DNA of 64,000 nucleotides from Elusimicrobiota bacterium (GTDB lineage: Bacteria; Elusimicrobiota; Elusimicrobia; Elusimicrobiales; UBA9959), in contig JACQWV010000061.1 of the NCBI GenBank assembly GCA_016209085.1, positions 21,710 through 85,709 of the forward strand. Direction: 5' to 3'. Position numbers and translations under genes: made by a program. A model generated the notes under the pieces. That model was not told the DNA's origin and ran no database searches. It saw only the letters and a program-made list of their open reading frames with translations. This document shows positions 1 to 64,000 of the stretch, in pieces (position 1 is the first letter of the stretch; every line of letters begins with the position of its first letter).

Positions 1-2
1 GT

Positions 3-788
3 GTTTTTTGCTGCATCAATGCTCCTTTTGGAAAACCAGGTATTCGCTATAGAAGCCCCGATCTTGTCGTTAAAGAGATCGGAGTACTAGTAAATAACTA
101 TGGAATAAAAAACATTAAAATTGTGGATGAACTTTTCGTCTTAAACGAGAAGCATTACATGACAATCGTTGACATGTTGATTGAGAAAGGCTATGACCTG
201 AATATCTGGGCATATGCAAGGGTTGATACTGTCAAGCCCGAGAATCTGCAAAAGATGAAAAAAGCAGGCATAAACTGGCTTGCCCTTGGAATTGAATCAG
301 CAAATCCTGATGTAAGAGACGGCGCTGAAAAGAGGATGAGGGTTAAAGATATAAAGCATGTTGTGCAGGCAATACAGGATGAAGGCATAAGGGTGATAGG
401 TAATTATATTTTTGGTCTGCCTGATGATAATTTGGAAACGATGCAGGAAACTCTGAATATGGCAATGGAGCTAAATTGTGAGTTCGTAAATTTCTATTGC
501 GCTATGGCATATCCTGGCTCGAAACTCTATGAGATTGCTATCAGGGAAGGATGGCAACTTCCCAATAAGTGGCATGGTTTTTCGCAACACTCTTACGAGA
601 CGCTACCTCTGCCGACAAAACATATCAGCGCTAAAGATGTCCTGAAATTCAGGGATGACGCTTTCCATAAATATTTTGAGAATCCGGATTATTTAAATAT
701 GGTTCAGCAAAAATTCGGCAGTGAAGTTGAAAGTCATATCAGGGAGATGACAAAAACGCGACTAAAAAGGAGATTGCTTGAAAGTTAA
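3..788 (+). CDS. radical SAM enzyme (B12-binding class), 5'-truncated by the window edge
   Basis: Frame 3 is open from nt 3 (VFCCINAPFGKPGIRYRSPDLVVKEIGVLVNNYGIKNIKIVDELF...). The track ORF 123..788 is therefore only the part after an internal GTG. A Cys-rich loop is followed by a radical-SAM-core-like sequence. A second radical SAM gene starts 40 nt downstream. Confidence 0.7.
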   Translation, partial: VFCCINAPFGKPGIRYRSPDLVVKEIGVLVNNYGIKNIKIVDELFVLNEKHYMTIVDMLIEKGYDLNIWAYARVDTVKPENLQKMKKAGINWLALGIESANPDVRDGAEKRMRVKDIKHVVQAIQDEGIRVIGNYIFGLPDDNLETMQETLNMAMELNCEFVNFYCAMAYPGSKLYEIAIREGWQLPNKWHGFSQHSYETLPLPTKHISAKDVLKFRDDAFHKYFENPDYLNMVQQKFGSEVESHIREMTKTRLKRRLLES

Positions 789-828
789 TTTTCAGTTTCA
801 TTCCGACTAATTTAATGAAGAAATCAGT

Positions 829-2544
829 ATGACAAAAGTACTCCTGATGAATATTCCTGGAGCAGTACTTCCATCGGATTATCCGCCAATAGCGATATCA
901 AGAGTTATTGAAGGGATAGATCCTTCATTGAACTGTGAAGCATCGTTTTATAATTTGGACTACTATAGACCTGATTTTGATGAAATAAAAAATAAGATTC
1001 AATCATGTGCGCCAAAAATTATTGGCTTTAGCGCAATATTAACGCCTTATTACGCCTACCTTAAAAGCTTGTCTAATTTCATTGGTGAAAAATTCCCGGA
1101 TATTATTCAGGTACTAGGCGGGCAGATGGCTGTAATATCTAATTTGATTCTTTTAAAAACAAAGGTTGATTTTTGTGTTATCGGCGAGTCGGAGCCTACT
1201 TTTAGCAATCTCATACGCAGACTCAAAGAAAATAATTTTGATATCAAGGATATGGGAAATTATACAGATATAAAGGGTCTTGGTTTTTTAAGGAATGATT
1301 TACCCTTTTTTATAGGGTACGAAAAGGAAGATACGCAGAAAGGTTTAAGGCAATTCAATTATAAAATAATGTCGAAATTTACATCTTTGGATAATTACAT
1401 TCATGGAGTTGATGGCCAGTATTTTAAAATCAGACTTGGTAATAGCAATATAAAACATTTTTTAAAATTACTCTACCACGATAATATACATAAAAATTTA
1501 GCTACTGTTTTTGCCAGCAAAGGCTGTGTAGGTAGATGTACTTTTTGCCATAGATATTATAAGGGATACAGAGTGACTGATTTTAATGAGCTTGTCAATT
1601 ATATCAATGCTTTAAAGAGAGATCATAACGTTGGAATGATATTGTTTTCAGAGGAAAACTTCGGAAGCAATAAAAAATTTACATCAAGACTTGTAGAATA
1701 TTTAAAAACAAGCGGTCTTAATTGGGCTGCGGGTGGTGTGAGGGTTAAAACTGTAGATGAAGAAACAATGAAGACATGGAAAGAGGCTGGCTGTGTACAT
1801 ATAAACTTTGGGATAGAATCCTTCTCTCAGAAAATGCTTGATATTATGGAAAAGAATGCGACTGTTGAGGAGAATATGAATGCTATTAGAATGTGTTATA
1901 AATACAAGATTTTTACTGTTCCTGGCATGGTTTTAGGAATGCCTGGCGAAACGGAAGAAACAATAGAAGAAACAATTAATAAGTTTTCGACGCTTATCCC
2001 GGATGATATGGATTTCCCTTTTGCAAATTATATTAATTTTGTTCAGGCCATACCAGGGATGCCATTGTATGGATATGCCAAAAGATTAGGCTTTATCGGA
2101 CGGTCCATCGAAGAAGAGGAGAAATACATAGAGAGTCTTTATGATGTAAATGCAAATGAAATAAAACATTATTTAAACTTCACCGATTACGAAAAAGAAG
2201 AGATAGCTTACTGGTGGTATTATGTTTATTTGGAACTGATTGCCGCATATATTGAAAAATTTGGTTATATAAATGTGTTAAAACATAAAAAGACCAAGCA
2301 ATATAAGGCTGGACTCATATATATTCTTTTACCAAGAAAGATGAGAAAATTTCTATTAAAATATATTGTGCTGGTTAAGGATTTTGGTGCCAAAGGATTA
2401 GTACATATCATTATTAAAAAAGTAATTAAAATATTTAATAATAAAAAAGCTGAAAGATTTAAAGAAGTTAATCGTTCTTTAAGGAAAATCAATTCGGAAA
2501 TTCCTCTGTCGTTGCGTGAAGACGAAGTTAGTCTGCCGCAGTAA
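829..2544 (+). CDS. B12-binding-domain radical SAM protein
   Basis: 571-aa ORF with an N-terminal Rossmann-like B12-binding-type region. CVGRCTFC matches the CxxxCxxC SAM-cluster motif. Its position at the head of a polysaccharide locus suggests sugar modification. Confidence 0.75.
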   Translation: MTKVLLMNIPGAVLPSDYPPIAISRVIEGIDPSLNCEASFYNLDYYRPDFDEIKNKIQSCAPKIIGFSAILTPYYAYLKSLSNFIGEKFPDIIQVLGGQMAVISNLILLKTKVDFCVIGESEPTFSNLIRRLKENNFDIKDMGNYTDIKGLGFLRNDLPFFIGYEKEDTQKGLRQFNYKIMSKFTSLDNYIHGVDGQYFKIRLGNSNIKHFLKLLYHDNIHKNLATVFASKGCVGRCTFCHRYYKGYRVTDFNELVNYINALKRDHNVGMILFSEENFGSNKKFTSRLVEYLKTSGLNWAAGGVRVKTVDEETMKTWKEAGCVHINFGIESFSQKMLDIMEKNATVEENMNAIRMCYKYKIFTVPGMVLGMPGETEETIEETINKFSTLIPDDMDFPFANYINFVQAIPGMPLYGYAKRLGFIGRSIEEEEKYIESLYDVNANEIKHYLNFTDYEKEEIAYWWYYVYLELIAAYIEKFGYINVLKHKKTKQYKAGLIYILLPRKMRKFLLKYIVLVKDFGAKGLVHIIIKKVIKIFNNKKAERFKEVNRSLRKINSEIPLSLREDEVSLPQ

Positions 2545-2546
2545 AC

Positions 2547-2647
2547 CCCCCGACTCTGTCGGGGGATGGAGGCGGCCGCCCAAAGGGCGCAAGCCATCAG
2601 GCTTGTTGGAGTTGAAGCCCCCGACTCCTGTCGGGGGAGTTTCACTA
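2547..2647. repeat. GC-rich multi-hairpin island bounded by two near-identical hairpins
   Basis: CCCCCGAC-TCT-GTCGGGGG (2547..2565) and CCCCCGAC-TCCT-GTCGGGGG (2628..2647) bracket GGCGGCCGCC, GCCC-AAA-GGGC and AAGCC-ATCA-GGCTT hairpins. The island lies in an otherwise AT-rich stretch. Confidence 0.7.
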
Positions 2648-2679
2648 AGAGAAAATAATTTACAGAAAGATTTGAAAAT

Positions 2680-3900
2680 ATGATTGCCTCAAAATGTCTT
2701 ATTTTATCATCTACCGAAAAAATTTGTCTTAATGATATTGGGAACGGGTATAACAGGGAATTTGTAAAGAACGGTGCAAAGTTTATAGATTATGAAGATG
2801 CATATCTAAAGTTTGGAAGTAAAAAGGTCTATGAATTTATATTAAAAAACATAGATGAAAATGATATAGAAGTTTTAATTTATCAAGCTGATTCAACTGA
2901 TTTTCGTTTTAGCTTAGAATTTTTCCTGTTGCTTCAGAAAAAGGTTTTTGTTGTAATGATGCTTGGGGACGCCGAGTATTATTTTGACAGTAGAGACGTT
3001 TACTATGCACAATGCGCTGATCTGGTAGTGGTCTATAATTATTCATTAAGATATAGATTCGAACATTACGGTATCAATGCTATCTCATTTTATAGTTCAT
3101 ATGATAAAAATAAATATTTTAAGATTAATAGCGTTAAAAAAGATATTGAAATTTCTTTTGTTGGTCAAATAACAAATTATGAAGATAGGAGAGAATATAT
3201 CGACTATATTGTTACAAATGGAATGCCTATAGAGATTTTTGGTCAAGGCTCTAAAAATGGCCAAGTTGCTCTGGGTCAGATGGTGAATATATTTAACAAA
3301 ACAAAGGTAAATATTAATTTTACGGGAATTACTACAAAAAATGTTTTAAGAAAAAGACTGAATATTGATTGTAGATTAAAACAGATGAAAGGAAGAATGA
3401 CTGAAATTGCTTTATGCTGTGGATTTGTTTTGAGTGAATATGTTCCGGGTATCAATGAAGTTTTTTGCATAGACAAGGAAATTGCAGTTTTTCATGCAAA
3501 GAAAGATTTGTTGGAAAAAATTAAATATTATCTTGAGCATGAAGATGAAAGAGAATCAATAGCAGAAAGAGGATATATTAGGGCTTTAAGGGACTATGAG
3601 ATAAGCGCCGCAATCCCAAAACTTATTAATAAAATAGAAGACTTCAGGAAGATTAAAGTAAAGAGATTGCAGGAAGTATATATAGACAGTCACTTCATAA
3701 GAAATTATACAACCTTTAGGGTGAAGATGATTGTAAAATTTCTGAGACTCAGAAAGTGGAAACTGCTTTGCGAAGAACTATCAGTAATTTTAAAGAATAG
3801 AAGGCTGAATATAATTAAAGCTTTGATAATTTTTATATCTGGGGTGGCTCCCTTTTTAAAAACTTGTTACCTGCGGGTAAGCAATGCCATTAAACATTAA
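2680..3900 (+). CDS. glycosyltransferase-like protein (CgeB/DUF3880-type), paralog 1
   Basis: 406-aa ORF. It shares architecture and motifs with 5345..6580 (D-I/V-x-I/V-SFVG, EYI-x-Y, K-I/V-N-L/I-NFT, SEY-x-P, basic hydrophobic C-terminal tail). The family assignment is by recollection only. Confidence 0.45.
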   Translation: MIASKCLILSSTEKICLNDIGNGYNREFVKNGAKFIDYEDAYLKFGSKKVYEFILKNIDENDIEVLIYQADSTDFRFSLEFFLLLQKKVFVVMMLGDAEYYFDSRDVYYAQCADLVVVYNYSLRYRFEHYGINAISFYSSYDKNKYFKINSVKKDIEISFVGQITNYEDRREYIDYIVTNGMPIEIFGQGSKNGQVALGQMVNIFNKTKVNINFTGITTKNVLRKRLNIDCRLKQMKGRMTEIALCCGFVLSEYVPGINEVFCIDKEIAVFHAKKDLLEKIKYYLEHEDERESIAERGYIRALRDYEISAAIPKLINKIEDFRKIKVKRLQEVYIDSHFIRNYTTFRVKMIVKFLRLRKWKLLCEELSVILKNRRLNIIKALIIFISGVAPFLKTCYLRVSNAIKH

Positions 3901-5341
3901 GAAAGACTCCAAGCTCAAGTCAGGCATTAACCTTATCATAGTACAGTTCTGCATGTTTTTTATCCCCCTGCTTGCTATACCTTATATTGTTGGCAGGGTC
4001 GGAATAGAAAAATACGGGGCATTTATTTTTTTCCAGGCTGTTATGGGACTGCTGTCTGTTATTGGAAGTTATGGCTTTATCCAGACAGGAGTCCGCGATG
4101 TGGCAAATGCCAGGACCCTGAGAAAACTTAATTATGAATATGCACTAATTTTTTATTCTAAATTTTTTGCTTTATTGGTAGCAATTTTTTTGGGTTTAAT
4201 ATTATTTTTATTTGATAAATTTAATAGTGATAAGCAGCTTTATGCTTATTCTTTTTTATTTCTTGTTGTAAATTTTCTGGATATATCGTTTGTATATCAG
4301 GGCATAGAGAAATTAAAAGACTATGTTATTGCAAATCTGGTTGGGAATATATTTTATCTGCTTTCTCTGTTTGTTTTTATCACCGATAAAAGCGATTATG
4401 TTTACCTGCCATTAGCGCTTGCTATACCAAGAATTATTGCTTCCTTATATTCTATAATTGCCTTGTATTTTAGATTCAAGATTGCTCCGGCATTCTTTAG
4501 TTTTGATGGGATAGCAAGAAAAATAAAGGAAGGGTTTAGTTTCTTTATGACAAATATATTTATCATAATTTATACACGCGCTACGGTAGTTCTTCTTGGC
4601 ATTATTACAAATAACACCTATGTTGGATATTATTCCATCGCTGACCAACTTGTATCCGCATATTCTATGATACAAGGCAAGGTGTCAACCGTGTATCAAC
4701 CCCAGATTGCCTCTGCCTTCAGGAATAATTTTTCAGGTGGTGTTTCTAAGGCAAAGGAGAACATGCTAGCAATCTCCATAATTGCGATTGCCGGGTTTAT
4801 TTTTACACAATTTTTTGCATACGATATGCTATTTTTTTTATTTAAGGAGAATGCAATACATTCCGAGGTAATTTTTAAAATACTATCGTTAAATCTTATA
4901 TCGATTCATCTAAGTTCCATTTTTGGTATCCAAATATTACTTGCTCTTCATAAAGATAAGGATTTATTAAAACCCTCTATATACGCTGCTTTTTTAAATT
5001 TGTCCATGGGGTCTGTTTTAGTTTTTTTGTTTAAGCATATAGGGGCAGCTGTTTCAGTTACTCTTATTGAAATTATAATATTTCTTTATTTTTACGCCAA
5101 GGTAAAAAGCTATGGCATTGAAGTTTTAGACAGGAGACTGATTCAAAAACTTATTACCTATACATTTTCTCTCGTTTTCCTGTTGGCTTTTTTAAAGTTC
5201 CTGTACAGTTCTATTGATATAAATATTTATATAAAATTTCCAGCCATTGTAAGCCTGTATGGGTTGTCAATTCTCGTCATTTTAAAATTATTGAACATTG
5301 TAGACTTTAAAAACAGGAAAATAATTGTTGGGCATGGATAA
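3884..5341 (+). CDS. wzx: polysaccharide flippase, Wzx/MOP superfamily
   Basis: 485-aa polytopic membrane protein with many hydrophobic helices and a PST-family-like N-terminus. It lies between glycosyltransferase genes. Confidence 0.7.
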   Translation: MPLNIKKDSKLKSGINLIIVQFCMFFIPLLAIPYIVGRVGIEKYGAFIFFQAVMGLLSVIGSYGFIQTGVRDVANARTLRKLNYEYALIFYSKFFALLVAIFLGLILFLFDKFNSDKQLYAYSFLFLVVNFLDISFVYQGIEKLKDYVIANLVGNIFYLLSLFVFITDKSDYVYLPLALAIPRIIASLYSIIALYFRFKIAPAFFSFDGIARKIKEGFSFFMTNIFIIIYTRATVVLLGIITNNTYVGYYSIADQLVSAYSMIQGKVSTVYQPQIASAFRNNFSGGVSKAKENMLAISIIAIAGFIFTQFFAYDMLFFLFKENAIHSEVIFKILSLNLISIHLSSIFGIQILLALHKDKDLLKPSIYAAFLNLSMGSVLVFLFKHIGAAVSVTLIEIIIFLYFYAKVKSYGIEVLDRRLIQKLITYTFSLVFLLAFLKFLYSSIDINIYIKFPAIVSLYGLSILVILKLLNIVDFKNRKIIVGHG

Positions 5342-5344
5342 AAA

Positions 5345-6580
5345 ATGAGTGATTTATGCAGGAGTAACCATATATTAGTCCTTAACGATTGCAAATTAGA
5401 TAACAGTAAAGCGAATGACTTTGCTGACTTTAATACCCAACTGTTGATAAAAAATTTTGATAGCGGCCATATAATATATTTCATCGACCTGATAAGAGAA
5501 AAGGGTATAAAGTATACTGAAACTCAAATATTAAATACAATAAGGGAGAATAATATCTCAATAGTTTTTTTTGCTCCAAATGGAAGCAATTATGAATTAT
5601 CAATTGAATTTTTTAAGAGGTTGAGAGATAAATCAAAAGTGAAAACTGTATTATGGGTATTAGATGACGAATTAATTTTTGATGTATTAACAAAATACTA
5701 TGCTCAGGTATTTGATGCAGTTGTAACATGCGATTATTATGCAACGTTTGCTTACCAGAAATTAAATATTCCAGCCCTGTATTTTTTTTCCAGTTTTAGT
5801 AAGAAAGACTTTTATCCAATTAATATGGACAAGGATATTGATGTTAGTTTTGTTGGTGATCGTACAAAGGCAGACAGGATGGAGTATATAACTTATCTGA
5901 AAACTAAAGATATTAAAATAGTAACTTATGGGAACGGAAGTAAAAACTGTTTTATAAGCAAAAGAGATTTACCAAAGATATTTTCCCGGAGCAAAATTAA
6001 TTTAAATTTTACAAAAATCGATAAGGTTAAACCATTTGCATGGTTTTTGGAAGATAATACTCTGACAAACATTATAAGGCAAAATAAAGGCCGGCCCATG
6101 GAACTTGCGCTGACAAATTCCTTTTGTTTAAGTGAATATGCGCCGTCGCTTGGTTATACTTTTGAGATAGGCAAGGACATAGATGTATTCTATGATAAGG
6201 AAGATTTGTTAAGAAAAGTTCATTATTATCTTAAAAATGACGACTTGCGAGTGCAAATGGCGAACAATGCATATTGCAAAGCGATTACGCTTTATGAGGC
6301 GGATATATTTATGCCGAGATTGGTTGAAAAGTTATGCGGCATTTTGGATAATCATGTGTATTTAAAGAAGGAACAAATAATATATAAGGATAGTATATTT
6401 AAAAAAAATCACCTGATAAGATTAACTACAATGATGGTTTATCAGCTATCAAAATTCAGGTTCCGGCCTGCTTTTGAAACATTTTTAAATCTTTTTCAAT
6501 ATGGTTTCGGTATTTTTTGTATTTGTTTTTGCAAAGGGATTAAATTATCTCTGGTCAAAGCGTTTTATAGAAGAATGTAA
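5345..6580 (+). CDS. glycosyltransferase-like protein (CgeB/DUF3880-type), paralog 2
   Basis: 411-aa ORF, paralogous to 2680..3900 with the same motif order. Confidence 0.45.
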   Translation: MSDLCRSNHILVLNDCKLDNSKANDFADFNTQLLIKNFDSGHIIYFIDLIREKGIKYTETQILNTIRENNISIVFFAPNGSNYELSIEFFKRLRDKSKVKTVLWVLDDELIFDVLTKYYAQVFDAVVTCDYYATFAYQKLNIPALYFFSSFSKKDFYPINMDKDIDVSFVGDRTKADRMEYITYLKTKDIKIVTYGNGSKNCFISKRDLPKIFSRSKINLNFTKIDKVKPFAWFLEDNTLTNIIRQNKGRPMELALTNSFCLSEYAPSLGYTFEIGKDIDVFYDKEDLLRKVHYYLKNDDLRVQMANNAYCKAITLYEADIFMPRLVEKLCGILDNHVYLKKEQIIYKDSIFKKNHLIRLTTMMVYQLSKFRFRPAFETFLNLFQYGFGIFCICFCKGIKLSLVKAFYRRM

Positions 6581-6652
6581 TTCCCAGATCCATGGATAAT
6601 GCGGTAAGCTGAAAAAAGCGGATACCAAGATTCAAATGAGGATAAAGGCTCC

Positions 6653-7972
6653 ATGAGAATTTCGAGCAGTTATGGCAGACTGTTTTACGTTGCGATGGCG
6701 CTCATGTATTGTCTTTTGTATGAGTGGGTGAATATCTTTAACATACCAGGCGTAACGACATACGTAAATATACTGAAGTTTGCCCTTCCTTTTTTGCTGT
6801 TTCTGGGTCTCTCGTCTTATTTGTTTCCGAACTTTTCTCTTCCCAAAAAATACCTCCTCTATTTTGCGCTGTTCATGGTATGGGGACTTGTCCCGAACGT
6901 CTTGTCCGGCCATATACCCGAAACTATGATGCAATGGATGAAGTTCATTCTCCGTTTTTTCTTCTGCTATGTCATATTTGCATACTTACTACAACGGCCA
7001 GAGGCGAAAACGGTCATCATGAAGGCTCTGGTCGCAATAGCATTAGGTAATGTTTTGCAGTATATGATTCTCTCCATGTACTATGTGCCAGGGGATCCAA
7101 GCGGGTTCCCCTTGCCGATATCCCAACCGACGACCTACTATGGACCATACGGCCTCATGGGGGACGGAAATGCCTATTTAAGTTTTGAAAACTTTAATCT
7201 CAGAATTTTCAGGCTAACGGGGTTTTGGTTTGAACCTTCGAGCATCTCCGGATTTCTTTTTATGGCTTTTTTTCTTGCGAAAGCGCTCTTTGAGCAAACG
7301 CAACAGCGACGGTGGAAACTGTCTGGGCTCGTATGTCTCGGAGGCGGACTGTTGACCTTCTCGAATGCAGGCTATTTAGCATTTGGATGCGCGCTTTTAT
7401 CCGGGTATATCGTGCGATTCAAAGAAAAAAGAAAAAACTATCTATGCAATATTGTCAAAGTGATTATTTTGTTAGTGTTTATTTTTCTCACTGTATTCGG
7501 CAGGGCGATCATTGCCGAGTATTATCCTGACAATATGGTCTTGCGGAATCTTTCAGGTGTTAGGGATTCAGTGGAAGATCCATATAGTGGACGAATTGAA
7601 CAATTGCAATGCAATTTAGAGATTGTTTTAGAGCATCCAGAGGGAATTGGTTTCAGGATCATGGGAATAGATGCAGAAGGAAGAGGAGTTGCTTACGCTG
7701 GCGCCGCTCCTTTTGTGTGGCTCGTGTGTACAGGTTGGATAGGTCTTTTTTTAATCCTTATGAGAGATGCCCAAGTGTTACGAGCAATGAGGAAACGCCC
7801 TCTCTCCTCCAATTCGATTAGCATTTTCCAAGCATGGGCTGTTTTGTTTTTTCAGAATTTCACCTTTGGGACATGGATGACTCCGCTCTATTTTCTGCTG
7901 GTTGCTATGGTATTTACCGCGACTTATTACCGCAATGATACTGGCACCATCATGAAAGGCTCTCCTGTATGA
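6653..7972 (+). CDS. polytopic membrane protein, O-antigen polymerase (Wzy)-like
   Basis: 439 aa with about 10 hydrophobic segments and one large loop, located in a polysaccharide locus. I recognised no diagnostic motif. A compositional jump to higher GC starts here. Confidence 0.4.
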   Translation: MRISSSYGRLFYVAMALMYCLLYEWVNIFNIPGVTTYVNILKFALPFLLFLGLSSYLFPNFSLPKKYLLYFALFMVWGLVPNVLSGHIPETMMQWMKFILRFFFCYVIFAYLLQRPEAKTVIMKALVAIALGNVLQYMILSMYYVPGDPSGFPLPISQPTTYYGPYGLMGDGNAYLSFENFNLRIFRLTGFWFEPSSISGFLFMAFFLAKALFEQTQQRRWKLSGLVCLGGGLLTFSNAGYLAFGCALLSGYIVRFKEKRKNYLCNIVKVIILLVFIFLTVFGRAIIAEYYPDNMVLRNLSGVRDSVEDPYSGRIEQLQCNLEIVLEHPEGIGFRIMGIDAEGRGVAYAGAAPFVWLVCTGWIGLFLILMRDAQVLRAMRKRPLSSNSISIFQAWAVLFFQNFTFGTWMTPLYFLLVAMVFTATYYRNDTGTIMKGSPV

Positions 7973-8964
7973 TAGTTGAAGAATGGAAGAAACGGATCGC
8001 TTGTGTGACGGGAGCCTCCGGTATGGTGGGGAGCCGGATTGTGCAAAGTCTTCTTCAACAGGGATATACAGTACGAGCCCTCACCCGAAGAAAGGATTTG
8101 ACGCTTTCGGGTGTTGATATGTCGGAACAGCGTCTCCGACGCCCCAGGTGCATGGGGCTCTGCGACATGCACTACGGTGATATTCGTGACGAATCAGTTC
8201 TAAAGTCTTTTTTGAATCAGGCGAATATTCTCTTTCACTGCGCCGCCGAATTGAAAGATGAATCAAGAATGTGGGATGTGAACGTTGCAGGAACGGAAAA
8301 TCTGCTTCGGTTGATACCGGGGGCTGGCATTACATATTTCTGCTATTTAAGCAGCGCAGGTGTTGTCGGTAAAACGGAGAGGCCCATTGTTGATGAGACA
8401 TCTCCCTGTAATCCCAGAAATATGTATGAACGTACGAAGTGGGAGGCAGAGAAGCGCGTTGCTAAAGGTGTCAACGGTTGTTGTGTGGTGGTCCTCCGGC
8501 CCACAAATGTGATAGATGAAAGGCGGTCTGGCGCCCTCGTGCTGCCGATGCGGAGCGGGTGGGCTGATTACCTCAAGATATTACTCAAGGGCGGAGAAAA
8601 CGCACACGTCATACATGCCGACGATGTCGCTGCTGCTGCATTGTATTTAATATCACACGCATCGGAAAACCCTCAGTGCTTTTTTGTCTCGTGCGATCAT
8701 GAACCTATGAATACATTTGCTGGAATATGGAAGCTCTATAAGAATTTCGAGCGAGCGGGCTCTTTTGATGAGAGCGGCCCGATGGTAGTGCATCTTCCTG
8801 TTGCCTTCCCCCACATGCTCCGGACCGTGATGCGCGGCGCATCGAACCGCGGCGACACCGTTTATTCTTCAAAAAAGCTGCTCCGTCATGGGTTCGTCTT
8901 TCCCTTGGGCTTGAAGGGAGCGATCAGACAAGTTATAGAGGAAAGGGGAAAGGTGACCCTATGA
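7969..8964 (+). CDS. NAD-dependent sugar epimerase/dehydratase (SDR)
   Basis: GASGMVGSRIV Rossmann motif and YERTK (YxxxK). The ATGA overlap with the upstream gene suggests translational coupling. Confidence 0.75.
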   Translation: MIVEEWKKRIACVTGASGMVGSRIVQSLLQQGYTVRALTRRKDLTLSGVDMSEQRLRRPRCMGLCDMHYGDIRDESVLKSFLNQANILFHCAAELKDESRMWDVNVAGTENLLRLIPGAGITYFCYLSSAGVVGKTERPIVDETSPCNPRNMYERTKWEAEKRVAKGVNGCCVVVLRPTNVIDERRSGALVLPMRSGWADYLKILLKGGENAHVIHADDVAAAALYLISHASENPQCFFVSCDHEPMNTFAGIWKLYKNFERAGSFDESGPMVVHLPVAFPHMLRTVMRGASNRGDTVYSSKKLLRHGFVFPLGLKGAIRQVIEERGKVTL

Positions 8965-10106
8965 GGGTATTGAATGTCAATTCATCAATTGACTCTCATA
9001 AGGGCGGAGGGATGGCCGAGAGGACATTCCAGATAAGTAGATTTCTTGCGAGAGCTGGAGTTGAATGTACTATATTGACAACTGACATGGGTCTGACGCC
9101 GGAGCGTGTGAGAGCGCTTGGGAACGTGGATGTCATTGCGCTGCCTTGCTTAAATCACCGCTTTTACCTGCCAAAGTTCTCCTATGCCGGTCTCAGAGAG
9201 TTGGTTGAGAGGGCAGACATCGTCCATCTTATGGGACACTGGACTTTTTTTAACGCACTTGCGTATCAGATAGTGCGCAGCCTCGGAAAGGCATATGCTG
9301 TTTGCCCTGCGGGAGCTCTTCCGGTGTTTGGCAGGTCGAAGATGATCAAGATGATGTACAACCAACTCGTCGGCAAGAGGATTATCCGAAATGCTGATTG
9401 CCATATCGCGATCACCAGAGGGGAACTTCCTGCTTTTTTGTCATACGGGGTGGATAGCGACAGGGTTTCCGTTATCCCCAATGGGATTAATCCGGATGAC
9501 TTCCTTGTGCGGGATGATACGGAATTTCGAAGAAAGTTTGGATTGAGTGAAAAACTTATTATGTTATATATAGGCCGTTTGAATCGTATAAAAGGTCCGG
9601 ACCTCCTTTTAAGGGCTTTCTGTAGCTTAAAAGATGAACTGCCGGAATACCAGTTGGTGTTCGCAGGCCCCGACGAGGGGATGATGGCGGAATTGAAAAA
9701 ACTTGTCGCTCTGTCCGATATGGAAGATAGAGTGCGTTTTATAGGCCACATTGGTGGTGAAGATAAATCTCTTGCCTATCACGCTGCAGAACTACTGGTA
9801 GTGCCTTCTCGGCAGGAGGCTATGTCTATTGTCGCACTGGAGTCCGGAGCCGCTGGAACACCGGTTCTGATAACCGACCAGTGCGGGTTTGATGAGATCG
9901 CCACGGTAGGCGGCGGCAGGGTAGTCCCTGCCACTGTTGATGGCCTGAAGGAGGGTTTGATTCTGATGATGGCGGATTGTGACGGAATGAGGACAATGGG
10001 AGCGAAACTGAAGCAGTTCGTCGAAGAAAATTTCACGTGGAACTTGGTCGCTGCCGAGTATATACATCTCTACCGCAGGATACTGTACAAGAAGAGCGTA
10101 ACATAA
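8961..10106 (+). CDS. glycosyltransferase family 4 (GT-B)
   Basis: EAMSIVALESGAAGTPVL matches the EX7E motif. 381 aa. Confidence 0.8.
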   Translation: MRVLNVNSSIDSHKGGGMAERTFQISRFLARAGVECTILTTDMGLTPERVRALGNVDVIALPCLNHRFYLPKFSYAGLRELVERADIVHLMGHWTFFNALAYQIVRSLGKAYAVCPAGALPVFGRSKMIKMMYNQLVGKRIIRNADCHIAITRGELPAFLSYGVDSDRVSVIPNGINPDDFLVRDDTEFRRKFGLSEKLIMLYIGRLNRIKGPDLLLRAFCSLKDELPEYQLVFAGPDEGMMAELKKLVALSDMEDRVRFIGHIGGEDKSLAYHAAELLVVPSRQEAMSIVALESGAAGTPVLITDQCGFDEIATVGGGRVVPATVDGLKEGLILMMADCDGMRTMGAKLKQFVEENFTWNLVAAEYIHLYRRILYKKSVT

Positions 10107-10166
10107 TTTAAATTTGTTATTATTTATTATTACTTTTGTGAAGATCATTAATTACATTAGCGGACT

Positions 10167-11057
10167 ATGAACCACCATAGAATATTGATACTTGGCGGAG
10201 GCGGGACTCTGGGACATAAGCTCTGGCAGATGCTTCCTCCAAGATTCCCGGATGCTTTCGTTACTATACGAAAACCGAAAGCGCAGTACGGAAAATGTCC
10301 TCTTTTTGCTCGGCATAATACAATAGACCGAGTAGATTTAAGAGATTTTGCGCGGCTTGAAAAGGTCCTGTGCGAAATCAAGCCTTCTGTTATAATCAAT
10401 TGCGCCGGAGTAACTCTGCGCAGAAAAGAAGATTCGGATAGAATTTCTAACATAGAGATGAACGCTCTTCTTCCACATAGACTGTCAAATTGGTGCGTTA
10501 AAAACAATGCAAGACTTATACATTTCAGCACGGTTTGCGTTTTTAACGGGAAAAAGGGCGGGTATGCGGAAGATAGCGTCGTGGATGCAGAAGACCTTTA
10601 CGGGAAAACCAAAGCACTGGGGGATGTGCAATCTCCATGTGCTATAACTTTACGTTCTTCTTTCATAGGTCGGGAGATATTCGCAGGAACAGAACTGCTG
10701 GAATGGTTCCTTTCTCAGGCTGGAAAGCGGGTCAAAGGTTACCGCAAAGTCCTTTTCACCGGTCTAACCACCAACCGCATGGCGGAGCTGATGGCGGATT
10801 TAATTGAAAACCATCCTGCCTTAAACGGCCTTTATCATGTTTCCAGTGAAATCCTTTCAAAATACGATTTGCTCTGCCTTATGAAAGAGGCTTATAAACT
10901 GAATGTTGAGATAGAGCCGGATGACAGTTTTGAGTGCCGGCGCGACTTGAACGGCAGCAGATTCGCGCAGGCAGCGGGTTTTAATTGCCCGCCATGGCGG
11001 CAGATGATGGCAGATATGGCCGCTGATAAAACGCCTTATGATGAATGGAGGAAATAA
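10167..11057 (+). CDS. RmlD/WbvR-like sugar-nucleotide 4-reductase (SDR)
   Basis: ILILGGGGTLGHKLW Rossmann motif and YGKTK (YxxxK). 296 aa. It sits directly upstream of the CapE/FnlA-like gene. Confidence 0.6.
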   Translation: MNHHRILILGGGGTLGHKLWQMLPPRFPDAFVTIRKPKAQYGKCPLFARHNTIDRVDLRDFARLEKVLCEIKPSVIINCAGVTLRRKEDSDRISNIEMNALLPHRLSNWCVKNNARLIHFSTVCVFNGKKGGYAEDSVVDAEDLYGKTKALGDVQSPCAITLRSSFIGREIFAGTELLEWFLSQAGKRVKGYRKVLFTGLTTNRMAELMADLIENHPALNGLYHVSSEILSKYDLLCLMKEAYKLNVEIEPDDSFECRRDLNGSRFAQAAGFNCPPWRQMMADMAADKTPYDEWRK

Positions 11058-11058
11058 T

Positions 11059-12126
11059 ATGATTTTTGAGGGAAAGACTGTGCTTGTGACCGGAGGAACG
11101 GGTTCCTTTGGCAAGGTGTTTGTAAAGCGCGTCCTTAGCGGCGAGCAGGGAACCCCCAAAAAGCTTATTGTGCTTTCCCGTGATGAAGCCAAGCAGAACG
11201 ACATGCGCATAGATTATATGAAAAAAACTGTAGCCACCGACGAGATAATATACCGCAACTTTATGAATGTGCTGGAATTCCGGATAGGCGATATAAGGAA
11301 TTATTCCGATGTCTGCTCATCTATGAAGCACGCCGATATCGTTGTTAACGCAGCCGCTCTCAAGCAGGTGCCGGCCTGCGAGTATTTTCCCGGCCAGGCC
11401 ATTCTCACCAACTGCATGGGGCCGTCCAATATAGTGCGGGCCATCACAGAGAACAACTATCCGGTTGAGACCGTGGCGGGCATCAGCACTGACAAAGCCT
11501 GCAAACCTATAAACGTGATGGGTATGACCAAGGCCCTCCAGGAGAGGATATTAACCTCTGCCAATGTGCTGAACTCAAAAACGAGGTTTATATGCGTGCG
11601 CTACGGTAATGTCCTGGCTTCCAGGGGCTCCGTGATACCGCTTTTCCATGAGCAGATAAAGCACGGTGGACCGGTAACGCTTACCGTGAAGGAAATGACG
11701 CGCTTTTTATTAAGCCTCGACCAAGCTGTGAACACAGTATTCGCGGCGATTAGGCACGCCAAGAGAGGAGAGACATATATTCCCATAGCCCCGGCCGCGC
11801 TGGTGACTGATATTGCCAAAGCCCTCATCGGGAAGCGCAAAATAGAGGTGAAGTTAATCGGCATAAGACCTGGCGAGAAATTATCCGAGATATTAGTTTC
11901 CGAGGAAGAGATACATCACTGCTTTAAGCGGGGGGATTATTATGTAATAGCGCCCATGCTGCCGGAACTGCTGGATAAAACTCCCTTGCCAAAGATGGCT
12001 CTTGAGAAGGAATACAGCTCTGGGGACAATGTACTGGATTATGAAGGGACACTGTCCCTGATGAAGAAGCATGACTTAATGGTGAAGAAAGGCCAGCTGC
12101 AGGAAGAAGGGGAGATGCTGAAATAG
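11059..12126 (+). CDS. UDP-GlcNAc 4,6-dehydratase/5-epimerase, CapE/FnlA/WbvB type
   Basis: Start moved to the ATG after GGAGGA. VLVTGGTGSFGK is present. INVMGMTKAL carries the MxxxK variant typical of CapE/FnlA rather than YxxxK. RYGNVLASRGSVIPLF is also present. Confidence 0.8.
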   Translation: MIFEGKTVLVTGGTGSFGKVFVKRVLSGEQGTPKKLIVLSRDEAKQNDMRIDYMKKTVATDEIIYRNFMNVLEFRIGDIRNYSDVCSSMKHADIVVNAAALKQVPACEYFPGQAILTNCMGPSNIVRAITENNYPVETVAGISTDKACKPINVMGMTKALQERILTSANVLNSKTRFICVRYGNVLASRGSVIPLFHEQIKHGGPVTLTVKEMTRFLLSLDQAVNTVFAAIRHAKRGETYIPIAPAALVTDIAKALIGKRKIEVKLIGIRPGEKLSEILVSEEEIHHCFKRGDYYVIAPMLPELLDKTPLPKMALEKEYSSGDNVLDYEGTLSLMKKHDLMVKKGQLQEEGEMLK

Positions 12127-12218
12127 AGGCTGCTCAAGCAGCCTCGTGATTACACAGATTTACTGCGGTAAATGATGTGCTTGTGTAATCAAAAGGTTTT
12201 TAGAACGAGGAGATTTTT

Positions 12219-13352
12219 ATGCCTTTAAAAGTAATGACCATTGTGGGCACCAGGCCGGAAATAATTAAGCTCAGCCGGGTTATATATGAGATAGATCAGC
12301 ATCTTGAACATGTCCTGGCGCATACCGGGCAGAACTACGATTACGAACTCAATGAGATATTTTTCAAAGAGATGGAAATACGCAAGCCGGATTATTTCCT
12401 CAAGTCGGTGGGAAAAACCCTAGCAGAAACCATAGGCAATATCATAGCGAAATCTGATAAGGTTATGGAAAAAGAAAAGCCTGACGCGCTTCTTCTTTAC
12501 GGCGATACCAACAGCTGTCTTTCGGTTATTGCGGCTAAAAGACGCAAAATACCTATTTTCCATATGGAGGCAGGAAACAGATGTTTTGACCAGAGAGTGC
12601 CTGAGGATCTTAATCGCAAAGTCGTTGACCATCTCAGCGACATCAATATGACTCTTACTGGGCATGCCCGCAGGTATTTGCTCGCGGAAGGGCTGAGACC
12701 TGAGACTGTTATCAAGACTGGGTCGCCAATGAAGGAAGTGCTCGCTCATTACATGCCGGCAATCAAAAGGTCTAATGTGCTCAATCGCCTGGATCTGAAG
12801 GAAAACAATTATTTCGTTCTAAGCGCTCATCGCGAGGAGAATATTGACAGCGAGCAGAATTTCCGTGATCTACTGGATTCTGTTAACGCTCTGGCGCATA
12901 AATATAAGAAACGGGTCATAGTTTCTACACATCCCCGCACCCGCAAGAAACTTGAAGAAATTGGCGGAAAAAAATTAGACGAACGCGTGGAACTGATGAA
13001 ACCACTGGGATTCTATGATTATATCAAGCTCCAACAAAAGGCCTTTTGCGTGCTCTCGGATAGCGGCACCATAACAGAAGAGTCATCCATCCTTAATATT
13101 CCCGCCGTTACCATACGGCAGGCGCATGAACGGCCGGAGGGAATGGATGAGGGGATCCTTATAATGTGTGGACTCAAGGCCGAAAGAGTACTTGAATCAG
13201 TGGAGATAGTAGTTCGCCAGCATTTTCGCGATAAAAGAAATTTTCGCCTGGTCCCGGATTATGACACTGACAATGTCTCAAAAAAAGTCCTGCACATCAT
13301 CATGAGCTACACAGACTATGTTAACCGTACTGTCTGGAAAAAGCAGGCCTGA
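12219..13352 (+). CDS. UDP-N-acetylglucosamine 2-epimerase family (non-hydrolysing; WecB/FnlC/CapG/WbvD-like)
   Basis: KVMTIVGTRPEIIKL N-terminus, 377 aa, located immediately after the CapE/FnlA-like gene. Confidence 0.85.
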   Translation: MPLKVMTIVGTRPEIIKLSRVIYEIDQHLEHVLAHTGQNYDYELNEIFFKEMEIRKPDYFLKSVGKTLAETIGNIIAKSDKVMEKEKPDALLLYGDTNSCLSVIAAKRRKIPIFHMEAGNRCFDQRVPEDLNRKVVDHLSDINMTLTGHARRYLLAEGLRPETVIKTGSPMKEVLAHYMPAIKRSNVLNRLDLKENNYFVLSAHREENIDSEQNFRDLLDSVNALAHKYKKRVIVSTHPRTRKKLEEIGGKKLDERVELMKPLGFYDYIKLQQKAFCVLSDSGTITEESSILNIPAVTIRQAHERPEGMDEGILIMCGLKAERVLESVEIVVRQHFRDKRNFRLVPDYDTDNVSKKVLHIIMSYTDYVNRTVWKKQA

Positions 13353-13377
13353 CACGGGAATCCCCGGCGAATGCACT

Positions 13378-14598
13378 ATGCCGGACAAAAAACTAAAGGT
13401 AATGATCCTCGCAGAGAGGTTTTATCCCGAAGAGTTCATAATCAATGACTTGGCCGCCAAGTGGTCCGAAAAGGATTTTGAGATTGATGTGCTCACCCAG
13501 GCGCCGAGCTATCCTTTCGGAAAAATTTTTAAGGGCTATTCCAATAAACTGTTCAGCCGCGATCAATGGAAAAATATAAACATTCTCCGGTTTTTCACAA
13601 TCACCGGCTACAAAGAATCCCTTTTCCTGAAACTGCTCAACTATTTCAGCTTCGCACTCGTTGGTTCGATAGTGGCGCTTTTTATAGGCAGGAAATACGA
13701 CAGGGTCTTTGTTTACCATGTTGGTCCGCTTACGTTGGCCATCCCTGCCGTGGTGATAGGAAAAATCTATAAAAAAGATGTCACTATCTGGACTCAGGAT
13801 GTCTGGCCTGACAGCGTATATGCCTACGGTTTTCGTAAGAGAAAGTTCCTTTCGGCGATTCTTGATGGATTTGTTTCGTTTGTTTATAGGAACTGCGACA
13901 GGATATTCGTCTCTTGCGAAGGTTTCCGGCAGAAAATAACTCCGTATGCTCCATGCAAACCTGTTTATCACTTTCCAAATTGGCCTGTGATTCCACAGGG
14001 TGTGGAAAGTGATTCAAAAAGAATAAAGCTTTCAGATAAATTTAATTTCACCTTCGCCGGGAATGTGGGAAAAGTGCAGAATTTGGAAAATGTTGTGCGG
14101 GGTTTCAGTATGGCCTCGGCCAAGAATGAAAATATCCAGCTGAATATAATAGGCGACGGGTCAAATCTGGAAAATCTAAAGGAAATTATTGATGCCGAAA
14201 AAATAAGTAATGTGGTTTTCTGGGGCAGAAGAAACCAGCAGGAAATGCCCGCGTATTTTAATGCGAGCGATGTTATGGTTATATCGTTGAATGACGCCCC
14301 GATTTTTACCCTTACCGTGCCATCTAAATTTCAGTCCTATCTGGCTGCCGGGAAACCCATTTTTTGTATTATGAACGGGGAAGTTCGCAGGATAGTAGAG
14401 CAATATCAGACGGGGCTTTGCGCTGCTCCGGGAGATCTCAAGGGAATAATGGAGGTTTTTTTGGAGTTTTACAGTTTAAGGTCGGGAGGATTGCAGTCCT
14501 TCGTTAAAAACTCCCGCATTCTCCTTGATAGCATTTATGATAGAGGCAAAATAGTGGATTCAATGACTAATCTTATCATTGACGGACGTTTACCCTGA
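13378..14598 (+). CDS. glycosyltransferase family 4, WbuB-like
   Basis: Start moved to ATG 13378 (MPDKKLKVMILAERFYPEEFIINDLA), clear of the upstream stop. This gene type commonly follows the L-FucNAc/L-QuiNAc genes. Confidence 0.7.
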   Translation: MPDKKLKVMILAERFYPEEFIINDLAAKWSEKDFEIDVLTQAPSYPFGKIFKGYSNKLFSRDQWKNINILRFFTITGYKESLFLKLLNYFSFALVGSIVALFIGRKYDRVFVYHVGPLTLAIPAVVIGKIYKKDVTIWTQDVWPDSVYAYGFRKRKFLSAILDGFVSFVYRNCDRIFVSCEGFRQKITPYAPCKPVYHFPNWPVIPQGVESDSKRIKLSDKFNFTFAGNVGKVQNLENVVRGFSMASAKNENIQLNIIGDGSNLENLKEIIDAEKISNVVFWGRRNQQEMPAYFNASDVMVISLNDAPIFTLTVPSKFQSYLAAGKPIFCIMNGEVRRIVEQYQTGLCAAPGDLKGIMEVFLEFYSLRSGGLQSFVKNSRILLDSIYDRGKIVDSMTNLIIDGRLP

Positions 14599-14697
14599 AT
14601 TAGTATTGCTGGTTCCGAGGCTGGAAGACTGGATGCAATACGCTGCGAACCAAACGTGTCTGCGAGAACAGAATCTTATTATCAGAGGGAACTGCTC

Positions 14698-15663
14698 ATG
14701 GGCAACATGCTGATAACCGGGGTTACCGGTTTCGTCGGCAGGCCGCTTTGTACGAAACTGCTGGCAGAATCCTGGAAGGTGCGCGGCGCCGTGTGGCGTG
14801 ATGAGTCTGCAGGGAGCATCCCGGCGGGAATTGACGCGGTTTTAATAGATTCCATAGGCCCGGATACCGACTGGACGCAAGCGTTGGCGGGAATTGGTAC
14901 CGTCGTCCATCTGGCGGCACGGGTCCACGTTATGAATGAGACGGCGGAAGAGCCGCTTGTCGCTTATCGGCGTGTGAATGTCGCCGGGACGGAAAGACTG
15001 GCCCGAATGGCTGCTGTCAACGGAGTAAAACGCCTGGTTTTCCTAAGTTCAGTGAAAGTTCATGGCGAGGAGACCTCAAGGCGCTACACGGAGAAAGACT
15101 GTCCATCGCCCCTTGACCCTTATGGAGTCAGCAAGCTTGAGGCCGAAGATATCTTGAAGCGGATCGCCGGGGAGACCGGGTTTGAGCTTGTAATAATCAG
15201 GTCTCCGCTGGTATACGGCCCTGGGGTTAAGGCCAATTTCTACCGGCTGTTAAACATTGTTGAGCACGGATTGCCGCTGCCCCTGGCCAGCATAAACAAT
15301 GCTCGCAGCCTGATATTTTTGGGCAACCTGGTTGATGTGATTTCCGTCTGCGCAACACATATTAGAGCCGCCGGGCAGACATTTCTCGTCAGCGACGGGG
15401 AGGATGTCTCTACGCCGGAGTTGATTAGACGGATTGCTGCTGCGCTTGGTCGTCCGGCACGGCTGCTGCCGTTCCCTCCCGTCGTGATGAGCCTGGTTGG
15501 AAAGCTGACCGGCAAAACAGCCGTCATGGAACGGCTACTGGGTTCCCTTGCGGTAGATAGCAGTAAAATCCGTAGTGAACTGGGTTGGATGCCGCCTTTC
15601 ACGATGTCAGATGGGTTAAAGGAAACAGCAGTATGGTATAAAAATTTTATTGCCGCTGATTAA
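14698..15663 (+). CDS. NAD-dependent epimerase/dehydratase (GalE/WbpP-like)
   Basis: Start moved to MGNMLITGVTGFVGRPL. YGVSKLEAE matches YxxxK. Confidence 0.75.
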   Translation: MGNMLITGVTGFVGRPLCTKLLAESWKVRGAVWRDESAGSIPAGIDAVLIDSIGPDTDWTQALAGIGTVVHLAARVHVMNETAEEPLVAYRRVNVAGTERLARMAAVNGVKRLVFLSSVKVHGEETSRRYTEKDCPSPLDPYGVSKLEAEDILKRIAGETGFELVIIRSPLVYGPGVKANFYRLLNIVEHGLPLPLASINNARSLIFLGNLVDVISVCATHIRAAGQTFLVSDGEDVSTPELIRRIAAALGRPARLLPFPPVVMSLVGKLTGKTAVMERLLGSLAVDSSKIRSELGWMPPFTMSDGLKETAVWYKNFIAAD

Positions 15664-15676
15664 CAAGGATTTCTGC

Positions 15677-16237
15677 ATGAAATGCTTTTTTGACGTTGTT
15701 TTATCTTTAATCTCACTTGTAATCTTGAGTATACCAATGCTTATTGTCGCCCTGTTGTTGAAGCTGACCTCAAAAGGACCTGTATTATATTGGTCGGACC
15801 GGATTGGCCGGAATAATATTACATTCAGGATGCCCAAGTTCCGCACCATGCGAAACGACACCCCGGCTGTAGCGACCCACCTACTGAAAGACCCTGACCG
15901 CTTTTTGAACCAGGTTGGCAAATTTCTCCGTAAATACAGCCTGGACGAACTGCCGCAGTTGTTCAGCATTATTAAGGGCGACATGAGCTTCGTGGGGCCC
16001 CGGCCGGCGCTTTTTAATCAGGACGATTTGATAAAACTTCGCACTGAGAAGGGCGTTCACGCGATTGCCCCGGGACTTACCGGCTGGGCGCAGATTAACG
16101 GGCGGGATGATTTGTCAATACCTGCCAAAGTTGATTATGATGAATATTATCTAACCCATCGCTCTATTGTTTTTGATGTTAAAATTCTCCTGATGACTTT
16201 TTATCAGGCATTAATGGGAAAAGGCGTAAAGCATTAA
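15677..16237 (+). CDS. undecaprenyl-phosphate sugar phosphotransferase, small PglC/WbaP-C type
   Basis: Start moved to MKCFFDVVLSLISL. DELPQLFSIIKGDMSFVGPRP is the bacterial sugar transferase signature. Confidence 0.9.
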   Translation: MKCFFDVVLSLISLVILSIPMLIVALLLKLTSKGPVLYWSDRIGRNNITFRMPKFRTMRNDTPAVATHLLKDPDRFLNQVGKFLRKYSLDELPQLFSIIKGDMSFVGPRPALFNQDDLIKLRTEKGVHAIAPGLTGWAQINGRDDLSIPAKVDYDEYYLTHRSIVFDVKILLMTFYQALMGKGVKH

Positions 16238-16295
16238 GTCAAACGCTCCCTCTGGAATTTTACTTGACTTTGAGGGAATTGGTATAATTCAATAA

Positions 16296-18182
16296 ATGAA
16301 GAGCAAAGGCATTAAGCACTTACACTGGGTTGTATTCTTTTTTGACGTCCTGGCAGTGGCCGTTTCGTACTGGATGGCTTTTCAGTTGAGATTTGATTTC
16401 GCCGTTCCCGAGTTATATTCAAAAAGCCTTTTTAATACAGTTCTGATAGTTGTTGGATTCCGGCTTGTTTCGTTTTATTATTTTAACCTTTATAAGGGAA
16501 TATGGCGTTATGCCAGTATTAATGATCTAACATCAATTTTCAAGGCTATTGTGGCAAGTCAGGTCGCAATTTTAGCTGTTATTCCGTCTTTTTACCGCGT
16601 AAACTTTCCACGTTCAGTATTGATCATTGATCCGGTACTGACTATAATTCTAATCGGAGGCATAAGGTTTTTCATTAGACTGACCAGGGAACTGCGTTAT
16701 AAAGGCAATACGAACGAACTACCAAAAGTTCTTATTTTCGGGGCCGGTGATCTTGGGGAAAGCATATTAAGAGAAATCAAAAGAGATAAGATTCACAAAT
16801 ATCATGTTGTTGGTTTTATTGATGATAACCCTGAAATGTGGCATCACCACATACATGGCACGCCAATTTTGGGCGGGCGGAACATGTTGCCCAAAATTAT
16901 CGCCAAGTATTCAGTGGATGAAGTGGTGATTGCGGTAAATCATTCAAGGGGCAAGCTTATCGGGGATTTGATCTCTCTTTATAAAAATAGCCAGATACTT
17001 AAAAAAGTTCAATTTAAAACCGTTCCGACACTGTCAGAGTCGTTGACACATTCATCCCGTTCCGGGAGGGTGTTAAGAAATATTGAACTGAGCGATCTTT
17101 TGAACAGAAAACAGGTCCAGACTGATATGGAGGCAGTCTCCCTGCTCATAGGAGGGAAAACCGTGTTTATTACCGGGGCTGGCGGCACAATAGGAGCGGA
17201 ACTTTGTAGACAGATAGTGCGGTTTCATCCCAAAACTCTTCTTATGCTGGAGAATCACAATACAGCGTTATTTTACATAGACAAGGAATTATCAGAACTA
17301 TCCGAAAACAGCAAAATCGTTTCTTTAGCCGGAGACGTCAGGGACCAGAGTTTGCTAAATAACATTTTTTCCAAATACAAGCCCGGTATTGTGTTTCATG
17401 CTGCGGCGCATAAACATGTTCCCTTAATGGAATCCAACCCTCAAGAAGCTGTCAAAAACAATACGCTTGCGACTCATCTTTTGGCTGCAACAGCTGTGGC
17501 CCACGGTACGGAGAAGGTTCTTTTTATTTCAACCGACAAGGCTGTGCGTCCTTCAAGCATAATGGGCGCCTCAAAGCGTCTGGGGGAAATGGTTATTAGC
17601 GAGATGGCCGCTTCTTCACAGACAAAATTTATGAGTGTTCGCTTTGGCAATGTGTTGGGCAGTTCAGGCAGCGCCGTTAATATTTTCAAGGAGCAAATAG
17701 CTAATGGCGGGCCTGTTACCGTAACGCACTCCGATGCCACCAGGTACTTTATGACAACGCAGGAAGCCATTCAGCTTATCTTGCAGGCTTGCGCTATGGG
17801 GTATGGCGGCGAGATTTTTGTGCTCAATATGGGTGAGCCGGTTAAAGTTCTTGATCTTGTCAAAAATTTAATTCTTCTTGCCGGATTAGAGCCTGACAAA
17901 GATATTGCGATTCGATTTACCAGCCTAAGACCAGGGGAAAAATTGCACGAAGAACTCTTCAGGGATGACGATATTCGCAAGGACACAGGGCATCCGGACA
18001 TTTTTATGGCTATCCCCGAAGGCGCAGTGCTGTCAAAAGCGCAAGTAATGGAACTCGCCAAATTGTGCGAAATAGCCGAGCCTAAGCCGTTACTAACATA
18101 TATCAAAGAATTGATTCCTGCCTACAAAAGCGTTCCAATAGATAAACATGCTTTCTTCCATGGTATGGATTATACGGAATAA
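16296..18182 (+). CDS. membrane-anchored nucleotide-sugar 4,6-dehydratase (CapD/PglF/WbpM family)
   Basis: 628 aa with N-terminal TM helices. FITGAGGTIGAEL and RFGNVLGSSGS motifs are present. Confidence 0.85.
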   Translation: MKSKGIKHLHWVVFFFDVLAVAVSYWMAFQLRFDFAVPELYSKSLFNTVLIVVGFRLVSFYYFNLYKGIWRYASINDLTSIFKAIVASQVAILAVIPSFYRVNFPRSVLIIDPVLTIILIGGIRFFIRLTRELRYKGNTNELPKVLIFGAGDLGESILREIKRDKIHKYHVVGFIDDNPEMWHHHIHGTPILGGRNMLPKIIAKYSVDEVVIAVNHSRGKLIGDLISLYKNSQILKKVQFKTVPTLSESLTHSSRSGRVLRNIELSDLLNRKQVQTDMEAVSLLIGGKTVFITGAGGTIGAELCRQIVRFHPKTLLMLENHNTALFYIDKELSELSENSKIVSLAGDVRDQSLLNNIFSKYKPGIVFHAAAHKHVPLMESNPQEAVKNNTLATHLLAATAVAHGTEKVLFISTDKAVRPSSIMGASKRLGEMVISEMAASSQTKFMSVRFGNVLGSSGSAVNIFKEQIANGGPVTVTHSDATRYFMTTQEAIQLILQACAMGYGGEIFVLNMGEPVKVLDLVKNLILLAGLEPDKDIAIRFTSLRPGEKLHEELFRDDDIRKDTGHPDIFMAIPEGAVLSKAQVMELAKLCEIAEPKPLLTYIKELIPAYKSVPIDKHAFFHGMDYTE

Positions 18183-18281
18183 TTGTCATTGATGCCAGAA
18201 GCGGCAATCTGAAGGTTAATTTTTTATCTTCGGGAGAGTGCGCATATCAAAGAAATTTTTTTACTATTACAGTATAAAAAT

Positions 18282-18330
18282 CTTCCAAATCTTTCAGGTT
18301 TTTATGTTTTCGTCCAGTTTTATATTCCTT
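18282..18330. repeat. 49-bp direct repeat, copy 1 (left flank of the DUF4143 cassette)
   Basis: CTTCCAAATCTTTCAGGTTTTTATGTTTTCGTCCAGTTTTATATTCCTT matches 19797..19845 at 48 of 49 nt. The minus strand reads ...DFTKEYKTGRKHKNLKDLEDFYTVIVKKFL*. Confidence 0.9.
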
Positions 18331-18528
18331 GGTAAAATCGTAAATGCTCACTGAAGCACGTCACTTTTGTGGGAATGACAACGGGATTCGCTGAATATTT
18401 ACTAAAAAAGTTTTGACAAATTAACTTTTACCTGCAATAATTATATACTGAGCTTTGCAGAAATGGTAAATCCTCACTAAAATAAAAAAAGAAGTCGGGT
18501 TAATGGGGTAAAGGGATGGAGAGTTTTT

Positions 18529-18583
18529 ATGGAAGTAACATTTCCAAAAATGGGCTAAAAATGGAATTTGTATTTCCAAAAAA
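18529..18583 (+). promoter_or_regulatory. two tandem TGGAA-N7-TTCCA palindromes upstream of the DUF4143 ATPase gene
   Basis: ATGGAAGTAACATTTCCAAAAA (18529..18550) and ATGGAATTTGTATTTCCAAAAAA (18561..18583) are spaced 32 bp apart and end 21 nt before the ATG. Confidence 0.45.
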
Positions 18584-18604
18584 TACTTTATATAATATAG
18601 CATC

Positions 18605-19759
18605 ATGAGAATAATAGACAGATACCTGGCGCCTTTAAAACAAAGTTTTTTTCTTTTTGGTCCAAGAGGGACGGGAAAGACATCATGGATAAAAGAAAAT
18701 TTTAAAGAAGCGCTTTATATAGATTTTCTTGATCCTAAAATTTTTAGGCTTTATTCCGCTTATCCTGAGCGCTTAAATGAAATAATTGAAGGTAATCCAG
18801 GGAAAAATGATATAGTTATTGATGAAATTCAAAGGGTTCCTCAAGTCCTTCCCGTGATACATTCTTTGATTGAAGATAAAAAAAATCTTCGTTTTATATT
18901 AACAGGTTCAAGTTCCAGAAAAATACGAAAAACCGGGACGGATTTGTTAGGCGGCCGGGCGGTGAGCCTTTCGATGTATCCTTTTATGGCTTCGGAGTTG
19001 GGAGGGAGTTTTTCTCTTGACAAGGCTTTAAGTGAAGGTCTCGTGCCTTTAATAGTTTCTTCAAATGATAGTTTAAAAACGCTTGCAGGATATATAACGC
19101 TTTATATAAAGGAGGAAATTCAAGCCGAAGCTCTTGTGAGAAATATCCCTTCTTTTGCCAGATTTATTGAGGCCGTAAGTTTTTCTCACGGAGCAGTTTT
19201 GAATGTTAGCGCCATTTCAAGGGAATGCCAGGTTGAAAGAAAAACAGTTGAGGGGTATATAAAGATCCTTGAAGATTTGCTTCTGAGTTTTAAGTTAAAC
19301 GTTTTTACAAAAAGAGCGAAAAGAAAAGTTATTGAACATCCCAAATTTTATATTTTTGACGTAGGGGTCTTTAGAAATTTGCGTCCGAAAGGTCCTTTTG
19401 ATCGTCCGCAAGAAATAGACGGCGCCGCTCTTGAAGGTCTCGTTGCCCAAAATATAAAGGCATGGATTGATTATAGGGGAAAGGATAATAAACTTTACTA
19501 TTGGCGAACCCCAAAGGGTATTGAGATTGATTTTATTGTATATGGAGAGGATGGAATATTTGCTATTGAAGTAAAAAATTCTTCCAAAATATATCCGGAG
19601 AATATTAGGGGGCTTGAGTTTTTTAAAGAAGATTATCCCGAAGCCCAATGCTTGCTTTTATATAGAGGTACCGAAAGAATAAAAAAGGGGAATGTGCTTT
19701 GTTTGCCATGTGAATCTTTTTTGAAAGATATTAAACCTGGAAAAAATATCCTGAAATAG
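18605..19759 (+). CDS. AAA-family ATPase with C-terminal DUF4143-type domain
   Basis: Walker A GPRGTGKTSW and Walker B VIDEIQRVP. The C-terminal GAALEGLVAQNI region is typical of DUF4143 proteins. Confidence 0.8.
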   Translation: MRIIDRYLAPLKQSFFLFGPRGTGKTSWIKENFKEALYIDFLDPKIFRLYSAYPERLNEIIEGNPGKNDIVIDEIQRVPQVLPVIHSLIEDKKNLRFILTGSSSRKIRKTGTDLLGGRAVSLSMYPFMASELGGSFSLDKALSEGLVPLIVSSNDSLKTLAGYITLYIKEEIQAEALVRNIPSFARFIEAVSFSHGAVLNVSAISRECQVERKTVEGYIKILEDLLLSFKLNVFTKRAKRKVIEHPKFYIFDVGVFRNLRPKGPFDRPQEIDGAALEGLVAQNIKAWIDYRGKDNKLYYWRTPKGIEIDFIVYGEDGIFAIEVKNSSKIYPENIRGLEFFKEDYPEAQCLLLYRGTERIKKGNVLCLPCESFLKDIKPGKNILK

Positions 19760-19796
19760 TTCTAAACGAATTTCTTTGCAATTAAAGTGTAGAAAC

Positions 19797-19845
19797 CTTC
19801 CAAATCTTTCAGGTTTTTATGTTTTCGTCCAGTTTCATATTCCTT
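19797..19845. repeat. 49-bp direct repeat, copy 2 (right flank of the DUF4143 cassette)
   Basis: See 18282..18330. The minus strand reads ...FKEYETGRKHKNLKDLEGFYTLIAKKFV*. Confidence 0.9.
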
Positions 19846-19988
19846 AAAGTAAAATCTTATTATACAAGTTTTAGTTTTATGGGTAAAATTTAATTTGTTA
19901 TAATAAAACTGCAGTGGTTAGTGGCGAGTGACGAGTGGTTAGTAACTAATCACTGACCACTACGCCACTGATGTTAAAGGAGGAAACT

Positions 19989-21074
19989 ATGGCGATTAAA
20001 ATAGGCATAAACGGTTTCGGAAGAATAGGAAGGCTGGTTGCGAGGGCGATTTTTGAACGAAATGACAGGAATCTGGAGCTTGTGGCTGTAAACGACATAA
20101 CTGACGCAAAAAGCAATGCCCATCTTTTTAAATATGATTCGGTGCACGGCCAGTTCCCGGGAGAAGTAAAAGCCGTAGGAGAAGACGCTATTTCAGTAAA
20201 CGGCAAAATAGTCAAAGTGTTGAAGAAAAAGGACCCTTCGGAACTTCCGTGGAAAGACCTTGGGGTTGAGATTGTGGTGGAATCCACAGGGCTTTTCACT
20301 GTTAAGAAGGATGGTGTAAACAAAAAAGGCAAGGAAGTGAAAGGCGCTGAAAATCACATCACAAAAGGCGGGGCAAAAAAGGTCATAATATCGGCTCCGG
20401 CCGAGGGCGAGGACCTTACCATAGTCATGGGCGTTAATGAGGACAAATACGACTCGCAGAACCACCACGTTGTTTCAAACGCTTCCTGCACCACCAACTG
20501 CCTGGCTCCTGTGGCAAAGATAATTCATGACAAATGGGGCATTGAAAAAGGCCTGATGACCACCATACACGCTTACACAAATGATCAGAAGGTGCAGGAT
20601 ATGGCTCATTCGGATTTAAGGCGCGCAAGGGCGGCAGCCCTGTCAATGATACCCACTTCCACCGGAGCGGCGAAAGCCATAGGGCTTGTAATACCTGAAC
20701 TCAAAGGAAAACTTGACGGGTTTTCCATACGTGTGCCTCTTCCGAACGTCTCCCTTGTTGACCTTTCCGCTCTTGTCTCAAAAACTGTGACTGCTGAGGA
20801 AATAAACGCGGCATTGAAAGAAGCGGCTGGTGGGAAATTTAAAAATATTCTTGGATATACGGAAGAACCGCTTGTATCCATAGATTTTAACCATTCTCCC
20901 CTGAGCGGAGTGGTTGACGGGAAAAGCACAAAGGTCATAGGCGGAAATTTTGTCAAGGTTCTTGCTTGGTATGACAATGAATGGGGTTATTCCTGCCGGG
21001 TGATTGACCTTGTGCTTTACATGAGTAAGCAGAAGTCAGAAGTCAGAGGACAGAAGTCAGAAATTAGAAATTAG
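19989..21074 (+). CDS. gap: glyceraldehyde-3-phosphate dehydrogenase, type I
   Basis: Start moved to the ATG after [16 protein letters not shown] and the [12 protein letters not shown] active site are present. The last ~16 residues are encoded by a tandem word repeat. Confidence 0.95.
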
Positions 21075-21089
21075 GAATTGGAATATGTT

Positions 21090-22418
21090 ATGCCGAAAAA
21101 AATTTTGATAATGGGGGCGGCGGGCCGGGATTTCCATAATTTCAACGTTTATTACAGGAATAACCCGGACTACGAGGTAGTCGCTTTTACGGCTTTCCAG
21201 ATACCCAATATAGCGGGCAGAAAATACCCTGCCGGTCTTGCCGGGAACGGTTATCTCAACGGCATACCGATTTATCCCGAGGAAGATTTGCCCGAGTTGG
21301 TTAAAAAATTTAAAGTTGACGAGGTGATTTTTTCCTACAGCGACGTGAGTTTTAACGCGGTAATGTCAAAAGGTTCAATAGCTCTTGCGTGCGGAGCGGA
21401 TTTCAGATTTTTGAGCGGTGAGCATACCATGATAACTTCCGCAAAGCCCGTGATTGCGGTCTGCGCGGTCAGGACCGGCTGCGGCAAGAGCCAGACTTCC
21501 AGAAAAATAGCCACGCTTTTAAAACAGATGGGCAGGAAAACGGTTATCGTGAGGCATCCTATGCCTTACGGGGATTTGGAGAAGCAGATCTGCCAGCGTT
21601 TTGCGTCTTTAAAAGACATGGAAGAGCAGAACTGCACCATAGAGGAAATGGAGGAATACGAGCCTCATATAAGGGAAGGCCATGTGGTTTACGCGGGCGT
21701 GGATTACGGCAAAATCCTTGGTGAAGCCGAGAAAGAGGCGGACGTCATATTGTGGGACGGCGGGAACAATGATTTGCCCTTTTACAAGACTGATTTGCAC
21801 ATAGTAGTGACCGACCCCCTGAGAGCCGGGCATGAATACGCGTATCACCCGGGCGCCACCAATCTGAGAATGGCCGACGTGGTGATAATCAACAAGGTTG
21901 ACACTGCGGAGCCGGACGATGTGGAAGACGTGAAAGACAACATAAAAAGAGTCAATCCCAAAGCCAAGATAATAGAAGCGGAATCCCCTGTTGTGATAGA
22001 AAATGAAAACAGCCGGGTAAAAAATAAAAAGGTTCTTGTGGTTGAAGACGGCCCTACCCTGACTCACGGCGAGATGGATTACGGAGCGGCTTATGTGGCT
22101 GCCAAGCAGTATGGCGCGAAAGAAATACTTGACCCGAGGCCGTACGCGGTCGGCACAATAAAAAAAGTTTACGAACAGTTCAAGCATCTGGAGGACGTCC
22201 TGCCTGCCATGGGATACGGCAAGGAACAGATGAAAGAGCTCAGGGAAACCATAAACGCGGTGCCGGCTGACATCGTTCTCGTGGGCACTCCTATAGACTT
22301 AGCCGCTCATCTTAAATTTAACAAGCCTTCGGTCAGGGTTACCTATTTTCTTAAAGAGCGCACCACGCCCGGACTCAAAGAAATCTTAACGAACCTTTTG
22401 AAAAGGGAGAAAATATGA
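21090..22418 (+). CDS. P-loop protein of the COG2403 / cyclic 2,3-diphosphoglycerate synthetase-like family
   Basis: ILIMGAAGRDFHNFNV N-terminus and an internal P-loop AVRTGCGKSQTS. About 440 aa. Family assignment is from memory of COG2403 ('predicted GTPase'). Confidence 0.5.
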   Translation: MPKKILIMGAAGRDFHNFNVYYRNNPDYEVVAFTAFQIPNIAGRKYPAGLAGNGYLNGIPIYPEEDLPELVKKFKVDEVIFSYSDVSFNAVMSKGSIALACGADFRFLSGEHTMITSAKPVIAVCAVRTGCGKSQTSRKIATLLKQMGRKTVIVRHPMPYGDLEKQICQRFASLKDMEEQNCTIEEMEEYEPHIREGHVVYAGVDYGKILGEAEKEADVILWDGGNNDLPFYKTDLHIVVTDPLRAGHEYAYHPGATNLRMADVVIINKVDTAEPDDVEDVKDNIKRVNPKAKIIEAESPVVIENENSRVKNKKVLVVEDGPTLTHGEMDYGAAYVAAKQYGAKEILDPRPYAVGTIKKVYEQFKHLEDVLPAMGYGKEQMKELRETINAVPADIVLVGTPIDLAAHLKFNKPSVRVTYFLKERTTPGLKEILTNLLKREKI

Positions 22419-23632
22419 CGACCGGAAATAAAGCCATATTGAAGCTTGCCAAGATACAGGACGCTCATATCAAAGGCAAGTCTGTTCTTGTCAGGGTTGA
22501 TTACAACGTTCCGATGGACAAAGGCGTTATAACAGACGATACCAGAATAAAGGAAACGATTAAGACCATAAAATTTCTGCTTGATTTAGATTGCAGGATT
22601 GTCCTGATGTCGCACTTGGGAAGGCCCAAGGGGAAGCAGGATCCCAAATACAGCCTGGCCCCTGTTGCTCCCTGCCTTGAAAAACTGGCAGGAGTCAAGG
22701 TGCATTTTGCTTTAGATTGCGTAGGAGAAGCAGCGAAAAAAACAGTTGCGTCAGCCAAAAACAAGGAGATAGTCCTTCTGGAAAATCTGCGTTACCATCC
22801 GGAAGAGGAGGCGAACGACGAGAATTTCGCCGCCCAGCTTGCCAAACATGCGGAATTCTTCGTGCAGGACGCATTCGGAGCGATTCACAGGGCGCACGCT
22901 TCCACTTCCGCAATCGCGAAACTTCTTCCCGGCGCCATAGGCTTTCTGGTTCAGAAGGAACTGGAATATCTTGACAAAGCCATGATAAACCCTGCAAGGC
23001 CTTTTGTGGCTTTGATAGGAGGGGCCAAAGTATCCGACAAGATAAACGTGCTTTACAGTCTTATTGACAAGGTGGATACCTTGATGATAGGCGGCGGCAT
23101 GGCTTATACTTTTCTAGCTGCCCAGCACAGCAATATAGGCAAATCCCTTCTGGAGCAGGAAAAAATACGGGAAGCCAGGGAAATCATACTCAAAGCTTTC
23201 AAAAACAACGTGGAAATCCTTCTGCCCGCTGACCATGTGGTGGTGAAAGAAATCAAGCCTGACGCGGCAAAAGAGACTACCCAGTCAATGGCGATAGCCG
23301 AGGAGTGGATAGGCGTTGACATAGGCCCGAGGACGGAATTACTGTTCGGGGAGAAGATAAAATCAGCCAAAACGATTTTCTGGAACGGGCCTGTCGGGAT
23401 ATTTGAAACGGATGCGTTTTCAGCCGGAACCAAAACCGTTGCAAAGGCCATGGCCGAAGCCACCAAGCACGGCGCGGTTACGATTCTCGGCGGGGGAGAT
23501 ACCGTGTCCGCTTTAAAGAAAGCGGACGTGGGCGTAGAACAGGTTTCCCATTGCTCAACAGGCGGCGGGGCAAGTCTTGAATTCATGGAAGGCAAGATGC
23601 TGCCCGGCCTTGTGGCATTGTCGCAGAAATAG
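22415..23632 (+). CDS. pgk: phosphoglycerate kinase
   Basis: RVDYNVP and SHLGRPKG motifs, plus STGGGASLEF at the C-terminus. ATGA overlap with the upstream gene. Confidence 0.95.
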   Translation: MTTGNKAILKLAKIQDAHIKGKSVLVRVDYNVPMDKGVITDDTRIKETIKTIKFLLDLDCRIVLMSHLGRPKGKQDPKYSLAPVAPCLEKLAGVKVHFALDCVGEAAKKTVASAKNKEIVLLENLRYHPEEEANDENFAAQLAKHAEFFVQDAFGAIHRAHASTSAIAKLLPGAIGFLVQKELEYLDKAMINPARPFVALIGGAKVSDKINVLYSLIDKVDTLMIGGGMAYTFLAAQHSNIGKSLLEQEKIREAREIILKAFKNNVEILLPADHVVVKEIKPDAAKETTQSMAIAEEWIGVDIGPRTELLFGEKIKSAKTIFWNGPVGIFETDAFSAGTKTVAKAMAEATKHGAVTILGGGDTVSALKKADVGVEQVSHCSTGGGASLEFMEGKMLPGLVALSQK

Positions 23633-23725
23633 TAGGGGCTCAATTTATTGAGCCCGCAATAGAAAACGGGTTTGATAAATCAAACCCCTACAATTTAGAG
23701 AAGGTTACAATAATTGGAGGTTCCT

Positions 23726-24085
23726 ATGTACGGATTTATATATTTTGTGCACATTCTCGTATGCGTGATTTTGATAATAGCTATTCTGGTTTTCCAGACC
23801 AGCAAAGGCTCCGCCCTTTCCATGTTCGGAGGAGGGGGGGATTCCCTTTTCATGAGCAGCACCGGAACAACTTTTATCAAAAAGTTTACAATAGGCGCCG
23901 CAATAGTATTCGCAATTACGTCGCTTTTATTGACTTTGCTCTCCCCGACCCTGAGCCTGCGTTCCGTAACTCAATCCTATCCCTTCCAGGCGGCTCCCCA
24001 GCAGCAGGAGCAGAAGACTCCGACTGCCGCTCCTTCCGGCGGACAGTCTGCAAAACCTTCGCCCCCGGCGGCTGAAAAAAAATAA
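23726..24085 (+). CDS. secG: preprotein translocase subunit SecG with Pro/Ala/Gln-rich tail
   Basis: Start moved to the ATG after GGAGG. Two TM helices are separated by a Gly-rich loop (SMFGGGGDSLF). The gap-pgk-secG neighbourhood is classic. Confidence 0.7.
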   Translation: MYGFIYFVHILVCVILIIAILVFQTSKGSALSMFGGGGDSLFMSSTGTTFIKKFTIGAAIVFAITSLLLTLLSPTLSLRSVTQSYPFQAAPQQQEQKTPTAAPSGGQSAKPSPPAAEKK

Positions 24086-24087
24086 AA

Positions 24088-25668
24088 TCATTTCATTACT
24101 TTGTTTTCAAAAGCTCTTATTATTTCAGAGAGTTGTTCCGGGTTTTTAGCCGACAGCAGTTTTTTTCTTAGGGTCAGGTTTGATATGAGGCCGGAGAGTT
24201 GAGAGAGGATGTTTAACTGAAAGGTCGGCTCATTGTAAGGAGTCAGTATTATAAATATGAGTTTTACGGGCTGGTTGTCAGGCGAGGGAAAATATATGCC
24301 GTGCTGGCTTTTGCCGATGGAAAGGAGCGGTTTATTCAGGGATTCCAGCCTTGCGTGGGGGAAAGCGGTCTGGTGTCCGAGAGCGGTTGAAAAATTCGTT
24401 TCCCTTTTTATTATGGCGTTTACGGCCGCTTCTTTGTCAAACATGGGATACGAAGCATGCAGTCTGGCAGCGAGATATTTTATCGTCTCAAATCTGCCTG
24501 TGGCTCCTGTGGCGTCAAGATTCAGCTCTAAGGCTTCTTTTACCAGTATCCTGCTCAGAAGTATCGGCGGGGCTTTTTCAAATTCGTCCCTGATTTCCCC
24601 TGCCAGTTCTTCAAGCAGGTCTTCCATTGTAAGAAGGCCTGTGATTTCTCCTCTGGAATTTTTGACCAGAGCTATCTGTATGCGTTTTTCCTGTAATTCC
24701 CTGAGCGCTCTTTCGGCTGAAATATCCTCTGATATGGAATGAATTTCCCTCTGGAGTTTTTCAATATCCGGAACAGCGCCTCCGGCGCCCCATGTGCCGG
24801 AGGCTATGCCGACGGCCGGGTTCTCGCGCTTTAACTCTAAGTCTAAAAACGACAGGGATATGTCCTTGAAATGAATAAAGCCGAAAATATCTTCCGGGGA
24901 TGCGCGAGCCAGAGGATATCTGGAAAGTTTCTTTTCTTTTATTATGCTGAGGTTTTCAATCCACGGTTTATCCGCCGAGAGATATACTATGGAATTTTTG
25001 GGAGTCATTATTTCTTTGACCTTGGTGCGGCCGAAGTCAAAAAGATTTTCAAACATCATGAGTCTGCCCAGGGATATTCTCCCGTGCTCCTGGGACTGGC
25101 CGAGAATCATTCTGAGCTCTTCTTCGGAATGAAGCAGTTCGCTTTCAGACGGTTTTATGCGGAAAAGCTTCAGAATGAAATTGGCGCTTGTGTTTATGAA
25201 AAGCATCGGGTAATAGGCAAGCCGGTAGAATATGTTAAGAGGCACAGCGCACAACAGGGTCGTCTTTTCAGGAGTCATTATGGCCATGTATTTCGGCACC
25301 TGCTCTCCTATTATGACGTGCAGCGCCGTTATTATGATGAATGCCAATCCGAAAGAGATGGAATACGTGATTGTTTTGGATAAAGGGAGGCTGAAATATT
25401 CAAAAAACGGATGTATTAATTTAGCCAGCGCAGGCTCTCCTATCCATCCAAGACCAAGGCTCGCGGCGGTGATGCCTAATTGTATGGCTGAAAGGTATCC
25501 GTCTAAGTGCTGGACCGCGTTTTTTGCGATTTTGGCTATCTGGTTTCCCTTTGAGGACAATTCTTCAAGCCTTGTGAATCTTACTTTGACTATGGCGAAT
25601 TCAGCCAGAACGAAAAAAGCGTTAAGGAGAAGAAAAATTAAAGCGGCAAGGAAGGCAAGATAATCCAT
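24088..25668 (-). CDS. CNNM/CorB-type DUF21-CBS-CBS protein fused to a C-terminal PTS EIIA(Ntr)-like domain
   Basis: Start moved to MDYLAFLAAL because the track start overlaps tRNA-Leu. The N-terminus is a DUF21 TM domain, followed by a CBS pair. The C-terminus (ALGHQTAFPHARLESLNKP...VKLIFIILTP) resembles PtsN/EIIA-2. Confidence 0.7.
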   Translation of the reverse strand: MDYLAFLAALIFLLLNAFFVLAEFAIVKVRFTRLEELSSKGNQIAKIAKNAVQHLDGYLSAIQLGITAASLGLGWIGEPALAKLIHPFFEYFSLPLSKTITYSISFGLAFIIITALHVIIGEQVPKYMAIMTPEKTTLLCAVPLNIFYRLAYYPMLFINTSANFILKLFRIKPSESELLHSEEELRMILGQSQEHGRISLGRLMMFENLFDFGRTKVKEIMTPKNSIVYLSADKPWIENLSIIKEKKLSRYPLARASPEDIFGFIHFKDISLSFLDLELKRENPAVGIASGTWGAGGAVPDIEKLQREIHSISEDISAERALRELQEKRIQIALVKNSRGEITGLLTMEDLLEELAGEIRDEFEKAPPILLSRILVKEALELNLDATGATGRFETIKYLAARLHASYPMFDKEAAVNAIIKRETNFSTALGHQTAFPHARLESLNKPLLSIGKSQHGIYFPSPDNQPVKLIFIILTPYNEPTFQLNILSQLSGLISNLTLRKKLLSAKNPEQLSEIIRAFENKVMK

Positions 25669-25679
25669 AAGGAAATATT

Positions 25680-25761
25680 TGCGCGGGGTGGGACTTGAAC
25701 CCACATGCCTTTCGGCATACGCCCCTCAAACGTACGCGTATACCAATTCCGCCACCCGCGC
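25680..25761 (-). tRNA. tRNA-Leu (anticodon GAG), class II with long variable arm
   Basis: Hand-folded. Acceptor GCGCGGG/CCCGCGC, anticodon stem UACGU/GCGUA, loop UUGAGGG, variable hairpin GCC-GAAA-GGC, T arm GUGGG-UUCAAGU-CCCAC, discriminator A. No encoded CCA. Confidence 0.85.
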
Positions 25762-25800
25762 ATCTTATTTATTTTATAATTTTCTGATTCAATTCACAAA

Positions 25801-27048
25801 ATGTTAAAATATTCTTCAACGCTGTTCATGAACAAATATTTTCCCCAAAAAATTATAAAAGAAATAGTCAAAAAAATCAGCACGCCCGTATATATCTATT
25901 CCCGCGAAAAATTAATTAAAAATTTTAAGGCCTATCAAAAAGCTTTCAGCAATTTTGACACCTTGATTTGCTATGCTCTCAAAGCCAATTCCAATAAGGC
26001 GGTATGCAGCGAACTTGCCTGGCTGGCAGCTGGCGCGGATGCGGTTTCAGGGGGAGAGCTTTTCAGGGCATTGAGAGCCGGGTTTAAACCGGAAAAAATA
26101 GTTTTTTCAGGCGCGGGCAAAACGCGGGAAGAGATTGAGTATGCCTTGACAAAGCGGATATTGATGATTAACGCGGAATCTTTTGAAGAACTGCTCGTTC
26201 TGGAAAAGACCGCTAAGAAGTTGAAAACTGCGGCAGATTTCTCGGTAAGAATAAATCCCGACATTGACCCCCATACCCATAAATTCATAACAACCGGCAA
26301 AGCAGGCACCAAATTCGGAGTCGCTCCGGCTGAAGCGTTTGAAATGTACCTTTATTCAAAGAAATCAAAATTTCTTAATCCTGTCGGGATTCACTGCCAT
26401 CTGGGTTCCCAGATTGATTCTGCCGGGCCGTACAAACTTGCTCTGCAAGTCGTTGCCGGATTGGCAAAAAGGCTCTCTTCGGCCGGCATTTTCCTGAAGT
26501 ACGTTGATATAGGAGGAGGATGGGCTGTAAGCGAAAGGAACGGAAAGATGAAATCCCCTGAAATCCTTTTTAAAACTCTTTCATCAGGCATGGCGTCTTT
26601 AAACGGGGTGAAATTGATAATTGAACCGGGAAGATCGCTTATAGCTTCGGCCGGAATTCTGGCAACAAAGGTCCTTTACCGCAAAAAAAGCGGGAAGAAA
26701 AACTTTGTTATCGTTGACGCGGGCATGAATGATTTTATAAGGCCTGCGTTTTATGGCGCTGAACATCTGATAATTCCGCTTGTCAAAAGAAAGGGGAAGC
26801 AGGTGAACGTTGACGTCGCGGGCCCGGTGTGCGAGACAGCCGATTTGCTTGGGAAAAACGTAAAAATGCCTTTACCTGAACAAGACGATTTGCTCATACT
26901 GTATCCGGCAGGCGCTTACGGTTTTTCAATGAGTTCTCAGTACAATTCCAGGCCAAGACCCGCTGAAGTAATGGTTTGTTCTGCAAATAAATGGCAGGTT
27001 ATAAGAAAAAGAGAAACATACCGGGATTTAATCGCGGGAGAAAAATAA
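25801..27048 (+). CDS. lysA: diaminopimelate decarboxylase
   Basis: TPVYIYS and YALKANSN (PLP-lysine region) motifs. 415 aa, with a fold-III decarboxylase layout. The start may instead be 25828. Confidence 0.8.
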   Translation: MLKYSSTLFMNKYFPQKIIKEIVKKISTPVYIYSREKLIKNFKAYQKAFSNFDTLICYALKANSNKAVCSELAWLAAGADAVSGGELFRALRAGFKPEKIVFSGAGKTREEIEYALTKRILMINAESFEELLVLEKTAKKLKTAADFSVRINPDIDPHTHKFITTGKAGTKFGVAPAEAFEMYLYSKKSKFLNPVGIHCHLGSQIDSAGPYKLALQVVAGLAKRLSSAGIFLKYVDIGGGWAVSERNGKMKSPEILFKTLSSGMASLNGVKLIIEPGRSLIASAGILATKVLYRKKSGKKNFVIVDAGMNDFIRPAFYGAEHLIIPLVKRKGKQVNVDVAGPVCETADLLGKNVKMPLPEQDDLLILYPAGAYGFSMSSQYNSRPRPAEVMVCSANKWQVIRKRETYRDLIAGEK

Positions 27049-28116
27049 CTTTTTAATATTTTCAAGATTTGCCGGAACAACTTGTGCGGCGGGAGGGATG
27101 TCAGGAAAGAAAATTTCCTTTTTAAGTTCAGGAATCATCTGGTAAAGACCATCACCCGGGCAATCGGTTGCGTTTAAATCCCTGTGCCCGAAAAAACTGC
27201 TAACCCGTATTTCATAAGTTTCTGAAACATATCTGCCTAAATTCACGATTGCATCAAAAGTTTTAACAGTCGGCGTGTCCGATTCAGGGGGATGGTAGTT
27301 TCCCATCACGGATATTCCTGCGTTGTTGGTGTTCTTCCATTTTGCGTGCGCTCCCACGACGTTTACCGGCCTTCCCTCAAATATGTTGCCGTACGGGTCA
27401 ATAAGAAAGTGATACCCTATGTCTATCCATCCGCGGGCGTTTTGATGGTAATCCTGGATAAACTGAACTTCGTCAAAAGATTCTTCAGGATTTAACGGGT
27501 ACCTTCCTGCAGTATGGTGAAGAGTGAGCATTCTGGGCGTGTGCGGGGTGTACGGCTGCGTGGGGGGACTGGCGCCCCACTGTCCTCTGACGATTATTCC
27601 CGGCATGGGAAAGCTTGAAACCTGCACGGGTTGTTCGGGCCTTTCAGAATACGCCTCTCTATCCTCCTTAAGCTGGGATTCTATGAATATCTCGGCTTCA
27701 TAAACCGCGAAAACATGGTCAAATTTCACTCCTGAATTTATCGCCGCGATTTTCAAAGGCTGGTCCGTAAGGGCTTTTAGTTTGAATTTTGCCCAGAATC
27801 TTCCGCTGTGAAATCTTCTCAGCGCAACAGGTTCGTATTTCTCATACTGTGAAAACAGGAAGAACTTTTGTTTAACCCATATTTCAAGTTTCAAATTTGC
27901 ATCAGGCATTTCCCCGTGTATCAGCGCCACATCGTACTTTTTTGAAGGCTGATTGCTTAATTCTGATTCAAAAACTATCGCGCCTATTTTTTCGGAAGCG
28001 GATATTTTTGAATATATGGGGGTAGGCCTTTCTTTAAAAATTATTGAACTTTCGCCCTCTCCCGCGCAGGAAGGATTTGTTCCGGAAAGAAAAAACAAAA
28101 AAACCAGTTTGAGCAT
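27028..28116 (-). CDS. secreted N-acetylmuramoyl-L-alanine amidase (Amidase_2/PGRP domain)
   Basis: Signal peptide. LTLHHTAG, GWIDIGYHFLIDPYGNIFEGRP and HRDLNATDCPG motifs are present. Confidence 0.75.
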   Translation of the reverse strand: MLKLVFLFFLSGTNPSCAGEGESSIIFKERPTPIYSKISASEKIGAIVFESELSNQPSKKYDVALIHGEMPDANLKLEIWVKQKFFLFSQYEKYEPVALRRFHSGRFWAKFKLKALTDQPLKIAAINSGVKFDHVFAVYEAEIFIESQLKEDREAYSERPEQPVQVSSFPMPGIIVRGQWGASPPTQPYTPHTPRMLTLHHTAGRYPLNPEESFDEVQFIQDYHQNARGWIDIGYHFLIDPYGNIFEGRPVNVVGAHAKWKNTNNAGISVMGNYHPPESDTPTVKTFDAIVNLGRYVSETYEIRVSSFFGHRDLNATDCPGDGLYQMIPELKKEIFFPDIPPAAQVVPANLENIKKLFFSRD

Positions 28117-28192
28117 ATACCAAGAAATAGTTTATTTTATGTTTTTACCAGTGTAAAGTGCCAAAAGTCCTATTTGAATTCAAAGGTAACTG

Positions 28193-28963
28193 TTACCTTT
28201 TTGGGTTATGGCGAGTAAATTCCACAAGTTTGGCGTATTTAAAAAAAGAGCCTCCTGCCTTTGTGAGGGCTATTACAAGTCCGTCAAGACCTTCAAGAAA
28301 GCCCGATTTAAGAACATATATTTTAAAGAACATTCCAAGCCCGTGAAAAACCGCCGTAAAACCGTTTGATGTTTTTCCTTTATGTTTCAATTCAGCCGCT
28401 ATGGACGAGGAATATGAATTGAGTTTGTGCAGCATATCGGAATATCCGGAAAAACTCAAATGTTCTATGGGTTTTTTAAGTTCTTTTAAAGTGTCTCTAG
28501 CAACCCATTTTTCATGCACTCCTTCTGAAAAAAAGCCCTGGTTTTTTTTAACTAACCTTATTACCCTGTCCGGCCAGAACCCCGCGTGTTTTATCCATTT
28601 GTCCCTGAGCAGGTTTTTTCGCGGGAAACTATACGCGTCTGCCGCCGGGTGTTTCAGGGTTTCAGCGATTTCCTCCTGCGTTTCAGGAGGAATTCTCTCG
28701 TCGGCGTCCAGAACCAGAACCCATTGATTTCTGCATTTTGAAATAGCGCTATTTTTTTGCGGGCCGTAACCTTTCCAGTCTTCAATAAAAATTTTTGCGT
28801 CCAGACTTTCAACTATCTGAACGGTTTTATCCGTGCTGCGGGAATCAACGACTACAATCTCGTCTGCAAAAGAAACGCTTTTAATGCAGGCTGCAATGTT
28901 TTTTTCTTCGTTTTTTGTGATAATCACGGCTGATAATGGGATTTTAGGCCGTTCCATTGGCAT
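28193..28963 (-). CDS. glycosyltransferase family 2 (LPS-core WaaE/KdtX-like)
   Basis: LSAVIITKNEEKNIAACIKSVSFADEIVVVDSRSTDKT N-terminus and a DADE motif. Confidence 0.8.
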   Translation of the reverse strand: MPMERPKIPLSAVIITKNEEKNIAACIKSVSFADEIVVVDSRSTDKTVQIVESLDAKIFIEDWKGYGPQKNSAISKCRNQWVLVLDADERIPPETQEEIAETLKHPAADAYSFPRKNLLRDKWIKHAGFWPDRVIRLVKKNQGFFSEGVHEKWVARDTLKELKKPIEHLSFSGYSDMLHKLNSYSSSIAAELKHKGKTSNGFTAVFHGLGMFFKIYVLKSGFLEGLDGLVIALTKAGGSFFKYAKLVEFTRHNPKR

Positions 28964-30146
28964 TGTCCAATCCTCCTGAAAAACCTGTGAATACGGCTAA
29001 AAGCATTCCCCACTGCACCTGGATTATCTGGGTGTCGGTCAGGCTTCCTATCGTCAATATGAGCGTTGCGGAACAGATGGAAAAGCCCAAAAGGGAGTTT
29101 CTGAATTTCCATGCTTTTTTCAGCAGGAACGCGAACATCCAGAGTAACGCTGAAAGCCCGATGATTCCGTGATTGACCGCCATGTAAAGAAAACTGTTAT
29201 GCGGATGGCGGAAAACTTCCGGAAGGTTTTTATCGGTTTTTTGTTTTGCCATTTCAGTCATGTATGCGCCTGTGCCTGCGCCGAAAATCGGATTTTCAAG
29301 AAAAATTTTCAGCGCTGCCTGCCACATGTAAAACCTCTGTCCCAGAGAAGTGTTTAAATTGCCTGCTTTGTATTCTTTTATGTCCTCTTTTGCCTTTGCG
29401 ATGCGTTCCTGAACAACGGGCGAGGCAAAGAGAACGATTCCGAGCAGCGCCGCCGTAATTGAAATTCTTGCAATGTGTTTTGTTCCGAAAATATTTGAGA
29501 TAAGAAAGGGAGAAAGAAGGATAAAAGACAGATATCCCGTCCGGCCAGGCACGACTCTAAGAGAAAGAAAAAACAACAGCGTTATGGAAGCAGTCAGAAT
29601 TTTATATTTCGGTTCTTTTGCCTTTTTAAAATAAAACGACATTACGAGAATCCCGAATACAAGAAGAAGAGATAGATTTATATAATTTGAAAAAAGGCCG
29701 ATGCACGCTTCTTTTTTTAACGGCAAAAGCCCTGCATACTGAAAAAGAGAGATAATAGAAGTAACAGAAAGCCCTGCTATGAATAATTTCAGGAAAACGC
29801 TGATTGAGTTTCTGTATATAATTACAGAACTTGCAATCGGGGCAAGAAGCCAGTAATGGGTTTCCCCCGCAAATTCAAGGCCTGTTTTCAGATTTTCGGT
29901 ATAAAACAGTCCTATCCAGGGAAGAAGCGCCAAGACCGCTGTCGGTACCAGCCAATCTTGTTTCAAATATATTTTTGCGTCTTTTATGAATCTGCCGGAC
30001 GCAATCCATATAAGAACCGCAAATAAAGACGCTATCACGGCCGGGGAAGTGGCTACCGGCAGAAAAAAGAACATGCAGCAGAAAGCGTAAAAAAGCAGTT
30101 TGTCCGCAGAGGTCATAATTTTTGTATCCCGTTCCTGCATACGCAA
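28944..30146 (-). CDS. O-antigen ligase-like membrane protein (Wzy_C domain)
   Basis: Polytopic protein. HPHNSFLYMAVNHGIIGL is a motif typical of the WaaL/Wzy_C family. Confidence 0.7.
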   Translation of the reverse strand: MRMQERDTKIMTSADKLLFYAFCCMFFFLPVATSPAVIASLFAVLIWIASGRFIKDAKIYLKQDWLVPTAVLALLPWIGLFYTENLKTGLEFAGETHYWLLAPIASSVIIYRNSISVFLKLFIAGLSVTSIISLFQYAGLLPLKKEACIGLFSNYINLSLLLVFGILVMSFYFKKAKEPKYKILTASITLLFFLSLRVVPGRTGYLSFILLSPFLISNIFGTKHIARISITAALLGIVLFASPVVQERIAKAKEDIKEYKAGNLNTSLGQRFYMWQAALKIFLENPIFGAGTGAYMTEMAKQKTDKNLPEVFRHPHNSFLYMAVNHGIIGLSALLWMFAFLLKKAWKFRNSLLGFSICSATLILTIGSLTDTQIIQVQWGMLLAVFTGFSGGLDNANGTA

Positions 30147-30901
30147 CTCCCGGATTTAAGGCTCTGTTCCAGCAGTTTGTCGTTTCTGTCCAGTTCTTTT
30201 CTTGAGAGATGCTCGTGCCAGAGATGAAAACATATGGTTCTGAAAGGATGAAATTTTTTTTTGAGCCCGTATTTGAAGAAACGAACGGCTAATTCCGAAT
30301 CTTCCCTGCCCCAGCCGGTGAAATCTTCGTTGAATCCGTTGACCGCAAGAAAGTCTTTCTTGAAAAAGCCCATGTTGCAGCTTTTTATTCCGTTGAGTTT
30401 CGTATTTTTAAAGTCGGGGAACCAAGGCATTCTGAGAATATGGTGAGTGTTGGACATGCGGCCCTTTAGCGCCAATCCCAGCAGATATGGGATGGAATCT
30501 GAATTTTCAGCGGAAAAATTCCCGGATGCCTTCCTGGCGAGGAGGATTCTTTTTCCCTGAACAAAGAAACCCTGTTCCGACATGTCAAGGTGGTCCGATA
30601 TGAAATGTTTATTCGGGACGCAGTCTCCGTCCATCAGGATTATGTAATCCGCCAGGGTTTTTTTTATGGCCTCGTTTCTTATTTTGGCGGCCCTAAAACC
30701 GGCGTTTTCCTGCCATATATGCAGAATCGGAAAAGACGCTTTTGCGGCGAATCCTGCTATAAGCTCTCTGGTTCGGGCTCCGGAGCCGTCGTCGGCTGTT
30801 ATTATTTCATCCGGCGGTCTTGTCTGGCGCAAAAATCCTTCAAGGGATTTTTCCAGGGCGCAGGGATTGTCGTAAGTGGCGACGATAACGGATATTTTCA
30901 T
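30113..30901 (-). CDS. glycosyltransferase family 2
   Basis: MKISVIVATYDNP...ADDGS...DGDC motifs of GT-A fold enzymes. Confidence 0.8.
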   Translation of the reverse strand: MKISVIVATYDNPCALEKSLEGFLRQTRPPDEIITADDGSGARTRELIAGFAAKASFPILHIWQENAGFRAAKIRNEAIKKTLADYIILMDGDCVPNKHFISDHLDMSEQGFFVQGKRILLARKASGNFSAENSDSIPYLLGLALKGRMSNTHHILRMPWFPDFKNTKLNGIKSCNMGFFKKDFLAVNGFNEDFTGWGREDSELAVRFFKYGLKKKFHPFRTICFHLWHEHLSRKELDRNDKLLEQSLKSGSCVCRNGIQKL

Positions 30902-30934
30902 AAAAAAATATGGACCCGACCGGGATTGAACCGG
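30863..30934. repeat. 72-bp direct repeat, copy 1 (GT2 start codon region plus 3' 24 nt of tRNA-Ala)
   Basis: Matches 31023..31094 at 70 of 72 nt. Contains a partial tRNA (T arm plus 3' acceptor strand, 30911..30934, minus strand). Confidence 0.9.
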
Positions 30935-31022
30935 AGGATGAACGCACGAGCTTCGCTCGTTTTTTGAAGGCGTTCACCTTTCTTTAATAACTGAAAGGTC
31001 GCCGGTTCAACTATTTATCTAC

Positions 31023-31094
31023 GGGATTGCCGTAAGCGGCGACGATAACGGATATTTTCATAAAAAAATATGGACCCGACCGGGATTGAACCGG
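31023..31094. repeat. 72-bp direct repeat, copy 2 (truncated GT2 5' end plus 3' end of the intact tRNA-Ala)
   Basis: See copy 1. It encodes a relic MKISVIVAAYGNPVDK* on the minus strand. Confidence 0.9.
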
Positions 31095-31143
31095 CGACCT
31101 TACCCATGCCAAGGGTACGCTCTCCCAGCTGAGCTACGGGCCC
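31071..31143 (-). tRNA. tRNA-Ala (anticodon GGC)
   Basis: Hand-folded, 73 nt. Acceptor GGGCCCG/CGGGUCC with the G3:U70 Ala identity pair, anticodon loop UUGGCAU, T loop UUCAAUC. No encoded CCA. Confidence 0.9.
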
Positions 31144-31331
31144 ATAAACGGCAGTAACCAGTTACCAGTATAAGCAAGTAACCAGTAACTACAAAAAGAG
31201 CAAAGAAATAACGGCAGCTTGCCCGCCAACGCAGTGTGGCGGGTAATCAGTGACCAGTGGCCGGCAGCCACATAGAAAATATTTTAACAATTTTATGATA
31301 TAAATTAAAAATCTTGTAAAATATTTTTATT

Positions 31332-33398
31332 GTGTTTGAAAAAGTTCCGAGAATCATACGCTTTCTGCTTTTCAGCGTTCTCATTAATCTTCTGATTTTC
31401 TCGTCAATGAGGATTGCGTTCTTTTTGATATTCCGCAATCTGGATGAGATTATTCCGTTTGCGCTATTATGGAAGTCTTTTTACCTTGGATTTAAATTTG
31501 ACCTCAGGCTGGCGCTTCTGATAAATCTGCCTCTCCTGTTTTTGTTTAACGTCAGAAAAATTCATGCGTTTGAGAGCGTTTCCGGAAAAAGACTATGGAC
31601 CGCTTATTTCAGCCTGAGCGGCGCGGTTATACTGCTTTTTTATATTTTTGATTTCGGGCATTACGCGTATCTTCAGACCAGACTTAACGCAGCTGCTTTC
31701 AAGCTTCTTGCCAATCCTCTTATTTCTCTGAAAATGCTGTGGGAAACCTATCCAGTGATATCCGGCATCGCCGGAATCGGGTTGTTCAGCGCTCTTTACG
31801 GATATGCTTATAAAAGGGTTTTATATGGCCTGACGCAGGCGGAATCAATCAGCCGAAAAAAACAGACAGCCGTAGTGATTTTTACCGCAGTGTTTTTTGC
31901 AGCCGGAATTTACGGGAAATTTTCTTACTATCCCCTGCGCTGGTCCGACGCTTTTTTTTCAACTCGCTCATTTGCCTCCAACCTTGCCTTAAATCCGGCG
32001 CTTTATTTTTTTGACACTTTTAAAAGCAGGGATGAGGGTTTTGATATTGAAAAAGTGAAAACGTATTATCCTCTGATTGCCGATTATCTCGGAGTAAATC
32101 CCCCTTACTCCCCCTTTACCCCCACGCCAACCCGGTTGGTGTGGGGGTTTACAAAAGGGGGAAAAGAGGGGTATTTTACAAAAAAAATTGATTTTTCAAG
32201 GCGCGTAAGTTTTGCCGGAAAACAAACCAGCAATAAAAAAATAAACATAATCATAGTTCTGCTTGAGTCTTTTGCCGCTTATAAAAGCGGGATATTCGGC
32301 AATCCTCTGAATCCCACTCCTCATATGGACGGGCTGGCGAAAAATTCATGGCTTTTCAGAAGATTTTACGTCCCGAGCGAAGGAACCGCCCGTTCGGTGT
32401 TTACTCTTGTCGCTGGAATCCCCGACATAGAAATAAACGCCACTTCAAGCAGAAATCCCGCTATAGTCAAACAATCCACCGTTTTAAACGCTTTTAAAGG
32501 TTATGAGAAATTCTATTTTCTGGGCGGCAGCGCCACATGGGCCAACATAAGAGGGCTTCTTTTCCATAACGTGCCGGGGCTGAAAATATACGAGGAAGGC
32601 AGTTATGATTCTTCAAGGGTTGACGTGTGGGGGATTTCTGATTTGAATCTCTTTGAAGAGGCAAACAGGGTGTTAAAAAAATCCAAGGGTCCGTTTATCG
32701 CGATTATCCAGACCTCAGGCAGTCATAGGCCATATACCATACCCAAAGACAACAGGGGATTTAAAGTAATGCCCATGAAAGACGAAGAAACGGCTAAATA
32801 CGGGTTCGTATCCTCCGCTGAATTTAATTCATTCAGATTCCTGGACCACAGCGTGGGCTTTTTTATGGAAACAGCCGGAAAAGAAAAATATTTTGAGAAT
32901 ACCGTTTTTGTTTTTCTAGCTGACCATGGCCTTCCCGGTAAGGCTCCTCACATGGGGAAAGCCGAAGAACTTCTTGAATTGACCAGGTTTCACGTTCCTT
33001 TTTTGATTTATTTCCCCAAGGCGACGCAAAAGGGGGCTGTTTTTGACGGGATAGTCACTGAAATGGATGTTCTGCCCACCTTGGCTTCAATGGCTGGGAT
33101 TCCCCATCTTAATACGGGGTTCGGCAGGGACATGTTTGACAGGCGTTTTGACAAAAAACGCCGCGCTTTTACCCTTATCGCCGACGGCCCGGATCCGACG
33201 ATAGGGCTTTTAACCGATAAATTTTATTTTGCGATGAATAGAAGCGGAAAAAACAAAAGATTGCATGACTATCATTCAAAAACTCCCGGAGACAACCTTT
33301 TTGGAAAACATCCTGAAATTTCATCGGAAATGGAGAATTTTTTGAACGCTTTTTATGAAACCGCCAGATACGTGCGCTATCATAATCACAGCAGGTGA
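31332..33398 (+). CDS. LtaS/MdoB-like membrane sulfatase-family transferase (phosphoglycerol/phosphoethanolamine transferase-like)
   Basis: N-terminal TM helices and a C-terminal alkaline-phosphatase-superfamily domain (IIVLLESF, SGSHRPY, FLADHG). GTG start. Carries an in-frame palindromic insert at 32098..32176. Confidence 0.7.
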   Translation: MFEKVPRIIRFLLFSVLINLLIFSSMRIAFFLIFRNLDEIIPFALLWKSFYLGFKFDLRLALLINLPLLFLFNVRKIHAFESVSGKRLWTAYFSLSGAVILLFYIFDFGHYAYLQTRLNAAAFKLLANPLISLKMLWETYPVISGIAGIGLFSALYGYAYKRVLYGLTQAESISRKKQTAVVIFTAVFFAAGIYGKFSYYPLRWSDAFFSTRSFASNLALNPALYFFDTFKSRDEGFDIEKVKTYYPLIADYLGVNPPYSPFTPTPTRLVWGFTKGGKEGYFTKKIDFSRRVSFAGKQTSNKKINIIIVLLESFAAYKSGIFGNPLNPTPHMDGLAKNSWLFRRFYVPSEGTARSVFTLVAGIPDIEINATSSRNPAIVKQSTVLNAFKGYEKFYFLGGSATWANIRGLLFHNVPGLKIYEEGSYDSSRVDVWGISDLNLFEEANRVLKKSKGPFIAIIQTSGSHRPYTIPKDNRGFKVMPMKDEETAKYGFVSSAEFNSFRFLDHSVGFFMETAGKEKYFENTVFVFLADHGLPGKAPHMGKAEELLELTRFHVPFLIYFPKATQKGAVFDGIVTEMDVLPTLASMAGIPHLNTGFGRDMFDRRFDKKRRAFTLIADGPDPTIGLLTDKFYFAMNRSGKNKRLHDYHSKTPGDNLFGKHPEISSEMENFLNAFYETARYVRYHNHSR
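32115..32152. repeat. 38-bp palindromic element, intragenic copy
   Basis: TTTACCCCCACGCCAACCCGGTTGGTGTGGGGGTTTAC. The second copy is at 54274..54311. C-runs and G-runs on either side extend the palindrome to about 32098..32176. Confidence 0.85.
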
Positions 33399-33453
33399 TA
33401 AGGTGATACTGAGTAAGTAACTAAAAAATACAAATTTGATACAATTTATGTTT

Positions 33454-33679
33454 TTACTGAGCTTCGCAGAAATAATGGATACGTTGGAGGCTCAGATTTG
33501 GATTGGATGCAAGGCGCGACGAATAAGCATAGCGTCTGCTATGTGAGTGAGGAGCAACGCAGCAGACGGCCAAATATGAGCCTCCCCTTTCCCTTGAAGG
33601 GAAAGGGGCTGGCCGCTTTTCTGTCTCGCTCAAAAATCGGCTCAGCCAGCGTACCCATTATTTCTGCGAAGCTCAGTAA
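33454..33679. repeat. nested-palindrome element (MITE-like or structured leader) upstream of glgP
   Basis: A perfect 23-bp inverted repeat ACTGAGCTTCGCAGAAATAATGG (33456..33478 and 33655..33677) encloses two further stems. These are GGAGGCTCAGATTTGG/CCAAATATGAGCCTCC and the hairpin CCCCTTTCCCT-TG-AAGGGAAAGGGG. Confidence 0.8.
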
Positions 33680-33692
33680 TGGAGGAACATTC

Positions 33693-36257
33693 ATGAAAAT
33701 AACTTCATTTAACGTTGTTCCCAATCTTCCGGAAAATTTAAAAGCATTGAACGAGCTGACTGAAAACATGTGGTTTACATGGAACTGGGACGCCATAATG
33801 CTGTTCGTCGGAATTGACGAGGATTTGTGGCACAGGTCGCACAGGAATCCCAAATGGATGCTGGGCGCTCTTCCGCCCGAAAGGTTTGAAGCGTTGAGCA
33901 GGGACCAGGCCTTTCTTGAAAAGCTGGAAAAAATTAAGAATAAGTTTGACGCTTATATGAACTGCCCAGACACATGGTTCAGCAAAAACTGTCCTCCTGA
34001 CATGAAGGATTTCACGGCGGCTTACTTTTCCATGGAATACGGAATCGGGGAAGGACTTCCGATATATTCAGGAGGGCTCGGCATGCTTTCAGGGGACCAT
34101 TTGAAAACAGCGAGCGAGCTGGGTATTCCTGTCTTTGCGGTGGGCTTGCTGTACAGGAAGGGCTATGTCCAGCAGGTTCTGAACAGGGATAACTGGCAGG
34201 TGGAAAGGTATCCGGAGAATGACTGGTACAACATGCCGGTTCAGATAGTCAATGATTCTTCAGGCAATCCGCTCCGCATAGATTTGAACCTGGCCGGCGA
34301 AAACGTGCAAGTCGGGATATGGCGCGTTCCTGTGGGCAGGAATTCGCTGTTTCTGCTTGACACGAACCTTCCTGAAAACAAGGCTCATGTCAGGAGCATA
34401 ACCGAACAGCTTTACGGAGGAGACAGGGAAAACAGGATATGCCAGGAAATAGTTTTAGGCGTAGGCGGGGCCAGGGCTCTTGAGGCAATGGGCGTCAATC
34501 CCTCGGTTTACCATGTGAATGAAGGTCATTCGGCTTTTCTGCTTTTTGAACGGATAAGGCAGTTCATGAAAAACAGGAAGATTTCTTTTGAAGAGGCCAA
34601 GGAAGCGGTCTGGAGTTCCTCGGTTTTTACCACACACACCCCGGTCATAGCCGGCAATGAATATTTTGATTTTGAGTTGGTGCGGAAATACATGGAGTCG
34701 TATTCCGGGGAACTCGGAATATCATGGCCCGAGTTCCTTGAAATCGGAAAGGAGGAACCTTCTTCAACTACTTTCTGCATGACGATTCTCGCGTTGAGAT
34801 TATGCGCTTTTCTGAACGCTGTAAGCCGCCTGCACCGCGATACGACGCGGGACATGTGGCAGAAAATATGGTCCGGGCTTGCGAAATATGAAATTCCGAT
34901 TTACGGCATAACCAACGGGGTGCATACCTGCTCATGGATAAGCCACGAGCATCTGGATTTATATAAAAAATACGCGCTCAGGGACAGTCAGAGCATTGAA
35001 GACCTGCCTGAGAACTGCGACTGGCAGAAAATCATGGACATTGACGATAGGGAATTCTGGGAAGTTCACATGTCCAGAAAGAATAAATTGATAAACATGA
35101 TAATCCGGGAGAGAATGCAGAGGCAGTATAAGCGGCTTGGAGCCGACGCCACTGTTCTGGAGGAAATAAAAAACGTCTTAAATCCCGGCTATCTGACCAT
35201 AGGCTTTGCCAGGAGATTCGCCTCTTATAAAAGGGCCAATCTGATTTTCAGGAATCCCGACAGACTTCTTGAAATAGCTGCCAGCGACAAAATGCCGGTG
35301 CAGTTCGTTTTCGCGGGCAAGGCGCACCAGGCCGACGCTTTCGGCAAGGAAATAATAAAAGAAGTGGCCAGATACAGCATGGACAAGAAGTTCAAGCAGA
35401 GAATTGTTTTCGTGGAAGATTATAACATGAACGTCGCGCGATACATGGTGCAGGGAGTCGACGTGTGGCTTAATAATCCGGTAAGACCTCTTGAGGCTTC
35501 GGGAACAAGCGGGATGAAAGCGGTCATTAACGGCGTTTTAAATCTCTCCGTTCTGGACGGCTGGTGGATGGAAGGATATTCCTCGCAGACAGGATGGGCC
35601 GTCGGGGGCCTGGAAAATTACAGGGACGACGCTGAAAGGGATTATGTGGAATCGGAATCCATATATAATCTCCTGCAAAAAGTCATAGCCCCGCTTTATT
35701 ACGACAGGGGCGAGGACGGAATACCGCACGGCTGGATAAAAATGATGAAAAACTCAATCGTCAGGCTCGTTCCCGAATTCAACACAAACCGGATGCTTAA
35801 AGAATACTGGGAAAAATTTTACGGCCGCGCCTATTCAATGAACAAGAGATTGCTGGACAACGGCAAAGTCATGGAGCTTGCAAAATGGCGGAAGAAAATC
35901 AGAGACAACTGGCAGAAAGTCAAAGTCGTTCTTGAACCTTTCAAACCCATGATGGAAATACATTCGGGCGCGAAAATCCCGGTAAAAGCGCGCGTGTGGC
36001 TTGGAGATTTGACGCCTGAAGACGTGGACGTGCAGGTTCACATAGGAAGCATTGACGGGGACGTTTTTTTCAAACAAGGGACTTCTTTCAGCATGGGGTG
36101 CGAGTCTCATCAGGGGGACGCCTGGATTTTCAGGGGCGACATAGTATGCGTAAAAAGCGGCAAGCACGATTTTGCCGTAAGGGTCGTTCCCAAACATCCT
36201 GACATCGTGCATCCCTACATGCCTTTGTTCATTAAATGGAATGACGAGGGTAGTTGA
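33693..36257 (+). CDS. glgP: alpha-glucan (glycogen/maltodextrin) phosphorylase, GT35
   Basis: Start moved to the ATG after GGAGG (MKITSFNVVPNLPENL...WFTWNWD). EASGTSGMK is the PLP-lysine motif. The track start 33498 would translate the palindromic leader. Confidence 0.9.
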   Translation: MKITSFNVVPNLPENLKALNELTENMWFTWNWDAIMLFVGIDEDLWHRSHRNPKWMLGALPPERFEALSRDQAFLEKLEKIKNKFDAYMNCPDTWFSKNCPPDMKDFTAAYFSMEYGIGEGLPIYSGGLGMLSGDHLKTASELGIPVFAVGLLYRKGYVQQVLNRDNWQVERYPENDWYNMPVQIVNDSSGNPLRIDLNLAGENVQVGIWRVPVGRNSLFLLDTNLPENKAHVRSITEQLYGGDRENRICQEIVLGVGGARALEAMGVNPSVYHVNEGHSAFLLFERIRQFMKNRKISFEEAKEAVWSSSVFTTHTPVIAGNEYFDFELVRKYMESYSGELGISWPEFLEIGKEEPSSTTFCMTILALRLCAFLNAVSRLHRDTTRDMWQKIWSGLAKYEIPIYGITNGVHTCSWISHEHLDLYKKYALRDSQSIEDLPENCDWQKIMDIDDREFWEVHMSRKNKLINMIIRERMQRQYKRLGADATVLEEIKNVLNPGYLTIGFARRFASYKRANLIFRNPDRLLEIAASDKMPVQFVFAGKAHQADAFGKEIIKEVARYSMDKKFKQRIVFVEDYNMNVARYMVQGVDVWLNNPVRPLEASGTSGMKAVINGVLNLSVLDGWWMEGYSSQTGWAVGGLENYRDDAERDYVESESIYNLLQKVIAPLYYDRGEDGIPHGWIKMMKNSIVRLVPEFNTNRMLKEYWEKFYGRAYSMNKRLLDNGKVMELAKWRKKIRDNWQKVKVVLEPFKPMMEIHSGAKIPVKARVWLGDLTPEDVDVQVHIGSIDGDVFFKQGTSFSMGCESHQGDAWIFRGDIVCVKSGKHDFAVRVVPKHPDIVHPYMPLFIKWNDEGS

Positions 36258-36371
36258 AAATCCTCCCAAATAATGTATAATATAATGTGCCGGGTTTTGT
36301 AAATCCCGGTGCTTTTGTCGGTACTTTTCCGGCAGGAGCTAAGTTAAGTAGAAAGCGAGGTATAGTAAGAA

Positions 36372-36578
36372 ATGGCAAAAGGCAAAGTAAAGTGGTTTAA
36401 CGATAAAAAGGGATTCGGTTTTATAGTCCCTGATGATGGTTCAAAGGATCTCTTTGTGCATCATTCTTCCATTCAGGGAGACGGCTTCAAAACTCTGGCT
36501 GAGGGCCAGGAAGTGGAATATGAGCTGGAGAATACCGACAAGGGTCCGAAGGCTGTCAATGTGAAGAAAAGTAAATAG
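36372..36578 (+). CDS. cspA: cold-shock protein (CSD)
   Basis: [16 protein letters not shown] and DLFVHHS are the RNP1 and RNP2 motifs. 68 aa. Confidence 0.95.
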
Positions 36579-36610
36579 GTTTTTTGAAAACACGATTCAA
36601 AAAACTCACT

Positions 36611-36642
36611 CCGCCCCGGCTTTGCGTCGGGGCGGTTTTTTT
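36611..36642 (+). terminator. rho-independent terminator after csp
   Basis: CCGCCCCG-GCTTTGCGT-CGGGGCGG followed by TTTTTTT. Confidence 0.85.
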
Positions 36643-36652
36643 GCCCTGATGC

Positions 36653-37624
36653 CTATTCTATTTCCCTGCGGGTTGTTTTCGGGGGTTCCTGTTTGTCCTG
36701 TATTTTTTTATCGTAAAAATTTATCATTTTTATCCTGGTTTCTTTTGTCCAGTTTCCGTTTTTATCTATCAGACGTTCGTATAAATACTCAAAAGACGGT
36801 TCCTCTGAGTTTCCCGAATAATGGAGTTCCCTGTTTTTCTGTCCGGAACTGTCGTGCAAACTTTCAATTTTTGAAAGAACCTGTTCGCCTTTGTCAAAAG
36901 AAAATATCGTTTCCTTGCGCAGCGCGCCGTTATCCCGGTATTCTATGATTGTTTTTTCAATCAGCTGTTCGGCGTCGTCAAAGACAGAAACGGTTTTCGT
37001 ATGCGTTGCATCGTTATAAGAAACCAATTCCTTATTAATCTGTATTCCCTCAATGTCATAAGCCGCCGTTTCAATAATTCTGTCTTGTTTGTCGTATTTA
37101 AACGTTTTTCTGGATTCAAAATTTCCCATTGAATCGTAAAGGTATTCCCCGGTTCTCCTGCCTTTTTTGTCTTTGATTGTCAGGATCAGGTTTACCAGGT
37201 TCATCTGGGCGGCGGACGGGCCTTTATATACGCGGGTTTGGGCAAAGGGGGTTTTTCCGAATTCTTTGCAGAAATCTTTTATTGAATAGCCGGAACCATC
37301 TATTGAAAAAGGAGCGCCGGCGTCTTCGTTTTTTTTGCACAGCCCGGATTCTCCGCCGGTTTTGCGTTCAAATCTCGTCTTTGAAACAAGCGTTTTTCCC
37401 TCAAACTTTTCTTCTTCCGCCTGCATTCCTTCAGAGTCAAAACGGATTGTTGTCAGAAATTTAGGCGAGCCTTCAATCCATTTTTTATCTTTCCTGAGAC
37501 TTTGTATTTCCATGATTTTGATTGATTTTATGCGGCCTTTTAATTTTAAGGACTCTAAATCCTCCTGCATATGTGAATTCAGGGGGAGAGCCGCGAAAAA
37601 TAAAAACAGAAACGATTTTGTCAT
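36653..37624 (-). CDS. hypothetical secreted protein with weak YD-like beta-hairpin repeats
   Basis: Signal peptide MTKSFLFLFFAALPLNS. There are repetitive Y/F-x-YD-like segments. No family recognised. Confidence 0.4.
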   Translation of the reverse strand: MTKSFLFLFFAALPLNSHMQEDLESLKLKGRIKSIKIMEIQSLRKDKKWIEGSPKFLTTIRFDSEGMQAEEEKFEGKTLVSKTRFERKTGGESGLCKKNEDAGAPFSIDGSGYSIKDFCKEFGKTPFAQTRVYKGPSAAQMNLVNLILTIKDKKGRRTGEYLYDSMGNFESRKTFKYDKQDRIIETAAYDIEGIQINKELVSYNDATHTKTVSVFDDAEQLIEKTIIEYRDNGALRKETIFSFDKGEQVLSKIESLHDSSGQKNRELHYSGNSEEPSFEYLYERLIDKNGNWTKETRIKMINFYDKKIQDKQEPPKTTRREIE

Positions 37625-37846
37625 ATATTTGGATATATTATACTTTATATAATAACCCTAATAGTCATTAACCCAAATTCCTCAGTTGGAATTTGGGAAT
37701 TATGAGTTTTAAATGTTGAATTTTGAATTATTCTCAATTAAGAATTCATAATTTAAAATTTATAACTCCGAAAAATTCAGTCGCACTTTTTTATTCAATG
37801 AATTATCAACATAAAATGGAGCAAAGACACTACGGAGGTGCGTTCT

Positions 37847-38149
37847 ATGCCTGAAGAAAAAAATCAGCCCGCCCAGCAGATGCAGCTGCAGGTGGAGATG
37901 GATGAAAACACATCGCAGGGAATCTATGCGAATCTCGCCGGCGTTACTCACAGCGAAACGGAGTTTATATTTGATTTTTTGTTTCTCCAGCCCAACCAGC
38001 CCAAGGCAAAACTCAGGGCAAGAGTCATATCAAGCCCCGTGCATACCAAACGCTTCTTATTGGCGTTGATGGAAAATATCAAAAGGTACGAGGAGAGGTT
38101 CGGAGCGATTCCCGAGAGGGCCATCAGCACGGCGCACGGACACAGCTGA
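37847..38149 (+). CDS. DUF3467-like small protein
   Basis: GIYANLAGVTHSETEFIFDFLF...ARVISSPVHTKRF resembles the DUF3467 family by recollection. Confidence 0.55.
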   Translation: MPEEKNQPAQQMQLQVEMDENTSQGIYANLAGVTHSETEFIFDFLFLQPNQPKAKLRARVISSPVHTKRFLLALMENIKRYEERFGAIPERAISTAHGHS

Positions 38150-38242
38150 GTTAAAGAAGTGATTAAGAGATTGAGTGATTGAGAGATTAAGTGATTTAGC
38201 TTTTAAACTTAATTACTTAATCACTATTTGCTTAATCACAAA
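38150..38242. terminator. long imperfect hairpin built from GATTAAG/GATTGAG words between convergent genes
   Basis: GTGATTAAGAGATTGAGTGATTGAGAGATTAAGTGATTTAGC ... CTTAATTACTTAATCACTATTTGCTTAATCAC. The two arms are approximate reverse complements. Confidence 0.5.
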
Positions 38243-39583
38243 TTATATGTTGCCTTTCAATAAAATGGTCTGGGATTCGGCGGCCAGACGGCACTGGAGA
38301 GAATAGCCTTTCGTTTTTATAAGTGTCTGCGCCGCGGCAAGCATGGCGTCAAGAGCCTGGTCGGTATATTCGGAATTCAGGTGAAATAAAATCAATTCTT
38401 TTGCCTGCGCCTTTTCAGCCGCAAATTCCACCACGTTCGCCAATCCCGAATGCCCCTGCTTTTTGTTTGTCTCGTAATCCTTGTCGTCATAATTTGAGTC
38501 GTGGATGAATATGTCGGCGTTTGCCGCAAATTTTCCGAATTTCTCGTCATAGTCCTGAAGAGCCGTCGCTTCTCCCCATATTTCGCTGTCCGGGGAATAA
38601 ACTATCTTTTTGCCAGATATCTCAAGAGAATATATAAGGGTGCTGGTGGGGTGATTGGCGTACATCGTGGCAATCTTGACGCCGGGCATGATCTCATAAT
38701 TGTCTTCCAGAACTTCATATAAATCTATCTTTGCGTGCGGAGGGCTTTTTGTAAAAGCGTAAGAGCTGTAAAACAGGGACTGCGCCGTTTCTCTCAGGGT
38801 TCTTTCAGGGTCGTTCGCTCCGACTATGTGTATTGCAAAATTCGGGTCGTGTATGGGAGCGAAGTTCCCGAAGCCGAGGATGTGGTCAAGATGAAAATGA
38901 GACAGGAAAACCCATATTTCCTTGTAGTATTTTTTTCTCGTTGCTATGTCTTTGCCCAGAGAAAGCATTCCGGTGCCAGCGTCAAATACGAAAATGTTTT
39001 CTCTGGTTTCAACGGAAACGCATGAGGTCTGCCTGCCGTATTTTGAAACGGCATTGGGGATTGCCGAAGGGAGTCCCCTTGCCCCCCAGATTGTAAGGCG
39101 AATCTGCCCCGGATCCAGGTCGCTTGCCTGCAGTTTGTCGTCCTCCTGTTCAATGACAAGGCCGCCTTTTATCGGAGCCGAGGGAGGGGGGGACGGAGCG
39201 GCGGAAGTTTCTTCCAGTATGTTTTTTACCGTTTTTGAAAATGTTTCAACGTTATACGGCTTCTGGAGAAAGAAATCGGCGCCGAACTGGAAAGCGCGCT
39301 GTTTTTCAACCTGATAGGATTTTCCCGAGACTATTATCACTTTGATGGCTTTGAGTTCCGGATCCGATTTGATCGTCTTGCATATATCCATTCCGGTGAT
39401 GCCGGGCATCATTATGTCGCTTATGACCAGACGCGGTTTTTGGGTTCTGACAATGTCAATTGCATTTATTGAATCCTGTATGAGAATGACTTTGTATCCT
39501 TCGTCCGTCAGAAGGTCCCTTGATAATTCGCCTACCATCGGATCGTCGTCTATTATTATGATGTCAGGATTGCCGTTTGTCAT
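38243..39583 (-). CDS. response-regulator receiver domain fused to an MBL-fold metallo-hydrolase
   Basis: REC domain (IIIIDDDPMV...VISDIMMPGITG...VSGK) followed by the HxHxDH motif (SHFHLDHILG). Confidence 0.7.
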   Translation of the reverse strand: MTNGNPDIIIIDDDPMVGELSRDLLTDEGYKVILIQDSINAIDIVRTQKPRLVISDIMMPGITGMDICKTIKSDPELKAIKVIIVSGKSYQVEKQRAFQFGADFFLQKPYNVETFSKTVKNILEETSAAPSPPPSAPIKGGLVIEQEDDKLQASDLDPGQIRLTIWGARGLPSAIPNAVSKYGRQTSCVSVETRENIFVFDAGTGMLSLGKDIATRKKYYKEIWVFLSHFHLDHILGFGNFAPIHDPNFAIHIVGANDPERTLRETAQSLFYSSYAFTKSPPHAKIDLYEVLEDNYEIMPGVKIATMYANHPTSTLIYSLEISGKKIVYSPDSEIWGEATALQDYDEKFGKFAANADIFIHDSNYDDKDYETNKKQGHSGLANVVEFAAEKAQAKELILFHLNSEYTDQALDAMLAAAQTLIKTKGYSLQCRLAAESQTILLKGNI

Positions 39584-39685
39584 AGATGTTCAAAAATGCT
39601 GTTTAAATCGGCATTTTTTTGCGATAATATTACATACATTATATATTTTTTTAAATTAAGAAATTGTTACAGAATTGAAAACTCA

Positions 39686-40192
39686 ATGAGAATAATAGCA
39701 GGAGAAAAGAAAGGCAGAATAATATTTTCTGTCCCGAAATCCATGTTCGTAAAACCCATTTCATCCAGAATCAGGCAGTCTCTTTTTGATATACTCCGGC
39801 CCCGCGTGCCGGGTTCTATTTTTCTTGATCTTTATGCCGGAGTGGGAACCGTAGGCCTTGAGGCTCTTTCCAGAGGCAGCCGCAACGCCGTTTTCGTTGA
39901 AAAAGAAGGGATATGCGTCAAAATCATAGAGAAGAATATAAAACATCTTGATTTTTCTTCAAAGGCCAGGGTTCTAAAAGCAGACGTCATGAGCGGGCTT
40001 GAATGGCTCAAACATTTCAGCATGTATGAGGGCTATGACATCATTTTTCTCGGCCCGCCCTACAGAGACGAGAACAACATTCCCCTTGAATACGGTTCCA
40101 AAACTCTTGAATTAATCAGCGTGTCAGACCTGTTTGCCCCGGACGGGATAGCGGTGCTTCAGCAACGGGGACACCATCCTGAGTTTTTTTAA
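39686..40192 (+). CDS. rsmD: 16S rRNA (guanine966-N2)-methyltransferase RsmD-like
   Basis: Start moved to MRIIAGEKKGR. DLYAGVGTVGLEALSRG (SAM motif) and FLGPPY (DPPY-type motif) are present. Confidence 0.75.
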   Translation: MRIIAGEKKGRIIFSVPKSMFVKPISSRIRQSLFDILRPRVPGSIFLDLYAGVGTVGLEALSRGSRNAVFVEKEGICVKIIEKNIKHLDFSSKARVLKADVMSGLEWLKHFSMYEGYDIIFLGPPYRDENNIPLEYGSKTLELISVSDLFAPDGIAVLQQRGHHPEFF

Positions 40193-40194
40193 AT

Positions 40195-40914
40195 ATGCCG
40201 GCATTTGATCCTTTGGAGCTGAATTATTCAAAAATAAAGGCTTATCTGAATTGTCCTTTTCTTTACAGATATGCGTATGTGGAAGGCAAATACGCTCCTC
40301 ATAACCCCCAGTCTTCGCTTGGCGTATCCGTGCACCGCGCTATTGAAGAATATTCCAAGAGAGGAGGGGATTTAAACGATTTGTTCGTGTATTATGAAAC
40401 CGGCTGGCTGAACCAGGGATATCCCTCGCCCCGGGAAAGCATGGAATTTTACAGGAAAGGCAGCGAGATTCTTGAAAACTACTGGCTCGGGGAGCAAGGG
40501 AGAGATTCGGAGATAATACTGGTTGAGAGGGATTTTGAATTTTCTTTTGAAAAATGGAAAGTCAAAGGCACCATGGACCGGGTTGACAGACTGAAAGACG
40601 GTTCTCACGAGCTTATTGATTATAAAATGGGTTTTGAAGATAGAAACGATCATGACATCTCAGGAAGCCTTCAACTGGGAATTTATGCCATAGGCCTTAA
40701 GAGAGCTTTCAACATAGAAGTTAAAAAACTGACCTACTGGCTGCTTTTAAAATCGGAAAAGATATCGTGTCTTTACAATCCCGGAAACGAGGAAAAAATT
40801 TTTTCCGTTCTCAGAGATACGGGAGAAAAAATTCTGAGAGAAGATTATTCAAAAAAAGGGAATTGCAGCGCCTGCCAGATAAAAAAGCGCTGTCCGGACA
40901 AAACAGCAAGTTGA
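40195..40914 (+). CDS. PD-(D/E)XK nuclease, Cas4/AddB-like with 4-Cys cluster
   Basis: An N-terminal Cys (NCPFLYRY), D...ELIDYK, QLGIYA, and a C-terminal C-x2-C-x5-C (CSACQIKKRC). Confidence 0.65.
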   Translation: MPAFDPLELNYSKIKAYLNCPFLYRYAYVEGKYAPHNPQSSLGVSVHRAIEEYSKRGGDLNDLFVYYETGWLNQGYPSPRESMEFYRKGSEILENYWLGEQGRDSEIILVERDFEFSFEKWKVKGTMDRVDRLKDGSHELIDYKMGFEDRNDHDISGSLQLGIYAIGLKRAFNIEVKKLTYWLLLKSEKISCLYNPGNEEKIFSVLRDTGEKILREDYSKKGNCSACQIKKRCPDKTAS

Positions 40915-40993
40915 TAAGATGATAAGTTGATACGGTGATAAGTAAAAAATTTTTCACTTATAACCTTGTCACCTTATAAACTTGTCTCCTTAT
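40905..40993. terminator. GATAAG-word hairpin between convergent genes
   Basis: GTTGATAAGATGATAAGTTGATACGGTGATAAGT-AAAAAATTTTT-CACTTATAACCTTGTCACCTTATAAACTTGTCTCCTTAT. Confidence 0.5.
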
Positions 40994-42043
40994 TTATTCA
41001 GTTTTTGTTTGCTGTCTGTATATCTGCAGGAAAGTTATGACGCAGGAAACGAGAAGCGGACCAAGGAATATGCCGATCGGACCATAAGCCCTCATCCCCC
41101 CGAAAATTGCGAGAAAGAGCAGGAAGAAAGGCAGTTTTGCCTGTTTCCCTATCAGCATGGGTCTGACTATGTTGTCTATCAGGCTGACAATCAGCATTCC
41201 CCAGAGAAGAATGAATATCCCCCATTCGGTATTCTGAGTCATAAGAAGCACTATCCCGGTCGGCAGCCACACGAGCGTGGCGCCTCCGTAAGGAATGAGA
41301 GCGGCGAAAGCCGTAAGCATTCCCAGAAGAACCGGCGCCGGCAATCCGGCTATTACGTAGCCTATCGTGGCGGCGGCTCCCTGTATGAGAGCGGTCAGGA
41401 GAATTCCTCTTACCACAGCTATGGTCGTTATGTAGAGCTGATTGGCGATTTTATATTTGTATTCATAATCCATCGGAATCATGTCAATCAGCCACCTGAG
41501 AAGTTTTTCTCCGCTTCTGAAAAACAAAAAAAGAGTAAAAACGACTGCCACCAGGTCTATCACAAAAAATATGATGTTTTTAACGATTTTCCCGCCTGAT
41601 TTTATGATTCCTTCCTGAATCGTCTTGAGATTTTTGAGAATCAAATCCCCAGTGTTTATGTCCAGACTGTTTTTCAGTTTTGAAAGCACGGGAATATCCG
41701 CGTCAAACTGTTCAAAATTTGCCAGCCAATCATGGGTTCTCGGGTATATCCGGAGAGATTCCCTGAACAAAAGCCAGCCGAACAAGAGAATCGGCAGAAT
41801 TACTGTCAGAATAACCACTGACGTCGTCAATATGGAGGAGGCCGTCCTGCCTGCGACCCGTTTTTTAACTGCCATGTGCAGAGGATAAAAAACAATCGTC
41901 AGGGTCGTTGATACGAGAATCGCGCCCGTGAAAGGAGACAGTATTTTAAGAAGCTGATACAGGAGAAATATCAGGATTCCGAAGAAGAAAAATTTAAAAA
42001 CCTGGGCCTTGTCGAATTTTAAGAATTTCTGGTTTTGTTCCAT
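40994..42043 (-). CDS. AI-2E family transporter (PerM/UPF0118)
   Basis: Start moved to MEQNQKFLKF. A polytopic protein with the LIPYGGATLVWLP region typical of the family. Confidence 0.8.
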   Translation of the reverse strand: MEQNQKFLKFDKAQVFKFFFFGILIFLLYQLLKILSPFTGAILVSTTLTIVFYPLHMAVKKRVAGRTASSILTTSVVILTVILPILLFGWLLFRESLRIYPRTHDWLANFEQFDADIPVLSKLKNSLDINTGDLILKNLKTIQEGIIKSGGKIVKNIIFFVIDLVAVVFTLFLFFRSGEKLLRWLIDMIPMDYEYKYKIANQLYITTIAVVRGILLTALIQGAAATIGYVIAGLPAPVLLGMLTAFAALIPYGGATLVWLPTGIVLLMTQNTEWGIFILLWGMLIVSLIDNIVRPMLIGKQAKLPFFLLFLAIFGGMRAYGPIGIFLGPLLVSCVITFLQIYRQQTKTE

Positions 42044-42242
42044 AGAGTTATTATATAAATTTGGTAAAATTATAAATACCTTATAAGAGGGGTTCAGCGA
42101 GCGTGACGCCGTAAGGCTCAAAGCGAGCGACGAAGAAATGGGGGGATTATCCCCCCTTGTAGAGCACCCCGCCGATAACCTTAAGAGGCGGGGCGGGTAA
42201 TCCGCCCGAGCACGAATGTGCGAGGGTGCGACAGGAGATACG

Positions 42243-42812
42243 ATGAAGTACCTTCTTAATGTAAAGAATTTAAACTCTGAATTCGTCCGCGAGATACAGG
42301 CTGAAAGTAAAACCAGGATTCTGCACTGCTACCAGTGCGGCAAATGCTCGGCCGGGTGTCCCATCGCCAATGAAATGGAGTATAAACCCAATCAGATAAT
42401 CAGAATGATTCAGCTTGGAATGGAGGAATCCGTTCTTAAGGCAAATACGATGTGGCTATGCGCCTCCTGCATTACCTGCACGGTCAGGTGCCCCCGCGAA
42501 ATAGACATAGCCGAGATAATGGACGTGCTCAGAAGATACGCGTTTAAAAGAGGAATATTTCCAGCTGCAGTGGCCGACATTCCTGTTTTCAACAGGATAT
42601 TTCTGCGCAACATCAAACTTTTCGGCAGGCTTTACGAACTGGGATTGATAGGTTTTTTTAATCTTTTGACAGGCAATCCTTTCAAGGACGTTTTGCTCGG
42701 GCCTAAAATGTTTTTCAAAGGCAAAATAAACCTTATTCCGGAAAGGATAAAGAACGCTTCCGAGATAAAAGACATTTTTAAACGCTCCGCCGAAATTGAA
42801 CATAGTGATTAA
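42243..42812 (+). CDS. hdrC: heterodisulfide reductase subunit C-like
   Basis: CYQCGKCSAGCP and CASCITCTVRCP ferredoxin-like motifs. Located upstream of hdrB and hdrA. Confidence 0.8.
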   Translation: MKYLLNVKNLNSEFVREIQAESKTRILHCYQCGKCSAGCPIANEMEYKPNQIIRMIQLGMEESVLKANTMWLCASCITCTVRCPREIDIAEIMDVLRRYAFKRGIFPAAVADIPVFNRIFLRNIKLFGRLYELGLIGFFNLLTGNPFKDVLLGPKMFFKGKINLIPERIKNASEIKDIFKRSAEIEHSD

Positions 42813-42935
42813 GTCATTGCGTGATTAAGAGATTAAGCATGAGTGAAAGGTCTAACAGTCTGCTAATAAACTGCATATGAGTAAATCACTGAATCACTTA
42901 CTCACTAAATCACTTATTCATTTAATCACTTATTT
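42804..42935. repeat. GATTAAG/AATCAC word-stutter inverted repeat between hdrC and hdrB
   Basis: The 5' arm is AGTGATTAAGTCATTGCGTGATTAAGAGATTAAGCATGAGTG. The 3' arm is GAGTAAATCACTGAATCACTTACTCACTAAATCACTTATTCATTTAATCACTT. Confidence 0.6.
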
Positions 42936-43811
42936 ATGAAATACGCTTATTATCCCGGCTGTTCCCTTCATTCAACTTCAAGAGAATACGATATGTCCGC
43001 AAAAGAAGTCTCTACCCGGCTCGGCATAGAATTGATTGAAGCGCCTGACTGGGTTTGCTGCGGTGCCACTCCCGCTCACGTCACGATGCACGTACTCTCC
43101 CAGGCCCTGCCTGTCAAAAGCCTGATTAACGCGAAACAGACCGGAGCCGATACCATGGCCGTATGCTGCGCAGCCTGCTTCAGCAGGCTGAAAATAGCGA
43201 ATTACCACGTGCTCAACGACCCAGGGAAGAAAGCAAAAATCAACAGGGCTGTCGGCGCCGAATACAACGGAGAGGTTGCGGTAAAACATCTGCTTGAAAT
43301 CCTTGCAAAAGATTTCGGACTGGAAAATCTGAAGGGGAAAATGACGGCAAAACTTGACGGCTTGAAGGTTGCCTGCTATTACGGCTGCCTTCTGGTCAGA
43401 CCCCGCAAGATAATGCAGTTTGACGATGAAGAAAATCCCACGATAATGGATGCGGTGGTGGAAACCACGGGAGCCAAAACGGTTGACTGGCCTGGCAAGG
43501 TTGAATGCTGCGGGGCAAGTTTCTCTATTACCAAAACCGGGGTCGTCCTGCGGCTGTGCAGGGACATACTTCAGCTTGCATCTGACGCGGGAGCCGAGTG
43601 CATTGCGGTTGCGTGCCCCCTGTGCCAGTCAAATCTTGATTTGCGCCAGCCTGAAGTCAATAAAAAATACGATAAAAAATTTGATATGCCTGTCCTTTAT
43701 TTTACCCAGATTCTCGGTCTGGCCATGGGCATTGATTGGAAAAAATTAGGTCTGGACAAACACATAGTCAGTCCGCTGAAGTTTTTAAAAGGCAAAAATA
43801 TCATCAAATGA
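42936..43811 (+). CDS. hdrB: heterodisulfide reductase subunit B-like (two CCG domains)
   Basis: YYPGCSL and WVCCG motifs, with a second CCG motif ECCGASF. Confidence 0.85.
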   Translation: MKYAYYPGCSLHSTSREYDMSAKEVSTRLGIELIEAPDWVCCGATPAHVTMHVLSQALPVKSLINAKQTGADTMAVCCAACFSRLKIANYHVLNDPGKKAKINRAVGAEYNGEVAVKHLLEILAKDFGLENLKGKMTAKLDGLKVACYYGCLLVRPRKIMQFDDEENPTIMDAVVETTGAKTVDWPGKVECCGASFSITKTGVVLRLCRDILQLASDAGAECIAVACPLCQSNLDLRQPEVNKKYDKKFDMPVLYFTQILGLAMGIDWKKLGLDKHIVSPLKFLKGKNIIK

Positions 43812-45784
43812 AAATCGGCGTTTTCGTATGCCATTGCGGAACCAACATAAGCGCGGTCATTGACGTGCAGAAAGTCGTCAATGACCTTGCAAAGATGCCC
43901 GGCGTTTTTGCAATGGACTATAAATTCATGTGTTCTGACCCGGGCCAGAACATGATTATTTCCGAGATTAAACAAAAAAAGCTTGATGCCGTCATTGTGG
44001 CGGCGTGTTCTCCCTGCCTGCATGAGCTTACTTTCAGGAACACGCTGATAAGGGGGGGGCTGAATCCCTACATGCTTGAAATAGCCAACATAAGGGAGCA
44101 GGATTCATGGGTTCATACTGACAGGGATAAAGCAACTGAAAAGGCAGTCAGACTGGCCAAGATGGCTGTTGCAAAAGCAAAGCGCAACCAGCCGCTGTTC
44201 CCGCAGGAAGTAAGCGTTGAAAAGAGCTGTCTTGTCATAGGAGGCGGAATAGCCGGCATACAGGCCGCGATAGACATATCATCGGCCGGTTATCAGACCG
44301 TTATTGTTGAAAAAGAGCCTTCAATCGGCGGCAAGATGGCGATGTTTGACAAGACTTTTCCGACCCTTGACTGCTCAGCCTGCATACTTACGCCTAAAAT
44401 GGTGCAGGCAAGCCAGTCCAAAAAAGTGAAAATTTATACTTATTCCGAAGTTGAGGAAATAGGGGGGTACGTGGGGAATTTCAATGCCAGAATACGCGTA
44501 AAAGCCAGGTCCGTGAACATGGAAAAATGCACCGGTTGCGGAATCTGCTGGCAGAAATGCCCGGTCAAAGTAAATTCAGAATTTGAGCAGAACCTGGGCC
44601 CGAGAAAAGCAGTGTACGTCCCGTTTGCCCAGGCAGTCCCCAACGTGCCAGTGATTGACTGCGTCAACTGCACTTATTACAGAAGCAAAAGACAGAATCC
44701 GGAAAGCAAGGGTTTGTGCAGAATCTGCGAAAAATTCTGTCCTGCCGGAGCCATTGAATTTGACCAGAAGGATAAAATAATTGAAGAAAAATTCGGCGCC
44801 GTGATAGTGGCGACCGGGTTTTCCGCGTTTGACCACAAGGTTTACGGAGAATACGGGGCAGGCAGATACAAGGACGTGGTTACGGCTCTGCAGTTTGAGC
44901 GCCTGTTGAATTCAAGCGGCCCGACTCAGGGCAAAATTTTAAGGCCGTCAGATTCAAAAGAAGCCAGAACGATAGTATTCGTGCAGTGCGTCGGTTCCAG
45001 GGACGAGTCAAAAGGAGTCCCGTATTGTTCAAGAGTCTGCTGCATGTACACTGCAAAGCAGGCGCTTCTTTTAAAGGAGCACATTCCTGACGCAAATGCC
45101 TATGTTTTTTACATAGACATACGGGCGGCTGGCAAAAACTATGAGGAGTTCATAGAGCGGGTTCAGGATGAATACGGCGTTTTGTACCTGCGCGGAAGGG
45201 TTTCAAAAATTTACAGGACCGGCGACGGCGCTTTGCTTGTGCGGGGAGCGGATACATTGAGCGGCACGCAGGTTGAAATTTCAGCGGACATGGTTGTTCT
45301 GGCCACAGGGCTCGTTTCTAATCCCGAGACCGTAAAATTAGGCCAGATGATAGGAATTCCTTACGATAAAAACAGGTTTTTTACCGAATCCCATCCGAAG
45401 CTGGCGCCTGCAGAAACCCAGACAGCGGGAGTGTTCATCTGCGGCGCATGCCAGTTTCCGAAGGACATTCCTGACAGCGTTGCCCAGGCCGGAGCGGCTG
45501 CTTCAAAAGTCCTGGGGCTTTTTTCACAGGAACATCTCATGCTGGAACCGGTTCTGGCGTGCGTGAACCAGAAAATCTGCAACGGCTGTTTCCACTGCAG
45601 GGCGGTCTGTCCTTATAATGCGATAGATGAGGAAATTCTGAAAGACAAGTCTGTGGTCGCCCGTGTGATTGAAAGCAAATGCCACGGCTGCGGGAACTGC
45701 ATAAGCGCGTGCCCGGTTTCGGCTGTTGATTTGAAGGGTTATACTAACGAACAGATTCTGGAGCAGTTACAGAGTTTAAGGTAG
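43808..45784 (+). CDS. hdrA: heterodisulfide reductase subunit A-like flavoprotein
   Basis: Start moved to MKIGVFVCHCGTNIS (ATGA overlap with hdrB). GGGIAGIQAA is the FAD motif, and several CxxCxxCxxxCP clusters are present. Confidence 0.9.
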   Translation: MKIGVFVCHCGTNISAVIDVQKVVNDLAKMPGVFAMDYKFMCSDPGQNMIISEIKQKKLDAVIVAACSPCLHELTFRNTLIRGGLNPYMLEIANIREQDSWVHTDRDKATEKAVRLAKMAVAKAKRNQPLFPQEVSVEKSCLVIGGGIAGIQAAIDISSAGYQTVIVEKEPSIGGKMAMFDKTFPTLDCSACILTPKMVQASQSKKVKIYTYSEVEEIGGYVGNFNARIRVKARSVNMEKCTGCGICWQKCPVKVNSEFEQNLGPRKAVYVPFAQAVPNVPVIDCVNCTYYRSKRQNPESKGLCRICEKFCPAGAIEFDQKDKIIEEKFGAVIVATGFSAFDHKVYGEYGAGRYKDVVTALQFERLLNSSGPTQGKILRPSDSKEARTIVFVQCVGSRDESKGVPYCSRVCCMYTAKQALLLKEHIPDANAYVFYIDIRAAGKNYEEFIERVQDEYGVLYLRGRVSKIYRTGDGALLVRGADTLSGTQVEISADMVVLATGLVSNPETVKLGQMIGIPYDKNRFFTESHPKLAPAETQTAGVFICGACQFPKDIPDSVAQAGAAASKVLGLFSQEHLMLEPVLACVNQKICNGCFHCRAVCPYNAIDEEILKDKSVVARVIESKCHGCGNCISACPVSAVDLKGYTNEQILEQLQSLR

Positions 45785-45834
45785 CGGCGGGTGTAAACCC
45801 GCAAGGTAGGCAAATGTAAATTCGCACTAAATTT

Positions 45835-46263
45835 ATGGAAGAGAAAAAAGAAAAAAACGGATTTGAGCCGCGTCTTGTCGGGATTTTGTGCAGATGGTGC
45901 TCTTATCAGGGAGCGGACCTTGCAGGCACAAGCAGGCTGAAATACGAACCCAATATGACGGTTCTGCGGGTGCCCTGTTCCGCGCGCATGAGCCCTTTGT
46001 TTCTGATGAAGGGTTTGACCAGCGACATTGACGGGATATTGTTTTCAGGGTGCCATCCCGGGGACTGCCATTACATATCCGGCAACATGAACGCAAGGCG
46101 GAGGTTCGTTATATTCAAAAAGCTACTTGAATTTGCAGGCATGGAGCCGGAGAGAATTCAGATGTCATGGTGCTCGGCCAGCGAAGACAAAAAATGGGCG
46201 GATATAGTTGATTCGGTGACAATAGAGGTGAAAAAAACAGGACCCAATAATAAATTTAAATGA
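45835..46263 (+). CDS. mvhD: MvhD/FlxD-like iron-sulfur protein
   Basis: ILCRWCSYQGADLAG...LRVPCSARM...GCHPGDCHY. Confidence 0.85.
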   Translation: MEEKKEKNGFEPRLVGILCRWCSYQGADLAGTSRLKYEPNMTVLRVPCSARMSPLFLMKGLTSDIDGILFSGCHPGDCHYISGNMNARRRFVIFKKLLEFAGMEPERIQMSWCSASEDKKWADIVDSVTIEVKKTGPNNKFK

Positions 46264-47117
46264 AAGAACTGATAGACAAAGCAAAAGAATTGCTGAAAGA
46301 AAAAAAGGTTGAAACAGTCATCGGCTACAGGGAAATCAGAGGCTGTGTCGTGCCTGCTTATGTTGACAGTCCCTGTGACGCTGACTGTCTTATTTTTGAC
46401 AAAAGATGCGTGTATAATCTTGCGAATTACCTGAAATGGTTTAAAAACAAAAACGTCGCCCTTGTTTTAAAAGGCTGCGACGCAAAGTCCATAAACGTAT
46501 GGCTCCAGGAATTCCAGATTAAGCGCGAGAACATTTTTATAATAGGAGTTGAATGTTACGGCGTTATGAATGAAAAATCCGCAGATGCCGGATTATCCGA
46601 TAAATGCGGGCATTGCGAGGCGCACGTTCCAAATATATACGATGCGGTTATAAAACATCAGGGGGATAAAAAAGAATCTGTTCAAGGAGAACCATTCAAA
46701 GACATTCAGGAATTTGAAAAACTGCCGCACGATGAAAGGTGGGATTTCTGGAAAAAGCAGTTTGAAAAATGCATAAAATGCTATGCGTGCAGGGAAATAT
46801 GTCCCATGTGCTATTGCAAAGAGTGCATAGTTGAACGCAACATCCCGCAGTGGATAATGTCTTCCCCGTCTGTAAAAGGAAATTTTGAATGGAACATGGT
46901 AAGGGCTTTTCACCTGGCCGGCAGGTGCGTTGAATGCGGGGAATGCGAAAGAGCGTGTCCCGTGAACATTCCGCTTATGAAATTAAATAAAAAGCTGATA
47001 AAAGAAATGAAAGAATTATTTGACTATTCAGCGGGACAGAAAGAGGACGTTAAGTCGGCTATTGACGATTTTTATCCAGAAAAAGACATAAAAATAGATG
47101 ATAAGATGATAAGATGA
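46260..47117 (+). CDS. 4Fe-4S dicluster protein, FlxC-like
   Basis: CIKCYACREICPMCYC and CVECGECERACP motifs. Its position in the cluster matches FlxC. Confidence 0.6.
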   Translation: MKELIDKAKELLKEKKVETVIGYREIRGCVVPAYVDSPCDADCLIFDKRCVYNLANYLKWFKNKNVALVLKGCDAKSINVWLQEFQIKRENIFIIGVECYGVMNEKSADAGLSDKCGHCEAHVPNIYDAVIKHQGDKKESVQGEPFKDIQEFEKLPHDERWDFWKKQFEKCIKCYACREICPMCYCKECIVERNIPQWIMSSPSVKGNFEWNMVRAFHLAGRCVECGECERACPVNIPLMKLNKKLIKEMKELFDYSAGQKEDVKSAIDDFYPEKDIKIDDKMIR

Positions 47118-48187
47118 TAAGTGAAATGAAAAAATTTATTATCAGCAAAAATGAGTTAAAGAAAATTCTGGCCGGGATTGTTGCGGAGAATATAAAACTC
47201 ATTGCTCCGGTTTCAAGGGATAACGCTTTTTTTCTGGAAGAGGTCAGTGATGCAGAAAAAATCGCATGGGATTATTCAAATGTCGTAAAACCGGTTAAGG
47301 AGCATATTTTCCCGATGAGGGAAGTTCTTTTGGATTTCGGCAGGGGGACAGATCCCCCTGCACTTGATGAGCCAGAGGCTCGTTCTTCCGGCAAAGAGAA
47401 AAATCCGGCAGGGAACATGCCTCCGGTTAAAGAACAGGTAATATTCGGCTTAAGGCCCTGTGACGCGCGCTCCCTTCTTGTATTGGATAAACCATTCTTG
47501 CAAGAGAAATACGTTGATTCGTATTATAAGGAAAGGCGGGAGAAAACCACCCTTATTGCAATGGCGTGTCTTAATCCGGAAAAAACCTGCCTGTGCTCTT
47601 CTTTTGAAAACGGCGGTCCTTTTTCTTCTGCCGGAAGCGACGTTTTGTGCGTGCAAACCGGGCAGGACGAATTTTTGGTTGAAATCTTGTCTGAAAAAGG
47701 GGAAAAAATATTTAAAAATCCGTCTTTTGCGCAACCTTCCGGAGAAGTTCTGAAAAAGTTGGAAAATCTTAAGGCGGATTCAGAGGCAAAAATCTGCAAG
47801 GCCCTTAAAGTTCCTGAAAACCTGCGGGAGCTTTTTGAAGCAGGTACTTGGGAAACAGAATCCCTTTCCTGCATTGCGTGCGGAATCTGCAGGTATCTGT
47901 CAGCCACCTGCTATTGCTTCAACATTACGGACGAGTTTGAACAGCGTCTCAGGTACTGGATACCGTGCAGTTTTAAAAACTACACAAAAATGACTTCAGG
48001 CGAGATTTCCAGGGAGAAAAAAAGCGCAAGATTCAAGCACTGGTATTTTCATAAATTTTCCTATCACAAGGACAATTTCGGGGAATATCTGTGCGTGGGC
48101 TGCGGCAGGTGCATAAAATACTGCCCCGTAAAAATAGATTTTACCGAAGTGCTTGGAAAAATAGGAAACAGCAAACAGGAACAGTGA
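47114..48187 (+). CDS. Fe-S protein, FlxB/AsrA/HydB-like
   Basis: FGLRPCDARS, CIACGICRYLSATCYC and CVGCGRCIKYCP motifs. The start may instead be 47126. Contains an in-frame repeat at 47339..47392. Confidence 0.6.
   Translation: MISEMKKFIISKNELKKILAGIVAENIKLIAPVSRDNAFFLEEVSDAEKIAWDYSNVVKPVKEHIFPMREVLLDFGRGTDPPALDEPEARSSGKEKNPAGNMPPVKEQVIFGLRPCDARSLLVLDKPFLQEKYVDSYYKERREKTTLIAMACLNPEKTCLCSSFENGGPFSSAGSDVLCVQTGQDEFLVEILSEKGEKIFKNPSFAQPSGEVLKKLENLKADSEAKICKALKVPENLRELFEAGTWETESLSCIACGICRYLSATCYCFNITDEFEQRLRYWIPCSFKNYTKMTSGEISREKKSARFKHWYFHKFSYHKDNFGEYLCVGCGRCIKYCPVKIDFTEVLGKIGNSKQEQ
47339..47392 (+). repeat. GC-rich multi-hairpin repeat, copy A (intragenic, sense)
   Basis: GGCAGGGGGACAGATCCCCCTGCACTTGATGAGCCAGAGGCTCGTTCTTCCGGC. 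It matches the reverse complement of 61367..61420 at 51 of 54 nt. Confidence 0.9.
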
Positions 48188-48249
48188 ATAAAAGGTAATA
48201 AGGTTATAAGATGATAAGGTGATAAGTAAAAAAGCAGTGGAAATTTATT

Positions 48250-49083
48250 ATGCAGAATATTTATCTGCCTGAACTGGCGAAAATTGAGAAAATAACGGAA
48301 GAAACTCCGGATATAAAGACTTTTGACATAAGTTTTGCCGACGCAGGAGCCAGAGAAAAATTCACTTATCTTCCGGGTCAGTTCATAATGATGTCTGTTT
48401 TCGGCTTCGGAGAAGCGCCGTTCGGCCTTGCTTCTACCCCGGACCGGAAGGGATATTTCCAGTGCAGCATAAAAAAAATGGGAAAAGTAACCAGCGAGAT
48501 ACACAGGCTTGATGCCGGCAATATAGTCGGCATCAGGGGTCCGTACGGCAACGGCTTTCCGGTAAAAGAAATTGAAGGGCAGAGGTTGCTTTTTATCGCC
48601 GGCGGAATAGGTCTTGCCCCTTTGAGGAGCCTTATTTATTACTGTTTTGAAAGAAGAAAAAAATTCCCGGACATAACCATACTTTACGGCGCGAGAACGG
48701 TTAAGGATCTGGTCTATAAGCCGGAACTGAAAAAATGGCAGGAAGACAAAAGCATAAAAACGGTTTTAACTGTTGACCCGGGCGGCGAAGACAAAAACTG
48801 GACCGGTAAAATCGGGCTGGTGCCTAAGATTCTTGCGGAGATGAACCCTTTTGCTGAAAATACCGCTGTTGTCCTGTGCGGACCTCCGATAATGATAAAG
48901 TTCACGTTTATAGAACTGCTGAGAATGGGTTTCAGAGAAAAACAGGTTATCACCACCCTGGAGCGCACAATGCAGTGCGGCGTAGGGAAGTGCGGACACT
49001 GTTCAATAGACAAATATTACGTGTGCAAAGACGGCCCTGTTTTCAATTACGAGCAGATTAAAACTTTTCTTGAAGAAATTTAA
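48250..49083 (+). CDS. FAD/NAD(P)H oxidoreductase with C-terminal 2Fe-2S site, FlxA/AsrB/HydG-like
   Basis: PGQFIMMS, FIAGGIGLAPLRS, and CGVGKCGHC at the C-terminus. Confidence 0.75.
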   Translation: MQNIYLPELAKIEKITEETPDIKTFDISFADAGAREKFTYLPGQFIMMSVFGFGEAPFGLASTPDRKGYFQCSIKKMGKVTSEIHRLDAGNIVGIRGPYGNGFPVKEIEGQRLLFIAGGIGLAPLRSLIYYCFERRKKFPDITILYGARTVKDLVYKPELKKWQEDKSIKTVLTVDPGGEDKNWTGKIGLVPKILAEMNPFAENTAVVLCGPPIMIKFTFIELLRMGFREKQVITTLERTMQCGVGKCGHCSIDKYYVCKDGPVFNYEQIKTFLEEI

Positions 49084-49864
49084 ATTTGTAAAGAATCAAG
49101 CCGCCGAGAAGTATCCTGTAAACTATGAAGATTGTCAGGTTTTTTGTTTTAAGATAAGACAATAAAAATTTTATTGAAAGCCAACCGGATATAAACGAAA
49201 ATAAAAAGCCCAGAACAAGAGATGCGTCCATCGCGGATGCAGTGAATTTTCTCATTTCCAGAATCCCGGCTCCGAATATTATAGGCGTTGCCAGAAGAAA
49301 AGAAAACCTGGCTGAATCCTGTCTTTTGTATCCAAGGAAAAGCCCTGCCATAATGGTCATTCCTGCACGGGATGCTCCTGGAAAAATGGCCAGAGCCTGG
49401 GCAATTCCAATTATCAAAGCGTCTTTGACATTGATTGAACTTATTTCAAGAGATTGTTCGGGATTCCTGTCCGCCAGATAGATGAATATTGAAAAGAATA
49501 TCAGGTTTAAGCCTATCCATGCAGGATTTCTGAAAACCGTTTCTGCTAAATCCTCAAGAAAATATCCGGCCAGAGCGCCCGGGATGGTAGCCAGAACCAC
49601 AAGCCACAGGATTTTGCCATCGTTTTCACGTGGTTTTTTCACTCCGTCATGTATTATTTTAACCCAGTCCTTTGCAAAATAAATCAATATGGCGCAGAGA
49701 GTTCCCAGATGAAGCATCACGTCGTAAGCAAGTCCCTGATATTTCCAGCCGAAAAAATAAGGGGCGATTGCAAGATGAGCCGAGCTTGAGACGGGCAGGA
49801 ATTCTCCCACGCCCTGAAGTATTCCGAGAACAGCAGACTGAAAGTTACTCATAAGAACGGGCAC
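49058..49864 (-). CDS. uppP: undecaprenyl-diphosphate phosphatase
   Basis: GILQGVGEFLPVSSSAHL signature. Polytopic, 268 aa. Confidence 0.9.
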   Translation of the reverse strand: MPVLMSNFQSAVLGILQGVGEFLPVSSSAHLAIAPYFFGWKYQGLAYDVMLHLGTLCAILIYFAKDWVKIIHDGVKKPRENDGKILWLVVLATIPGALAGYFLEDLAETVFRNPAWIGLNLIFFSIFIYLADRNPEQSLEISSINVKDALIIGIAQALAIFPGASRAGMTIMAGLFLGYKRQDSARFSFLLATPIIFGAGILEMRKFTASAMDASLVLGFLFSFISGWLSIKFLLSYLKTKNLTIFIVYRILLGGLILYKFKFLQEKF

Positions 49865-50370
49865 GGATTATATATGTCAATCAGTTTTCCGCAGGATTTG
49901 AAGTTTTGTTTTAATTTTTCCCGGTCTATTTTAACCAGCGCAAAAGCGCCTGTGTGCATGTCAATCGGGTTTGAACCGGAAATATAGCCGCACAGCGCGC
50001 CTATCAGGGGCTGGTGGCCTATTATCACCGGAAAATTTCTGTTGATTATGCGGGGGCGGACAGCGTTCATTAATAAGACCGGATCCGTCTGGCATGCAAG
50101 TTCTTCAAGAGTAAGAAATTCGCAAGGGTTGTTTAAAAGAGAAAGAATCATCTTGGAGGTTTCCATTGCCCTTACAAGAGGACTGGTCAATATCAGGTCA
50201 GGATTAAATTTAATGGAAATGAGTTTGTTTGCACAGGAGGTTATTTCTTCTTTTCCTCTTTGAGAAAGTTTTCTTCTGGAATCCGAATCAGCTCCTGATT
50301 CGGCGGGCGTCATAGCATGGCCGTGTCTCAAAAATACCGCGTTTATACCGTCATTCATTTGCTTTCTCAA
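49849..50370 (-). CDS. histidine phosphatase family protein, SixA-like
   Basis: FLRHGHA matches the RHG motif. 173 aa. Confidence 0.55.
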   Translation of the reverse strand: MRKQMNDGINAVFLRHGHAMTPAESGADSDSRRKLSQRGKEEITSCANKLISIKFNPDLILTSPLVRAMETSKMILSLLNNPCEFLTLEELACQTDPVLLMNAVRPRIINRNFPVIIGHQPLIGALCGYISGSNPIDMHTGAFALVKIDREKLKQNFKSCGKLIDIYNPCPFL

Positions 50371-50761
50371 TGCCCCGCAGATATTTTATCATCGTGTCCA
50401 GATGATTCTGTTCCTGCGATATTATGCCTTTTATGAGCAAAACCTGATTTGATTTCAGGGGGAACTTTAATAAATCATTGTAAATTTTAATACTTTCTGT
50501 TTCTCTTTCAATGTGAATCCGCAGAGTTTTTCTGAGGGATTTCCCGGTTTCTATTATTCTCGGCTCGGGTTTGATTTGAGGAAGCAATTCGCTCATGAAT
50601 TCCAGATGGCTTGCTTCTTCCCTGGCAAATATTCTGAATTTGTCCGATATTTTTTCCCCGCCTATTATTTTTTCCTGAAAAAGAGCGGCTTCTTTTTCAT
50701 ACATTAAAACGTCGGTTGCTTCCTCGTTCGCCAATCCTTTAGTTAGTTCTTCGTAATTCAT
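50351..50761 (-). CDS. ferritin-like di-iron domain protein
   Basis: Two ExxH motifs (REEASH, QEQNH) in a four-helix-like 136-aa protein. Confidence 0.45.
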   Translation of the reverse strand: MNYEELTKGLANEEATDVLMYEKEAALFQEKIIGGEKISDKFRIFAREEASHLEFMSELLPQIKPEPRIIETGKSLRKTLRIHIERETESIKIYNDLLKFPLKSNQVLLIKGIISQEQNHLDTMIKYLRGIEKANE

Positions 50762-50786
50762 AATTATATATTCTATAATTTTATTT

Positions 50787-52463
50787 ATGAAAAAGAGACT
50801 CTATATATCAATTTTAATAACAACTGTAATTTGTATCTCAACTATAATTTATTCTGGAACGGATGCTTTAATAAATACTGCTCCGCTCTGGCCGCCTTTC
50901 ATAGCAATTATTTTAGCTTTAATAACAAGGGATGTGATAATATCCCTTTTTACAGGCGTATGGGCCGGCGCTGTGATAGCGTTAAAACCGTCCGGTGTTG
51001 CGGATTTGATTAAATCCCTTGCCATAGGTTTTTTTAATGCGCTTGATACTTACATATTGAAATCAGTGGCAGATTCCGACCATGTTTCTATAATTTTATT
51101 TACTCTCCTGATAGGCGGAACAGTGGGAGTGATATCTTCTTCAGGAGGGCTTGAAGGTTTTGTTTCGGTAATTGCAAAAAAAGTATCCTCAAGAATAAAA
51201 GCTCAGATTTCAGCCTGGCTTTTGGGAATGGCAGTTTTCTTTGACGATTATACAAATTGTCTTATAGTCGGCAATATGATGAGGCCGATATTTGACAGAT
51301 TTAGAATTTCAAGAGAAAAGCTTTCTTTCATAGTAGATACCACGGCAGCGCCGGTTTCATCCCTGTTTCTTGTTTCAACATGGATAGGATTTGAAATTGG
51401 ACTGATAAGCGAAGCAATGAAAGCCCTAAATATTCCAATGGATGCTTATGCTATTTTTTTGAGTTCTATACCGTACAGATTTTATGTAATAATAGTGCTT
51501 TTGTTCATACCTCTGCTTATTTTTATGAAGAGAGAATTCGGCGCCATGTTTCAAGCAGAGGAAAGGGCAGTGACGAAAAATCAACCTCTCCGTCCCGGCT
51601 CAAAACCCTTAGGCGAAACAGACATTTCTTTGAAAGCAAAACCCCAACAAAGGTCTGCAATTCTTGCAATATTACCAATACTTATTCTTATATTTGCCGT
51701 AATAGTCAGTCTTATTGGAACAGGTATAAATAATTTAAACGGCAAAGAAAAAACCATAAGTAATATTTTAGGCAGCGCTAATTCATATAAGGCGCTTTTG
51801 TGGGCATCTCTGGCTTCAAGTCTTGCGGCAATATCAGCAGTGATTTTTTCCAAAGCGCTTACATTCAAAGACGCAATTGATTCATGGATTTCAGGGATAA
51901 AGTCCATGCTTATGGCAGTCATAGTATTGTCTCTTGCCTGGGCGATAGGAGGGATAACAAAGGAATTAAAAACTGCCGAGTATGTTATAGCCATTCTTTC
52001 AAGCCATGTATCCAGCTGGTTTCTTCCTGCCGCCATATTTGTATCTGCCGCGCTTATATCCTTTGCAACAGGCACATCATGGGGAACTATGGCTATACTT
52101 TTTCCAATAGCAATTCCGCTGGCGCATAAAATATCTCTTGCTTCAGGTTTTCCTGCGGGAGATGTTTCTCTTATCTATATAACAAGCGGCGCTGTCTTGT
52201 CAGGTTCTGTATTCGGGGACCATTGTTCTCCGATTTCAGACACGACCATATTGTCTTCTATAGGAAGTTGTGTTGACCACATTGACCATGTGAATACTCA
52301 ATTATATTACGCGGTTTTCGTAGCAATAATATGTCTTTTATTCGGATACATTCCGGCTGGGTTTGGAATAAATCCGTGGATATTAAACGCCGTTTCCTTG
52401 TTTGCAATATTTCTTATAATGCTTAAAATCGGCAAAAAAATCCAGGAGGGAAACAATGTTTGA
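50787..52463 (+). CDS. nhaC: Na+/H+ antiporter NhaC family
   Basis: Polytopic protein. FFDDYTNCLIVGNMMRPIFDRFRISREKLSFIVDTTAAPV is typical of the NhaC family. Confidence 0.7.
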   Translation: MKKRLYISILITTVICISTIIYSGTDALINTAPLWPPFIAIILALITRDVIISLFTGVWAGAVIALKPSGVADLIKSLAIGFFNALDTYILKSVADSDHVSIILFTLLIGGTVGVISSSGGLEGFVSVIAKKVSSRIKAQISAWLLGMAVFFDDYTNCLIVGNMMRPIFDRFRISREKLSFIVDTTAAPVSSLFLVSTWIGFEIGLISEAMKALNIPMDAYAIFLSSIPYRFYVIIVLLFIPLLIFMKREFGAMFQAEERAVTKNQPLRPGSKPLGETDISLKAKPQQRSAILAILPILILIFAVIVSLIGTGINNLNGKEKTISNILGSANSYKALLWASLASSLAAISAVIFSKALTFKDAIDSWISGIKSMLMAVIVLSLAWAIGGITKELKTAEYVIAILSSHVSSWFLPAAIFVSAALISFATGTSWGTMAILFPIAIPLAHKISLASGFPAGDVSLIYITSGAVLSGSVFGDHCSPISDTTILSSIGSCVDHIDHVNTQLYYAVFVAIICLLFGYIPAGFGINPWILNAVSLFAIFLIMLKIGKKIQEGNNV

Positions 52464-52722
52464 CAAATTCAGGGATATGTTTGAAATGAGAAAGAAAATG
52501 GAAGAAGTAAAAAAAGAATTGGATTCAATTTTGCTTGACAGCGAAGATAATCTTGTGAGGATTTCCATTTCAGTCTCCCAGGAAGTAAAATCCGTTACGA
52601 TAAAAGAAGATTTGCAAAAAATAGAAAAGAAGAAACTTGAGGATTCCTTGGTTGAAACCATAAACAGGGCAATCAAACAGGCGCAGATGTCTGCGGCTGA
52701 AAAAATGTCGCGGATATCATAA
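52456..52722 (+). CDS. ybaB: YbaB/EbfC-family nucleoid-associated protein
   Basis: 88 aa. M-x-KKMEEVKKEL then beta strands then a LEDSLVETINRAIKQAQ helix. It overlaps the nhaC stop by 8 nt. Confidence 0.65.
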   Translation: MFDKFRDMFEMRKKMEEVKKELDSILLDSEDNLVRISISVSQEVKSVTIKEDLQKIEKKKLEDSLVETINRAIKQAQMSAAEKMSRIS

Positions 52723-52736
52723 AAAGGGGGTTTCTG

Positions 52737-52979
52737 ATGCATGACGCGATTATATTGACGGGGTCTTTCTGTTCCATAGTAATCCTGGCGGTTTTCTGGA
52801 AGATAACAAAACAGCTGGATAAAGTGGTGATGATGTTTGAGATATTAAACAAACGGGTGCACGACCTGAATGAAGTGGCTTCGTGGCAGGGCAAAAACCT
52901 GGCGCATTTTGAAGGCAGTATCAACAAACTGTGCGCCGTTTTTTCAAAAGGAGACAACTCGGATAGCTGGAAGGGATAA
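52737..52979 (+). CDS. hypothetical small membrane-anchored protein
   Basis: 80-aa ORF with one N-terminal TM helix and then a coiled region. No family recognised. Confidence 0.35.
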   Translation: MHDAIILTGSFCSIVILAVFWKITKQLDKVVMMFEILNKRVHDLNEVASWQGKNLAHFEGSINKLCAVFSKGDNSDSWKG

Positions 52980-52983
52980 AAAA

Positions 52984-53020
52984 ACGCCGCCCGGATTTAT
53001 CGGGCGGCGTTAAATTTTTT
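52984..53020. terminator. bidirectional rho-independent terminator
   Basis: ACGCCGCCCG-GATTTAT-CGGGCGGCGT is preceded by AAAAA and followed by TAAATTTTTT. It lies between convergent genes. Confidence 0.75.
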
Positions 53021-53048
53021 ATTGCTGGTTACTCAACTTGCCGAAGCA

Positions 53049-53747
53049 TTAGTTCATTATCTGATAAGAAACAAGCTGGATTTTTTCCTGCACGTCCTCT
53101 CCGAGAATTTCTTCGTACACAAGACCTGTTCCGGAAGCGTAATATCTTGAGGCAGTTCCTGCGTCTCCGTCGCCGATTTTAGCGGTTATTTTCAGGCAGT
53201 TTTCAAAAGACCCCGCCGGGACGGCTGTTTTCGCGTTAAGGGAGGTTATCCTGTATGTGTTTGAACCTTCCTCCCACGTCTTGCCTCTGTATAGCGGGAA
53301 AGGTATTTCGGTCCTTTTGCCGGCCAATATGCTGTCTGAAGAATGAAGGCCTTTTTCAGTCAGCTGAATGAAGAACGTGCCTGACTGGATTTTGGAGCCT
53401 CTTATGACCGTGACTTTGACCGTTGTCGTGTAATCCTTCTCCGAATATTCAACGAACTCAACGACTACCCGTTTGGTTCCGAGGAATTCGCTGCTTGTGT
53501 ATTCATATTCATATCTCATCTTTTTTTCCATCGGGAAATAGCTGAGGGGCGACGGCGAATTTGCCGCATCTTTTGTTTCTTCCGTCAGACCGGACGGGAG
53601 TTCAACGGGTTTTTGAACCTGAAGCATGTTCAGGGAATCAACTGGAGCGGCGTTTTGCAGAGCGCTCAACGCTTCTGATTCGGCGTATAAAACAGCCTGT
53701 CCCGCGCAAATGAGCGCTGAAAAAATAAATACAATAATCCTTTTCAT
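53049..53747 (-). CDS. hypothetical secreted protein
   Basis: Signal peptide MKRIIVFIFSALICAGQAVLYA. 232 aa. No family recognised. Confidence 0.4.
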   Translation of the reverse strand: MKRIIVFIFSALICAGQAVLYAESEALSALQNAAPVDSLNMLQVQKPVELPSGLTEETKDAANSPSPLSYFPMEKKMRYEYEYTSSEFLGTKRVVVEFVEYSEKDYTTTVKVTVIRGSKIQSGTFFIQLTEKGLHSSDSILAGKRTEIPFPLYRGKTWEEGSNTYRITSLNAKTAVPAGSFENCLKITAKIGDGDAGTASRYYASGTGLVYEEILGEDVQEKIQLVSYQIMN

Positions 53748-54089
53748 GATAAGTTCCTCCTTGCTTGAGCGGCATTTTTAAAATGCCGCATACTGAACGT
53801 GATTTTTTTGTGTTATTATATCCCGGTACTTTGTGCTAAGTTTCGGAGGTGGGAGAAACTTAACGCGCCCGACTTTCGCCGACTGGCGGAGCGGGACTTC
53901 ACTTCGCAGGTAGGTTTGAGACTTTACGGATACCGGCGAAGCTTGTAAGATACGGAAACTTCTGCTTTAAATTATGATACCAAAAACCGCAAAAATTGTC
54001 AAGTGTTATGGAAAATACTGACATTTTAAAAAAATTTTGACAAGCGAAATCAAAATGAAGTTGTAAATTTGTATAATAAATAAATCAGC

Positions 54090-54272
54090 ATCATTGCGCG
54101 GGGGAATCCTGTGAGAAGCAGGAACTGCCCCGCAACGGTGATACCCTGCATAGTTTAGCGGGGGTAAGTCCGGTCCACCGCGCATGCCTCAAGGCGGTAT
54201 TTCCGCCTACTGTGGCAGGTCTCCGTGGGGAGAAACAGGATAAACCCTGCCTTGCGGAGGCGGGGTTTTTTG
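54090..54272 (+). promoter_or_regulatory. cobalamin riboswitch with intrinsic terminator
   Basis: P1 is GCGCGG...CCGCGC. The aptamer core is GGGAATCCTGTGAGAAGCAGGAACTGCCCCGCAACGGTGA, with a B12-box-like GTAAGTCCGGTCCACCGC. The terminator is CCCTGCC-TTGCGGA-GGCGGGG plus TTTTTT. btuFCD-like genes lie downstream. Confidence 0.8.
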
Positions 54273-54273
54273 A

Positions 54274-54311
54274 TTTACCCCCGCACCAACCCGGTTGGCG
54301 CGGGGGTTTAC
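54274..54311. repeat. 38-bp palindromic element, intergenic copy
   Basis: TTTACCCCCGCACCAACCCGGTTGGCGCGGGGGTTTAC. It lies between the riboswitch terminator and the btuF RBS. Four differences from 32115..32152, all within the stem. Confidence 0.85.
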
Positions 54312-54330
54312 GGCGGGAGAGGAGGAAGAA

Positions 54331-55134
54331 ATGAAAATTCTGATTTTTGTTCTGATGAACTGTATGCCCGGTTTTTCGCAGGAAAAGGAGCAGCGGATTG
54401 TCTCGCTCATGCCGTCTTACACGGAGATAATTTTTGAATTGGGCGCAGGCAGCCGTCTGGCCGGAATTTCTAATTTCTGCAATTATCCTCAGGGAACAGC
54501 CGGCATTGAAAAAATCGGGGATTATTTCACCCCGAACATTGAAAAGATATACTCTATGAGGCCTGATATTGTGTTTGCAGGCAAATGGAAAAATTCAAAA
54601 GCTGTTTCTGCTCTTAAAAACCTGGGGATTAACTTGGTGGAAATTTCCGAGGAGCGCAAAATTGAAGATATTTTCGCGACAATCAGGATCATCGGGAAAA
54701 ACACCGGCTCGGAAAAAAGAGCCGGAATCCTTGTGTCCGGCATGAAAAAGGAGCTCGGTAAAATAAAAAAGTCCTCCAAAAAGACTGCAAAAAGCGTTTA
54801 CGCTGAAATTGACAGGGGATACTGGACCTGCGGAAAAAATTCTTTTATATCGGACGTGATTAAGAAAGCAGGGGGGAAAAACGTCTTTTCCGGCGTTAAT
54901 ATGCCTTATTTCCAGGCTTCATGGGAGGACGTGATAAAGGCAAAGCCGGAAATAGTGGTTTTGATTAATTCGGAAAAAGAGGAATTTCTGAAAAGGCCGC
55001 TCGCGGAGAAAATACCGGCGGTGAAAAGCGGAAAAATAATAACAGGCATTGACAAGGATGTTATTTCAAGGCCCGGCCCGCGCATAATTTCCGTCATAAA
55101 ACAGCTTAAAAAGGAATTTGATGGCAAAAATTAA
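54331..55134 (+). CDS. btuF: periplasmic cobalamin/siderophore-binding protein of an ABC importer (BtuF-like)
   Basis: Start moved to the ATG after GGAGGAAG (MKILIFVLMNC). RIVSLMPSYTEIIFELG is a class III SBP motif. It is under a cobalamin riboswitch. Confidence 0.75.
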   Translation: MKILIFVLMNCMPGFSQEKEQRIVSLMPSYTEIIFELGAGSRLAGISNFCNYPQGTAGIEKIGDYFTPNIEKIYSMRPDIVFAGKWKNSKAVSALKNLGINLVEISEERKIEDIFATIRIIGKNTGSEKRAGILVSGMKKELGKIKKSSKKTAKSVYAEIDRGYWTCGKNSFISDVIKKAGGKNVFSGVNMPYFQASWEDVIKAKPEIVVLINSEKEEFLKRPLAEKIPAVKSGKIITGIDKDVISRPGPRIISVIKQLKKEFDGKN

Positions 55135-56062
55135 ACTAACGATTCTTATCCTAATATTAATCGCGGCTTCTATGGTTTCCATTATTGCCGGGCCATCAGT
55201 CACTTTTGACAGGGACATTCTTCTGCGCATAAGACTGCCGCGCGTTTTTGAAGCCGTAATAGCAGGCTCCTCGCTTTCGGTCGCCGGAGTCATTTTTCAG
55301 GGCGTGCTTAAAAATCCTCTTTCAGACCCCTACATACTCGGCACTTCAAGCGGGGCTCTGCTGGGAGCGATAATTTGTTTCATGTCCGGCATAGGACATT
55401 CTAACGTTTTGTTTTATCCGGTTGTCGTGTTTTTTGCTTTTGGAGCGACTGTCTCTAGTTATTTCCTGGCAAGAACCGATAAAAACGTTTCAAACGTGAA
55501 TCTGCTTCTTGCCGGCGTGGTCGTAAGCACTTTTCTGACCGCTCTGGTTATAGCTTATTTAACGCTCAACAGGGAGAATGCTTTGAATATCTTTTCTTTC
55601 GTAATGGGAGGATTTTACCAGACCGACAAGACCGTGCTGGCCGTTGCCTTTGTGTTTTCCATGGCAGGGATAATTACAGCCGGAATTTTATCCCGTTATC
55701 TGGATGTAATGTCTTTAGGCGACGAGAAAGCGGTTCAATTAGGGCTTGACGCAAATAAAATAAAATTTATTTTTTTCGGCCTGGCCGCGTTGATTACCGG
55801 ATGCGCCGTTTCCGTTTCAGGGACGATCGGTTTCGTGGGGCTGCTGGTTCCGCACGTCGCAAGGCTGATTTTCGGTCCCGCTCATTTGAGACTTCTGCTT
55901 GTATCCGGCATCGGAGGAGCGGTTTTTCTGATTCTTGCGGACTGCATAGCCAGAAGCGTGTTTTCACCGGCTGAACTGCCTGTGGGCATAATCACTGCTC
56001 TCAGCGGAGCCCCTTTTTTCCTGTGGCTTTTGCGCCGCAGCCGCGCTAACGCCAGCGAGTAG
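55121..56062 (+). CDS. btuC: FecCD/BtuC-family ABC permease
   Basis: RLPRVFEAVIAGSSLSVAGVIFQGVLKNPLSDPYILGTSSGA is the FecCD signature region. Confidence 0.85.
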   Translation: MAKIKLTILILILIAASMVSIIAGPSVTFDRDILLRIRLPRVFEAVIAGSSLSVAGVIFQGVLKNPLSDPYILGTSSGALLGAIICFMSGIGHSNVLFYPVVVFFAFGATVSSYFLARTDKNVSNVNLLLAGVVVSTFLTALVIAYLTLNRENALNIFSFVMGGFYQTDKTVLAVAFVFSMAGIITAGILSRYLDVMSLGDEKAVQLGLDANKIKFIFFGLAALITGCAVSVSGTIGFVGLLVPHVARLIFGPAHLRLLLVSGIGGAVFLILADCIARSVFSPAELPVGIITALSGAPFFLWLLRRSRANASE

Positions 56063-56129
56063 TTGCAGAAATTGCCCGACTCTTATGACTTGAGACCTGA
56101 GACTTGAGACTTGAGACTTGTGACTAACT

Positions 56130-56894
56130 ATGCCTGTTCTTGAAGTCAAAAATCTGAGTTTCGGATATAACGGCGCCGGGGTGTTGAAAAACGTTTCTTT
56201 TTCACTGGATAAAGGGGACTTTACCGGGATTTTGGGACACAACGGGTCCGGAAAATCAACCCTGCTTAAAATTATAAGCGGGATTTTAACGTCAGATTCA
56301 GGAGCGATTCTTTTAAACGGCAAACCGGTTTTATCCTATTCCAGACAGGAAACAGCGCGGCTGATAGGCCATGTGCCGTCCGAGATATTCGTGCCTTATG
56401 AGTTCACTGTTTTTGAGACCGTATTAATGGGAAGGTCCCCTTATCTGAATTGGTGGCAGGGCTACGGCAGGAGGGATTTTATAAAAACCCATGAGGTTCT
56501 TGAAAGAGCCGGAATTTCACATCTTAAAAACAGACATTTGAATTCTCTTTCAAGCGGGGAAAAACAGCTGGTTTTCATTGCCCAGGCTCTGGCCCAGGAG
56601 CCGGAAATTTTGATTCTTGACGAACCTACTTCTCACCTGGACATAAACCATAAAATAGAGATTTTTGCTCTTCTGTCGGGACTGATAAAAGAAAAAGGCA
56701 TATCCGTAATCGTGGTCACTCATGATTTGAATCTGGCGGCGGGTTATTGCAATAAAATTCTTCTGTTAAGAAACGGGGAGACGATATATTTCGGGAATAC
56801 GCGGGAAGGCCTGGAAACTGAGAAAATTTCCAGGTCCTACGGCGTAAAGAACACTGAGGCTCTGAAACGCATTATGAAAGGCCTGACAGCGTAG
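56130..56894 (+). CDS. btuD: ABC transporter ATPase (BtuD/FepC-like)
   Basis: Walker A GHNGSGKST, LSSGEKQ signature, Walker B ILILDEPT. Confidence 0.85.
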   Translation: MPVLEVKNLSFGYNGAGVLKNVSFSLDKGDFTGILGHNGSGKSTLLKIISGILTSDSGAILLNGKPVLSYSRQETARLIGHVPSEIFVPYEFTVFETVLMGRSPYLNWWQGYGRRDFIKTHEVLERAGISHLKNRHLNSLSSGEKQLVFIAQALAQEPEILILDEPTSHLDINHKIEIFALLSGLIKEKGISVIVVTHDLNLAAGYCNKILLLRNGETIYFGNTREGLETEKISRSYGVKNTEALKRIMKGLTA

Positions 56895-56967
56895 TGCGGC
56901 GTGGTCCTATGTTGATATAGGTCAAAAGTCCCTTGTTTATACAATTCCTTTATCTTATACTATTCTC

Positions 56968-58263
56968 ATGAAAAAATTTATTTACATTCTACCCCTGCTG
57001 GTTGGTTTCAATTTCAACGTTTTTTCAGGCCCGGCTTCTGAAAATCCGATTCAGCCTGCTGTTTCGGCCGTTCGTATAACTCACGGCACCGATTGCGGAC
57101 AATGCCGCCCTCTTCCGGAAGAGCTTATTTCCGGGATATCAGGCAATTTCGGCCTCTCCGCCGAAGGCGGACAATTTAATGTTTCTGCGCCGGCTGAAAT
57201 CCCCGGTGTTGAGACCCTGACGCCCCAGCCTTCTTTTGCAAAAACAGATTTTTCCGGCATATACGATTATTATTTCGGCTATATCAACGAGATGATTGTA
57301 AAAGCGATTGACGCCTCCCAGAAATCCTTTGAGGGCGCGGTATACAGCATTACCATGAAGGACATTCCTGACGCTCTCATAAAAGCCAAGGAAAGGGGAA
57401 TCAAGGTGCGGCTTATAATAGACGAAGCGCACATTTATCCGAGAATGGACGCGCAGATAAAAAAACTTATTAATGCGGGAATAGACCTAAGGTCGCTTCG
57501 CGGGACCAGAACTTACGGCGTAATGCACAACAAAATCACGATACACGACGGCGAGCTCGTCACCGTGGGCTCTTATAACTGGACGTTTGGCGCTACTTTT
57601 TCAAACTATGAAAATGCGCTGGTGTTGCGCCATCCCATTTATGTTACCGGCTATAATAAATACTGGGACTGGATGTGGTCAAAAGCCAGAAAACTTTCCG
57701 ATGGACCTTCGCCCGAAGTGCCGGAGGGGCATTACGGGACTCCGCCCCAGGACACCAAGCCCATAATGAATCTGAACGGCACTCCTGTGCCGGCGTATCT
57801 TTTCTCCCCCGGCTCTACTTCTCAGGAAAGGCTTGCCAAGATTATAGATTCCGCAAAAGGCTCTATAGACGCTTTGACTTACACCTTTTCTTCAAAAGTT
57901 CTTGCGGATGCGTTAATCAACGCCAAAAAAAGAGGGCTCAAAGTGAGATTTCTGATAGACAAGAACAGGGGCAAGGAATCCGTAATGACCAAGTATCTTT
58001 TTGACAACGGGGTGGAAATGAAATGGGGGATAGGCAGAAACGGCAAAGGCGCCCTGCACAGCAAATTCGCCATACTGGACGGAGCTCTTCTGGAAACAGG
58101 CTCTTTCAACTGGACCGAGAACGCGAGCATCAATTCTTTTGAAAACATGGTTTTTGTAAACGATACCAAGGTGCTAAAAGCCTATCAGACAAAATACGAC
58201 ACTCTTTTTACCGGCGCGGAAGTTCCCACTGCTGCAGATTTTACAATAGAGCCTGCCGAGTAG
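56968..58263 (+). CDS. secreted phospholipase D-superfamily protein with two HKD motifs
   Basis: Signal peptide. HNKITIHDGELVTVGSYNWT and HSKFAILDGALLETGSFNWT. Confidence 0.8.
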   Translation: MKKFIYILPLLVGFNFNVFSGPASENPIQPAVSAVRITHGTDCGQCRPLPEELISGISGNFGLSAEGGQFNVSAPAEIPGVETLTPQPSFAKTDFSGIYDYYFGYINEMIVKAIDASQKSFEGAVYSITMKDIPDALIKAKERGIKVRLIIDEAHIYPRMDAQIKKLINAGIDLRSLRGTRTYGVMHNKITIHDGELVTVGSYNWTFGATFSNYENALVLRHPIYVTGYNKYWDWMWSKARKLSDGPSPEVPEGHYGTPPQDTKPIMNLNGTPVPAYLFSPGSTSQERLAKIIDSAKGSIDALTYTFSSKVLADALINAKKRGLKVRFLIDKNRGKESVMTKYLFDNGVEMKWGIGRNGKGALHSKFAILDGALLETGSFNWTENASINSFENMVFVNDTKVLKAYQTKYDTLFTGAEVPTAADFTIEPAE

Positions 58264-58305
58264 TGTAACTTAAGTTACATACCTTTTTTGAAAAAATTGA
58301 AAAAA

Positions 58306-58334
58306 TTGACTTATTTGCGGTTTTTTGATATACT
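58306..58334 (+). promoter_or_regulatory. sigma70-like promoter for the DUF4912/GH57 operon
   Basis: TTGACT, a 17-nt spacer, then TATACT. It is preceded by a TTGAAAAAA TTGAAAAAA repeat. Confidence 0.55.
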
Positions 58335-58427
58335 TTCTTGTTAATAAACGGGGTTCAGGGAAATCGTTGTTAAAACTTTTATCAGCGGCATTTTAGGAAG
58401 CGCCTCCTAAAATTCTAAACCCCTTAA

Positions 58428-58485
58428 CCCCGTGAAATTGCCCCGACGTATCGTCGGGACACCCGCAAAGCGGGATTTCACGGGG
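58428..58485 (+). promoter_or_regulatory. compact GC-rich three-way-junction element just 5' of the RBS
   Basis: P1 is CCCCGTGAAAT/ATTTCACGGGG. It encloses CCCGACG-TAT-CGTCGGG and CCCGC-AAA-GCGGG. AAGGAG begins 4 nt downstream. Confidence 0.6.
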
Positions 58486-58502
58486 TAAAAGGAGAAATAA
58501 AA

Positions 58503-59369
58503 ATGACTTCATCAGGTCAACTCAATCAGGACAATAAAAAGGCTGATTTCAGCCAGACGGCCTCGCTTCCCCAGGGATACGGAAACACCGAAGGGACGCT
58601 TTTGCCGAGAGATCCCAACTGGATGTTCATTTACTGGGAAATAACCGACGCTTCCAGGAATAATTTGCGCAAAGAACACGGGCAGGATCTTTTTGATAAA
58701 TCCAGGCCCGTCATAAGAGTGCACGACGTAACGGGTATTGAGCGTTTTGACGGAGCAAACTCTAATAGGTATTTTGATATTCCGATAATGCTTGACGCCA
58801 GAAACTGGTACATAAACGTGCAGGACAGCGGAAAATGCTATTGCTGCGAAGTCGGGCTGGTCCTGCCTGACGGAAAATTCCTCGGCATTGTAAGAACCAA
58901 TAGCGTCTCGCTTCCTTCCGGCAGGGTTTCAGACGTCACGGATGAGAAGTGGATGAGCATTTCTTCGGATTTTGACAAACTTCTTCAGCTTTCGGGCGTG
59001 GAATATATCGGCAAAGGCTCGGGGGAAGTCGCAAAGTCCCTGGCTCAGAGATGGGAAATGCTGAGAGCCGTTTTTTCAAGAGCCGCTTCATGGGGGATAA
59101 GCTCCATATCTTCCCATGTCAGGGAAAAGCCCCAGGAAAAAAAATTCTGGCTTGTTGCCGACTGCGAACTGATACTTTACGGCGCGACAGAGCCGGACGC
59201 TTTTGTGACCGTGGCCGGCAGAAAAGTGACGTTAAATCCTGACGGAACTTTTTCAATGCGGTTTGCTCTTCCCGACGGCAACATGGACCTTCCTATAAAA
59301 GCCGTTTCCAGGGACGAGTCTGATACCAGGAAAATAGAAATGAAAGTTTCAAGGGCAACGAACACTTAA
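58503..59369 (+). CDS. DUF4912 domain protein
   Basis: LPQGYGNTEGTLLPRDPNWMFIYWEI is typical of DUF4912 proteins, which are often paired with GH57 branching enzymes. Confidence 0.7.
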   Translation: MTSSGQLNQDNKKADFSQTASLPQGYGNTEGTLLPRDPNWMFIYWEITDASRNNLRKEHGQDLFDKSRPVIRVHDVTGIERFDGANSNRYFDIPIMLDARNWYINVQDSGKCYCCEVGLVLPDGKFLGIVRTNSVSLPSGRVSDVTDEKWMSISSDFDKLLQLSGVEYIGKGSGEVAKSLAQRWEMLRAVFSRAASWGISSISSHVREKPQEKKFWLVADCELILYGATEPDAFVTVAGRKVTLNPDGTFSMRFALPDGNMDLPIKAVSRDESDTRKIEMKVSRATNT

Positions 59370-59425
59370 TGGCAAAGCAAGCTTTGCAGCTACCTTAGAT
59401 TTAGGATCAAGATTAATCAAGATTA

Positions 59426-61048
59426 ATGGAAAACCAAGAAAAAGGCTACCTCGCCCTTGTTTTGCACGCTCACCTTCCTTTTATCCGTCATCCCGAGTAC
59501 GAGGATTTTCTGGAAGAGGACTGGTTTTTTGAAGCAATGACGGAAACCTACATCCCGTTGCTTGACATTTATGAAAGGCTTACCAGGGAAAACATAGATT
59601 TCAGAATAACCATGTCCCTTACCCCGCCGCTGTGCGCGATGATGACCGACGAGCTTTTGCGCGAGAGATTCAGGAACTATCTGTACCAGCGCGTAGAACT
59701 TTCCGAAAAAGAAACCGTAAGATTAAGAAATACCCAGTTCTACGAATCCGCAAAGATGTATGAGGGAAAGTTCAAAAGGATACGGGAGCTTTACCAGGAT
59801 TACTACGGGGAGAACATTCTCAACGGCTTTAAAAAATTCCAGGACATGGGAAAACTGGAAATAATAACCTGCGGCGCCACGCACGGGTTTCTTCCCCTGC
59901 AGGTAAAAAAAGAAGCCGTCCACGCGCAGGTTAAAACCGCGGCGGACGACTACAGGAGATGCTTCGGCAGAAATCCCAGAGGAATATGGCTTGCGGAATG
60001 CGCTTACAACCCGGGAGACGACGCGTATCTCAAGACCAGCGGCATAAGGTATTTTTTCCTTGAAACCCACGGCATAATTTACGGAAGTCCCAGACCCAGA
60101 TACGGGGTTTACGCTCCGGTGTATTGTCCGAGCGGGGTGGCGGCTTTCGGAAGGGACATGGAATCGGCCCATCAGGTATGGAGCGCGGAAATGGGTTATC
60201 CCGGCGACTACAGGTACAGGGAATTTTACAGAGACGTGGGTTATGACCTTGAATACGATTACGTAAAGCCCTACCTGCACTCGGACGGCGTCAGGAGAAA
60301 CATCGGCATAAAATATTACAAAATAACCGGCAGGGTTCCGTTAAGCGAAAAGGCTCCTTACAATCCGTGGGAGGCTAAGGAAACCGCCGCTGGGCATGCG
60401 GGCAATTTTATGTTCAACAGGGAAAGACAGATAGAACATCTTTACGGATTTTTGGGAAGGAAGCCAATACTCGTTTCAATGTACGACGCCGAGTTGTTCG
60501 GCCACTGGTGGTATGAAGGCCCGGATTTTATAGAATACCTGTTCAGAAAGATTCATTACGACCAGAAGACCATAAAACTCATAACCCCGAGCGAATATCT
60601 CCAGATTCAGCCCGATAACCAGGTGATACAGCCCTCAATGTCTTCATGGGGGGATAAAGGCTACAACGAGGTTTGGCTGAACGGCACGAACGACTGGATG
60701 TACAGGCACCTTCACAAAGCGGTTGAAAGAATGATTGAAATGGCAAATAAATTTCCGGATGTCGACGGCGTTCTGAAGAGGGCTTTGAATCAGTGCGCAA
60801 GGGAGATATTTCTTGCCGCTTCTTCGGACTGGGCTTTTCTTATGACGGTCGGCACTGCCAAGACGTATTCCACAAAAAGGTTCGTGGACCACGTACACCG
60901 TTTTTTCGCTCTCCACGGCCAGATAATGTCAAATTCAATAGATGAGAATTTTCTGAAAGACATTGAATGGAAGGATAACGTTTTTCCCGCCATTGACTAC
61001 CGGGTTTATTCCTCAACCCGCGCACCCGATAATATCTTTACCAGGTAG
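59426..61048 (+). CDS. GH57 1,4-alpha-glucan branching enzyme (DUF1957 type)
   Basis: GYLALVLHAHLPFIRHPE, EEDWFFEAMTETYIPLL, CGATHGFLP and DAELFGHWW. Confidence 0.85.
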   Translation: MENQEKGYLALVLHAHLPFIRHPEYEDFLEEDWFFEAMTETYIPLLDIYERLTRENIDFRITMSLTPPLCAMMTDELLRERFRNYLYQRVELSEKETVRLRNTQFYESAKMYEGKFKRIRELYQDYYGENILNGFKKFQDMGKLEIITCGATHGFLPLQVKKEAVHAQVKTAADDYRRCFGRNPRGIWLAECAYNPGDDAYLKTSGIRYFFLETHGIIYGSPRPRYGVYAPVYCPSGVAAFGRDMESAHQVWSAEMGYPGDYRYREFYRDVGYDLEYDYVKPYLHSDGVRRNIGIKYYKITGRVPLSEKAPYNPWEAKETAAGHAGNFMFNRERQIEHLYGFLGRKPILVSMYDAELFGHWWYEGPDFIEYLFRKIHYDQKTIKLITPSEYLQIQPDNQVIQPSMSSWGDKGYNEVWLNGTNDWMYRHLHKAVERMIEMANKFPDVDGVLKRALNQCAREIFLAASSDWAFLMTVGTAKTYSTKRFVDHVHRFFALHGQIMSNSIDENFLKDIEWKDNVFPAIDYRVYSSTRAPDNIFTR

Positions 61049-63634
61049 TATTCCCGCTTTTTCGCTTATTTTCTCAGACAAATCAATGAATTCCTGATTC
61101 TCGCCCGCATTTCTGGAAATATCAATCAGGAAATTCTGGATGTGAAATATCAGGTCATCCATCCGGAGCATTTTTGAAATTTCAAGAATGCTGCCGACCA
61201 TTTTCAGATTTTCAGCCGTCGGGCTTGTTTTAAAATCTATCAGTATTTTTAAAAACTTCAGCAGGGTTTCGGCCTCCGGCTGTATCTGGACTTTGATTCC
61301 GTGTTTTGTCAATTTTTCCGAAAATCCGATAATCTTTTCAAGCAAGGCCGGAACAGCCGCACCGCGGCCGGAGCAACGAGCCTCTGGCTCATCAAGTGCA
61401 GGGGGCTCTGTCCCCCTGCCACAGGTGCCGTGAGTTATACGAACGGCCTCTTCCCGGATGTGTATAAACTCGTTAAGATAAGAATTTATCAAATATTTTG
61501 CGCATCTTTTTATTTCATCGGCAGGATCCCTGCCCGGCTCAAAACCGTTCCCCGACAAATGCTCCATTAACAGAAAATGCTCTTCAATAGCGCTTTCAAA
61601 CGCGGCTCTGTGTTTTGTCTGGATGTTACGGGAAACAAGTTTAAATACGGACAGTTTCTCTGAAAAAGGCAGAGTCTGAAGGTCGACTGCCGTAAATCCT
61701 TTGATTGCTTGCGGGGTTTTATCGGCGTCCAAGAGAGATACGGCGTTTTCAAAAACTTTCTGCGCGTCGTTTTTTGAGAGGTATATGGCCGGAAGAGACG
61801 TCGCCGTTTCGGAGAGACATGCAAAAGTCTTTCTGAATTCTTCTCCTGTCGTTTTATTCCTGAGATTGAGAATGCCCGCCGCTGACATGTTTTTCTTGAT
61901 TAATTTTTCAAAGCCGGCAACGTAGCCGTAGAGATAAGGAAATTCTTTGTCCTGATAAATCGTTCTAATCAAAAAAGCCGCGAAGATATGCTCCAAAGAA
62001 GGGACTGAAGAAATTACAAGTCTTTCATAAATTTCCAGGCCGTTCGCAGCGCTCGCGGCACATGGGGGTCGGGTGGCATAGCGCCCGACACTTGATGAGC
62101 CAGAGGCTCGTTGTTCCGCGGCAGCGCCGCTGTTCCGTCCGTTTCCATATGAGGTAAAATTTGAAGGAGCGGTTTCAAGCAGAGAAAGAAATCCTTTTTC
62201 CAGGCCTTTATAGCCCAGATCCTCTGCTGTTTCAACGGCTTTTGCCGCGTATTTCAGATTCTGGACCGCTTCTATGCGGGATATGTCTGAAAAGAACCAG
62301 CCGCAGCTTGTAAACATGTACATGGAGTTCTTCTGCATTTCAAGCAGTTTAACGGCTTTGATTTTCTCGGCGCGTTCAAGAGTCCTTTCGGAGTTTCTGG
62401 AGAAAAACGAGTTGAAGTTCTCTTCTGACCTGTCAATCATCAGGTTTATGTAATCGTTTCTTGCCTGCCAGACATCCCTAAAAAGCGGAGCCGCCTCTAC
62501 TTTGTAAATTTCATACAATGCGTCCCTGAGCCAGTTCATGGCGGCTCTTAACGGATGCCTCCAGTTGAGGTGAAAATTTTTTTCCTTTCCGCACTCGCAG
62601 CCGCCTTTCCATCTTCTGACTCCGTGGAAACAGCTCCATGAAGCGCCTTCTCCGTCCGGGCCTTTTTTGAGTTCAACTTCTAAGTGGGGTTTGTGGTCGC
62701 TGAGGAACAGGGAAAGGCTTGTCGTTTCTATGCCGTATTTTTTTAATTCGTGCCTGAACGCATGCGCAATCGTCATATCCGCGAATTTATGGTGATGCCC
62801 GTAGCTTTCCCCGTCCGCCGCTATCAGCACGAGCTGGTCCCGGGTCGGGTCCGTATAACAGAGGGAAATTCTCCGGACAAAATTTTCGGAGTTTTTCAGA
62901 GCGTCTTCAAACGAGACTGCCCCGGAAATTCCGGCATCGTAAAAGAAAACCGCTATGCTTCTGTGTTTGATTCTGTTTCCTTCGGCATCCCTGTCGCGCC
63001 AGGCATAAGGCTTTTTCGGGTCAATGCTTCCGTTTGAAACATCTGTCCATTTATTCGTTTCAGGAGACTTTATTTTTTCAGCCTGATGGGGGGACAGAAT
63101 CACGTATTTCATTCCGTGGTCAATCAGGAGTCTGAGAGTGTCTTCATTGACGGCTGTTTCCGGCAGCCACATCGCCTCGGGCCTGAAGCCGAACCTGTAT
63201 TCAAAATCCTTTATGCCCCACACAATCTGGGTTACCTGGTCCTGAAAACTCGCCAAAGGCATTATTATGTGATTATATGCCTGGGCTATCGCGTTCGGAT
63301 GTCCGCTTGAATCTTTTATCCTCCCGACCGTGTTTACAATCTGCTCATGGATGAAAGGATATTCTTTTTCCAGCCAGTTCAAAAGCGTGGGGCCGAAATC
63401 AAAATTCAGATATTCATAATTGTTTACTGCTTCTATTATTTTCCCTGCATTATCGGTTATTCTGGCATAAAGATTGGGGATGTAACATTCCCTTGATATT
63501 CTCCGGTTCCAGTTGTCATAAGGATAGGCAGAAGGATCAAAGTCAGGCTCGCCGGTCCAGGGATTTTCCCGCGGCGGCTGATAAAAATGCGCGTGAACCG
63601 CTAAACATTTTTTCGCTTGTCTGGTTTCCGGCAT
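61013..63634 (-). CDS. GH57 family glycoside hydrolase (DUF3536 type)
   Basis: LAVHAHFYQPPRENPW N-terminus. WLPETAV and DGESYGHH motifs. 873 aa. Carries two in-frame repeat copies. Confidence 0.8.
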   Translation of the reverse strand: MPETRQAKKCLAVHAHFYQPPRENPWTGEPDFDPSAYPYDNWNRRISRECYIPNLYARITDNAGKIIEAVNNYEYLNFDFGPTLLNWLEKEYPFIHEQIVNTVGRIKDSSGHPNAIAQAYNHIIMPLASFQDQVTQIVWGIKDFEYRFGFRPEAMWLPETAVNEDTLRLLIDHGMKYVILSPHQAEKIKSPETNKWTDVSNGSIDPKKPYAWRDRDAEGNRIKHRSIAVFFYDAGISGAVSFEDALKNSENFVRRISLCYTDPTRDQLVLIAADGESYGHHHKFADMTIAHAFRHELKKYGIETTSLSLFLSDHKPHLEVELKKGPDGEGASWSCFHGVRRWKGGCECGKEKNFHLNWRHPLRAAMNWLRDALYEIYKVEAAPLFRDVWQARNDYINLMIDRSEENFNSFFSRNSERTLERAEKIKAVKLLEMQKNSMYMFTSCGWFFSDISRIEAVQNLKYAAKAVETAEDLGYKGLEKGFLSLLETAPSNFTSYGNGRNSGAAAEQRASGSSSVGRYATRPPCAASAANGLEIYERLVISSVPSLEHIFAAFLIRTIYQDKEFPYLYGYVAGFEKLIKKNMSAAGILNLRNKTTGEEFRKTFACLSETATSLPAIYLSKNDAQKVFENAVSLLDADKTPQAIKGFTAVDLQTLPFSEKLSVFKLVSRNIQTKHRAAFESAIEEHFLLMEHLSGNGFEPGRDPADEIKRCAKYLINSYLNEFIHIREEAVRITHGTCGRGTEPPALDEPEARCSGRGAAVPALLEKIIGFSEKLTKHGIKVQIQPEAETLLKFLKILIDFKTSPTAENLKMVGSILEISKMLRMDDLIFHIQNFLIDISRNAGENQEFIDLSEKISEKAGILPGKDIIGCAG
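61367..61420 (-). repeat. GC-rich multi-hairpin repeat, copy B (intragenic, sense relative to its host gene)
   Basis: The reverse complement reads GGCAGGGGGACAGAGCCCCCTGCACTTGATGAGCCAGAGGCTCGTTGCTCCGGC. Confidence 0.9.
62068..62120 (+). repeat. GC-rich multi-hairpin repeat, copy C (intragenic, antisense relative to its host gene)
   Basis: GTCGGGTG-GCATAG-CGCCCGAC followed by the identical 24-nt core CACTTGATGAGCCAGAGGCTCGTT (62089..62112). Confidence 0.8.
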
Positions 63635-63658
63635 ATATTAGATTATATTTAAAACCGG

Positions 63659-64000
63659 CTAACTTTTACACGGGAAAAACGTCAGAAGCCGGATAATTTC
63701 TTCTTCGTAAGCGGATAGGGAGCCGTGTTTATGAACGGAAAGGTTTCTGTCGTTTATTATGGCGCGGAATGTTTCATTTTTAACTGCTTTAAGGGATATA
63801 CGGTCAAGTTCTTTGAGAAACGTCCGGAAATTTTCAATGGTTGAATAACTCTTGGTTTTCCCTAAAAGCGAGTAATCAAATTCATCGTGTTTCATTCTGA
63901 GTCTGTGGGGAGGAACCCTTGAGAAGATGTCCGCGTAAAAACAAAGCTCTTTGCCTCTTAAAATTTGAGAAGGCGGTTCCGGAAAGATTCTGTAAAACAA
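63659..64000 (-). CDS. hypothetical protein, N-terminus outside the window; possible HEPN-like Rx4H motif
   Basis: The ORF is open to the window edge. RNLSVH near the C-terminus fits Rx4H. It lies 24 nt upstream of the GH57 gene on the same strand. Confidence 0.3.
   Translation of the reverse strand: MFYRIFPEPPSQILRGKELCFYADIFSRVPPHRLRMKHDEFDYSLLGKTKSYSTIENFRTFLKELDRISLKAVKNETFRAIINDRNLSVHKHGSLSAYEEEIIRLLTFFPCKS

Follow-up and report, generated by a model that had tools for sequence, protein, structure and literature searches.

The RPEs of Rickettsia are small palindromic repeats that lie in-frame within many unrelated, often housekeeping, genes (Ogata et al. 2000, summarised in PMC10969869 and PMC3733652). 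They occur in both orientations and also between genes, and they add short peptides compatible with the fold of the host protein (PMC10969869, PMC3733652). In-frame residence within genes is known for these Rickettsia RPEs and for GTAG and CGTC REPs (PMC10969869, PMC3733652), the intragenic members of the two REP groups having been described by Di Nocera et al. 2013 (PMC3733652). The REP superfamilies are defined by a GTAG or CGTC tag at one end of the hairpin (PMC3733652), and compensatory changes are common in REP and REPIN hairpins (PMC3116915).

We find insertions of a comparable kind in a metagenome-assembled genome (MAG) of the Elusimicrobia. Within the window, by which we mean the whole 64,000-nt stretch of DNA that was analysed, a gene encoding an 873-aa GH57 protein with DUF3536 (61013..63634, minus strand; NCBI MBI4656339.1, MAG Elusimicrobia) contains two copies, B and C, of a repeat. 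These are probably members of a small, non-autonomous, hairpin-forming interspersed repeat family of Elusimicrobia that resembles REP/BIME sequences in anatomy and RPEs in behaviour. We regard the family as a new member of an established class of selfish DNA, not as a novel ribozyme.

A reading of the letters alone (hereafter the sequence-only reading) had noticed an identical 24-nt core in three copies, and the core, CACTTGATGAGCCAGAGGCTCGTT, indeed occurs three times in the window against 0.00 expected from 100 dinucleotide shuffles, none of which contained it: in copy A at 47361-47384 (plus strand), in copy B at 61373-61398 (minus strand) and in copy C at 62089-62112 (plus strand). The limits given to the element were too narrow, since B and C are 103-nt composites in which a 51-nt unit containing the core is nested within a related second unit. 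The count of three copies likewise fell short: covariance-model searches of the window added three units in other genes, giving at least six loci with eight units. All of these loci lie in open reading frames, distributed over five unrelated genes, four being sense and two antisense to the host gene.

The basic unit spans about 48-51 nt and consists of two separate hairpins rather than a single long palindrome. Its parts follow in the order hairpin 1, GCAC, YTG, hairpin 2 and a (C)TGTTCCG tail. Hairpin 1 comprises 5-8 bp closed by a 6-nt loop (RCAYAG), and hairpin 2 comprises 5-9 bp with a 3-4-nt loop (RGA, or ATA in AT-rich lineages); GCAC is invariant at the 3' foot of hairpin 1. The unpaired RCAYAG, GCAC, RGA and UGUUCCG are conserved across lineages ranging from 38 to 67% GC. 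Two subtypes can be distinguished, type I and type II, the 24-nt core belonging to type II, and both B and C combine the two, with type II nested in type I. Some variants (L002 6569, L013 779) contain a (C)UGAUGA box as in hammerheads; a K-turn formed from UGAUGA was considered and rejected on inspection, as sheared pairs would require a GA/AG that is missing from the opposite strand of hairpin 2.

Copy B occupies 61346..61448 on the minus strand and is bounded by GGCC at either end, as delimited by orthologue alignment, boundaries and six-frame translation. Its inner 51-nt type II unit (61368..61418, minus strand) was matched by covariance models at 75.3 and 73.7 bits and is supported by its fold: hairpin 1 (GCAGGGGG-ACAGAG-CCCCCTGC) is followed by AC, hairpin 2 (UUGAUGAGCC-AGA-GGCUCGUUG) and a CTCCGG tail. 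The outer type I unit is split around it. The 5' half (61419..61448, minus strand) carries hairpin 1, GCCG..CGGC, followed by AC and CTGTGG, and shares 25 identical nucleotides with 57066-57090; the 3' half (61346..61367, minus strand) carries hairpin 2, GCCGC-GGT-GCGGC, and the tail TGTTCCGGCC. Copy C (62038..62140, plus strand; orthologue alignment, boundaries) follows the same nested plan, with an inner 51-nt type II unit at 62068..62118 (plus strand; 76.8 and 75.9 bits) whose hairpin 1 is GTCGGGTG-GCATAG-CGCCCGAC. The stems that the sequence-only reading had described are thus present as written, both the first (CAGGGGG/CCCCCTG in B, GTCGGGTG/CGCCCGAC in C) and the 3' stem (GCCGC-GGT-GCGGC in B, GCGGC-AGC-GCCGC in C), the latter being hairpin 2 of the outer unit.

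The remaining loci are simpler. Copy A is a single 51-nt type II unit (47338..47388, plus strand), delimited by comparison with homologues, and forms a 17-aa in-frame insertion, in the sense orientation, in the gene for a Fer4_22 iron-sulfur protein (47114-48187). A 48-nt type I unit at 24772..24819 (minus strand) was found by covariance model R1, which had been built without it, at 34.7 bits (E 4e-8); it is a 16-aa in-frame insertion, again sense, in a CNNM/CBS transporter gene (24088-25704). Another type I unit, at 8123..8172 (minus strand; R1, 24.3 bits, E 5e-5), runs antisense within an ORF for an NAD-dependent epimerase (7969-8964, plus strand), as placed by ORF and Pfam; when this site is compared with solved structures, the homologues are distant and the region is of variable length. 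Finally, a variant type I unit at 57065..57118 (plus strand), identified by the 25-nt exact match to B and by covariance model R2 at 17.1 bits, has hairpin 1 as in the outer unit of B and a different hairpin 2, CGG-ACAATG-CCG. It lies sense in the N-terminal region of a PLD-like gene (56968-58263), the Pfam PLDc_2 match of which begins at aa 110.

Comparison with orthologues confirms the suggestion of the sequence-only reading that the two GH57 segments are insertions. Both are missing in 14/14 aligned orthologues of the GH57/DUF3536 protein, the nearest of which is 45-50% identical; these orthologues are about 815-820 aa long. The segment of copy A is missing in P0122 (73-76% identical) and in seven other homologues, with an empty site in L020, a relative 73% identical, and the segment at 24772 is missing in P0196 (61% identical) and six others. 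Relative to orthologues these are clean insertions of 99 nt (B), 99 nt (C), 51 nt (A) and 48 nt (24772). In the protein, B adds a net 33 aa in-frame at aa 730-762 in the sense orientation and C a net 33 aa in-frame at aa 500-532 in the antisense orientation, so that one gene carries the repeat in two opposed directions. The peptides quoted earlier for the copies proved correct on translation: ...GRGTEPPALDEPEARCSG... for B, which is sense to the minus-strand GH57 ORF, ...EQRASGSSSVGRYATRP... for the antisense C, and GRGTDPPALDEPEARSSG for A.

The inserts lie in regions compatible with the fold of their hosts, as do those of RPEs, namely in predicted loops of the GH57 protein, in a linker of variable length in the CNNM protein and, in a relative, between domains of PheT. 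In the AlphaFold model of the GH57 protein, pLDDT is below 50 in two stretches flanked by confident helices, 497-530 and 736-756, and the Pfam DUF3536 match ends at aa 501, where C is inserted. Inserts within genes would persist in the protein as extra, probably disordered, surface loops of 16-33 residues. Since the measured inserts all consist of whole codons without stops, translation by reading through them is the simple expectation. The mobile GC clusters and 'byp' elements of yeast mitochondria are comparable, being short, GC-rich, hairpin-forming inserts in coding sequence whose surrounding genome is richer in AT. The ribosome skips byps, which are thus free to break the frame, whereas the measured Elusimicrobia inserts are whole-codon and stop-free throughout.

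Beyond the window, the full two-hairpin unit was found at eight genome loci and four metagenome loci, in Elusimicrobia only; matches in other phyla comprised the core without hairpin 1. A scan of viral contigs for the core gave 0 matches, and the peptides of five frames, joined as one query, drew 17 candidates from an index of 5.8 billion proteins, none of them scoring. In the Elusimicrobia MAG WOVA01 (64% GC) units lie within PheT and PheS, as placed by ORF and Pfam, the PheT insert falling between the tRNA_bind and B3_4 domains. The copies of this genome are read in at least three different frames, and in AT-rich relatives the units form intergenic, nested and tandem arrays. Occurrence in both orientations, in unrelated genes, in intergenic arrays and nested in one another, together with presence or absence between relatives, is the behaviour of an interspersed selfish repeat.

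The likeness to RPEs is therefore one of behaviour: units lie in-frame in several unrelated genes, are absent from orthologues, occur in both orientations and are found between genes too. The insertions in the GH57 gene (twice), the Fer4_22 gene and the CNNM/CBS gene were checked against orthologues, and the units in PheS and PheT were placed by ORF and Pfam. There are also differences. The host belongs to another phylum, and an inspection by eye, confined to the described CGTC tag, reveals no evident sequence relationship. The Elusimicrobia unit has 48-51 nt and two hairpins, whereas RPE-1 measures about 100-150 bp and RPE-4 and RPE-6 are single CGTC-tagged hairpins; moreover, Elusimicrobia units nest in one another. 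Differences in phylum, unit length and tag make homology to RPE-1 to RPE-10 unlikely.

In anatomy the parallel is with the REP, BIME and REPIN sequences mobilised by RAYT/TnpA-REP tyrosine transposases, which likewise form short, imperfect, GC-rich hairpins, have a conserved foot tetranucleotide and a short tail, vary in their stems by compensatory changes, form mosaic clusters and occasionally reside in-frame in genes, where they encode about 20-30 residues. The palindromes of the Elusimicrobia family have the REP format (20-40 nt, GC-rich, variable stem, short tail); what is repeated, however, is two unlike hairpins in fixed combination, their loops conserved, and not one hairpin or an inverted REP doublet. 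Nor is the tag that of a REP: 20/20 aligned units carry GCAC (GTGC), none has GTAG, and CGTC appears only inside some 5' arms. No RAYT was found in the genome fragments searched, and the intragenic fraction, 6/6 window loci, also sets the family apart. The earlier statement that no named element has this architecture hence stands for the sequence family and falls for the class, which is REP/RPE-like.

The sequence-only reading had also proposed compensatory changes in the stems, to be judged once more copies were collected into a covariance model. They are borne out in both hairpins, where double changes preserve the pairing: 85% of cells are paired against 74% in shuffles, double-change cells number 31 against 9.5, and covariation reaches 0.247 against at most 0.104 for slid partners, figures that derive from an alignment fitted to the model and from copies that are not independent. 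Fold Z-scores are modest, from -1.4 to -3.9. The sense strand of type II units folds 3-8 kcal/mol better than its complement owing to G-U pairs in the invariant core; as this asymmetry is confined to type II and stems from that core, it is not independent evidence on whether RNA or DNA is the folded species. Two further pairings were considered and set aside. A pseudoknot between loop 2 and the tail (GGA/UCC, AGA/UCU, ATA/TAT) showed no covariation across copies on inspection, and an alternative fold of the type I unit at 24772, in which hairpin 2 pairs with the 3' arm of hairpin 1, is unconserved among other units of that type.

We propose that units are copied to many places in the genome, in either orientation and also into one another, and that within genes only stop-free insertions of whole codons would survive. 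The propagation machinery would recognise the hairpins in their folded form along with a small set of fixed, unpaired bases in the loop, foot and tail, which would account for the covariation of the stems, and the encoded peptide would not be under selection. Mobilisation may proceed, as proposed for REPs, through a folded single DNA strand acted upon in trans by an HUH/Y1-type (RAYT/IS200-like) enzyme, with the GCAC foot (GTGC on the other strand) in the role of the GTAG tag. No transposase was found beside any unit in about 180 kb of sequence, made up of 64 kb from the source genome and fragments of 2-13 kb from others, so the mobilising enzyme is purely inferred. The ORFs scanned with Pfam, comprising those flanking the L003, L008 and L013 units and a selection from the window and WOVA01, are housekeeping genes or have no Pfam match.

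If this account is correct, Elusimicrobia would be added to a short list of bacteria, Rickettsia and Opitutus among them, whose protein-coding genes have been colonised wholesale by a small palindromic repeat, a rare phenomenon; in Elusimicrobia the essential PheS and PheT are among the genes concerned. They would offer an independent case for the study of insertion tolerance, of the seeding of new protein loops and of an enzyme that moves tag-less REP-like hairpins. GC-rich inserts of 48-103 nt also inflate protein lengths and break Pfam matches, as at DUF3536, which is cut at the insert, and in this phylum they may mislead orthology calls and the assembly of MAGs.

A less probable origin is that of a classical MITE. 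The unit would then derive by deletion from an insertion sequence and would move as double-stranded DNA, through a DDE transposase whose GC-rich target of 3-4 bp (CGGC/CCGG) becomes duplicated. ERIC, Correia/NEMIS, Nezha and the Coxiella QMITE are bacterial MITEs that can become fused in-frame to genes; they are non-autonomous, present in tens to hundreds of copies, sometimes intragenic and sometimes flanked by target duplications (PMC10969869). Direct repeats of 3-6 nt do bound many Elusimicrobia units, such as CGGC...CGGC at A (empty site TGGT), CCGG...CCGG at 24772 and TCCGGC...TCCGGC at L010 5885, and units insert into one another at such motifs; were these repeats target-site duplications, a DDE-type rather than an HUH enzyme would be indicated. 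Not all units are so bounded, however: the flanking repeat is absent at 8123-8172, L010 1064 and L002 6569. Where present, the repeats overlap the base of hairpin 1, the GC part of the left one covaries with its partner in that hairpin, and the single informative empty site comes from a different species. Bacterial MITEs, moreover, usually exceed 100 bp and possess terminal inverted repeats that match those of an insertion sequence, typically over at least 10 nt, whereas the termini here share at most 4 nt (CCGG/GGCC, which is self-complementary). No insertion sequence with matching ends was seen.

It is tempting to speculate that the two-hairpin unit, beyond being a passive REP-like relic, is an element specialised for coding sequence, propagated by a novel enzyme or an RNA-level mechanism that reads the conserved bases of loop, foot and tail, and acting as a systematic source of new surface loops in the housekeeping proteins of Elusimicrobia. 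Units of 48 or 51 nt amount to whole codons, five of six core frames are open and 6/6 window loci are intragenic, observations that point in this direction; we regard the idea as improbable. In a stronger version, one strand could be an active RNA, for instance a new small ribozyme or protein-binding motif.

A functional structured RNA, be it a new self-cleaving ribozyme, a protein-binding motif or an mRNA-stability element acting in the transcripts that carry it, appears unlikely. The two covarying helices and the unpaired nucleotides conserved across lineages are what such an RNA would display, the folding advantage of the type II sense strand fits structure at the RNA level, and the CUGAUGA box of L002 6569 and L013 779, followed by a short GC hairpin, recalls a hammerhead. 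Nevertheless, two of six window loci are antisense to the host gene, B and C being opposed within one gene, and a self-cleaving insert would destroy essential PheS and PheT transcripts or that of the GH57 gene. The modest Z-scores and the lack of loop-tail covariation suggestive of tertiary pairing also weigh against it. The hammerhead was rejected: GAAA is replaced by UCGUU, the 3' side reading UCGUUG where a hammerhead has CGAAAC, a three-way junction bearing a cleavage-site helix is absent, and no hammerhead model matched either strand at E up to 10. Rfam 15 at gathering thresholds returned only tRNAs and rRNAs from the window and the 12 other loci, and cmscan of 61300-62200 at E up to 10 returned nothing relevant, the best sub-threshold match being Corio-PBP, whose 19.9 bits fall short of the threshold of 63.5. 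Stems that covary within a gene do not in themselves constitute evidence for a functional RNA. Of the earlier argument for structure over peptide, the implied novel functional RNA or ribozyme is accordingly not supported, while its other half holds good: what the copies share is nucleic acid, with frames and orientations varying.

That same variation bears on selection at the protein level, under which a binding or modification motif (GTxPPALDEPEAR) would have spread by recombination between genes. A and B share a frame and nearly the same peptide, and sense type I units have AVxIxxGT in common. Six-frame translation of the core, however, leaves only two of its five open frames in sense, so A and B would be expected to agree about half the time. 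C and 8123-8172 are antisense and encode unrelated peptides, the WOVA copies use several frames, units also occur in non-coding arrays, identity extends at the DNA level to synonymous positions, and the inserts are predicted to be disordered. As the unit is read in different frames and both orientations, the copies have nucleic acid in common rather than a peptide under selection; the peptide reading is largely refuted already and seems very improbable. Chance similarity or misassembly is the least credible of all, for although the source is a MAG, in which repeats can be mis-assembled, no shuffle produced a match, the two-hairpin unit is present in independent assemblies from different studies, and each insert lies in a long ORF that stays open and shows homology to either side of it.

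The repeats of the window probably belong to an interspersed, mobile or once-mobile, non-autonomous family of selfish repeats rather than to a cis-acting RNA. This reading draws on the many copies, which occupy unrelated genes as well as spacers and lie in both orientations, on their nesting and mosaic arrays, on presence/absence between relatives, on restriction to one phylum, and on hairpins that are conserved together with certain fixed bases of loop and foot.

When up to 3 mismatches were allowed, the 24-nt core (CACTTGATGAGCCAGAGGCTCGTT) was found at exactly three sites in the window and at none in 100 dinucleotide-preserving shuffles. Copy A (47361-47384, +) lies sense within ORF 47114-48187, encoding a Fer4_22 iron-sulfur protein, and contributes the peptide GRGTDPPALDEPEARSS. 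Copies B (approximately 61373-61398, -) and C (62089-62112, +) share the 873-aa ORF 61013-63634 (-; Pfam Glyco_hydro_57 and DUF3536), B being sense to it (peptide ...THGTCGRGTEPPALDEPEARCSGRGAAVP...) and C antisense (...GAAAEQRASGSSSVGRYATRPP...). The core, peptides and stems quoted by the sequence-only reading are all present in 61200-62300, but the limits it gave to the copies were too narrow: B and C also have in common AGGCCGTTCG...CGGCAC on the left and GCTGTTCCG on the right, and each forms a 103-nt block GGCC...G(G/T)CC (61346-61448, -, and 62038-62140, +). The two blocks form an inverted repeat pair within one gene, some 600-690 nt apart and with an identical core of 26 nt (ACACTTGATGAGCCAGAGGCTCGTTG), which could in principle be a substrate for inversion of the gene segment between them.

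Comparison with homologues demonstrates that these segments are insertions. The GH57 protein (NCBI MBI4656339.1, from an Elusimicrobia MAG) has homologues mostly of 815-820 aa, and when 14 of these (37-50% identity) are aligned to it every one shows clean 33-column gaps at aa 500-532 (copy C) and aa 730-762 (copy B); the possibility that GH57 orthologues already carry the segments is thus not borne out. The Pfam DUF3536 match ends at residue 501, precisely at insert C. In the AlphaFold model (mean pLDDT 77.5), values below 50 at 497-530 and 736-756 coincide with both inserts, each flanked by confidently predicted helices. Copy A corresponds to a 17-aa gap in 8 homologues, including one (P0122) at 73-76% identity whose source DNA shows the empty site, ...TTTTGGATTT joined directly to TGGTAAAA...; in the window ...TTTTGGATTT is followed by CGGCAGGGGG...CGTTCTTC and then CGGCAAAG..., a difference of 51 nt. 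In the CNNM/CBS transporter gene, an inserted unit lacking the core adds 16 aa (48 nt) compared with a 61%-identical homologue and 6 others. The four insertions that could be measured are 48, 51, 99 and 99 nt long.

A covariance model (R1) built from 12 core-containing copies recovered core-less units outside its own training set, several of them in other loci; those in the window lie at 24763-24824 (-; 34.7 bits) and 8117-8177 (-; 24.3 bits). The rebuilt model, run without filters, gave six loci in the window, all six within ORFs: antisense in an NAD-dependent epimerase (7969-8964), sense in the CNNM/CBS transporter (24088-25704), the Fer4_22 protein and a PLD-like protein (56968-58263), and once in each orientation in GH57/DUF3536. 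A BLAST search of the window with the copies as queries revealed a 25-nt exact identity between 57066-57090 (+) in the PLD-like gene and 61424-61448 (-) in the GH57 gene; it is the 5' half of a core-less unit in both, with different 3' hairpins, a pattern suggestive of recombination or modular shuffling among units.

Alignment of all units revealed a common plan. Hairpin 1 has a 5-8 bp stem and the loop RCAYAG; an invariant GCAC closes and follows the stem, and YTG comes next. Hairpin 2 has the loop RGA, or ATA/AAAA in AT-rich genomes, and is followed by (C)TGTTCCG(G). In type II units, which carry the core, hairpin 2 is UUGAUGAGCC-NNN-GGCUCGUUG, of 9 bp including three G-U pairs; in type I units, without the core, it is a short GC stem (CGCC/GGCG, CGUC/GACG or CCGC/GCGG). 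In B and C a 51-nt type II unit is set between CTGKGG and hairpin 2 of a type I unit, and 48 + 51 = 99 nt agrees with the measured 99-nt insertions. The 3' stem described by the sequence-only reading is thus hairpin 2 of the outer type I unit. Nesting is general: in loci L001 and L004 hairpin 1 of a type I unit encloses a reversed type II unit, in L010 units adjoin fragments of other units, and in L013 (715-1110, -) roughly six units are arrayed in the intergenic DNA upstream of pyruvate:ferredoxin oxidoreductase genes. In this array, loop 1 of two units houses a further hairpin element of a different kind (AGGCTATGCC...GGACGGCG), and a variant hairpin 2, CUGAUGAACC-AAAA-GGUUCGUUG, covaries with the core.

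When one genome per species was scanned for the exact pattern, the core together with its hairpin 1 turned up only in Elusimicrobia MAGs (five WOVA01 contigs, DAOWCC01, DAOWGR01 and PEXN01); three matches in other phyla, to the core alone, were due to chance. Scanning of metagenomes yielded four further real loci, along with four chance matches, and scanned viral contigs held no core. Hosts have a GC content between 38 and 67%, which unit GC tracks in part. In WOVA01, a MAG of 64% GC, units separate the tRNA_bind from the B3_4 domain of PheT, sit within the class II core of PheS (a match some 26 residues longer than the profile), and also occur in ORFs encoding RarA/MgsA, MTHFR and a methyltransferase. 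PheS and PheT are neighbours on WOVA01000006.1 (locus L010; 6399-7667 and 3961-6573), with at least one unit each, and another unit lies over the PheS start region (7627-7687). In AT-rich relatives (L003, L008, L013 and L016) units are intergenic, often in tandem nested arrays beside ordinary metabolic genes.

Insertion, family membership, covariation and independence of orientation are established by these comparisons; as to how the family spread, we tentatively favor a REP/RAYT-type mechanism. As proposed for REPs and RAYTs, a trans-acting enzyme would act on a folded single DNA strand, with the hairpins and fixed unpaired bases as its recognition features and the GCAC foot (GTGC on the other strand) in the position of GTAG in REPs. 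The main rival is a DDE-type MITE duplicating 3-4 bp of CGGC/CCGG-like targets. Many units are indeed bounded by short direct repeats; however, these overlap the base of hairpin 1 and are absent at some units, and the unit has no real terminal inverted repeats, by which it also departs from MITEs as a class. No transposase gene was found in the genome fragments examined. The family works like REP/BIME elements and behaves like RPEs, but lacks the tags of the GTAG and CGTC REP superfamilies.

The sequence-only reading had taken conserved folding as a sign of selection on a folded nucleic acid (RNA or ssDNA). Its stems do covary: in a 19-sequence alignment of related copies, fitted to the model and its structure and scored otherwise than by the R-scape statistic, standard pairs fill 85.2% of cells versus 74.3% in shuffles, cells changed on both sides number 31 versus 9.5, and the covariation score is 0.247 versus 0.084, none of 500 shuffles reaching 0.247. 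Partners slid by 1-3 columns give at most 0.104, double changes affect five hairpin 1 pairs and three hairpin 2 pairs, and an earlier MAFFT alignment pointed in the same direction. In single-sequence folds the two hairpins are the minimum-energy structure, with modest z-scores (-1.4 to -3.9). The type II sense strand folds 3-8 kcal/mol better than the antisense, an asymmetry that type I lacks; as it comes from G-U pairs of the invariant core, it hints only weakly at strand-specific folding. The observation stands and the interpretation placed on it is supported in part; compensatory stem changes and in-frame residence are both documented for this class of repeat. REPIN hairpins frequently show compensatory changes (PMC3116915), and Rickettsia RPEs and GTAG/CGTC REPs in Opitutus, Thauera and others reside in frame within genes; there a single unit or a dimer contributes 20-30 residues, and some genes carry two such insertions (PMC3733652, PMC10969869). 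The repeats provide no evidence of a new ribozyme or class of RNA; no Rfam family matched, and a hammerhead was rejected, its CUGAUGA-like box occurring without GAAA.

Survival of units inside genes is explained by filtering, since the core is open in five of six frames, units are GC-rich and insertions measure 48, 51, 99 and 99 nt; frame-breaking insertions in PheS or GH57 would go unseen. Within the literature collection searched, no paper joined Elusimicrobia with such repeats, and the family appears undescribed: an unusually dense new case of selfish DNA in housekeeping genes, with six loci in five genes over 64 kb.

Several side observations were made. A 23S-5S rRNA operon in L011 is followed, about 1.1 kb downstream, by a type II unit (1700-1900; also L018 and L019), set amid several other hairpins sharing CATAAAGAG loops, possibly another repeat family. 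At 36260-36337 in the window, directly downstream of ORF 33498-36257, weak covariance-model matches on both strands (8.6-9.7 bits) cover a hairpin CCGGG-ATTTACAAAA-CCCGG followed by CAC, possibly a terminator or else a unit in decay. Of two tRNA genes (Rfam tRNA, 52 and 61 bits; 25680-25761 and 31071-31143, -), the first is directly upstream of the CNNM/CBS gene, whose annotated start overlaps it by 25 nt. Low-GC stretches (0.31-0.36 versus a window mean of 0.44) comprise 1-8000, a surface-polysaccharide cluster with radical SAM/B12 enzymes, glycosyltransferases, a Wzx-like flippase and a Wzy-like protein, and 18000-20000, with an AAA_14/DUF4143 ATPase.
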